Shown: positions 1-32,000 of the stretch, piece by piece
How the letters are laid out: every line of letters starts with the position of its first letter
Position numbering within the stretch: position 1 is the first letter of the stretch
NCBI RefSeq assembly: GCF_044582135.1
Contig: NZ_JBDODP010000002.1
Coordinates: 62,396 to 94,395, forward strand
Reading direction: 5' to 3'
DNA length: 32,000 bases
DNA from: Guyparkeria halopsychrophila
GTDB taxonomy: Bacteria; Pseudomonadota; Gammaproteobacteria; Halothiobacillales; Halothiobacillaceae
Position numbers and translations under genes: made by a program
Notes under the pieces: generated by a model
What the model saw: only the letters and a program-made list of their open reading frames with translations
What the model was told of the DNA's origin: nothing
The model's database searches: none

Positions 1-15
1 GACGCCGCCCGCACG

Positions 16-258
16 ATGGGATTTGTGTTCGTCGGCATTGCCGTCGTCTGGCTGGCCCTGATCAGTGCCTCGACCGCCGCCTTTCTGGTCGGTCTGAGAA
101 TGGAGGCGAGCAGCGAGGATGAGGAGCGCATCGAAACGCAGATCCTGCGTCGGCTTGACCGGATCGAGAGCTTGCTGGAGCACGATCGCGACGCGCGACA
201 GGATCAAGAGGCTCGTGGTGCCGGCGACGGAACGGATCACGAACCACCGGGAAGGTAG
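16..258 (+). CDS. hypothetical small membrane protein (start uncertain; frame is open back to nt 1)
   Basis: 80-aa track ORF. Hydrophobic helix GFVFVGIAVVWLALISASTAAFLVGL is followed by a charged tail. It converges on the prmA stop with a 5-nt gap. No family recognised. Confidence 0.3.
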   Translation: MGFVFVGIAVVWLALISASTAAFLVGLRMEASSEDEERIETQILRRLDRIESLLEHDRDARQDQEARGAGDGTDHEPPGR

Positions 259-263
259 TCGTC

Positions 264-1163
264 TTAGCTCGGTCGGTGACCTGCCACCAGGGCCCAGTCA
301 CCCAACTCACGGAAGGTGGTGACCTGGTTGCCGGCGGCCGTCCAGGCCGCGGCCACGGCATCGGCCTGGTGGCCGAGAATGCCAGATAGCGCGAAGCGTG
401 CGCCCGGCTTGAGGTGGCGGCTCAGCATCGGGGCGAGTGCGATCAGGGTGGGGGCGAGGATGTTTGCCAGCAGCCCGTCGACCTGCCGGTCGGCGGGATA
501 CTCCTCGGCCAGGTATAGCGACAGGCGGGAGGGTTCGAGGTCGTTGAGTTCGGCATTGCCACGGCTCGCGGTCAGTGCCTGCGGGTCGATGTCGGTACCG
601 TCGACCTGGGCCGCGCCCAGGCGCAGGGCGGCGATGGCGAGAATCCCCGAACCGCAGCCGGCATCCAGCCAGTGTTGCCCGGTGATCTCCTGCGATTCCA
701 GCCATTCGAGGCACAGGCGCGTGGTCTCGTGCTTGCCCGTGCCGAAGGCGAGTCCCGGGTCGAGCCGGATCGGCAGGCGGTCATCCGTTGCCGAGCTTTC
801 CTCCCAGGCCGGCTCGATCACCAGCCGCTCACCGATCGGCATGGCGGCAAAGTCGGCCTGGGTGCGGCGCACCCAGTCATCCTCGTCGAACACCGAGTGA
901 CCCAGTCGATCGAGCAGCGCGGGGCGCAGCAGCCCGTGCAACGTGCCGACGATAGTGGCCGGCGAAACGTCCCCCTCGAACAGGCCGACCACGCGGGTCT
1001 CGGCCCACAGCGGCGACTCGCCCGGCTGCGGTTCGAGCACCGGCTCGTCACCGAGCTCCTCCAGGGTGACCGACAGCGCGCCGGCGGCCAGCAGGGCGTC
1101 CTCGACCGCCTCGACGTCGTCGCGAGGCACCTCCAGCCAGAGGTGCTGCCACTCGTCGGCCAT
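264..1163 (-). CDS. prmA: ribosomal protein L11 methyltransferase
   Basis: 299 aa with SAM-methyltransferase motif LDAGCGSGILAIAA and FGTGKHETT. It sits directly downstream of accB-accC. Its ATG overlaps the accC stop by 1 nt (TGATG). Confidence 0.9.
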   Translation of the reverse strand: MADEWQHLWLEVPRDDVEAVEDALLAAGALSVTLEELGDEPVLEPQPGESPLWAETRVVGLFEGDVSPATIVGTLHGLLRPALLDRLGHSVFDEDDWVRRTQADFAAMPIGERLVIEPAWEESSATDDRLPIRLDPGLAFGTGKHETTRLCLEWLESQEITGQHWLDAGCGSGILAIAALRLGAAQVDGTDIDPQALTASRGNAELNDLEPSRLSLYLAEEYPADRQVDGLLANILAPTLIALAPMLSRHLKPGARFALSGILGHQADAVAAAWTAAGNQVTTFRELGDWALVAGHRPS

Positions 1164-2506
1164 CAGGAAATCCCGAGGCGCTTGTGCAGGAAGTGGATGT
1201 CCATGCCACCGGCGATGAAGTTCGCGTCCAACATCAGCTCGCGGTGCAGCGGGATGTTGGTCTTGATGCCGTCGATCAGCATTTCCTCGAGCGCCCCGTG
1301 CATGCGACGGATGGCCGCCTCGCGATCACCGGCGTGGGTGATCAGCTTGCCGATCATCGAGTCGTAGAACGGTGGCACCGAGTAGCCGTTGTAGATGTGC
1401 GAGTCGACCCGCACGCCCAGACCGCCCGGGAAGTGCAGGTTGGTGATCTTGCCGGGGCTGGGGGCGAAGGTGGCCGGGTCCTCGGCATTGATGCGGCACT
1501 CGACCGCGTGACCACGGAATTCCACCTGGTCCTGCGTCAGTTGCAATGGCACGCCCGCGGCGATCGCCAATTGCTCCTTGACCAGATCGATGCCGGTGAC
1601 CATCTCGGTGACCGGGTGCTCGACCTGCAGGCGGGTGTTCATCTCAATGAAGTAGAACTCGCCGTTCTCGTAGAGGAATTCGAAGGTGCCCGCGCCGCGG
1701 TAGTTCATGCGCTTGCAGGCCGCGACGCAGACCGCGCCGATCTCGGCGCGTTGCTCGGCAGTAATGCCGGGCGCCGGGGCTTCCTCGATCACCTTCTGGT
1801 GGCGGCGCTGCATCGAGCAGTCGCGCTCGCCCAAATGGATGGCGTTGCCCTGGCCGTCGGAGAGTATTTGCACCTCGATGTGGCGGGGATGCTCGAGGAA
1901 CTTCTCCATGTAGACCTCGGGGTTGCCGAAGGCCGCGCCCGCTTCGCTCTTGGTCATCTCGATGGCGTGGTGCAGGTGCGCCTCGGTATGCACGACGCGC
2001 ATGCCGCGGCCACCCCCACCACCGGCCGCCTTGATGATCACCGGGTAGCCGACCTCGCGGCCCAGTCGATGGTTCTCCTCGGGGTCGTCAGTCAGCGCGC
2101 CTTCCGAGCCGGGCACGCAGGGCACCCCGGCGGCGCGCATGGTTTCCTTGGCGGTGACCTTGTCGCCCATCATGCGGATGGATTCGGCGGTGGGGCCGAT
2201 GAAGATAAAGCCGGATTCCTCGACCCGCTCGGCAAAGTCGGCGTTCTCGGAGAGAAAGCCGTAACCGGGGTGGATGGCCGAGGAGTCGGTCAGCTCGGCG
2301 GCGGCAATCAGTGCCGGCACGTTCAGATAGGACTCGTTGGACCGGGGCCCGCCGATGCAGACCGACTCGTCGGCCAGGCGGACGTGCTTGAGTTCACGGT
2401 CGGCAGTGGAATGGACGGCCACCGTGGCGATGTCGAGCTCGCGGCAGGCGCGCAGAATGCGCAGCGCGATCTCGCCGCGGTTGGCGATCAGGACCTTGTT
2501 CAGCAT
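1163..2506 (-). CDS. accC: acetyl-CoA carboxylase biotin carboxylase subunit
   Basis: 447 aa. N-terminus [26 protein letters not shown]-grasp glycine loop [14 protein letters not shown], full-length collinear look of AccC. Confidence 0.97.
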
Positions 2507-2564
2507 CTTGGGGAAACTCCTGGGAAGGCGAAAGCGGCTGGATGTGCGTCGGGCAGGCGGTGCC

Positions 2565-3014
2565 TTACTCGATCACGAACAGCGGCTGGTCGTATTCCAC
2601 CGGCTGGCCATTTTCCACCAGGATTTCCTTGATCGTGCCATCGACCTCGGCCTCGATCTGGTTGAACATCTTCATCGCCTCGATGATGCAGATGGTGTCG
2701 CCCTTGTTCACGGTGGTACCCACCTCGACGAAGGCGCTCGAATCGGGCGACGAGGCACGATAGAAGGTGCCCACCATCGGTGAATTGATGGTCTTGCCGC
2801 GCGCCTCCGGCGCCTCGCTGGGTGCCGGTTCGCCTGACGGAGCCGGGGCGCCCGGTTGTGGGGCGTACGCCGGCGCGGCGGCGTGCATCATCTGCGGTTG
2901 TTGGGGGGGTTGGCGCGAGATGCGCACCGACTCCTCGCCCTCCTTGATCTCGATTTCGGCGACGCCCGATTCCTCGAGCAGTTCGATCAGCTTCTTGACC
3001 TTGCGAATATCCAT
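2565..3014 (-). CDS. accB: acetyl-CoA carboxylase biotin carboxyl carrier protein
   Basis: 149 aa. Pro/Ala-rich linker and biotinyl-lysine motif EAMKM near the C-terminus. Lies upstream of accC. Confidence 0.95.
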
Positions 3015-3043
3015 GAGGGGGTCTCTTTCGTTATGCGTGCAAA

Positions 3044-3505
3044 TCAGGCGGACGGACTGTCCAGATGAGCGATCAGGGCGGTCAGGGCCAGTTCATAGCC
3101 CAGCGCCCCCAGCCCGACGATGCTGCCCACGGCCACATCCGAGAAATAGGAGTGCTGCCGGAACGGCTCGCGGGCATGAATATTGGAGAGGTGGATCTCG
3201 ATGAACGGTCGGTCGATGGCGAGCAGGGCATCCCGCAGGGCAATGCTGGTGTGGGTCCAGGCGCCGGGGTTGATCAGCACCCCGTCCAGCCCATCGTCGG
3301 CCGCACGGTGCAGCCGGTCGATGGCCTCGCCCTCGTGATTGCTCTGGAAGTGTTCCAGTGCGACGCCCCGTCCCTCGCCAAGCCGCTGGGCGGCCTGGTC
3401 GAGACGGCTGCCGATATCGGCCAGCGTCCACCGCCCGTAGCGTTCGGGCTCCCGCGTGCCGAGGCGGTTGAGGTTGGGGCCGTTGAGTACCAGGATCCGT
3501 TTCAT
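3044..3505 (-). CDS. aroQ: type II 3-dehydroquinate dehydratase
   Basis: Motifs [27 protein letters not shown] and [12 protein letters not shown]. The track ORF extends to 3631 with an Arg-rich, non-protein-like extension. I chose ATG at 3505 (MKRILVLNG). Confidence 0.92.
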
Positions 3506-3775
3506 GGAGACTCGCTCTCGTCGACGGGCGGAATGACCGTGTTCCCGTCGGGTTCGGTGATTTTCCCGCATTGTGCCGGTTGGGGGTGCCGAAGTCACGT
3601 TTTTGGCCGTCGTTTTTTTGCCAATCGGCACCTATTGGCGGATTTTTCACGAAGTTATCCGGGAGGGGATCGAATCCGAGCTCAAAAACCACGTCAAGAC
3701 GGCGCAACGTCCAGTTCCGGCGACTCGCCGGGTCCAGGCCGGTGCCGGATTCGTGCAGACCGTCCCTAATGCAGA

Positions 3776-3798
3776 GAGCCCCGCGGCGGGCGGGGCTC
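3776..3798 (-). terminator. GC-rich hairpin downstream of dsbD (possible terminator)
   Basis: Perfect 9-bp stem gagccccgc / gcggggctc with a 5-nt loop. The tail on the minus strand is only weakly T-rich (tctctgcatt). Confidence 0.35.
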
Positions 3799-3804
3799 AA
3801 GAAC

Positions 3805-3850
3805 GATCAGCGGTTCGAGACGGCCGTGATCAGCGGTTCGAGACCGCCGT
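3805..3850. repeat. 23-bp tandem duplication spanning the dsbD stop codon
   Basis: gatcagcggttcgagacggccgt (3805-3827) is followed directly by gatcagcggttcgagaccgccgt (3828-3850). The copies differ only in the acggcc/accgcc core. The second copy encodes the last dsbD codons (..AVSNR*). Confidence 0.85.
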
Positions 3851-6184
3851 GACATGGCCGAGGAACTCGTCGGGCGGCTGATACCCAACGACCCAGTGCT
3901 GACGCACCCGTTCACCCGAGGCATCCCAGAAGATGATCCCCGGCGGGCCGTACAGGTCGAATCGTTTTAGTAACGCCTTGTGATCGGCATTGTTGGCGGT
4001 GACATCGGCCTGCAACACCAGAAAGCCGCTCAGCGCGTCGATCACGCGCGGATCGCTGAAGGTGTTGTGTTCCATTTCCTTGCAGGAGATGCACCAGTCG
4101 GCATAGAAATCGAGCATCACCGGCTGGCCGGCCGCCTTGGCCTGTGCGAGTGCCTCGTCCAGCTCGGCCTCGTCGTCGACCATGCGGAACTCGAGCTCGG
4201 CGACCTCGCCGCCACCACCCAGCGACAGGCCGGCCAGTGGCGCCAATGGTGTGCCCTTGGCCCCGGCGGCGACGCCGATCAGCATCAGGGCGCCCCAGAG
4301 AAGAAGCACCAGTCCGATCGACTTCCACAGGCGCAGCCAGCCCGAGGCGGCTTCACGCAGCGATTCGGTCGCGCCCATGTAGACCGCCGAGGCGATCAAC
4401 AGCACGGCCCACATCAGCTGGGTGATGGCCGCGGGCAGGAAGCGTTCGAGCATCCAGATCGCCACGCCCAGCAGCACCACGCCGAACACGGCCTTGACCG
4501 CGTCCATCCAGCCGCCGGCCTTTGGCATGTACTTGCCGCCAAGCGTACCGACGAGGATCAGTGGCAGGCCCATGCCGATCGACAGGGCAAACAACGCCAG
4601 GCCGCCGACAACGGCATCGCCCGTCTGGCCGATGTAGATCAGGGCACCGGCCAGCGGGGGGGCCATGCAGGGGCCAACGATCAGGGCCGAGAGGAAGCCC
4701 ATCACGGCCACCCCGGTCAGCGTGCCGCCCTGCTGTCGGTTTTGTGCCTGCATGATGCGCGACTGGATCGAGGAGGGCAGTTGCAGCTCGAAAAAGCCGA
4801 ACATCGACAGGGCCAGCGCGACGAAGATCGCGGCGAAGACGCTCAGTACCCAGGGGTTCTGGAAGGCGGCCTGCAGGTTGGCGCCGAACATGCCGGCCAA
4901 TACACCCGCCACCGTGTAGGTGACGGCCATCGCGAGCACGTAGATCACCGAGAGCACGAAGGCCTTGCGGGTGGTGATGTGCTCACCCTGACCGGCGATG
5001 ATGCCCGAGAGGATCGGGATCATCGGGAAGACGCAGGGCGTGAACGCGAGCAGCAGACCGAAGATCAAAAAGCCCAGCACGATCGCCCAGGGGTTACCGT
5101 CGATCAGGCGCTGGGTGATCATGTCGGTTTCCGAGCCCACTGGGGTGGCTGCCTGGGTCTCGGCGTCGGTCGAGGAACCGCTGCCGGCCGGTGCCTCGCT
5201 GCGATCCTCGCCGAGCGCCGGCATGTCTTCCAGCGGTGTGAGTTCTCCGGCATCGCCCGGCACCTCGTCGAGGCGCTCGGCGCTGTCGGTGGCCGGATCG
5301 ATCCGCCAGGCCTTTTCCATTGGCGGGTAGCACAGGCCCATGTCCGCGCAGCCCTGGTAGCCGATCACCAGGGTGTAGGGGGCATCGGCGTCGATCGACA
5401 GTTCGGTCTCCAACTGATCATGGAAGACCCAGACGGTGCCGAAATTGGGATCGTCCTTGCGCTCGCCCTCACCGATGAACGCGGCACGAATTTCCGCCTC
5501 TTCACTGACGGCTGCCTTGGTGCGACCGCGGTACAGGTAGTACTCGGGCGTGATGTCGAAGCGGACGAATACGCTCCCGTCGTCGACGATCACCTCGGGG
5601 ACGAACGCCTCTTCGGGGTCCATCGGCTCATTGCTGCTGCCACCGAAGAAGCCGCCCAGGCTGATGCCGCCGTCGCGCGAGTTGGCGCCGGCAGTATCGG
5701 ACGTGACATCTGCCGACGCGCTGGCGTCCGTCTGTGGCAGGTCGACGCGCAGTTCGTGGGTTTCCGGCGGGTAGCAGACCCCATGGATGTCCGAGCAGCC
5801 CTGGTACTCGACCGTGACGGTCGCCTCGCCGCCGGGGGCGGAGTCCACCGGTACGCGGGCGGTGAAGTCTTCCTTGTAGACCGCCGTCTCGCCAAAGACC
5901 GGGTCGTCTTCGATCAACGCCTCGGGCAGTCGCGGTTCGCCCAGTTCAATGCCATCGCCGCCGCGGATCTTCAGTTTGTCCTGGTAGAGGTAGTAGCCCT
6001 CGACTACGCGGAAATCGAGGCGCAGCTCGCCATTGTCTTCGCGGGCCTCGACGCCGAAGGCCTCTTCTGGCCCCAGCAACTCGGGCTGGGCATTTGCCGC
6101 CGTCTGCCAGGCGAGGGCAACGGTGACGAGCAGGAAGGTGACGATCCACACCCAGGGGGCGGTCAGGAAGTGGTTTGAACGCAT
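3830..6184 (-). CDS. dsbD: thiol:disulfide interchange protein DsbD with tandemly duplicated N-terminal alpha domain
   Basis: Signal/TM at the N-terminus. Two DsbD-alpha-like modules end in YQGCSDIHGVCYPP and YQGCADMGLCYPP. The membrane beta domain has FTPCVFP and GPCMAPP. The C-terminal thioredoxin domain has WCISCK. Start chosen at ATG 6184 (MRSNHF); the track ORF runs to 6340. Confidence 0.9.
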   Translation of the reverse strand: MRSNHFLTAPWVWIVTFLLVTVALAWQTAANAQPELLGPEEAFGVEAREDNGELRLDFRVVEGYYLYQDKLKIRGGDGIELGEPRLPEALIEDDPVFGETAVYKEDFTARVPVDSAPGGEATVTVEYQGCSDIHGVCYPPETHELRVDLPQTDASASADVTSDTAGANSRDGGISLGGFFGGSSNEPMDPEEAFVPEVIVDDGSVFVRFDITPEYYLYRGRTKAAVSEEAEIRAAFIGEGERKDDPNFGTVWVFHDQLETELSIDADAPYTLVIGYQGCADMGLCYPPMEKAWRIDPATDSAERLDEVPGDAGELTPLEDMPALGEDRSEAPAGSGSSTDAETQAATPVGSETDMITQRLIDGNPWAIVLGFLIFGLLLAFTPCVFPMIPILSGIIAGQGEHITTRKAFVLSVIYVLAMAVTYTVAGVLAGMFGANLQAAFQNPWVLSVFAAIFVALALSMFGFFELQLPSSIQSRIMQAQNRQQGGTLTGVAVMGFLSALIVGPCMAPPLAGALIYIGQTGDAVVGGLALFALSIGMGLPLILVGTLGGKYMPKAGGWMDAVKAVFGVVLLGVAIWMLERFLPAAITQLMWAVLLIASAVYMGATESLREAASGWLRLWKSIGLVLLLWGALMLIGVAAGAKGTPLAPLAGLSLGGGGEVAELEFRMVDDEAELDEALAQAKAAGQPVMLDFYADWCISCKEMEHNTFSDPRVIDALSGFLVLQADVTANNADHKALLKRFDLYGPPGIIFWDASGERVRQHWVVGYQPPDEFLGHVTAVSNR

Positions 6185-6498
6185 TGCTGAACCCATGCTG
6201 AGTAAGACTGGCTGCTCTCGGCCGGCAGGATGACTACCTCGGGGCAGTCGTAGGGGTGATAGTGCTCGATCGCATCCTTGAGATCGTCGATGCGGTCGAG
6301 GCTGGTCTTCATGTGAAGCTGGTATTCCTCGTCGCGGCACAGTTCGCCCTGCCAGTGGTAGGCCGAGCGGACCGGGCCGACGACATTCACGCAGGCCACC
6401 AGCCTCTCGGCCAGCAGGCGCGCGCTGAACTCGTCGGCCGCGCTGGGGTCGTCCAGTGTCGTGATGACCAGTGCTATTGTGCTTTGCTCGATCGTCAT
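6163..6498 (-). CDS. cutA: divalent-cation tolerance protein CutA
   Basis: 111 aa with CutA1-like sequence (VACVNV..., YHWQGE, YHPYDCPE). Sits immediately upstream of, and overlaps, dsbD, the classical cutA-dsbD arrangement. Confidence 0.9.
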   Translation of the reverse strand: MTIEQSTIALVITTLDDPSAADEFSARLLAERLVACVNVVGPVRSAYHWQGELCRDEEYQLHMKTSLDRIDDLKDAIEHYHPYDCPEVVILPAESSQSYSAWVQQCVQTTS

Positions 6499-6800
6499 TA
6501 TCGTGATTGCGTCGGGTCGATGAATCGGTTTTTGTCGTGACCGGCTTCAGCCGGGTCGGCCTTGGTCCAATTGATCGGCAGTGAGTTCCGCCGGGTGGTG
6601 CCTATACTTAAGCCGTGATCGGCCCCGAAGGCCTGGCTGCCCGTTGACTCAAGGTATTGAAGCGCGAGTGGTGGCCTGTCTCCGACCTTGGGTCCTTGTC
6701 TTGGTGTATTCGCCGCGGCGAAGTCCAACCGGCTGTCGACGGCAAGCCTAGCGCCGCAATCGGTAGACGGCAAACAAATCCATCTCAACCCCGAGAAGTC

Positions 6801-7316
6801 ATGCGAAAACTGTCCGGATTCATCCTCTTTCTGCCCCTCCTGGAGCTGGTGCTCCTGATCGCGATGGGCGCGGCCATGGGGTTTCTCGTCACGCTGCTGT
6901 GGATCGTCGCTACCGGCATCTGGGGCGTGTGGTTGATGCGCACCGCCGGTCCCAATGCGATGGCGCGCGCTCAACGTGATGTCGCCGCCACCGGTCGGGG
7001 ACAGATCGACGGGCTGGGCGTGGCGGCCAATTTCCTCGGCGGGCTGATGCTGCTGTTGCCGGGGCCGTTGACCGACCTGCTGGGGTTGGTGCTGGTCACG
7101 CCGTTTCTGCGTCGCCTGGCGTTCGGTGCCTGGCTGGCCGGGAAGATGCAGCAGATCGTGGTCGAGCGTGGTGGGTTCGGCAGCGGTCCGGGTGGCCCGG
7201 GTGGCCCGGGTAGCCCCGATGAGGACGGCAATGTCTACGACGCCGATCCGGACGACATCAGGCGGGATGAGCCGCGTGACCCGCGGCGACTCGATCGCGA
7301 CCGCGATCGCAGGTAG
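6801..7316 (+). CDS. fxsA: FxsA-family cytoplasmic membrane protein
   Basis: N-terminus MRKLSGFILFLPLLELVLLI.., LLLPGPLTDLLGLVLV motif, and a Gly/Pro- and Asp/Arg-rich tail. Start chosen at ATG 6801 (M49 of the track ORF). Confidence 0.75.
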   Translation: MRKLSGFILFLPLLELVLLIAMGAAMGFLVTLLWIVATGIWGVWLMRTAGPNAMARAQRDVAATGRGQIDGLGVAANFLGGLMLLLPGPLTDLLGLVLVTPFLRRLAFGAWLAGKMQQIVVERGGFGSGPGGPGGPGSPDEDGNVYDADPDDIRRDEPRDPRRLDRDRDRR

Positions 7317-7352
7317 AGCAGGGCCGGGTATCCGCGTGCCGCGTTTCGCCGC

Positions 7353-8774
7353 TCACTTCTCGCCGTCGAGAATCCGCCTGGCCAGTGCCTGACCGTTCTC
7401 GAGGCAGTCGCCCACGGCGATACCCTCGCGCCAGTTGCCGATCAACGACAGGCCCGGGTGGTGATCGAGTGCCTGATCGAGGCGCTCGATCCGGGCCAGG
7501 TGGCCCAGTTCGTATTGCGGAATCGCACGTGGCCAGCGGCTGACTCGTTGCCAGACCGGCTGACCCTCGATACCAAGCAGATCACCGAGGTCGTTGGTGA
7601 CCTGGCGGACCAGTTTGGCGTCGCTCATGTCCAGCGCCTCGGGATCCTGGCGCCCGCCGATAAAGGCGTTGATCAGCTTGTGGCCATGCGGGGTGCGGTT
7701 GGGGAACAGGGTCGAGGAGAACAGCGCGCCCAGGGTCCGTCGGCGTTCGCGGCGGGGAATCAGTACGCCAAAGCCGTCAAGCGGATGGGCCAGCACCCCG
7801 GGGGGAAAGCCCAGGGCGACGGCCGCGACCGGCGGGTAGACGATCTCGTCGAGCGGCTCGGCCAGCAGGGCATCCAGGGGGCGTAGCAGTGAGGCGCTGA
7901 CATGTGCCGGCGTGGCCAGTACGAGCCTTTTTGCCTGCCAGCTCGAGCCGTCCTGATCGGTCGCCCGCCAACCCCCATCGTTCGCCTGGACGGCTTGTAC
8001 CCGTCGGCCACAGGCGATCGTGCCGCCGGCGGTTGCATCGATCTCGGCGGCGAGCCGGTCGGTGAGTGTCTGGATGCCGCCGGGGAAGCTGATCAGCTTG
8101 CCCCGCCATTCGCGCGGCATGGGCTCGTTGCCCTCGCGGCGTTCCTGTTTCGCCCGCTTCATGGCGGCAAACCCGCCGCGGATCAGCGAGCCATGCTCAC
8201 GTTCCATGGCAGCGAGTTTCGGCATGGCGGCCTGGACGGACAGTCGGGCCGGATCGCCGGCGTAGACGCCGGAGACGAACGGGTCGACCAGATAGTCGAG
8301 GATGTTCCGGCCCAGGCGGCGCTCAACGAATTGCGCCAGGGTTTCCTCGCCGGTACCGCGACGCACCCAGGGCTCGCGCAGGATGCGGCCGATGCTGCGC
8401 GGTCCGAGCAGCGGATTGAATGGGGCATTGAGCGGATGGGTCGGCAGGGCGAGCATTTGCTTGCCCTTGGCGATATAACGCTTCTTGCCCGCCTCGCCGG
8501 CGAAGATCGCCTCGTCGGTCAGGTCCAGGTCCTTGAGTAGCCGATAAAGCGGCGGCTTGACCATCAGGGTGTTCGGCCCGATCTCGATCTGCCATTCCTC
8601 GTCGCGGCGGCTCTGGATATTGCCGCCGGGCATGTCGCCCGCCTCGAGCACGGTGACCCGCTGGCCGGCCCGCGCCAGCGCCCAGCCGGCAGCCAGCCCG
8701 CTGGCGCCGGCGCCGATGATCAGCGTGTCGGTCGATGGCGTCTTGTCGGAGGCGTCGTGGTCGCTTGCTGTCAT
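7353..8774 (-). CDS. hemY: FAD-dependent protoporphyrinogen oxidase (HemY/PPOX type)
   Basis: 473 aa. Dinucleotide fold IIGAGASGLAAGWALARAG, GGNI..IGPNTL, and DPFVSGVYAGDPARLS typical of PPOX. Confidence 0.72.
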   Translation of the reverse strand: MTASDHDASDKTPSTDTLIIGAGASGLAAGWALARAGQRVTVLEAGDMPGGNIQSRRDEEWQIEIGPNTLMVKPPLYRLLKDLDLTDEAIFAGEAGKKRYIAKGKQMLALPTHPLNAPFNPLLGPRSIGRILREPWVRRGTGEETLAQFVERRLGRNILDYLVDPFVSGVYAGDPARLSVQAAMPKLAAMEREHGSLIRGGFAAMKRAKQERREGNEPMPREWRGKLISFPGGIQTLTDRLAAEIDATAGGTIACGRRVQAVQANDGGWRATDQDGSSWQAKRLVLATPAHVSASLLRPLDALLAEPLDEIVYPPVAAVALGFPPGVLAHPLDGFGVLIPRRERRRTLGALFSSTLFPNRTPHGHKLINAFIGGRQDPEALDMSDAKLVRQVTNDLGDLLGIEGQPVWQRVSRWPRAIPQYELGHLARIERLDQALDHHPGLSLIGNWREGIAVGDCLENGQALARRILDGEK

Positions 8775-8899
8775 GGCATCTCGTGGCGTGGCTGGGCTAG
8801 GCCGTGTGTTTGCCGTGCCCTGTGTTGCTATGTCTGTTCGGGGCTCGAGTGTACTCTACCGGTTCGATCAATTTCGGCAGATGCACTGTCAGGGACGTT

Positions 8900-9910
8900 A
8901 TGGACGAATCGCACGCCGTTGGCGGCAGCAGTGGACCCGAGGGCCTCCCCCGGGCCGTGGTATTGGGCGGGACCGGTTTCGTGGGCCGGCACCTGGTGCG
9001 CGCACTCTCCCAGCGTGGCTGGGAAGTGGTGGTGCCAAGCCGTCACGCCGCGCGTCACCGCGACATGGGGCTATGGCCGAGTGTGGTGCTGGTTGACATG
9101 AACCCCCCGGCCCGGTCCGATCTGGCGACCCATCGTGGCTCCCCGGAACTGGCCGAACTGCTCGAGGGCGCGGATCTGCTGGTCAACCTAGTCGGCATCC
9201 TCAACGAGCGCCGGCACAACGGCAAGGGCTTCGAGCGGGTACACATCAAGCTGACCAAGGCCGCCCTGCGCGCCGCTGCCGATGCGGGCGTGCCGCGTTA
9301 CCTGCACATGAGCGCGCTGGGGGCAGACGAGGAAGAGGGCGTCAGTCACTACCAACGCAGCAAGGGCAAGGCGGAGAACTGGGTGCACCGCTTCGGTCGC
9401 AAGCACGATATGGCGGTCACCAGCTTCCGCCCCTCGGTGATCTTCGGCCCGGGTGACTCCTTCCTCAACCGCTTTGCCGGGCTGGCGAAGCTGATGCCGG
9501 GCGTCTTCCCGCTGGCCTGCGCGGGTGCGCGCTTCTCGCCCGTCTACGTGGGTGACGTGGTGCGGCGATTCGTCGAGTCGATCGACGACCCCCAGGCCAA
9601 CGACGCGCGCTATGACCTCTGCGGCCCGCACGATTACGCGCTGGGCGAACTGGTGCGCTACGCCGCGGCGACCGGCGGGCATCCGCGCTGGGTGGTCGGC
9701 CTGCCGATGTGGCTGTCGCGCCTCCAGGCGCGCGTGATGGAGTGGCTGCCGGGCACGCCCTTCAGTCGCGACAATCTGGATTCCCTGCAGCGGGCCAACA
9801 CCTGCTCGCCGGAGTGCCGGCGCGAGCCCACCCGGCTCGAGGATGTCGCCCCGGGATATCTCGCCCCAGGAAGGAATGGCCGTGGCAAGAGTGTGCCCCA
9901 CCGCGGTTGA
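8900..9910 (+). CDS. NAD(P)H-binding, NDUFA9/epimerase-like short-chain dehydrogenase family protein
   Basis: Rossmann motif VVLGGTGFVGRHLV and YxxSK (YQRSKGKAE). Start chosen at ATG 8900 (MDESHAV). Confidence 0.7.
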   Translation: MDESHAVGGSSGPEGLPRAVVLGGTGFVGRHLVRALSQRGWEVVVPSRHAARHRDMGLWPSVVLVDMNPPARSDLATHRGSPELAELLEGADLLVNLVGILNERRHNGKGFERVHIKLTKAALRAAADAGVPRYLHMSALGADEEEGVSHYQRSKGKAENWVHRFGRKHDMAVTSFRPSVIFGPGDSFLNRFAGLAKLMPGVFPLACAGARFSPVYVGDVVRRFVESIDDPQANDARYDLCGPHDYALGELVRYAAATGGHPRWVVGLPMWLSRLQARVMEWLPGTPFSRDNLDSLQRANTCSPECRREPTRLEDVAPGYLAPGRNGRGKSVPHRG

Positions 9911-9934
9911 GCCGGTGGTAGGATAGCCACGACC

Positions 9935-9960
9935 ACGCCCCGTGTTTTCGGGGCGTTTTA
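9935..9960 (+). terminator. rho-independent terminator
   Basis: acgccccg-tgtttt-cggggcgt followed by ttt, 25 nt after the stop at 9910. Confidence 0.6.
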
Positions 9961-9964
9961 CCGT

Positions 9965-10531
9965 TTGAACCCTGATCGAGGTCCAGCCGTGGAATCGGAA
10001 AAACCAACCCCCACCCCGCGCCGCTCGAGCAACGCCGAGCACTATTTCGAGCATTTCCTGTTCGGCAGCCGCTGGATCCTGGCCCCGGTCTACATGGGAC
10101 TAGTTGCGGCGATGCTGCTGTTGCTGATCAAGTTTGGCGGCGAGCTGTGGCACCTGGGCAGCCACGCCTTCACGCTCGAGGAGTCGGAGGTCATCATCGG
10201 GGTGCTCACCCTGGTCGATGTGGCCCTGATCATGAATCTTTTGATCATCATCATCTTCTCGGGCTACGAGAACTTCGTCTCCAAGATGGAGGACCTCCAC
10301 AGTCACCGTGATCGGCCCGAGTGGATGGGACACATCAGCTTCACCGATCTCAAGATCAAGGTGATCGGTTCGATCGTCGCGATCTCGGGGATCGAGTTGC
10401 TCAAGTCCTTCATGAACGTCGACAACCTGTCGAACCGGGATCTTGGCTGGATGGTGGGTATCCACCTGACCTTCGTCCTGTCCGGCGTGCTCTATGCCTT
10501 GATGGATCGGCTCCAGGGCAAGGGACACTGA
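9965..10531 (+). CDS. yqhA: UPF0114 (YqhA-family) inner membrane protein
   Basis: FEHFLFGSRWILAPVYMGL..., FSGYENFVSK and IHLTFVLS are collinear with E. coli YqhA as I recall it. The start (ATG 9965 vs GTG 9989) is uncertain. Confidence 0.8.
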   Translation: MNPDRGPAVESEKPTPTPRRSSNAEHYFEHFLFGSRWILAPVYMGLVAAMLLLLIKFGGELWHLGSHAFTLEESEVIIGVLTLVDVALIMNLLIIIIFSGYENFVSKMEDLHSHRDRPEWMGHISFTDLKIKVIGSIVAISGIELLKSFMNVDNLSNRDLGWMVGIHLTFVLSGVLYALMDRLQGKGH

Positions 10532-10555
10532 CCCGGCCTGCCCCGACGACTCTCG

Positions 10556-10999
10556 TCACTCCCCGATGTCCTCGTTCCAGAGGGTCGGATGCTCTTCGAT
10601 GAACCGCTGCATCAGCTCGATGCAGCGCTGATCGTTCATCACCCTCACCTCCATACCGTGCTCGCGTAACCAACGCTCCTCGCCAAGAAAGGTTTGGTTT
10701 TCGCCGATTACCACGCGCGGTATCCCGTAGAGCAGAATCGCTCCCGCGCACATTGGGCAGGGGGACAGCGTGGTGTAGAGCGTGCATCCCCGATAGAAGT
10801 CGGCCGACCGGCGGCCGGCCTTTTCCAGCGCATCCATCTCTCCGTGCCGGATGACGCTGCCTTCCTGGACGCGGCGGTTGTGGCCGTACCCGACGATCTC
10901 ACCGTTGTGCACCAGCACCGCGCCGATGGGGATGCCGCCCTCGTCGCGGCCGGTGCGGGCCTCCTCGAGTGCCGCATCGAGAAAGGGATCGTGGCTCAT
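10556..10999 (-). CDS. CMP/dCMP-type zinc deaminase (cytosine/guanine/nucleoside deaminase family)
   Basis: HGEMDAL...(x)...SPCPMCAGA zinc-binding signature (HAE-like / PCxxC). Start ATG 10999 has GGAGG 8 nt upstream. The longer track ORF would run into the groEL terminator. Confidence 0.75.
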   Translation of the reverse strand: MSHDPFLDAALEEARTGRDEGGIPIGAVLVHNGEIVGYGHNRRVQEGSVIRHGEMDALEKAGRRSADFYRGCTLYTTLSPCPMCAGAILLYGIPRVVIGENQTFLGEERWLREHGMEVRVMNDQRCIELMQRFIEEHPTLWNEDIGE

Positions 11000-11040
11000 G
11001 GTTCGGGCCTCCATTGGAGAGTCGGTACCTTCAAGATACA

Positions 11041-11066
11041 AAAAAACCCCGCCATTGGCGGGGTTT
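11041..11066 (-). terminator. rho-independent terminator of groESL
   Basis: On the minus strand: aaaccccgcc-aat-ggcgggg followed by tttttt, 43 nt after the groEL stop. Confidence 0.8.
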
Positions 11067-11108
11067 CGTTGAAGCGGTGTCCGGCCGAATCGACCGGAGC
11101 GACCGTTC

Positions 11109-12794
<1,686 letters not shown>

Positions 12795-12815
12795 TTAGCT
12801 CTTTCCGCGGGCAAC

Positions 12816-13106
12816 TCAGTCTTCGATGACGGCGAGGATGTCGTCTTCGCCCATCATCAGCAGCTCGTCGCCCTCGACCTTCACCTTGGCGCCGGCGTAC
12901 TGGCTGAACAGGACGGTGTCACCGACCTTCACGCCCATCGGGCGGACTTCGCCCTTGTCATTCGACTTGCCCGGGCCAGCGGCGATGATTTCGCCTCGGT
13001 TGGGCTTCTCGGAAGCCGAGTCCGGCAGAACGATGCCAGAGGCGGTCTTGCGTTCTTCTTCTTCGCGCTTTACCAGCACACGATCGTGCAAAGGACGGAT
13101 TTTCAT
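12816..13106 (-). CDS. groS: co-chaperonin GroES
   Basis: 96 aa, [14 protein letters not shown]...GIVLPDSA...GEV, immediately upstream of groEL. Confidence 0.97.
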
Positions 13107-13194
13107 GCGGTCACTCCATGCGTTGACATAGAAAAAGGATTTTCGACGGTGTTTGTTCGCGCCGGGGCGGGGAAACGCGGCGGAAACGCCGCTG

Positions 13195-13221
13195 TTAGCA
13201 CTCGCCCGGCTCGAGTGCCAA
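13195..13221. promoter_or_regulatory. CIRCE operator (HrcA binding site) upstream of groES
   Basis: ttagcactc-N9-gagtgccaa versus consensus TTAGCACTC-N9-GAGTGCTAA (1 mismatch), 89 nt upstream of the groES ATG. Confidence 0.8.
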
Positions 13222-13249
13222 TACTAGGAACGGCCCCGGCGAATTCAAG
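13221..13249 (-). promoter_or_regulatory. putative groESL promoter (sigma-70-like or sigma-32-like) abutting CIRCE
   Basis: Minus strand reads cTTGAAT-N14-CCTAGTAT. This resembles sigma-32 CTTGAA-N13-14-CCCCATnT, and also TTGAAT-N16-TAGTAT for sigma-70. Confidence 0.4.
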
Positions 13250-13346
13250 AGGTGGGGAAGAAAAAAAAGTTGGCGGCTTGCGCGGCGCGAGACGCGCCGG
13301 TGGGGTGCGGGTTGGCGGCGTACCTCGGTGGGATCACGTGAATCGG

Positions 13347-13352
13347 TATAAT
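13347..13352 (+). promoter_or_regulatory. possible -10 box for icd
   Basis: Perfect TATAAT 66 nt upstream of the icd ATG in an otherwise GC-rich spacer. No convincing -35. Confidence 0.3.
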
Positions 13353-13417
13353 GCCGGCCAACCAAGCAGGCGCACCAAGACGGCCTGCGACATGCGAATC
13401 CAGCCAGGAGAGAACAC

Positions 13418-14674
13418 ATGGGCTTCGACAAGATCACCATCCCCGAAGGCGACAAGATCACCGTCACCGCCGACGGCACGCTGACCGTCCCCGACCGGCC
13501 GATCATCCCGTTCATCGTGGGTGACGGCATCGGTGTCGACGTCACGCCGGTGATGAAAAAGGTCATCGACGCGGCGGTCGAGAAGGCCTACGGCGGCAAG
13601 CGCCAGATCGCCTGGATGGAGGTCTACGCCGGCGAGAAGTCGACCGAAGTCTACCCGGAAGGCAGCGGCCTGCCCGCCGAGACCATGGAGGCGATCCGCG
13701 ATTTTGTGGTCTCCATCAAGGGCCCGCTGACCACGCCGGTCGGTGGCGGCTTTCGCTCGCTCAACGTCGCCCTGCGCCAGAAGCTCGACCTGTACGTCTG
13801 CCTGCGCCCGGTGCGCTACTTCACCGGCACGCCCAGCCCGGTCAAGCACCCGGAGAAGACCGACATGGTCATCTTCCGCGAGAACTCCGAGGACATCTAC
13901 GCCGGCATCGAGTGGGCCGCCGGCACCCCGGAAGTGAAGAAGGTGATCGATTTCCTGACCCAGGAAATGAATGTCGAGAACATCCGTTTCCCGGAGAGCT
14001 CGGGTATCGGCATCAAGCCGGTCTCCGAGGACGGCACCAAGCGCCTGGTGCGCCGCGCGATCGAGTACGCGATCGCCAACGACCGCGAGTCGGTCACCCT
14101 GGTGCACAAGGGCAACATCATGAAATTCACGGAAGGGGCCTTCAAGAACTGGGGCTACGAGCTGGCCAAGGATGAGTTCGGCGCCGAGCCACTCGACGGC
14201 GGCCCGTGGATGAAATTGAAGAACCCCAACACCGGCCGCGACATCGTCATCAAGGACTCGATCGCGGATGCCTTCCTGCAGCAGATCCTGCTGGTGCCGG
14301 AGGAGTACGACGTGGTCGCCACCCTCAACCTCAACGGTGACTACGTCTCGGATGCGCTGGCCGCACAGGTCGGCGGCATCGGCATTGCGCCGGGCGCGAA
14401 CCTCTCCGACACCGTCGCCATGTTCGAGGCCACCCACGGCACCGCGCCGGACATCGCCGGCAAGGACCTCGCCAATCCGTCGTCGGTGATCCTGTCGGCC
14501 GAGATGATGCTGCGCCACCTCGGCTGGACCGAGGCCGCCGATGCCGTCATCAAGGCCATGGAAGGCGCGATCGCCAGTGGCAACGTCACCGGCGATCTCG
14601 CCCGCCTGATGGACAAGCCCAACCAGGTCGGCTGCAAGGCCTTCGGCGAGGAGCTGATCCGCCAGATGGGCTGA
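13418..14674 (+). CDS. icd: NADP-dependent isocitrate dehydrogenase
   Basis: 418 aa. [47 protein letters not shown], typical prokaryotic homodimeric IDH. Confidence 0.95.
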
Positions 14675-14703
14675 TCGTCGTCCCGACAACGATTGGGAAA
14701 AGG

Positions 14704-14737
14704 GCAGGCGCGTCCGGGTGATTCCGGGGGCGCCTGC
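14704..14737 (+). terminator. GC-rich stem-loop downstream of icd (terminator-like, no U-tract)
   Basis: gcaggcgc ... gcgcctgc outer stem with inner ccgg/ccgg pairing, 30 nt after the icd stop. Confidence 0.3.
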
Positions 14738-14789
14738 TACGCTTCTGGGGCGGGCAAACGGGCCCGCGTTCTTCCCCAGGAGGCGTGCC

Positions 14790-14978
14790 ATGGAACCACT
14801 TGTCGAAGCCAGTGCCACCTGCCCCTACTGCGGTGAGCCGGTCGACTTCTCGATCGACACCAGTGCCGGTGAGCAGACCACCGTCGAAGATTGCAGTGTC
14901 TGCTGCCAGCCGATCGTGGTCACCATCAAGTGGACCGCCGAAGGCCCGACCCTGGAACTGCACCAGGAGAACGAATGA
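14790..14978 (+). CDS. CPXCG-motif cysteine-rich zinc-ribbon protein
   Basis: 62 aa, MEPLVEASATCPYCGEP...DCSVCCQPI. AGGAGG lies 7 nt upstream of ATG 14790. Confidence 0.7.
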   Translation: MEPLVEASATCPYCGEPVDFSIDTSAGEQTTVEDCSVCCQPIVVTIKWTAEGPTLELHQENE

Positions 14979-15029
14979 GCGGTGGAGGGCGGTTCGGCGC
15001 GCGTGTTACCATCTCGCCGCCTTCCGATT

Positions 15030-15106
15030 GCCCATGTAGCTCAGCTGGATAGAGCAACCGCCTCCTAAGCGGTAGGTCGCAGGTTCAAATCCTGCCTTGG
15101 GCGCCA
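15030..15106 (+). tRNA. tRNA-Arg (anticodon CCU)
   Basis: Hand-folded cloverleaf of 77 nt. Acceptor gcccatg/cttgggc (one U-U), D arm gctc-agctggata-gagc, anticodon arm accgc-ctCCTaa-gcggt, T arm gcagg-ttcaaat-cctgc, encoded CCA. Confidence 0.9.
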
Positions 15107-15140
15107 TCTTCCTTTTTCAGCGATTCCCCGCTAGCCCAGG

Positions 15141-15168
15141 ACCCCGCATTATGGCGGGGTTTGTCGTT
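15141..15168 (+). terminator. terminator-like hairpin after tRNA-Arg
   Basis: accccgc-attatg-gcggggt followed by ttgtcgtt. Confidence 0.5.
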
Positions 15169-15195
15169 GATACCCTGTCCCGCGATGTTCCAGCC

Positions 15196-15284
15196 GGTCC
15201 CCACTGATGTAGCATGAAGGGTGGGGACCAAGGTGGGGACCATCCGATGGGGTGGGGACTAACCAAGCCGACACCGGTCCCCAC
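15196..15284. repeat. five copies of a 9-bp motif GTGGGGACC / GGTCCCCAC between tRNA and int (candidate arm-type recombinase/RDF sites)
   Basis: ggtccccac at 15196-15204 and 15276-15284. gtggggacc at 15221-15229 and 15233-15241. gtggggact at 15252-15260. Confidence 0.55.
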
Positions 15285-15308
15285 CGGGTGAAAGACGAGG
15301 GCGCGGGC

Positions 15309-16526
15309 ATGCGCATCAACCAACTATCCGCACTCGACGTGCGACGAGCGAAGTTCGAAGGCCGCGCCTTCAAGCTATTCGACGGCGGTGGGCTGTATCT
15401 GCGAGTCAGGGCGAACGGTCGGGCATGGGTGTTCCGCTACAAGTTCCAAGGCAGGAGCAGAGACACCACGCTAGGCAAGCTGCCGGGAATGACCTTGGCG
15501 GAAGCACGTCGACGCCGTGACGCGTTCCGCGCCATGCTGGCGGATGGAGTCGACCCGATCGAGCATCGCCGCCAGCAAGTCGAGGCGGCCAAGGCAGAGA
15601 AGGAAGGCAGCTCCCGGACGCTCGAGCGCGTGTTCGAGGAATGGGCGGCCGGCCGGCAGTGGACAGACGGTTACCGGGAGAAGCTGACCGGCCGATGGCG
15701 ACGCTACCTGTTGCCCAAGCTAGGCAAGCGCCCAGTCGACGAGATCACCTCGCCCGAGGTCCTGGAGGTGCTGCGCAAGGCAGAGCAGGCGGGCACAACC
15801 GAGGTCGCCCCGCGCTGCCGGCAGGACTTATCCCGGCTGTTCGCCTTCTGCATCGCTAACGGCTGGGCAAAGCATGATCCGGCCGCCAGCCTCGCCCACG
15901 CACTGAAAGAGCGGGCACCCGTCCATCACCGCGCCGCCGTGCTCGACCTCGACCGACTCGGGGAAGTGCTACGGGCAATTGACGCCCACGCCGGGCAGCC
16001 GTCGACAAAGGCCGCGCTTCAATTGTTGCCGATGCTGATGGTCCGCCCTGGAGAGTTGCGGAACATGGAGTGGGCAGAAGTCGACCTCGACGCCGGTCTG
16101 TGGAGCATTCCCGCCGCGAAGATGAAGATGCGGGCCGATCACCTAGTGCCCTTGCCACGGCAGGCCCTCGCCATCCTCAAGGACCTGCATCACTGGACAG
16201 GGCATCGCGCCCTGGCATTCCCCGGCCTGCGCAGTGCGGCCAAGCCGATCAGTGAAAACACGCTGAACGCGGCCTTCCGCCGCATGGGTTTCTCGAAAGA
16301 CGAGATCAGTGCCCACGGCTGTCGGGCGACCGCCCGCACCATGCTTGCCGAGCGCCTGCGTTGGCCCGCCCACATCATCGAGCTGCAATTGGCACACGCG
16401 CCCCGTGATCCGCTCGGGAGAGCCTATAACCGCGCTGACTTCATTGAAGATCGGCGGCAGATGTTGCAGGAGTGGGCGGACTATCTTGGAAAGCTGCGGC
16501 AGTCCGTCACTGTGGCAAGGCGATGA
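15309..16526 (+). CDS. int: P4-type tyrosine integrase (DUF4102 N-terminal domain)
   Basis: N-terminus LSALDVRRAKFEGRAFKLFDGGGLYLRVRANG..WVFRY. Catalytic-domain residues R (MLMVRPGELR), HGCRATART, and LAH..RD..AY. Start chosen at ATG 15309; the track ORF start at 15252 lies inside the repeat cluster. Confidence 0.9.
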   Translation: MRINQLSALDVRRAKFEGRAFKLFDGGGLYLRVRANGRAWVFRYKFQGRSRDTTLGKLPGMTLAEARRRRDAFRAMLADGVDPIEHRRQQVEAAKAEKEGSSRTLERVFEEWAAGRQWTDGYREKLTGRWRRYLLPKLGKRPVDEITSPEVLEVLRKAEQAGTTEVAPRCRQDLSRLFAFCIANGWAKHDPAASLAHALKERAPVHHRAAVLDLDRLGEVLRAIDAHAGQPSTKAALQLLPMLMVRPGELRNMEWAEVDLDAGLWSIPAAKMKMRADHLVPLPRQALAILKDLHHWTGHRALAFPGLRSAAKPISENTLNAAFRRMGFSKDEISAHGCRATARTMLAERLRWPAHIIELQLAHAPRDPLGRAYNRADFIEDRRQMLQEWADYLGKLRQSVTVARR

Positions 16527-16801
16527 TTGCGGATTAGAAGGCCCTGTAATAGCAGCCAGGTGCTGATATTTTCTATCAATGATTTCTTTGGTTTATCGAA
16601 AACAATATTAAGTTAAATCAATATCTTAGGGGTGGTGGTATTACATCCACTCCGTCAATTGCGGTGCGTTTGCAAAAATGGTAATACCGAAATTGCACAT
16701 AAGGTACTGAAAAAAAAGGGGAAAAAGCGGAAAAGTTTTGTTTCTTGGGTAAGGTTGTAATAGCTTAGGTCGCGTTGGATCTTCGGATTCAGCAATAAAG
16801 A

Positions 16802-16832
16802 AGGCCCCGGGTGTTTGCTCCACCCGGGGCCT
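16802..16832 (-). terminator. strong hairpin, intrinsic-terminator-like on the minus strand
   Basis: Perfect 12-bp stem aggccccgggtg / cacccggggcct with a 7-nt loop. On the minus strand it is followed by ttctttattgct. No convincing ORF lies on either side. Confidence 0.5.
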
Positions 16833-17247
16833 GTAAATCCATCGCTGATGGGATGGCATGTATACCTAGTTTGTTTCAAACCACCCGATTGGTAAACGGG
16901 CTAGCCCGGTTAGCGCCGGGCAGTTAAGGACGATACAACCCCTATTGCATCCAATGCAACCCGCTTAGATTGTCCCTTAAACCGCCGTACTGCCAACGAT
17001 GCCAAACCGTCAGTGATCCGTCGTTACAACACGAGGATGACTGAAAATGATCACTTGTTCGTGCCCCGCCATCGACTTGTCGCGCCTGCGGCGACGGTCA
17101 GAAGTTGAATGCCATGCCGTGCGTTCGACCCTTCGCCCCATTCCCCTCGGACCCCTTGCCGTGCCTTGGTCAGTTACTGCCGTGGCTGACAGGTTCGACA
17201 TCTTGAGTGTGGGCAGCCAATGGACCGGCAGACGGGAGGCACGAGTC

Positions 17248-17460
17248 ATGCGAGTGAACAGTCAGACCCTCACAATTGGCGACCCGATCGTCCGGCCACG
17301 TGATGCAGCCGAATACCTCGGGATCGGCCGTTCGAGTCTGTATCGGCTGATCGACTCCGGCGATCTGCCGAAGCCCCTACGTTTGACGCCGCAAGCGTCC
17401 GGCTGGCGGCTGTCCACCCTCGAGGAATTTCTGCAGGAACGTGAGGAGGTGTCGAAATGA
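17248..17460 (+). CDS. alpA: AlpA-family (HTH_17) transcriptional regulator / excisionase
   Basis: 70 aa, RPRDAAEYLGIGRSSLYRLIDSGDLPKPLRL...GWRLSTLEEFL. GGGAGG lies 8 nt upstream of ATG 17248. Confidence 0.8.
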   Translation: MRVNSQTLTIGDPIVRPRDAAEYLGIGRSSLYRLIDSGDLPKPLRLTPQASGWRLSTLEEFLQEREEVSK

Positions 17461-17738
17461 AAAATGCCTCCGTACGTGAGAATAGGGCTGGGCCGGCAAC
17501 CGATACTTTCGGCCATAGCAACAACGCCGTCCTAAGCCGTAAGGCGCAGCTGGCCCGCGTTCTTTACTATCTGCACCAGCACCATTTGCTGCGCTCGGCC
17601 GACCGGGTGCTTGAACTGCAGGAGCGACTCCACCGGGTCGAGAGATCGTGGAGAGAGGAACACGACGCCGCTGCGAATCCTCATCGCGTCGTAGAGTACA
17701 CCTTGGCGCCGACTGTGGCGGGGGAGGTGGCTACATGA
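17457..17738 (+). CDS. hypothetical protein (orf93)
   Basis: Its ATG overlaps the alpA stop (ATGA) and its stop overlaps the next start (ATGA). No family recognised. Confidence 0.45.
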   Translation: MKNASVRENRAGPATDTFGHSNNAVLSRKAQLARVLYYLHQHHLLRSADRVLELQERLHRVERSWREEHDAAANPHRVVEYTLAPTVAGEVAT

Positions 17739-18214
17739 CACCATTTCAGCATCACCTCGCTCCCTTCGATAAAGTTCTGGCCCACGTCGCCGTGGCTAAG
17801 GAGGCGAAACCTGCACCCGGTCTCGTCCGCGCCATGACTTGCGCTTGTCCTGCGCACAAAGACAAGCGTCCGAGCCTTCTGGTCTCCGAGACCGACGATG
17901 GCCGCGTGCTGATGCACTGCCGGGCCGGCTGTTCTTTCGATGAGATCCGGCGGGGCCTTGGGCTCGAACTGATCGACCTGATCCCCGAGCACCTGCGACA
18001 CGCCCGCAACGATGCCAACCGGTCGCCGCACAAAGGCCCAAGGTTCAGCCCTTGGGCTGCGCTCCAGGCCTTGGCCGTGGACGTGATCACCGTCGCACTC
18101 GCCGCCGCTCAGATCCGGCGCGAGGGATGGATTGACGACGCCGACTTCGAGGCACTGATGCAAGCCGAGGCGCGAATCCAGAACACGGTTCAGGCGGGAG
18201 GCTTTCAGAGATGA
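17735..18214 (+). CDS. CHC2-type zinc-ribbon protein (primase-like Zn finger only)
   Basis: 159 aa, CACPAHKDKRPSLLVSETDDGRVLMHCRAGC. This matches the DnaG/CHC2 pattern CP.H.(D/E)K.PS..V....C..GC. No TOPRIM-like region is visible. GGGGGAGG precedes ATG 17735. Confidence 0.6.
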   Translation: MTPFQHHLAPFDKVLAHVAVAKEAKPAPGLVRAMTCACPAHKDKRPSLLVSETDDGRVLMHCRAGCSFDEIRRGLGLELIDLIPEHLRHARNDANRSPHKGPRFSPWAALQALAVDVITVALAAAQIRREGWIDDADFEALMQAEARIQNTVQAGGFQR

Positions 18215-19824
18215 GCATCGCAGATCAAGCCGAAGCCTTAACGGTAAATCCTCTCGAGGCAGAGGTCGACGACCGGGACTACACCATCGCACCGCCGAAG
18301 GCTGACCCGGCGATGTTCCACGGTCTCGTCGGCGAGGTGGCAGAGGCGGCCACTACCGGACGGGAACCGAACCGGGTGAGCGTAGCCCTGACCTTCCTGA
18401 CCTGGCTGTCCGCTGCGGCCGGTCGGCATCACTTCATCAGCGTGGGCGACCAGACCCACCCGCTACTGATCAACGGCTTGCACGTCGGTCGATCCATGGT
18501 CGCAGCCAAGGGCGAGAGCTGGGCACTGGTGAAGCGCATCCGCCGCGCCGTCGGCGAGATGATGGACAGCGATCACGTGCCTAGTGCCGATGACGAGGGC
18601 GCCGTGGTCACGCCGGAACTTTTCGCCGGCCGGGTTCACTCCGGTGGTCTGTCGACGGGCGAGGGGCTGGCGGCACAGGTTCATGACGGTTTCACGACCG
18701 GCAAGACCGAGCACGCCCCCATCGACGACAAGCGCCTGCTGATCATCGAGGCGGAGTTTGCCAAGCTGCTCGCGCAAGGCAAGCGGGAGGGCAACACCCT
18801 GAGCCCGATCATCCGCGACCTGTTCGATGGCGGATCAATCCAGCCGGCCACCAAGTCCGCTAGCATCTGGGCAACCGAGCCACACGTCTGCGTTCACGGA
18901 GCGATCACGCCGTTCGAGCTGAGGGCACGCATGGACGCTACGGCGGCACACAACGGCCTGATGAATCGGTTCCTGATCATCTTCGCCGAGCGCACCCGGC
19001 TGGTGGCTTTCCCCGAGCCCACGCCCGACGAGGTGGTTCAACGCCTCGCGGTTCGCACCAGGGACGTGATCAAGTTCGCCCGAGGGGACTACCCGCGTAC
19101 CAAGTACGCCGCGCCGATCACGCTCTCCGACGAGGCCCGGGAAATGTACCGGGAGGCCTATCCGGACCTGCGGCGGCGCGACGGCTCCACGCCGATCATT
19201 ACCTCGGTTCTCGAGCGCCGGGCGCCGATCACCATGCGGCTGGCGGGACTGTTCGCCATGACCGACCAGACCGCCGTGATCGGTGTCGACCACATGCGAG
19301 CAGCGCTCGCCTGGTCACGGTTCCACCGGGAATCGGTCGGGTTCATCTTCGGGTCGGACATGACCCAGCGTATCCAGTCGGAGAAGCGCCGCGAACACAA
19401 GCAGAAGATCCTTGACGGCATCGCGGTCGAGCGATGGATCACCAGGACGGAGATTCAGCGCCGACTGTTCGCCAACCGGATCAAGGCATCAGACCTGACC
19501 GCCGCCCTCGAGGACCTACTCGCCGACGGGCAGATCGAGCAACGGGAACGACCGAAGGACAACGGCATCAGCACCGTGAAAGAGTATTCCCGGCCTGCGA
19601 AAGATGCGAACCATGCGATACATGGCACCAGCACCGCATCCGCGCCGATGCGAATGTCCGCGAACCATGCGACACAAGGGCAGGCGGACACCGATCAAGC
19701 TCCCCATGGTTCGCATGATTCGCAAAGGTTTGCGACCCCCGAAACCCGCACCAGCGCCCATGTTTCGCATCATTCGCATGGTTCGCAGACCACACAGGGA
19801 AATGATGACGAGGCGGTGGTATGA
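18211..19824 (+). CDS. DUF3987/YfjI-like replication-associated protein with C-terminal winged-helix-like region and His/Ser-rich tail
   Basis: 537 aa. N-terminal FHGLVGEVAEA..., LSTGEGL, LLIIEAEF and NRFLIIFAE resemble island/satellite DUF3987 proteins as I recall them. I could not find a canonical GxxxxGK[ST]. Confidence 0.5.
   Translation: MSIADQAEALTVNPLEAEVDDRDYTIAPPKADPAMFHGLVGEVAEAATTGREPNRVSVALTFLTWLSAAAGRHHFISVGDQTHPLLINGLHVGRSMVAAKGESWALVKRIRRAVGEMMDSDHVPSADDEGAVVTPELFAGRVHSGGLSTGEGLAAQVHDGFTTGKTEHAPIDDKRLLIIEAEFAKLLAQGKREGNTLSPIIRDLFDGGSIQPATKSASIWATEPHVCVHGAITPFELRARMDATAAHNGLMNRFLIIFAERTRLVAFPEPTPDEVVQRLAVRTRDVIKFARGDYPRTKYAAPITLSDEAREMYREAYPDLRRRDGSTPIITSVLERRAPITMRLAGLFAMTDQTAVIGVDHMRAALAWSRFHRESVGFIFGSDMTQRIQSEKRREHKQKILDGIAVERWITRTEIQRRLFANRIKASDLTAALEDLLADGQIEQRERPKDNGISTVKEYSRPAKDANHAIHGTSTASAPMRMSANHATQGQADTDQAPHGSHDSQRFATPETRTSAHVSHHSHGSQTTQGNDDEAVV
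19603..19787. repeat. iteron-like cluster of ATGCGAA / TTCGCAT repeats (candidate origin of replication)
   Basis: Forward copies: gATGCGAAccATGCGA (19603-19618) and gATGCGAAtgtccGCGAAccATGCGA (19647-19672). Inverted copies: catggTTCGCATgaTTCGCA (19705-19724) and catgtTTCGCATcaTTCGCATggTTCGCA (19759-19787). The overall dyad is centred near 19690. Confidence 0.6.
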
Positions 19825-20257
19825 GAGCCGCCGACATCATCACGACCCTAGCCGGTCGCAGGATCGCGATTTTGCTCGAGGAAGACGGGTTCACGCGCGG
19901 CCCGGGGACATCGCTTGACCGATGACGATGTATGGCTGATTAGCCGACACAAGCAGGCTCTTATTTACCTGCTCACGATCCGAACCGAAGCGGACAAAGC
20001 CGGAAGTCTTGCGGTCAACGTATCACCCAGGGAATTCAGACCGAAGGGTAGATCGGACGTGGTCCGCCTCTGCCGGTTGCGAGCGCAAGGGGGCCGTAGA
20101 TCGGGCCAACCTGCGGGACGCTCTCAGCTGAATCCACGATGGAACTGTGGCCGACGACCACATGTGGGAGACGATCGATGCGTGCCTACTTGCTGACCCT
20201 GGCGTTGGAGGCGGCGACATGACCGACGCGACCCAATTTCATCCCTTCGAGGGGGGG
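19821..20257 (+). pseudogene. decayed or frame-hopping small gene(s), N-terminal part resembling a TubC_N-like docking motif
   Basis: Frame a, 19821-19925: MRAADIITTLAGRRIAILLEEDGFTRGPGTSL. It continues sensibly only in the +1 frame from 19915: TDDDVWLISRHKQALIYLLT. Further coding-like stretches (high third-position G+C) lie in a third frame, interrupted by TGA at 20129. Confidence 0.35.
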
Positions 20258-21862
20258 TTACATATTGAGGCCTCGGTCTTTGTGCGGGTAAATTGGGGCG
20301 TGATCCTCCGGGGTCATGTCGCTCACCTCGTCTTCCGGGCGCTTCATAGTTCTCGCTCCGCCGTGTTGCTCCATCTTGTGACTGACCATGCGCATTTGGC
20401 GGTGGCGGCGGCCAGGAGTGTGGAATTCGATGTGATCGAGTCGCCCGTCCTCGGTAGCCTTCCGGATGATTTCTGCAGCAACGTCGTCTGAGACGTTGAA
20501 GGCCAATCGCTCCCAATCAGCGTCACACCCCGCAAGGTACAGCGCAGTCGCGATTTGATGTGGTGTTGCCTCTTGAGGGGGCGCGCCAATAGTTTGTTCC
20601 CCCTCAACGGATATCAGGCCGTGCAATTGTCGGAAAGATCCGCTTGCAAGGTCGGCATGTGATGGCTCTTGGCTGGTGGGCATGACCGTGGACCATCCGG
20701 CAAGCAATTTGCTTCTCGTCCGTTTCTCTTCTCGGACTTTCTCCTCAGCCGCTAGCGCGCGTGCTTCCGCTGCTTGACGCAACTTCTCGGCTTCTTTGAA
20801 CGCTGCCTGCACTTTGCGGGCGGGGTAGACGAGTGCTTGTTTGGTTTCGATGCATTCGCCGAGCAGATGTCGTTTTTCGCGCCCGGTTACACGCTCGATC
20901 CGTCTCGGTGGTTCAAGCTCGATGTGCTCTGACTGCAATTTGGCCAATCGCTGCTCGGCCTCTTTGGCGCGGGACTCGTACTCCCTTAAGCGTTGGCGTA
21001 GCTCGTTGACTTGCTGCTCGGCCTCGTCGGCGGTGGCAAGAGCTTGGTCGAGCCGACGTCGGGCCATAGTGGTTTGCTGCCGATGATGCTCTATTTCAGT
21101 TTCGGCTTGCGCTTCAGCTTGTTCGACTCGCTGCAGAGCTTGCGCGACCTCAGCATCGGCCATGGCCTCTGCTTCCTCTGCGCGAGCAATGGCTCTGTCC
21201 CGCTCATTGCGCGCAGACTCGAGTTCGGCGGGCAGATCCCGGTGCAGCTCGCTTACCGAGCGGTGCACCCACGCCGAAGGACTTTCTCCGTCCGCGATGC
21301 GTGCCCGCTTGGAACGGCCACGCTCAAAACCCAGATCGGCATAAGGCTCGATTGCGATGTCTTGTATTTCCCGCAGGGCTTGCCGATTCATGCGTCGGCT
21401 CACAGGTTGGCCATCCAGACCGACACCGTGCAAAGTGAAGTGAGCGTGGGGTGCAGACTCGTCTCGATGCACTACCAGGCCGGCGACGGTTGTCGTCAAG
21501 CGCTCAGCAATCGCCTCGGCGGTCTGAACGTAGCGCCGATCCTGTTCGGTGACCGGTAATGATTGGATTTCGGATTGGGCATCACTCGAGAACGCAACAA
21601 TGCCGCGAACAGCCACGATACCGTCTGACCGAATCGGTCCAGGTCGTCGTCTCAGCTCTCCGCGTTTATATCGAACGAGTCGTCGGTGTTCGCATTTTTT
21701 GGCGAGGTCGGGTGATCTTGGAACGGGAATCGGAGTGGTGTTGAGGTGGCAGAGCTTCGGGTCAACATAGTCGGGGATCTGTCCGCGGGTATCGTGCAGA
21801 CGTTGTCCCGCGTGGCCGCTACGAGTGGTTGTGCCGATGCGGACAATCGCAGTTTTAGGCAT
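20258..21862 (-). CDS. MobV-family (Mob_Pre) relaxase with long coiled-coil C-terminal half
   Basis: Motif I HDTR (HxxR) near the N-terminus. Motif III HRDESAPHAH (HxDExxPHxH) is encoded at 21440-21469. AGGAGG lies 5 nt upstream of ATG 21862. Confidence 0.8.
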   Translation of the reverse strand: MPKTAIVRIGTTTRSGHAGQRLHDTRGQIPDYVDPKLCHLNTTPIPVPRSPDLAKKCEHRRLVRYKRGELRRRPGPIRSDGIVAVRGIVAFSSDAQSEIQSLPVTEQDRRYVQTAEAIAERLTTTVAGLVVHRDESAPHAHFTLHGVGLDGQPVSRRMNRQALREIQDIAIEPYADLGFERGRSKRARIADGESPSAWVHRSVSELHRDLPAELESARNERDRAIARAEEAEAMADAEVAQALQRVEQAEAQAETEIEHHRQQTTMARRRLDQALATADEAEQQVNELRQRLREYESRAKEAEQRLAKLQSEHIELEPPRRIERVTGREKRHLLGECIETKQALVYPARKVQAAFKEAEKLRQAAEARALAAEEKVREEKRTRSKLLAGWSTVMPTSQEPSHADLASGSFRQLHGLISVEGEQTIGAPPQEATPHQIATALYLAGCDADWERLAFNVSDDVAAEIIRKATEDGRLDHIEFHTPGRRHRQMRMVSHKMEQHGGARTMKRPEDEVSDMTPEDHAPIYPHKDRGLNM

Positions 21863-21928
21863 GGTGCCTCCTAGCATCGGTGCCAGCGATGCACTCCGGG
21901 ATGGAGCAAAGCAACGTCGTTTGTTGGG

Positions 21929-21960
21929 CTAACATATAGTAGGTTAGACGTTAGTGGATT
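21929..21960. other. candidate oriT region upstream of the relaxase gene
   Basis: AT-rich. ctaac-atatagtag-gttag inverted repeat plus a second gttag. atagtaggttag / gttagtggatta loosely resemble the MobV nick region ..atagtgtg/tta.. as I recall it. Confidence 0.25.
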
Positions 21961-21968
21961 AAAAGAAA

Positions 21969-22163
21969 GTGTCGCTAATTAGGTTCCAGGGTATGGATTC
22001 AGTAGCAAATCCTCGCGTTCCGGCCGATGTCGATGTTTCTCAAGTCATCGATGAGATCGTCCTTATCACTCACAAGGAGATGGGGGTCTGGTCGGAGCGC
22101 CACAGACGGAGCCGCTTCCGGAACTGGTCATCAATTACGTTGAATAGGGGGGTAGTGCCATGA
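21969..22163 (+). CDS. hypothetical protein (start GTG 21969 or ATG 21993)
   Basis: Track ORF of 64 aa. Its stop overlaps the next start (ATGA at 22160). No family recognised. Confidence 0.3.
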   Translation: MSLIRFQGMDSVANPRVPADVDVSQVIDEIVLITHKEMGVWSERHRRSRFRNWSSITLNRGVVP

Positions 22164-22285
22164 ACACAGAGAACAACGGCTGGAACACCGCCAATATCAT
22201 GGATGTGACGATCTATATCCTGGCCAAGATCGTCCAAATCGGATTGATCGGGCTGGCCCTGTATTACCTATGGGTGGTCTTTTGA
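22160..22285 (+). CDS. 41-aa single-pass membrane peptide
   Basis: Hand-translated: MNTENNGWNTANIMDVTIYILAKIVQIGLIGLALYYLWVVF*. Not in the track (<60 aa). Translationally coupled to the upstream ORF. Confidence 0.4.
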   Translation: MNTENNGWNTANIMDVTIYILAKIVQIGLIGLALYYLWVVF

Positions 22286-22333
22286 ACAAGGCCCCTGAGT
22301 CATCATCAGCAAGTGCAAAAAAGGAGACACCTC

Positions 22334-23008
22334 ATGTTGAAGCGCACCCACGTTTTCGCCCTGGCCGCCATCATTGCCCTGACTGGGGGGCTGACCGCCT
22401 GTGGCGGCCCGGATGCACCGGAAAGCCCGACCAACCCGTTTAACGGCACCTATAAGGGCAACGTCTTCCTGGATGGCTATCCGCTTCCGGCCGACCAACC
22501 GACCCCGTACATGACGATTGACGGCAAGACGCTGCGGACGTGGGTTGGCCCCGATCGCGAACACGATCGGACTGATGAGTTCAGCTACATCAAGGTCGAG
22601 ACCTTCAAGAGCGGCAAACCCAAGAAAGTCGCGTTCTACAACGAGTACGACGAGGCCGAGTGGACCTTCGTATCAACCCGTAATGGTACCGGCGGGATCA
22701 TGGGGCCAGACTGGTCATTCGGGCATTACGTCCCGGTCGACTTCGACCCGGATGCCATTCGGGCAAGGCAAGAGAAGGAGGCGACGCTCGCGACGGAGCG
22801 GCAAAAGACCGTGAACAAGGTGGTGGCGTTCGGTAACGCTTGGATGGAGGCGTCAGACACATGCAAAGCCAGGGGCCTCGAAGCCACCGAGGATCAAAGC
22901 GTGGACATGGAGATCCTTCGGGCCTGCCTTCAGAAGGTCGATGAATGCGAGAAAGCGCACAAGGCCGAGCACGACATCGAGGGATTCAAGTCCTGCTTTG
23001 ACGACTGA
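22334..23008 (+). CDS. lipoprotein of unknown function with C-terminal four-Cys module
   Basis: MLKRTHVFALAAIIALTGGLTA|CGG lipobox. AAGGAG lies 7 nt upstream of ATG 22334. C-terminus AFGNAWMEASDTC...ACLQKVDECEKA..DIEGFKSCFDD. Confidence 0.7.
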   Translation: MLKRTHVFALAAIIALTGGLTACGGPDAPESPTNPFNGTYKGNVFLDGYPLPADQPTPYMTIDGKTLRTWVGPDREHDRTDEFSYIKVETFKSGKPKKVAFYNEYDEAEWTFVSTRNGTGGIMGPDWSFGHYVPVDFDPDAIRARQEKEATLATERQKTVNKVVAFGNAWMEASDTCKARGLEATEDQSVDMEILRACLQKVDECEKAHKAEHDIEGFKSCFDD

Positions 23009-23045
23009 ACCGGCGCGATTCCGCGCCACGCCATGAGGTGACACC

Positions 23046-23759
23046 ATGCGATTTCTGATTCTGTTTCTCGGCCTGGCCGTCCAATCGGCCGCACTGGCCG
23101 GCTGGACTGTGGAGTCCCACACGGACGCCATGACCGACGAAGTGAAGAAGAAGGCCACGGTCACGAACGACCTTGGCAACTCCTTTACCATCTACCGGAT
23201 CGCCCCTGGCGGGGAGGTCTGGGGCAACTTCGCACTCTCCGAGCGGATGGTCGATCAGGTTGATTGGCGCGATCCGCCTATCTTCCGGGTCGACAAGCAC
23301 GAGCCGCACGATCTGGAGGATGAAAAGAAACTGGATGCCTTGCTGAAAAAGCTCGGGGACTCCGGTGATGTCTACAAGTGGGAGCCCAAGTGGGTCAACT
23401 TCTCGATGTGGCACGGCGACCCCGACGAGGGCATTGCGCCGGTGCTGGTCGAGATCATGGAAGGCTCCAAGCTGATCGTCCGCTACCACCTGGGCACGGG
23501 TGGCTACAAGGACACCACGTTCACGCTCAAGGGCTCGGCCGATGCGATAGCCGAAGCGGTCGGCATCAGTCCGACCGTCGACCATGCCGAGCAGCAGCGC
23601 GTCCAGGCTTTCAAGAACGCCGTCTTGGAGGCGTCCGATCAGTGCAAGCAAGACATGACCTCCATGTCCGATTTCAAGGCGTGCATGATGAAACGGATCA
23701 AATGCGTGAAGCAGGCAGACCAAGACATCCAAGTGTTCAAGTCCTGCTTTTACGACTGA
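23046..23759 (+). CDS. secreted (Sec signal) protein of unknown function, paralogous C-terminal four-Cys module
   Basis: MRFLILFLGLAVQSAALA|GW signal peptide. C-terminus AFKNAVLEASDQC...ACMMKRIKCVKQ..DIQVFKSCFYD. Confidence 0.7.
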   Translation: MRFLILFLGLAVQSAALAGWTVESHTDAMTDEVKKKATVTNDLGNSFTIYRIAPGGEVWGNFALSERMVDQVDWRDPPIFRVDKHEPHDLEDEKKLDALLKKLGDSGDVYKWEPKWVNFSMWHGDPDEGIAPVLVEIMEGSKLIVRYHLGTGGYKDTTFTLKGSADAIAEAVGISPTVDHAEQQRVQAFKNAVLEASDQCKQDMTSMSDFKACMMKRIKCVKQADQDIQVFKSCFYD

Positions 23760-23776
23760 TAGGAAGGGAGATCGCC

Positions 23777-24181
23777 ATGCGAGAAGCGAACTACCAACGC
23801 AAGCCGATCACGGCATTTGAGCCGGGGGACACGCTTTACATCTAGAAGATGGAAGGCGACTTTGCCCTGGCCTACCTGTGCCGCTTCAAGGCATACCGGC
23901 GCGGCGTGGTCTCGGCCGAAGTGATCGCCCCGGCCAACACGGCGCGGGTGGGTCGAGCCTACAAGCTCAGATCCGGATCGCCCATCACGGCGCGGCTGAA
24001 AGAACTGCAACCTGTGGAGATTCGATCGCCACCACGTCGGTGGCAATCACCGGGTGATCTGGTTTCGCCACAAGGACTGCCCGGCCAACTCTCGATGGGA
24101 TCGGCTCGGTTTTTCTGCTCGTTGGCGTATTACATCCATTCGCTGAGAGCGTCTGCCTTGGCTTCGGCCAGCCTGGCGTAG
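23777..24181 (+). pseudogene. small ORF interrupted by an in-frame TAG (23843-23845), probably also frameshifted near 24000
   Basis: AGGAAGGGAG RBS, then ATG 23777: MREANYQRKPITAFEPGDTLYI * K MEGDFALAYLCRFKAYRRGVVSAEV... in one frame. Third-position G+C stays high across the stop, then moves to another frame after about 23995. Confidence 0.3.
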
Positions 24182-24245
24182 AGTGTGCTGCTTCCACATA
24201 CATAACGCGCCCTCCCGTGTGTTCTTTCCGATTCGTCTTTGGTTG

Positions 24246-25034
24246 CTAACCAACGATCGACATCAGGTTGTTCCATTGACCAGTAAGAAATCCAAGGACA
24301 TCAACGTTACTTGCGTAAAGGAACTGCACTGCCGTCAGGCCCAGGAAGAAAACGATAAAAAGAACTGTCCATCGCTTGGTCTTTTTCCGGACTTGCTGCT
24401 CCTCCTCTTTCCTTTTTGCAATGCGTTCCTGCTCCAGTCTTTCCTGAAACTCCTGCAGGGATCGTGCGTGTTCTTCGGCACGCCGGATTCGTTCTTCTTC
24501 CTGGCGGCGAAGATGCTTTCGGTGCTGGAGGAAAGCCTTTTCCTCTCCGGTTTGATCGTCTGGAGCCTTTTCTTTTAGCTGTTGTTCCCGGTGCGCGTCG
24601 TGCCTTTCTTGCGCTTGTCTCTGTCTTTCCTGCTCGGCATTGATCTCCTTTCTTGCCTGCTGTTTCACGCGCTTTCCAACTTCGGCGGGGGCGTTGATGT
24701 CTGCGGCAGCTTCTTCTGCCACGTCTTCCAGAAAACGAAGGCCTTCCGGGTAAGCGGGAATCTTGATTGCTCCCGAGTCCAGATATGGTTGGAGGTAGAC
24801 CTCCAGCACGCGATGCTTGGCTCTCCACGTGACGGCTTCGTTTTGCCATTCGCCCAGAAGGTGCTGAAAACGACTGACTTGCTGTACAAGTGCCTTAGCG
24901 CGGGCTTCTTCCTCGTCGGCGCGTTGTTCTTGTTCTCTGGCGCGGTTTTCCTGTTCGGTCGCGAAGTTCATCCATTCTTGGAGGCTATCGGCCCTGGCCC
25001 CGGCCAGGGATGCCCAATACATGCTGCCAGCCAT
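24246..25034 (-). CDS. tail-anchored membrane protein with long charged coiled-coil-like cytoplasmic region
   Basis: 262 aa. About 215 aa are rich in E/R/Q/K (EQERQRQAQERH.., RRQEEERIRRAEEHARSLQEFQERLEQERIAKRKEEEQQ). A single TM follows (WTVLFIVFFLGLTAVQFLY) with a short tail. No family recognised. Confidence 0.65.
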   Translation of the reverse strand: MAGSMYWASLAGARADSLQEWMNFATEQENRAREQEQRADEEEARAKALVQQVSRFQHLLGEWQNEAVTWRAKHRVLEVYLQPYLDSGAIKIPAYPEGLRFLEDVAEEAAADINAPAEVGKRVKQQARKEINAEQERQRQAQERHDAHREQQLKEKAPDDQTGEEKAFLQHRKHLRRQEEERIRRAEEHARSLQEFQERLEQERIAKRKEEEQQVRKKTKRWTVLFIVFFLGLTAVQFLYASNVDVLGFLTGQWNNLMSIVG

Positions 25035-25725
25035 AATGTGACCCCCCGTCTGTTTGCGTCGATCCCGTCCGGTTTTGATGTACCACGCTCGGGCGGGTTC
25101 GGCAAGTCCGTGCAGTTATGTCAACCACACGTTTTTGACGAGGATGCAGCCATGACTCGACAAGTCAGCCCCGGTTGGGGGGGCGCTGGTATCAGCGCCC
25201 GGAGGACAATTCCTGGTCCGGAGCGGTTGATACAGTGGTCCGGGGGCATGGGCTCCAGGCGAGTGCTTTGTTGCAAGTTGGCGAGCACGTACACGAGGCG
25301 TTTAGTGTGATCTGAAAGACGTCGCAGCACTCGTTCCGGTCTGCCTTGTCCCGAAGGAGTCGCTTGGCGACGGGAGCCAATGCGGCGACGGGGCTTCCCC
25401 ATATACCGTCTGGACCTTTTGCCTGTCACGGCCGCGATGCTCCCCTAGGAGTGGATCATCATCGCCAGATCCAGCACGTCCCGGCTTAACATCGAGCGAC
25501 CGCCTCATCGGTCGGTTGTGTTTACCCGAACACCTAGGCACGTGAACTGAGGAGGGCATTCGTTTATTAAAGTGCATTGTTGTGAACAACGAGGCGGGGT
25601 CTTGGTGTCCTACATGGCAGGGATCGTCTTTCAACCAGAAGAAAAAATGTAAAGAGTCTCCCGTTTCAGCGGACCGTGAGGTGAAGCCGGAATAGTTTGA
25701 CGGCGAGCGTGAAAGGATTAGGGAT

Positions 25726-28332
25726 ATGCGCCGAAGGGGTAAAAATAGCGTAGCTGTGGAGGTCCCTCATGGGATCTTCTCCCAGTGCCCTGCGAAAACT
25801 TACACAGATCGATTGGGGCGTACGTGTGCCGGGCGCAGTGTTTTGGATCATTGTCTGGCAGTCGGGGCGGTGGCCGCGCGGCTTGAGGAAATGTTTCCGA
25901 GGGAGTTAAGAGAGCTGTTGTTTCCGCCCGGGGCCTGTTTGGTGGCGGGTGCTCATGACATAGGAAAAGTTTCACCAACGTTTGTTGCCAAGATCCTGCG
26001 CGCACTCGATCCCGCTTGCGGGGTGGGTCCTGACTTGGCTGGAGCCGTCGCAGGCGTTTCTCCCGACATCGAGAGAAACTGGGGTGGGCATGCCGGCGTT
26101 AGCCAGTGTGCCGCAGCCAGCATGGGAGCGTCGTCACCTATTCCGGAAATCCTCGGCCAGCATCACGGCTATTCACCCCAGGTCGAGGGCCGGTCTGGAG
26201 ATGAAGAGTCGTTTGGCGGTCAGGCTTGGCAATGTGAGCGCGAAGCGCTGGTCGAGGCGCTCAAGGAGAGGATGGCCTCTGACTGGCCGGAGCACGTCAA
26301 TCCCGTTCAGGCCCGCGTTCTTGCGGGCCTGACCACAGTCGCGGACTGGATTGGCTCCGGTCAACACTTCGATGATCCGTCAGATTCGTGGGAAGGAAGG
26401 GTGGATCAGGCCGTTCATGACTCAGGTTTCATACCGTTCTCCATCAAAAAGGGGCTGGCATTCGAGGACATATTTCCCTTCAGCGCCAATCAGGCACAGG
26501 TCCGGCTTGCAGATGCGGTCGAAGGTCCGGGCGTGTATCTGCTCGAAGCTCCGATGGGAATGGGCAAGACGGAGGCGGCCTTGTATGCAGCCTACCGACA
26601 GCTGGCCGCCGGCAAGGCAACCGGTATCTATTTTGCGCTCCCGACCCAGCTGACCTCCAACCGGATTCATGGCCGACTCCGGCGTTTTCTTGAAAAGGTC
26701 TTGGAGCCGGGTGATCCCATGGCACATGCCATGCTTCTTCACAGCGGGGCCTGGCTGGTGGAGTCGGAAATGGGTGAGGAGGGGCGCCCGGGTGGCTCCT
26801 GGTTCAGCCAAGCGAAGCGCGGACTGTTATTCCCGTTCGCGGTGGGCACCCTCGACCAGGCATTGATGGCCGTGATGAACGTCAAGCATGGTTTCGTTCG
26901 GGCGTTCGGCCTGGCGGGCAAGGTGGTGATTCTCGACGAGGTTCACACCTACGACGCATACACGGGGACATTGCTCGATGAGCTGGTCGCCTTTCTCCGT
27001 GAGGCGGGATGCACGGTCATCATCCTGACAGCAACCTTGTCCCGGTCACGACGCAATCAGTTATTCGGTGAAGAGGCGCTTCGGGACGATTATCCGCTGG
27101 TGACCGGTGCCCCGGGCGCCGGTGACCGTGCGGAGATCCCGCTCGAAAGACCACCGAGCCGACCGGTTGGGCTTGCCTGGCATGGGGAAGAGGCTCCGGT
27201 CATCGAGGACGCACTGCAACGTGCGTCCGACGGGCAGCACATCCTGTGGATCGAGAACACCGTAGCCGAGGCCCAGGAGCGTTTCCGGGTGCTCTCGGCG
27301 CGCGGCCGGGAGGCCTGCATCGAAGTCGGCCTTCTGCACTCTCGCTTCACCGTGGCCGATCGGGAAAGCCTCGAGGATGACTGGGTTGGCCGTTTCGGGC
27401 GGGATGGTCGAGGTGTGTCGCGGCAGTCCGGCTGCATCCTCGTTGGCACACAAGTGCTGGAACAGTCCCTGGATATCGATGCCGATTTTATGGTCACCCG
27501 ATTCTGTCCAACCGATATGCTGTTCCAGCGGCTGGGTCGTCTATGGCGCCACGAAGGGACGCCACGTCCCGTCGGGAGTCGATGCGAGGCGGCAATGCTG
27601 GCCCCCACCCTGACTGATGCGATCCAGAATCCGCCGAAGGCGTTTGATTCCACTGAGTCCGTATACGACGCCTATGTCCTGTGCCGAAGCCTTGGCACCT
27701 GGGAGGGCCTTGAGCAGGTCAGTCTGCCTGACGACATCCGGCCGATGATCGATGCCACCTATCAGCCTCGGGAAGAAACCGGGACGATGGCCCGATTACT
27801 TCATGAGCTGCACGAAGGGAATCGGCGGAAGACGGGCATCTCGACCATGAGACGGCTTGCCCGGGGAGCCCTTTCACTCGGTGGCAAGACGCAATCCGAG
27901 GACAAGGCGGGGACGCGTTATAGCGACATGGAGTCCACCGAGGTGCTCCTGTTGAGCGATATTTTCTCGCATTCCGAGACGCGTGAGACGGTCGTTACCC
28001 TGCTTGACGGCAGCCGCCATCGGATTCCATGGGACCGCCACGTTCTGCAAAGGCGTGACTGGCGGGTTCTGAGCGTGCAAATGGCGCGACAGAAAGTGCG
28101 AGTGGCCGAGCATCAGGCCCCTCGGGCGCTGCCGGTGCGGCTGTTGGAGCGGTACGGACTGGGAAACTGCTTCTATCTCGGCCATCCGGAAGCGGAAACC
28201 TCGTCGTTGCGGATTGGATTGGTGAACGATGCGCGGGAAGTGGTCGGGCTTGACGGTCAAGCGGCCAAAGAGAAGTACCGGACCTTCTATCGCCACGATC
28301 TGGGCTATCAGGCCGAACGGAGAAAGGACTGA
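25726..28332 (+). CDS. cas3: CRISPR-associated nuclease/helicase Cas3 (type I-E style, HD + SF2 helicase)
   Basis: 868 aa. HD-domain residues LDHCLAVG.., AGAHDIGKVSP, QHHGY. Helicase motif I EAPMGMGKTEAAL and motif II VILDEVH. The exact start is uncertain. Confidence 0.9.
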   Translation: MRRRGKNSVAVEVPHGIFSQCPAKTYTDRLGRTCAGRSVLDHCLAVGAVAARLEEMFPRELRELLFPPGACLVAGAHDIGKVSPTFVAKILRALDPACGVGPDLAGAVAGVSPDIERNWGGHAGVSQCAAASMGASSPIPEILGQHHGYSPQVEGRSGDEESFGGQAWQCEREALVEALKERMASDWPEHVNPVQARVLAGLTTVADWIGSGQHFDDPSDSWEGRVDQAVHDSGFIPFSIKKGLAFEDIFPFSANQAQVRLADAVEGPGVYLLEAPMGMGKTEAALYAAYRQLAAGKATGIYFALPTQLTSNRIHGRLRRFLEKVLEPGDPMAHAMLLHSGAWLVESEMGEEGRPGGSWFSQAKRGLLFPFAVGTLDQALMAVMNVKHGFVRAFGLAGKVVILDEVHTYDAYTGTLLDELVAFLREAGCTVIILTATLSRSRRNQLFGEEALRDDYPLVTGAPGAGDRAEIPLERPPSRPVGLAWHGEEAPVIEDALQRASDGQHILWIENTVAEAQERFRVLSARGREACIEVGLLHSRFTVADRESLEDDWVGRFGRDGRGVSRQSGCILVGTQVLEQSLDIDADFMVTRFCPTDMLFQRLGRLWRHEGTPRPVGSRCEAAMLAPTLTDAIQNPPKAFDSTESVYDAYVLCRSLGTWEGLEQVSLPDDIRPMIDATYQPREETGTMARLLHELHEGNRRKTGISTMRRLARGALSLGGKTQSEDKAGTRYSDMESTEVLLLSDIFSHSETRETVVTLLDGSRHRIPWDRHVLQRRDWRVLSVQMARQKVRVAEHQAPRALPVRLLERYGLGNCFYLGHPEAETSSLRIGLVNDAREVVGLDGQAAKEKYRTFYRHDLGYQAERRKD

Positions 28333-28338
28333 ATCAAC

Positions 28339-29940
28339 ATGAGTAATGAATACAACCTGATCGACGAGCCGTGGATCCCGGTCGCGGACCACGGCAGGGT
28401 GGGGCTCGGAGAGGTTTTCTCCCGTACGGACATCCGCGCACTGGGTGGCAATCCGATTCACAAGTTGGCCGTCATGAAGCTGCTCCTTGCCATTGCCCAG
28501 GCCGCCTGCACGCCCGAAGACGAGGACGATTGGCGAAAGATGGGGCCCGAGGGGCTGGCATCGAACTGCCATGCCTACCTGGAAAAATGGCGTGACCGCT
28601 TCTTTTTGTTCGGTGAAGCTCCCTTCCTGCAGATGCCAGCGGTGGAGTCACTGGTCGCCACCCGGACGGAAGCTCGATTGAAGAAGGCCAAGACGCCCGG
28701 GCAGAGGAAGCAAGAAATACAGAAAGGCGCACCGAAGCCCTTCGGTGCCGGCTTCTACCCGGATCTTCCCTCGGACAACAACTCGATGCTCTCCCACACC
28801 ATGCTGGGAAAGGAGCTGGATTCGGGTGAACAGGCCCTCTTCGTCCTGACCCTGATGAACTTCGCCTTTGCCGGGAAGCGGGTCGAGGGAGGAATGACAT
28901 CCCTTGCCGGCACCGTACTCAGTGACAAGCACAGCGCGCCTGCAGGCCCCGGTCTTGGAGGATTCGTGGGTCAGCTGCACGGGCTCGTGGTGACCGGAGA
29001 CCTGCGAAAGGATGTCTGGCTGAATATGCTGACCAAGGCACAGATTGAAAAGGCGAACCGGTGGACAGAAGGAGTGGGGCGTCCTGCCTGGGAAGCCATG
29101 CCCGCTCACGAGCAGGACGCGCGGGCCAAGGCCATCAGGGAAAGTTACCAGGGATGTCTGGTCGGGGTCTCGCGGTTTGTCTACCTCAAGGAAGGCGGTA
29201 TCTATTACCTCGATGGCATTCAGTATCCCAAGGTCAGCGAGGGCTGGTTCGAGCCCACCCTGATGCTCGATCAGAGCGACAAGCTGCCGAAAGCGAAATA
29301 CGTGAACCTGGAAAAACGCCCTTGGAGAGAGCTTCCTGCCTTTCTCTCGTTCCTGGAAAGTGGAAGTACAGCTGGCTTCGAGAACATGGCGCTTCGAGTC
29401 GGCGTTCAACGAATGAGTCAGCGGAAAGAGCGACTGTGCGTCTGGACAGGTGGAATTCGGGTCAGCAGTACATCGGGCGATCAGTCGGCCAAGCAGGACG
29501 ACGACTTTCTCGAATCGACAGTCTGGATTGACGGGGATGACCTCGGCACGGTCTGGCTCGACCACCTCGATCTTGAAATGAAGGGAATGGATAAGCTCGC
29601 AAGCACCGTATACGGCTGTGTGCGCAACTATTTTGCAGACCTTCATGCCACGCCTGAGTATGCCGGTGCGCAAGCGGCGCTAGCCTCAAATCTCTTCTGG
29701 CAGTTCTGTGAGCGGGATTTCCAGACTCTCGTCGATAACTGCGAGCAAGGGGAGCGCGAGTCGCAGGCCCGAGAGGCATTGAGACACCGCTTTGTGCAGC
29801 ACGCTCACAAGGTGTTCGACCTGTACGCACCGAGGGAAACAGCTCGGCAATTGGAGGCCTGGGCAAACCGACGGCCAAATGCGCCCGCTGGTTATCTCGA
29901 GACTACCGAACGACAACAACCCACGATCCAAGGGGCATGA
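28339..29940 (+). CDS. cas8e: Cascade large subunit Cas8e (Cse1/CasA)
   Basis: 533 aa. The N-terminus [11 protein letters not shown]....V.L.EVF is characteristic of Cse1. Lies between cas3 and cse2. Confidence 0.85.
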
Positions 29941-30500
29941 TGATGGAGAATCAAACCACCGAGGAGGCGACCCGGAGCAAGACGAGTGGGCACGAGTCCA
30001 GTCGAGGGCACCGTTTCGTAGCTTACCTGCTCGACAGGGCCCGCAATGACAAGGGTATCGCGGCACGGTTCCGGCGGGCGGACAACCCCGCTACGGAGTA
30101 CCAGGTCTGGGAAGTGCTCGCGGATTTTGGCATCGACCTGGAGTACCGGGATCAGCGACTGCCTTTTGTGACCGTCGGCGCAGCGATGATGCGGGCCCAT
30201 GCCGAACAGAATGGCGTGCTTTCGATTGGAGCCGGCCTTGCCCACAGCTACCCGGATGGCAAGGAGAGTGCGCCAGCTCGCGCCCGGTTGCGTCGTCTGC
30301 TCGCCTGTGACTCCACGGAAGAGGCCTGCGAGGTGCTACGACCGATCCTCACACTGGTGCAGTCCCGTCTGGGCGCGAGGCTCGACTACGGCCGCCTGCT
30401 CAATGAACTGAGCTGGTTTCATCGCCATGGCGAGCGGACCCGGGCCCGGTGGGCGCAAGATTTCTTCCGGGGCCATTTCAAGGAAGAGAGGGGCTCATGA
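29937..30500 (+). CDS. cse2: Cascade small subunit Cse2 (CasB/Cas11)
   Basis: 187 aa, helical. [14 protein letters not shown]...LR....LDYGRLL.EL..W.....RARWAQDFF matches the CasB pattern. Its ATG overlaps the cas8e stop (ATGA). Confidence 0.8.
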
Positions 30501-31153
30501 CAGACGCGCTATACGCCAGTGTTCTTCGACTGGACCGGCGAGCCATCCGGAAACTCGCCATTACCGATCCCTACTCGCTGCACCGAGTCGTGTACAGCCT
30601 GTTCGACGATATAAGAACCGAATCGGAAAAGCGCGGACACGACCCCAGCGGAATCGTGTACGCCGATAAGGGCGGCAACCGCCTGGGAAGAACCATTCTT
30701 ACCCTTTCCGACCGGGCCCCGGCCCAAGGTGTGATTCGGCACGGGGAAGCCTTCGGTGAAGTCGAATCGCGGCCCATTCCCGAGGACTTTCTGCGCCATC
30801 CCCGGTATCGATTCGAAGTGGTCGTCAATCCGACGGTCACGAGCGCCGGCAAGCGCGTACCCATCAAGGGACGGGATGCCATCGAGAAGTGGTTCGTCGA
30901 GCGCAGCGCAGAGAACTGGGGGTTCTCGGCCCCTGCGCAATCACTTCAGGTCGGGCAGGTGAATGTCCAGCAATTCAAAGGAAAACATGGAAACCACATC
31001 ACGCTGTCTCAGGCCCAGCTGACCGGTCTGCTTGAAGTCACGGATGGGGCGCGGTTCCGTGAGAGCTTCGCTCGCGGCATCGGGCGGGGGCGTACCTTCG
31101 GCTGCGGCCTCCTCCAGATCAGACCGGTGATCGACAATCCGTTCGGCTCCTGA
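30497..31153 (+). CDS. cas6e: CRISPR RNA endoribonuclease Cas6e (CasE/Cse3)
   Basis: 218 aa. [18 protein letters not shown], and the C-terminal glycine-rich loop [15 protein letters not shown], as in E. coli CasE (GIGPAKSMGCGLLSL). Its ATG overlaps the cse2 stop (ATGA). Confidence 0.85.
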
Positions 31154-31189
31154 GGGGGCGGGCACCAGCAATCGAGAAAGGAAGAAGTC

Positions 31190-32000
31190 ATGGAAAACAA
31201 CTCCCTCAAGAACACTCGTATCGAGTTTCACATTCTCCAATCGTTTCCGGTGACCTGCCTGAACCGGGATGACGTGGGCGCACCGAAAACCGCCAACATC
31301 GGCGGAGTGACCCGGGCACGGGTTAGTTCTCAGTGTTGGAAACGCCAGGTGAGGCTGGCGCTGCGAGACTTGGGTGCCAAGGCCGGGACACGTACCAAGA
31401 AAGTCAAGGAGCTTCTGGTGCCGGCCTGCAAGGCACACGGTGCGGATGAGCAGGCGGCCGAGGCGTTTTCGGATCGTGTTGCGGAAATCCTTACCAAGGA
31501 CACCTTGTTGTTCATTGGTGACAACGAGGTCGAGGCGTTGGCCCGATACGGCAACTCTATCGACTTCGATACCTCTGGCGTGAAGGAAAAGACACTCTGG
31601 AAAGAGGCGAAGAAGGTTCTTGACCAGGATCGGAGCCTGAAGCACCTCAACGCCCTGGACATCGCACTCTTTGGCCGCATGGTCGCCAAGCTGCCCGACA
31701 TGAACGTCGAAGCAGCGTCCTCTTTTGCCCATGCCATCTCTACCCACAAAGTGGCCAACGAAGTGGAGTTTTTCACCGCTCTCGATGATTACGCCGACCC
31801 CGATGAAGAGGCCGAGCACGAGAGCGGCTCGGCCCACATGGGAAGCCTCGAGTTTAATTCAGCAACGTATTACCGGTACGTGAGCCTCGACCTCGGGCAA
31901 CTGGCAGAGCAGATTCCGGCCGATAACCTTGCCGATGCAGTGGAGTCATTCGTCAAGGCACTGTTCATTGCCGTGCCCGATGCGCGTCAGACGACCATGT
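31190..32000 (+). CDS. cas7: Cascade backbone subunit Cas7e (CasC/Cse4), 3'-truncated by the window end
   Basis: Not in the ORF track because the frame runs off the window. Hand translation: MENNSLKNTRIEFHILQSFPVTCLNRDDVGAPKTANIGGVTRARVSSQCWKRQVR...GSLEFNSATYYRYVSLDL..., with no stop through 31999. GAAAGGAAG RBS upstream. Confidence 0.85.
   Translation, partial: MENNSLKNTRIEFHILQSFPVTCLNRDDVGAPKTANIGGVTRARVSSQCWKRQVRLALRDLGAKAGTRTKKVKELLVPACKAHGADEQAAEAFSDRVAEILTKDTLLFIGDNEVEALARYGNSIDFDTSGVKEKTLWKEAKKVLDQDRSLKHLNALDIALFGRMVAKLPDMNVEAASSFAHAISTHKVANEVEFFTALDDYADPDEEAEHESGSAHMGSLEFNSATYYRYVSLDLGQLAEQIPADNLADAVESFVKALFIAVPDARQTTM

Follow-up and report, generated by a model that had tools for sequence, protein, structure and literature searches.

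A patchwork of predicted envelope-protein genes at the distal end of a mobilizable island in Guyparkeria halopsychrophila

The 32,000-nucleotide stretch of G. halopsychrophila DNA analysed here (the window) carries, at 21969–25034, a block of small genes designated A to F. This block is a patchwork of accessory genes at the distal end of a mobilizable island, and not a single conserved system. It consists of a small operon, B-C-(D)-E, which begins beside the relaxase gene; gene D, as an independently mobile gene; and gene F, an orphan tail-anchored coiled-coil gene, with an adjoining remnant of a second copy. The best explanation, which we put forward tentatively, is that this patchwork cargo specifies moron-type envelope proteins which exclude incoming phage or DNA. 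Morons are independently acquired prophage genes that benefit the host (PMC3594210).

The left end of the island is at tRNA-Arg(CCT) (15030–15106, + strand), which was located with ARAGORN. It is followed on the same strand by genes for a P4-type integrase (15252–16526), AlpA (17047–17460), a primase zinc-finger protein (17648–18214) and a DUF3987 protein (18211–19824), assigned from Pfam, NCBIfam and PHROGs matches, and on the complementary strand by a MobV-like relaxase gene (20258–21862), which closes the island backbone (15252–21862). The profile matches of the relaxase are weak (Mob_Pre, 25.4 bits where the cut-off is 25.5; NF041497 MobV, E = 3e-12, below the cut-off) and are concordant with its tblastn matches, which are to plasmid recombination proteins. 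No type IV secretion or mating-apparatus genes and no capsid or packaging genes were found on the island. With its tRNA-adjacent integrase, its relaxase and no mating apparatus, the element is an integrative mobilizable element at tRNA-Arg, and the gene order from tRNA to block bears out the original prediction that the block is mobile-element cargo.

Two other assemblies carry the same island, with only 6 differences in 10.66 kb. Identity to the second island copy, L017, is 92.7% as far as about nucleotide 15002 and 99.9% beyond it; that the island differs at only 6 positions from this copy, while the flanking gene is only 92.7% identical, indicates recent transfer. L017 and L020 match the window to 25659, through a non-coding tail of the conserved segment (25035–25659) in which no Rfam match was found, and then continue with one and the same different sequence. 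The right limit of the island is placed solely by this divergence (25659/25660), which lies 66 nt before cas3. The attL/attR repeats that would delimit the island were not found: a search allowing up to 3 mismatches gave no further copy of the tRNA 3' end, and no word of at least 11 nt is shared with 24901–32000.

All of the open reading frames described previously are present in the block, at the coordinates given for them. Its G+C content (0.572) is lowered as had been stated, but the drop is small when set against the relaxase gene (0.589), the island backbone (0.611) and the cas genes (0.603); the core genome stands at 0.650. None of A to F had a match in Pfam, NCBIfam or PHROGs at or above the curated cut-off or with a convincing E-value, and PADLOC-DB 2.0, which covers known and candidate defence models, returned no match for them at E ≤ 0.01, so that the genes remain, as predicted, without an assignable family. 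The products are predicted to reside in the inner membrane (B), to be a lipoprotein (C), to be periplasmic (D) and to be membrane-anchored (F), which agrees with the proposed envelope targeting, save that most of F is predicted to be cytoplasmic. On the sequence evidence, the block comprises hypothetical envelope proteins whose features are well described. Genes B, C, D and E each possess a separate Shine-Dalgarno sequence; a simple consensus search of 21500–26000 found no sigma-70-like promoter and only weak terminator-like sites.

ORF A (21969–22163, + strand, 64 aa), taken from the ORF list, appears doubtful as a gene, since its GC3 is only 0.60 (0.76–0.82 for B, C and D), it is left uncalled by gene callers on the island copies L017–L019, and no counterpart was found on the related metagenome contig L016. 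Its stop codon does overlap the ATG of gene B (ATGA at 22160–22163), as noted before. Gene B (22160–22285, + strand, GC3 0.76) codes for a 41-aa peptide with a single hydrophobic helix, presumably membrane-spanning, for which the Kyte-Doolittle 19-residue maximum is 2.08. Its homolog on L016 lies directly upstream of the homolog of C (tblastn, 49% identity, E = 4e-8; tblastx, 52% identity, E = 4e-9).

Gene C (22334–23008, + strand) specifies a putative lipoprotein of 224 aa. Its true start is the ATG at 22334, preceded by the Shine-Dalgarno sequence AAGGAG, which displaces GTG 22313 as a candidate. The leader, MLKRTHVFALAAIIALTGGLTA/C (the slash marks the cleavage site), ends in the lipobox L-T-A-C and upholds the lipoprotein call. 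The protein is laid out as an orphan N-terminal domain followed by a four-cysteine helical module (about 22814–23005), and its AF2 model is confident in the helical C-terminus only. A single homolog (P0024, 60% identity) was present in 5.8 billion protein clusters. Within the signal-peptide codons lies a G6 tract (22385–22390) which is polymorphic; the G5 form, carried by two assemblies, truncates C after 19 codons.

Gene E (23777–24181, + strand) is a pseudogene in the window, with an in-frame TAG at 23843–23845. Since L016, the only related contig, has CAG at this codon, E is truly decayed, and its earlier description as a decayed small ORF was correct. Its first 22 amino acids are identical to those encoded on L016 despite 5 synonymous changes, and no family or database match was found for it; E is a small conserved gene which has been inactivated in the window. 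On the opposite strand, overlapping the 3' end of E, is a remnant (approximately 24104–24198, − strand) resembling the N-terminus of F, residues 1–32 of which match it by tblastn (53% identity, E = 1e-4); in BLASTP 11 of 22 residues are identical (E = 6e-5). Gene F itself (24246–25034, − strand, from the ORF list) is convergent and codes for 262 aa. Glu, Arg, Gln and Lys constitute 46% of its first 220 residues, giving a coiled-coil-like sequence, and are followed by one helix at about residues 221–244, with RKKTKRW before it and a 21-aa tail after it; composition and hydropathy therefore agree with the predicted coiled-coil-like protein with a C-terminal transmembrane helix. From the terminal position of this helix and the RKKTKRW ahead of it, the coiled coil is predicted to be cytoplasmic. 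No homolog other than F itself occurs in the 5.8 billion clusters, F is not related to the relaxase coiled coil, and it has a GC3 of only 0.56. A phage spanin lysis cassette was considered and rejected: the helix of F is C-terminal, its coiled coil predicted cytoplasmic, the gene convergent to C, and no endolysin or holin match was obtained. With E broken, F an orphan and A doubtful, part of the block may be non-functional.

Gene D (23046–23759, + strand) encodes a Sec-exported protein of 237 aa, whose leader, MRFLILFLGLAVQSAALA/GW, corresponds to the signal sequence noted previously. A beta-rich N-terminal domain (residues about 20–175, nucleotides 23103–23570) precedes a three-helix module with four cysteines (residues about 180–237, nucleotides 23583–23756). 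The homolog search returned 22 homologs, and the family comprises at least 603 clusters at 50% identity with E < 1e-3, 158 of them with E < 1e-30, and spans the Proteobacteria and beyond. A hydrophobic leader is present in 144 of the 154 members having a complete N-terminus, with an AxA site immediately before an invariant tryptophan. Many aromatic and charged residues are invariant, and invariant His, Asp and Arg are present. The lipobox is absent from D and 154 family members, while C has LTA/C. Tblastn against 50,697 phage genomes and a pattern scan of IMG/VR revealed no sequence relatives.

The AF2 model of D has a mean pLDDT of 92.2. With Foldseek no fold match was obtained in the PDB, but uncharacterised phage proteins in BFVD did match (E = 2e-9 to 8e-5). 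A Pfam model covered the common N-terminal domain in none of 30 diverse family members. D is a member of a large family, as yet unnamed, of periplasmic proteins exported by Sec, whose N-terminal domain has no solved structural relative. The C-terminus of the family is variable, being the four-Cys three-helix module, a TolA/TonB-type domain, or nothing. The tail is absent in 45 of the 154 members, and one of the 30 sampled (P0084) has a TonB_2/TolA domain (156–239) at the site of the four-Cys module of D, which points to a periplasmic protein whose C-terminal interaction domain can be exchanged.

As predicted, C and D share their C-terminal module (BLASTP, E = 1e-9, 42% identity over 64 columns), the four cysteines of which are invariant across 14 module sequences. 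The 3' ends of the two genes form a 47-nt direct repeat (C, 22962–23008; D, 23713–23759; both + strand; 83% identity) flanking a 751-bp segment that bears D. In the window D lies between C and E, whereas on L016 it is absent between the C homolog and E, and the C-type module end joins directly to the sequence found 3' of D in the window. Since D is bracketed by repeats formed by the module ends, recombination via the shared module added or removed it. This junction is a concrete example of how such genes may swap between elements.

Elsewhere, members of the D family are found as solitary genes, for the most part within or next to prophages, plasmids and islands. Homologs were found beside genes for GpA terminase, a ParB-methylase and primase (L001), adjoining a Phage_pRha gene (L023), and beside radC and dam on a conjugative IncP plasmid. 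At two loci a CI/XRE-type repressor gene is situated just upstream: the homolog on L004, which also has an integrase and a resolvase nearby, has a Phage_CI_repr gene of the same orientation about 450 bp upstream, and that on L010 is directly downstream of an HTH_3 gene. Nearby genes at other loci code for transposases (L005), integrase and resolvase (L006), integrase (L008), RelB/HicB and NYN proteins (L021), and ParA and reverse transcriptase (L026); the homologs on L009 and L011 are among ordinary-looking chromosomal genes. There is no recurrent neighbour. The absence of D from the counterpart site on L016, and its presence as a single gene in unrelated elements, are traits of a moron, and from these contexts an exclusion or defence role for D is plausible.

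It is very improbable that A to F constitute one multi-gene envelope defence or surface-modification system tied to the neighbouring CRISPR-Cas operon. The genes are contiguous, B, C, D and E have the same orientation, and cas3 begins 692 nt beyond the start codon of F; however, the gene set, whose conservation the original prediction had proposed to check, is conserved nowhere. Homologs of A, B, C, E and F are missing from 15 independent D-homolog loci, C has its one homolog and F none, and the trio B, C and E recurs only on a single metagenome contig (L016), from which D is absent. E is a pseudogene, neither glycosyltransferase nor other modification domains are present, and the lack of PADLOC matches for A to F gives no link to known defence. 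Nor can adjacency to CRISPR-Cas serve as the functional hint it was taken to be: the island copies leave the window before cas3, so that the adjacency is not conserved, and within the genus CRISPR is accessory (PMC9032823). The suggested link is coincidental.

According to the moron explanation, D would act alone in the periplasm, with the resident element expressing it, and the same probably holds for B and C. All three would bind an envelope component and thereby keep out competing phages, conjugative DNA or toxins that act in the periplasm. The C-terminal module, stabilised by disulfides, would perhaps be an interchangeable stabilising or targeting part; exclusion lipoproteins of the Ltp type have been described (PMC3952083). 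There is no resemblance in sequence or fold to a characterised exclusion or defence protein, and classical entry exclusion would be unusual on an island that lacks its own transfer apparatus. We regard as a lesser possibility that much of the block is decaying, non-functional cargo, with A no gene at all, E dead, F a spurious or degenerating ORF, C switched off by frameshift and selection acting on D only. The nonsense codon in E, the F-like remnant, the lack of relatives and low GC3 of F, the weak coding statistics of A and the G5 variant of C are all in its favour; on the other hand B, C and D have strong GC3 and good ribosome-binding sites, B, C and the N-terminus of E are kept on L016 with mostly synonymous change in E, and F is protein-like, with a positive stretch and then a single terminal helix. 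It is somewhat unlikely that the exported proteins have a physiological role in the host rather than one in conflict (for example a binding, chaperone or stress function in the periplasm of a halophilic sulfur oxidiser) and are simply carried by mobile elements. The weak Foldseek neighbours of D in the PDB, SoxYZ and CopC of Thioalkalivibrio (E = 0.07–0.1), are periplasmic carriers with a beta-sandwich fold, invariant His, Asp and Arg are present, and the L009 and L011 homologs have ordinary chromosomal neighbourhoods, but these fold matches are not significant (TM 0.17–0.34), the family is spread over unrelated hosts and habitats (Rubrivivax, Psychromonas, Mesorhizobium, Photobacterium, Gemmatimonadota), and phages, plasmids or islands account for most of the contexts.

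Among periplasmic inhibitors, small domains with stabilising disulfides are common. This, together with the predicted periplasmic or lipoprotein localisation, the solitary occurrence on mobile elements with no partner gene, and the many invariant aromatic and charged residues, which suit a tight protein-binding surface, would fit C and D as orphan immunity proteins against periplasm-acting toxins such as type VI effectors, bacteriocins or lysozyme-like enzymes. We nevertheless consider this unlikely: no cognate toxin gene adjoins any homolog, neither Pfam nor NCBIfam linked the proteins to any known family of immunity proteins or inhibitors, and placement beside phage repressor genes fits phage-phage conflict better. 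Quite unlikely, too, is a bolder form of the anti-entry reading, that the D family is a new, widespread periplasmic anti-entry class of mobile elements with an exchangeable C-terminus, the conserved module end being a recombination handle by which such genes enter and leave elements. Here the conserved beta-rich domain would bind an envelope machine, the C-terminal part would tune targeting, and the TolA/TonB-type domain that some members have instead of the four-Cys module could serve as a decoy where phages and colicins are imported by Tol- or Ton-dependent routes. Should D-family proteins turn out to act in exclusion or immunity, a function would be gained for at least 603 clusters at 50% identity whose family has no name and whose fold lacks a solved relative, and the known means by which mobile elements protect their hosts would be joined by a class of single, purely periplasmic proteins.

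Among known systems, D is reminiscent of the phage morons for superinfection-exclusion envelope proteins, namely the lipoproteins Llp (T5) and Cor (phi80/N15), SieA (P22) and Ltp (Streptococcus phage TP-J34), which are likewise single accessory genes of mobile elements, specify small exported or lipid-anchored products, are patchily distributed among related elements and are often beside a repressor gene, as are the D homologs on L004 and L010. Unlike Llp and Cor, D is a soluble Sec substrate and not a lipoprotein, and the carrier here is a mobilizable island, not a phage. The only match of the D profile to the PDB was Llp (8a60_B), at E = 0.84 and with an hhalign probability of 7% over 33 columns, and Llp is absent from the 50 highest-ranking Foldseek matches in the PDB that were listed for D.

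Entry-exclusion lipoproteins of conjugative and mobilizable plasmids include TrbK of RP4 and TraT of F, and the exclusion function of ColE1 is encoded in the mob region. In a similar manner C and the membrane peptide gene B adjoin the relaxase gene and the presumed transfer origin; the island, however, lacks a mating-pair apparatus, only one other contig proved to carry the B-C pair, and no Pfam or NCBIfam match related the block proteins to TraT, TrbK or Eex. The island as a whole resembles P4-like and PICI-like islands in its tRNA-adjacent P4-type integrase, AlpA, primase and DUF3987 proteins and variable accessory region at the far end, but differs in having a MobV-type relaxase, in lacking capsid and packaging genes and in that no attR repeat was found. 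Through P0084 the D family recalls proteins with TolA domain III or a TonB C-terminus, although D itself has no such domain. As a short helical unit with four invariant cysteines suiting two disulfides, the module is similar to the CHCH twin-Cys mini-domains of COX17 and TRIAP1, its only database echoes, which are far from significant (E = 0.09 and 0.89); it differs in the spacing of 12, 6 and 13 residues between successive cysteines, in its three predicted helices and in its bacterial periplasmic setting.

The six genes A–F occupy nucleotides 21969–25034, between the MobV-like relaxase gene and cas3, and all of the ORFs previously listed there are present in the ORF list of the window. Gene A (21969–22163, + strand) stops within the ATGA that begins gene B (22160–22285, +), the 41-amino acid product of which, as had been proposed, forms a single strongly hydrophobic helix by hydropathy. 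Gene C most likely starts at the ATG at 22334, which is preceded by an AAGGAG Shine-Dalgarno sequence, and its leader terminates in the lipobox L-T-A-C expected of a lipoprotein. Gene D (23046–23759, +) specifies a protein 100% identical to ABGV17_11170, which assigns the window to Guyparkeria sp. GHLCS8-2, and the Sec signal attributed to it is seen in a leader ending in ALA/GW. Gene E (23777–24181, +) is interrupted by an in-frame TAG at 23843–23845. The product of gene F (24246–25034, -) consists of approximately 220 residues rich in E, R, Q, K and A, followed by RKKTKRW, a hydrophobic helix and a 21-residue tail. By the positive-inside rule the bulk of F is predicted to be cytoplasmic, making it a membrane-anchored and not an exported protein; the envelope targeting suggested for the block holds, with F anchored in the membrane rather than exported. 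Pfam, NCBIfam, PHROGs and PADLOC contained no match to any of A–F, in agreement with the original prediction that no family could be assigned.

The N-terminal parts of C and D are unrelated, and the C-terminal module that they had been proposed to share was recovered by BLASTP (E = 1e-9), its four cysteines being invariant in 14 module sequences. In AlphaFold2 (AF2) models the module is predicted to comprise three helices; the model of C (mean pLDDT 49.8, from a two-sequence alignment) is unusable except for this helical C-terminus. A profile of the module alone returned only noise from the PDB and Pfam. The lower G+C content noted for the block is real but small, at 0.572 compared with 0.589 for the relaxase gene, 0.603 for the cas genes, 0.611 for the island backbone and 0.650 for the core genome. 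GC3 is 0.76–0.82 in B, C and D, 0.60 in A and 0.56 in F. Searches of the block with Rfam, for inverted repeats and for promoters were all without result. The relaxase gene and the block diverge from an AT-rich spacer (21878–21968). This contains the inverted repeat CTAAC-N9-GTTAG and is a candidate transfer origin or operator; the scan found no sigma-70-like promoter in it.

D belongs to a large family. A word-seeded search revealed 22 relatives, and the full profile search 603 clusters (at 50% identity), of which 158 scored E < 1e-30; all members are named "hypothetical protein" at source. The AF2 model of D (mean pLDDT 92.2, pTM 0.83) predicts a beta-rich domain with short helices at residues ~20–175 and the three-helix module at 180–236. 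Foldseek found no relative among solved structures (best E 0.012, TM < 0.25); in BFVD it matched D to uncharacterised phage proteins, some from Aeromonas and Vibrio phages and others from uncultured ones (E = 2e-9 to 8e-5). The profile and structure searches proposed earlier as a check thus gave nothing among families and solved folds, but did connect D with uncharacterised phage proteins. In 30 diverse members the N-terminal domain was not covered by any Pfam model, and neither tblastn of D against phage genomes nor an IMG/VR pattern scan with the D alignment returned anything. Among 154 members with a complete N-terminus, 144 possess a hydrophobic leader and none a lipobox; the family has an AxA site one or two residues ahead of an invariant tryptophan. 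The four-cysteine module was matched by 69 of the 154 using a narrow model, divergent four-cysteine helical tails being present in many others, and 45 have no C-terminal tail. In the homolog P0084 a TonB_2/TolA C-terminal domain (E = 6e-12) takes the position of the module, while P0133 and P0157 carry an additional N-terminal DUF4124. The D family is large, unnamed and structurally unmatched, with an interchangeable C-terminal module.

The homologs of D lie in varied surroundings. On the phage-like contig L001 these include GpA terminase, ParB-methylase and primase genes; on the prophage-like L004 a CI repressor gene is located ~450 bp upstream on the same strand, with an integrase and a resolvase nearby; and on L010 the homolog is immediately 3' of an HTH_3 gene. 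Elsewhere the neighbours are transposases (L005), an integrase and a resolvase (L006), an integrase (L008), RelB/HicB and NYN genes (L021), a Phage_pRha gene (L023), or ParA and reverse transcriptase genes (L026). A further homolog is carried by the conjugative IncP plasmid pP9014, adjoined by radC and dam, and those on L009 and L011 are among chromosomal genes of ordinary appearance. The D homolog of L004 is separated from the CI repressor gene by a small ORF (L004:7649–7906), the product of which combines a hydrophobic leader with a Cys/His-rich motif (GGGIDRCGGHNDRKRGGYHVH). Upstream of the homolog in L001, the product of L001:2–532 opens with a similar motif, W-x6-D-x-M-T-G; neither the N-domain profile of the D family nor Pfam detects this protein, which may be related to the D domain very distantly.

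Contrary to the module suggested in the original prediction, the genes of the block are not conserved as a set. None of A, B, C, E or F was found by tblastn at any locus with a D homolog. When the genes around D homologs at 15 independent loci were compared all against all, no recurrent partner emerged. F had no relatives in the database search, and C only one (P0024, 60% identity). The sole contig with a C homolog, L016 (1240 bp), has a B homolog (49–52% identity) directly upstream of this C', the end of which runs straight into E; B-C-E is the only recurring gene set. Two metagenome scans, one queried with E and one with the relaxase, tblastn of E against phage genomes and plasmids, tblastn of C against plasmids and blastn of the block against plasmids all found nothing.

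As had been suggested, the block is mobile-element cargo. A tRNA-Arg(CCT) gene (15030–15106) is followed by genes for a P4-type integrase (15252–16526, +), AlpA (17047–17460, +), a primase zinc-finger protein (17648–18214, +), a DUF3987 protein (18211–19824, +) and the MobV-like relaxase (20258–21862, -), which together define an integrative mobilizable island with the block as its distal cargo. The same island is present in four other assemblies. Between 15002–25659 of the window and L017:1956–12614 there are six differences, all left of 17357 and none from 17357 to 25659; since the chromosomal gene left of the island is just 92.7% identical to that of L017, the island has recently moved between lineages. 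The match of both L017 and L020 to the window ends exactly after 25659, beyond which the two contigs share the same alternative sequence, unrelated to the window in L017; cas3 starts at 25726, and the cas operon is found in the window and not in L017. Adjacency to CRISPR-Cas, to which meaning had been attached, is therefore not kept even among copies of the island, and within the genus Guyparkeria CRISPR is itself accessory (PMC9032823). A single multi-gene system tied to CRISPR-Cas is effectively refuted, both by the junction at 25659 and by the absence of co-occurrence. A second copy of the tRNA end (attR) was sought in the window and not found; the divergence point may be the island end, or the island may be mosaic further on.

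Gene E had been described as a decayed small ORF, and comparison with L016 (L016:1148–1240) bears this out. Window nucleotides 23718–23862, spanning the end of D and the start of E, are 89% identical to L016, where the TAG codon is CAG, and E begins with the same 22 residues in both despite five synonymous changes. E is thus a real gene under selection, whose inactivation in this island is recent. Over their last 47 nt, C (22962–23008) and D (23713–23759) are 83% identical, stop codon included, and these two copies bracket a 751-bp segment with D. Since the sequence 3' of C is D's own upstream region and that 3' of D is what follows C' in L016, a recombination junction is clear, D having been inserted here or deleted in the L016 lineage through the conserved module end. 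That C' ends in FYD like D slightly favours deletion, with one comparator. On the minus strand at ~24104–24198, overlapping the end of E, is a remnant resembling the first 22–32 residues of F (LYARLAEAKADALSEWM versus MYWASLAGARADSLQEWM), a sign of earlier duplication or rearrangement at this island end. The notion that F duplicates the relaxase coiled coil was rejected on comparison.

An independently mobile single gene with an exported product, found in many kinds of element and often by a repressor gene, D fits the moron pattern (PMC3594210). Where the function of such genes is known, it is mostly exclusion at the level of the envelope, as with Llp, Cor, SieA and Ltp (PMC3952083, PMC10883804), and by this analogy exclusion is what we would guess for D and, with less confidence, for B-C, which adjoin the relaxase gene. 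Phage T5 Llp was the one database echo; the resemblance (E = 0.84, hhalign probability 7%) is not significant, had no support from the Foldseek PDB search and was discounted as evidence, serving as a lead only. Competing with exclusion are orphan immunity against periplasmic toxins, a function in host physiology, and a block that is partly decayed. A spanin or lysis cassette was rejected, the topology being wrong and the partner genes missing. Within the part of C that codes for the signal peptide, a G tract (22385–22390) is G6 in the window and L017 and G5 in L018:4653–4805 and L019:1360–1512, two contigs that may stem from the same reads. This is the sole difference over 6.9 kb, and with G5 only 19 codons of the lipoprotein frame are read before a stop. 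Phase variation, an assembly error or a fixed knockout could each account for it.

Elsewhere in the island, the integrase-alpA interval (16501–17000) shows a sharp G+C trough of 0.456, far deeper than the dip of the block. At 15220–15285, a stretch that includes the integrase start, four copies of the motif GGTGGGGAC are present, three of them direct and one inverted, compared with a chance expectation of 0.5 for the whole window. These may be arm-type binding sites of the integrase; no copy lies at the right end of the island. The 3' end of the DUF3987/primase gene contains, at 19597–19679, three copies of a 20-nt repeat (GCGAACCATGCGA...), which may represent iterons of a replication origin.

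Follow-up and report, generated by a model that had tools for sequence, protein, structure and literature searches.

In E. coli K-12, the type I-E CRISPR-Cas genes run cas3-casABCDE-cas1-cas2 and are followed by CRISPR-I, an array of 29-nt repeats and 32-nt spacers. A mobile counterpart has been described in V. cholerae: GI-24 is a ~17-kb island with a tyrosine integrase and attL/attR, its excision has been shown experimentally, and its variant gene order, with cas6e before cas7, has already been reported (McDonald et al. 2019, PMC6360697). The GI-24 system was shown to be functional by Box et al., as cited in PMC6360697. According to the available text of a survey of defence-carrying integrative mobilizable elements (Botelho 2023, PMC10201445), the commonest cargo of such elements consists of restriction-modification, CBASS and Thoeris systems.

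Here, we analysed a 32,000-nt stretch of DNA (the window) and found that a complete I-E CRISPR-Cas system very probably forms the right-hand cargo of an integrative mobilizable element of 21.3 kb, which is integrated in the 3' end of a tRNA-Arg(CCT) gene of a Guyparkeria-like gammaproteobacterium. The gene content and boundaries of this element could be read directly, and so could an empty site and the near-identical copies of the element that lie in diverged backbones. The following cas genes lie inside the window:

25726..28332, + strand: cas3, HD nuclease and SF2 helicase, 868 aa (TIGR01587, 194 bits; TIGR01596; Pfam Cas3_HD, DEAD, Cas3-like_C_2)
28339..29940, + strand: cas8e (cse1), 533 aa (TIGR02547, 189 bits, cut-off 70; Pfam CRISPR_Cse1)
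29937..30500, + strand: cse2 (cas11e) (TIGR02548, 58.9 bits, cut-off 28.5; Pfam CRISPR_Cse2)
30497..31153, + strand: cas6e, 218 aa, ahead of cas7 (TIGR01907, 137.6 bits, cut-off 45.2)
31190..32000, + strand: cas7e, codons 1-270 of 363, truncated where the window ends (TIGR01869, 267 bits)

The original prediction had recognised these five genes in the order cas3-cas8e-cse2-cas6e-cas7 and had assigned them to subtype I-E. Both points are borne out: the Cse1/Cas8e, Cse2, Cas6e and Cas7e subtype models score above their curated cut-offs (Cas7e as far as residue 270), and the 4-nt ATGA overlaps predicted at 29937 and 30497 are present. The Cas3 translation shows HD, GKT and DEVH motifs; the core (TIGR01587) and HD (TIGR01596) models pass, and the whole-protein equivalogs NF007248 and TIGR02621 fall below cut-off. 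The exact Cas6e protein occurs on four public contigs. As had been claimed, no CRISPR array exists anywhere in the 32 kb.

Two near-identical contigs continue past position 32000. Contig L001, which is 99.99% identical to the window over a 7.5-kb overlap, supplies the rest of cas7, then cas5e, cas1e, cas2e, a 34-repeat array and attR; contig L002, 100% identical over 6.8 kb, continues cas7-cas5-cas1-cas2. Thus cas5, cas1, cas2 and the array, which had been predicted to be either downstream of 32000 or missing, are downstream (the array in L001), and the idea of an interference-only operon has to be dropped, as adaptation genes and array follow directly in these contigs. In L001, the full-length Cas7e, Cas5e (TIGR01868), Cas1e (TIGR03638, 316.6 bits) and Cas2e (TIGR01873, 100.1 bits) all score above cut-off, and Cas1e and Cas2e were also called in L002. 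The full order is cas3-cas8e-cse2-cas6e-cas7-cas5-cas1-cas2, then leader, then array. The array (L001 9737-11778) consists of 34 repeats of 29 nt, GTCTTCCCCGCGCGAGCGGGGGTGTTTCC, and 33 spacers of 32 nt, with a 61-bp period, and its last repeat is degenerate; the repeat did not reach the threshold of any Rfam CRISPR-DR family. With Cas5e and the full Cas7e taken from L001, the locus has what a I-E system calls for: a Cas3 with HD and SF2 domains, all Cascade subunits, Cas1e and Cas2e, and an adjacent array of palindromic repeats of ~29 nt and spacers of ~32 nt.

The left part of the element, including the integration target, contains the following features:

15030..15106, + strand: tRNA-Arg(CCT), integration target (ARAGORN; Rfam tRNA, 70 bits)
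15091-15106: attL core, the last 16 nt of tRNA-Arg(CCT), CCTGCCTTGGGCGCCA
15197..15284, unstranded: five copies of GTGGGGAC, three in direct and two in inverted orientation, immediately inside attL and ahead of int; putative arm-type sites for integrase binding
15309..16526, + strand: P4-type tyrosine integrase, 405 aa (Pfam Arm-DNA-bind_3, Phage_int_M, Phage_integrase; PHROG 1 integrase, 4e-54)
17047..17460, + strand: AlpA-family excisionase/regulator (Pfam Phage_AlpA, 2e-9; PHROG 'excisionase and transcriptional regulator')
17457..17738, + strand: 93-aa protein, weak winged-HTH match (Pfam HTH_39, E=0.001, below cut-off; gene also called in L085)
17735..18214, + strand: 159-aa protein, like the N-terminal part of DNA primase (PHROG 6088 DNA primase, 5e-12)
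18211..19824, + strand: DUF3987 primase/helicase-type replication protein, 537 aa (Pfam DUF3987, 3e-20; PHROG primase/helicase families)
20258..21862, - strand: MobV-like relaxase, 534 aa, ending in a long coiled-coil region (NCBIfam, Pfam and PDB matches)
22313..23759, + strand: two paralogous genes, 231 and 237 aa (ORFs; 47-nt 3' ends 83% identical)
24246..25034, - strand: 262-aa charged cargo protein (ORF; IS-interrupted in MAG GCA_023659295.1)

The integrase, alpA, replication-like module and MobV relaxase that had been proposed upstream of the cas genes are therefore present after tRNA-Arg(CCT), the relaxase being MobV-like. Against NF007246, the integrase gives 2e-58, under the curated cut-off (198 vs 434 bits). 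The relaxase aligns with positions 3-183 of the 187-position NCBIfam MobV profile (NF041497) at 3e-12, below the curated cut-off, and matches Pfam Mob_Pre at 25.4 vs a cut-off of 25.5 bits; in the PDB it matches only 4LVI, the relaxase domain of MobM, where VHRDESAPHAH aligns with VHLDESTPHMH, the HxDExxPHxH motif. No oriT-marking inverted repeat was found upstream of mob. The 159-aa primase-like gene is kept together with the helicase in L093, an IMG/VR sequence considered below. Neither the 231/237-aa paralogues nor the 262-aa protein has a significant match in Pfam, PHROGs or NCBIfam; the N-termini of the former look like signal/lipoprotein sequences, and the latter probably has a coiled-coil and a C-terminal hydrophobic segment. 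No T4SS or coupling-protein family is matched by any of the nine left-module ORFs scanned (those other than the called genes of 34, 41 and 110 aa); cas genes and array make up the remainder of the element. In all, the 21.3 kb hold a P4-type integrase, AlpA, a primase/helicase, a MobV-like relaxase and CRISPR-Cas, with no recognised conjugation machinery, a gene set that fits an integrative mobilizable element. The G+C content is 0.65 in the backbone, 0.605 in the whole element, 0.604 in the cas operon and 0.596 in the left module; the cas operon, predicted to be intermediate between backbone and cargo, does not differ from the rest of the island and is not clearly intermediate.

The right end of the element was read from L001. 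The 16-mer identical to attL occurs there once, on the same strand, at 11943-11958 (composite 36398-36413; short-word BLAST), ~165 bp beyond the last CRISPR repeat, and shuffles gave 0.04 expected matches even with up to 2 mismatches. The composite to which these positions refer (50.9 kb) draws on L001, and the evidence joins different, near-identical assemblies: attR, cas5/cas1/cas2 and the array come from MAG GCA_023659295.1 and not from the window's own contig, so that attL and attR are seen in different assemblies. With these assemblies combined, the element has a site-specific recombinase and direct-repeat attL and attR. The GTGGGGAC cluster holds the only copies in the window and two more lie 62-96 bp inside attR, so that all 7 copies in the 50.9 kb are within 180 bp inside attL or within 96 bp inside attR. 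The attR-like 16-mer and arm sites beyond the array support the proposal that the cas operon is cargo of a tRNA-anchored element bearing an integrase and a relaxase. A second copy of the tRNA 3' end is absent from the 32-kb window, including 21900-25725, where it would have left the cas operon outside. Nor does the window, L001 or L088 contain a further match to the 24-nt tRNA end when up to 3 mismatches are allowed, only the last 16 nt being repeated. The att core is only 16 nt long. At the far right junction, a degenerate candidate for another att copy matched at 10 of 16 positions by eye and was rejected, as this is about chance level.

We found an empty site in contig L092, whose IDH protein is 100% and left flank 99.89% identical to those of the window. 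Homology ends exactly at the tRNA 3' end (15106) and restarts 26.3 kb on in the composite at a YtoQ-family gene, and L092 has no cas genes altogether. Its tRNA has A at the discriminator position vs G in attL and attR, so this strain is not the exact pre-integration state. The empty site likewise lacks an extra 5 kb, with an MmeI-like enzyme and a zeta toxin, that separates attR from the conserved right flank; the insertion is thus composite, and the 16-mer could mark the junction of two tandem islands. From the same metagenome as L092 comes an occupied site, L085, in which the element is 99.94% identical beside a groES/IDH backbone only 93% identical; with the empty site, this is indirect evidence for recent transfer of the element. 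In the L085 tRNA, a T-loop SNP lies 4 nt before the core. L085 can be joined to L003 (same sample) through an IS3-like insertion whose 3-bp duplications match. The join extends the identical stretch to window position 31754, in cas7, which indicates that the left and cas parts travelled together. Contig breaks near cas3 had been considered as a module junction; we rejected this, because IS insertions cause them. A degenerate attB/attP/attL/attR pattern matched nothing in the metagenome contigs, attP included, a null result that says little because the pattern excluded the T-loop SNP variant of L085. Neither an excised form nor a helper element was found.

The original prediction had also set the gene order against that of E. 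coli K-12. The order is as stated; it is not unusual, since cas6e precedes cas7 in all 59 complete related loci (59/59), V. cholerae included, making it invariant in a large I-E lineage. Guyparkeria hydrothermalis R3 (88-89% nucleotide identity), the one close relative that came to light, has its cas module in entirely different flanks, so that a fixed chromosomal locus with the same flanks was not seen. Homology to R3 begins 33 bp into cas3 and stops at the array, and the cas module may have entered the island by recombination rather than co-evolving with it. The 22 kb covered of the Undibacterium and Halomonas ventosae islands contain no attR. Spacers had no protospacer match in the window or fetched loci; their sole match in phages was 26/28 (E=0.6), matches in plasmids were other I-E arrays hit via their repeats, and a scan of IMG/VR with four of the spacers, leaving every sixth base unspecified, gave no match.

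Protein families suggest how the element might act, travel and choose its targets. The P4-type integrase would recombine the 16-bp core common to element and tRNA, presumably assisted by the AlpA-type excisionase and, near each end, by the GTGGGGAC arm sites. After excision, the circle could replicate via its own primase/DUF3987 helicase and would be nicked by the MobV-like relaxase; a co-resident conjugative element would then carry it across, because no mating-pore genes were recognised in the element itself. Cas6e would cut pre-crRNA as in other I-E systems, Cascade (Cas8e, Cse2, Cas7, Cas5, Cas6e) would find PAM-flanked DNA targets for Cas3 to degrade, and Cas1-Cas2 would insert spacers at the leader end. 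The system would thereby guard host and element against phages or rival mobile DNA.

Other readings account for parts of these data. The element might be, or act as, a PICI- or P4-like phage satellite that is packaged by a helper phage and bears CRISPR-Cas in its accessory-gene region. It shows the int - alpA - primase/helicase arrangement typical of Gram-negative PICIs and P4-like satellites, and its closest primase/DUF3987 relative (81% aa identity) lies in L093 (IMG/VR UViG 3300007635_000249), ahead of an HK97-type major head protein, a protease and a portal. However, L093 has only ~2.3 kb in common with the element, which exceeds typical PICIs at 21.3 kb, encodes no terminase, capsid, redirecting or packaging genes, and does encode a MobV-like relaxase with the HxDExxPHxH motif; we consider packaging by a helper quite unlikely. 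A hybrid, in which a satellite-type int-alpA-primase/helicase chassis, also present in a capsid-encoding phage- or PICI-like relative, joined a MobV module and uses a full adaptive CRISPR-Cas system as a weapon in mobile-element conflicts, strikes us as unlikely. If it is true, possible targets include rival islands competing for tRNA-Arg, helper plasmids and phages. The array lies against attR and points the same way as int, so that excision would set int downstream of cas/CRISPR transcription, which, if true, could couple immunity expression to integration state.

Alternatively, the region could be a tRNA-hotspot defence island, immobile as a whole, in which the cas-CRISPR and int-rep-mob modules arrived separately and the 16-mer is a leftover tandem-island junction. 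The MmeI/zeta segment missing from the empty site, the other flanks of the R3 cas module and the IS insertions piling up in the island would all suit such a history. Yet arm-type sites are paired at both ends of the whole 21.3 kb, the element remains 99.94% identical in a backbone diverged by 7%, and the L085-L003 join carries that identity into cas7, all of which makes this reading very unlikely. That the cas operon is an ordinary chromosomal locus beside the integrated element would agree with the absence of attR from the window and with a cas G+C (0.604) near that of the backbone (0.65), but the empty-site contig without any cas genes, the lack of a tRNA-end repeat between relaxase and cas3, and attR and arm sites beyond the array leave this reading with hardly any credibility. 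We therefore favour an integrative mobilizable element with CRISPR-Cas as its cargo. On that reading, a whole adaptive immune system (interference, adaptation and a 33-spacer memory) would move as a single 21-kb mobilizable unit between strains ~7% apart. One metagenome provides unusually clean natural controls, namely the empty and occupied sites together with the same element next to a backbone that has diverged, and the att sites are sharp enough for attP/attB PCR design.

The locus reveals no new mechanism, and systems of its kind are already known. With E. coli K-12 I-E it shares the protein families, a 29-nt repeat with the same GC-rich stem, 32-nt spacers, a 61-bp period, a leader adjoining cas2 and a variable last repeat base, as expected if that base is PAM-derived. 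In contrast, cas6e lies between cse2 and cas7 rather than after cas5, and the system sits on a mobile island rather than at a fixed chromosomal site. PICIs and P4-like satellites have the same int-alpA-primase/helicase core and tRNA-type integration, found here beside the tRNA/att site, whereas the Guyparkeria element has a MobV-like relaxase and no packaging or capsid-redirecting genes, none of its proteins matching PHROG head, packaging or terminase families. Like the defence-carrying elements in the available text of Botelho 2023 (PMC10201445), it combines an integrase, a putative relaxase and defence cargo, with no type IV secretion system recognised in its scanned ORFs, and its 21 kb compare with a mean of 27 kb; that text does not name, as common cargo, a complete CRISPR-Cas system that includes adaptation genes and takes up half of its element. 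GI-24 has the same order, cas3-cas8e-cse2-cas6-cas7-cas5-cas1-cas2 and then the array (L023; PMC6360697), a Cas3 homologue with 51% identity and an integrase homologue upstream of cas3, and both loci place cas6e before cas7 on an integrase-bearing island, excisable in GI-24 and presumably so here. However, GI-24 is inserted between VC0289 and VC0290 rather than in a tRNA gene (L023 contains no tRNA), and its integrase, ~1.4 kb from cas3 in L023, is only 24% identical to that of the Guyparkeria element, which has its own replication and putative relaxase genes; tblastn in L023 finds no AlpA, primase/helicase or MobV counterpart. Because integrase and insertion site differ, GI-24 is an analogue and not a member of the same island family, and our results carry its paradigm beyond Vibrio, to a halophilic sulfur oxidizer and to a probable integrative mobilizable element that targets a tRNA gene.

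The original prediction described five intact cas genes, two ATGA start/stop overlaps and no CRISPR array in the window. Coordinates and family matches to Cas3, Cse1/Cas8e, Cse2, Cas6e and Cas7e bear out the five genes:

cas3, 25726-28332, matches Cas3 models
cas8e/cse1, 28339-29940, matches the Cse1/Cas8e model
cse2, 29937-30500, matches the Cse2 model
cas6e, 30497-31153, matches the Cas6e model
cas7e, 31190 to the window end, matches the Cas7e model

The four Cascade models score above their curated cut-offs for the window proteins. For Cas3, which is 82% identical to Cas3 of G. hydrothermalis, the core and HD domain models pass and both whole-protein equivalog models fall below cut-off. Both overlaps (29937 and 30497) were confirmed in the sequence, and a search of the entire 32-kb window found no array.

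The array and cas5, cas1 and cas2 had been expected to lie downstream of position 32000 or to be missing; in near-identical contigs, they lie downstream. Four public contigs encode a protein identical to this Cas6e. Contig L001 (JAGXPQ010000005.1 of MAG GCA_023659295.1) is 99.99% identical to window positions 24511-32000, a second contig, L002, matches the window at 100% identity across 6.8 kb, and both go on with full-length cas7 (363 aa), cas5, cas1 and cas2. In L001, the Cas7, Cas5, Cas1 and Cas2 proteins pass the I-E-specific models TIGR01869, TIGR01868, TIGR03638 and TIGR01873, respectively, and an array starts approximately 50 bp past cas2; its 34 repeats of GTCTTCCCCGCGCGAGCGGGGGTGTTTCC, the terminal one degenerate, recur every 61 bp and enclose 33 spacers, each exactly 32 nt long. 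Because these genes and the array are present in near-identical contigs, the system is, as read from those assemblies rather than from the window's own contig, complete and not interference-only. No spacer had a detectable target; thus, CRISPR function is assigned by family membership only.

Within the array (L001 9737-11778), the 29th base of the repeat varies, being C in 21 repeats, T in 10 and G in 1. In the E. coli I-E system, this base derives from the PAM and is added when a spacer is acquired. The variation would be expected if the same were true here, and points tentatively to a PAM whose last base is C or T.

We searched for the boundaries of the element using the tRNA region against a 50.9-kb composite of the window and its continuation in L001 and L088. 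The left anchor is:

tRNA-Arg(CCT), 15030-15106

Within the window, there is no second copy of the 3' end of this tRNA. The composite contains one further exact copy of the last 16 nt of the tRNA (CCTGCCTTGGGCGCCA), a direct repeat at L001 11943-11958; this copy lies approximately 165 bp past the final CRISPR repeat, and the 3' end of an MmeI-like gene follows closely. Shuffles gave 0.04 chance matches to this 16-mer when up to two mismatches were tolerated. Of the seven occurrences of the 8-mer GTGGGGAC in the composite, five are clustered at 15197-15284, close to attL and between it and int, and the other two are found 62-96 bp inward of the candidate attR. This placement is the pattern expected of arm-type sites for an integrase with an Arm-DNA-binding domain. 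With attL taken from the window and attR from the MAG, which are different assemblies, the element runs from 15107 to composite position 36413 (21,307 bp; G+C 0.605, versus 0.65 in the backbone). The predicted attP would read ...TATTTATGTGGGG-CCTGCCTTGGGCGCCA-TCTTCCTTTTTCAGCG..., and in the predicted attB, GTTTCCTGATGCACC would follow the tRNA end.

Metagenome JGI 3300033553 contains an empty site. On its contig L092, groES, IDH (protein 100% identical to that of the window) and tRNA-Arg(CCT) are followed, approximately 20 nt on, by a YtoQ-family gene and ilvD; homology to the window (99.89%) ends exactly at the tRNA 3' end and resumes 26.3 kb later in the composite. The tRNA-Arg end in this empty site (L092 2618-2633) is GGGCACCA, with discriminator A, whereas the occupied attL (window 15091-15106) and the attR copy both end in GGGCGCCA, with discriminator G; integration may therefore change the discriminator base of tRNA-Arg.

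In an occupied site from the same metagenome, on contig L085, the element is 99.94% identical to the window (15002-25659) and lies beside a groES/IDH backbone that is only ~93% identical. A T-loop SNP in the L085 tRNA, 4 nt upstream of the core, indicates that this backbone is physically tied to the element. L085 breaks off, and contig L003 starts, within opposite ends of an IS3-like element inserted at 25659/25660, and the GTC duplications match; a single insertion thus separates these contigs, and the identity extends as far as cas7. Together, the empty site and the L085/L003 pair show, by sequence comparison, that the apparently recently transferred unit includes the cas genes. These data, with the repeat and arm-type sites past the array, uphold the proposal that the cas operon is cargo of a tRNA-anchored element.

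This IS3-like insertion (ends TGAAGTGG...; 3-bp duplication GTC) lies 66 bp upstream of cas3 and could alter cas3 expression. Another, in MAG GCA_023659295.1 (tail of L086, head of L001), lies at ~24510 within a gene for a 262-aa protein, with a GAT duplication. The two insertions are independent, were found in other assemblies of the same element, and account for the contig breaks there.

The empty site also lacks the 5 kb that separate attR from the YtoQ gene, so the insertion at tRNA-Arg is composite, probably two tandem islets. This segment (L001 12079-16629, composite 36534-~41100; G+C 0.617) encodes an MmeI-family restriction-modification enzyme (1156 aa), a zeta-toxin-family kinase 100% identical to one of Guyparkeria sp. 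GHLCS8-2, and a 59-aa ORF. We recognized no att repeat of its own in the segment.

Upstream of cas3, the element encodes, in order, a P4-type integrase, an AlpA-type excisionase, a primase-like 159-aa protein, a DUF3987 helicase and a MobV-like relaxase, followed by two paralogous proteins without assigned function and the 262-aa charged protein. Although the relaxase scores below curated cut-offs, its alignment spans the full length of the MobV profile; in the PDB it matches only the MobM relaxase domain (4LVI), over a stretch that takes in the HxDExxPHxH motif (VHRDESAPHAH). The tandem paralogues (22313-23008, 231 aa; 23046-23759, 237 aa) have hydrophobic N-termini resembling signal or lipoprotein sequences, share 47-nt 3' ends that are 83% identical, and have no family match in Pfam, PHROGs or NCBIfam. 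A probable regulatory region of the element is the 520-bp gap between int and alpA (16527-17046), which has low G+C (~0.53), lacks a long ORF and includes a perfect 12-nt inverted repeat (16802-16832).

Integrase, excisionase, replication genes and relaxase, with no mating-pore genes, would be consistent with an integrative mobilizable element. Phage satellites have a similar int-alpA-primase/helicase core, and on an IMG/VR contig the replication module has its closest relative (81% aa identity) beside genes for an HK97-type head protein, a protease and a portal; because the element itself has no packaging genes, we consider a satellite unlikely. On that contig (Ga0102925_1004885/IMGVR_UViG_3300007635_000249; region 735-6516), the primase/DUF3987 module precedes genes for the major head protein, head protease and portal, in that order. 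The replication module is thus common to the present relaxase-bearing island and a phage- or capsid-forming-satellite-like element.

The cas-CRISPR module can evidently switch chassis, as judged from its different flanks in Guyparkeria hydrothermalis R3 (NZ_JAJSEE010000001.1, 10001-19478). There, the cas3-to-cas5 module is 88-89% identical at the nucleotide level and the array follows directly, without cas1-cas2 (nothing matches L001 8605-9660); mutations affect many of its repeats, and no spacers are shared. The flanks are entirely different: genes for a Rep_3 initiator, a DnaC-like ATPase and an HTH protein precede the module, and the BipA gene follows it. The association of tRNA, P4-like integrase and cas3 recurs in several loci of the same I-E lineage: in Undibacterium jejuense and Undibacterium sp. 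at tRNA-Ser(TGA), and in Halomonas ventosae near a tRNA-Phe/Gln/Thr cluster (L058 6122-12547, L066 1205-12547 and L005 1640-12589). No attR was found within the 22 kb fetched for these islands.

A Cas3 scan of one genome per species yielded 80 related loci, and we scored gene order in those covering the whole operon. The order cas3-cas8e-cse2-cas6e-cas7-cas5-cas1-cas2 was present in all 59 such loci, including V. cholerae ATCC 14035, Nitrosomonas, Methylococcales, Chlorobiaceae and Geobacteraceae, and McDonald et al. 2019 (PMC6360697) reported exactly this order, termed a variant arrangement, in V. cholerae GI-24. The order does differ from that of E. coli, as originally predicted, but is not unusual: the cas6e-before-cas7 order is a lineage trait that is already published.

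The present island is a correct and well-delimited finding, and its closest known case is GI-24, an excisable, integrase-bearing island of ~17 kb whose I-E system, with the same gene order, is described as functional in that report (PMC6360697). An I-E island with this order was therefore already known; in contrast to GI-24, the present element targets a tRNA gene, has an unrelated integrase (24% identity), and carries replication and relaxase modules.
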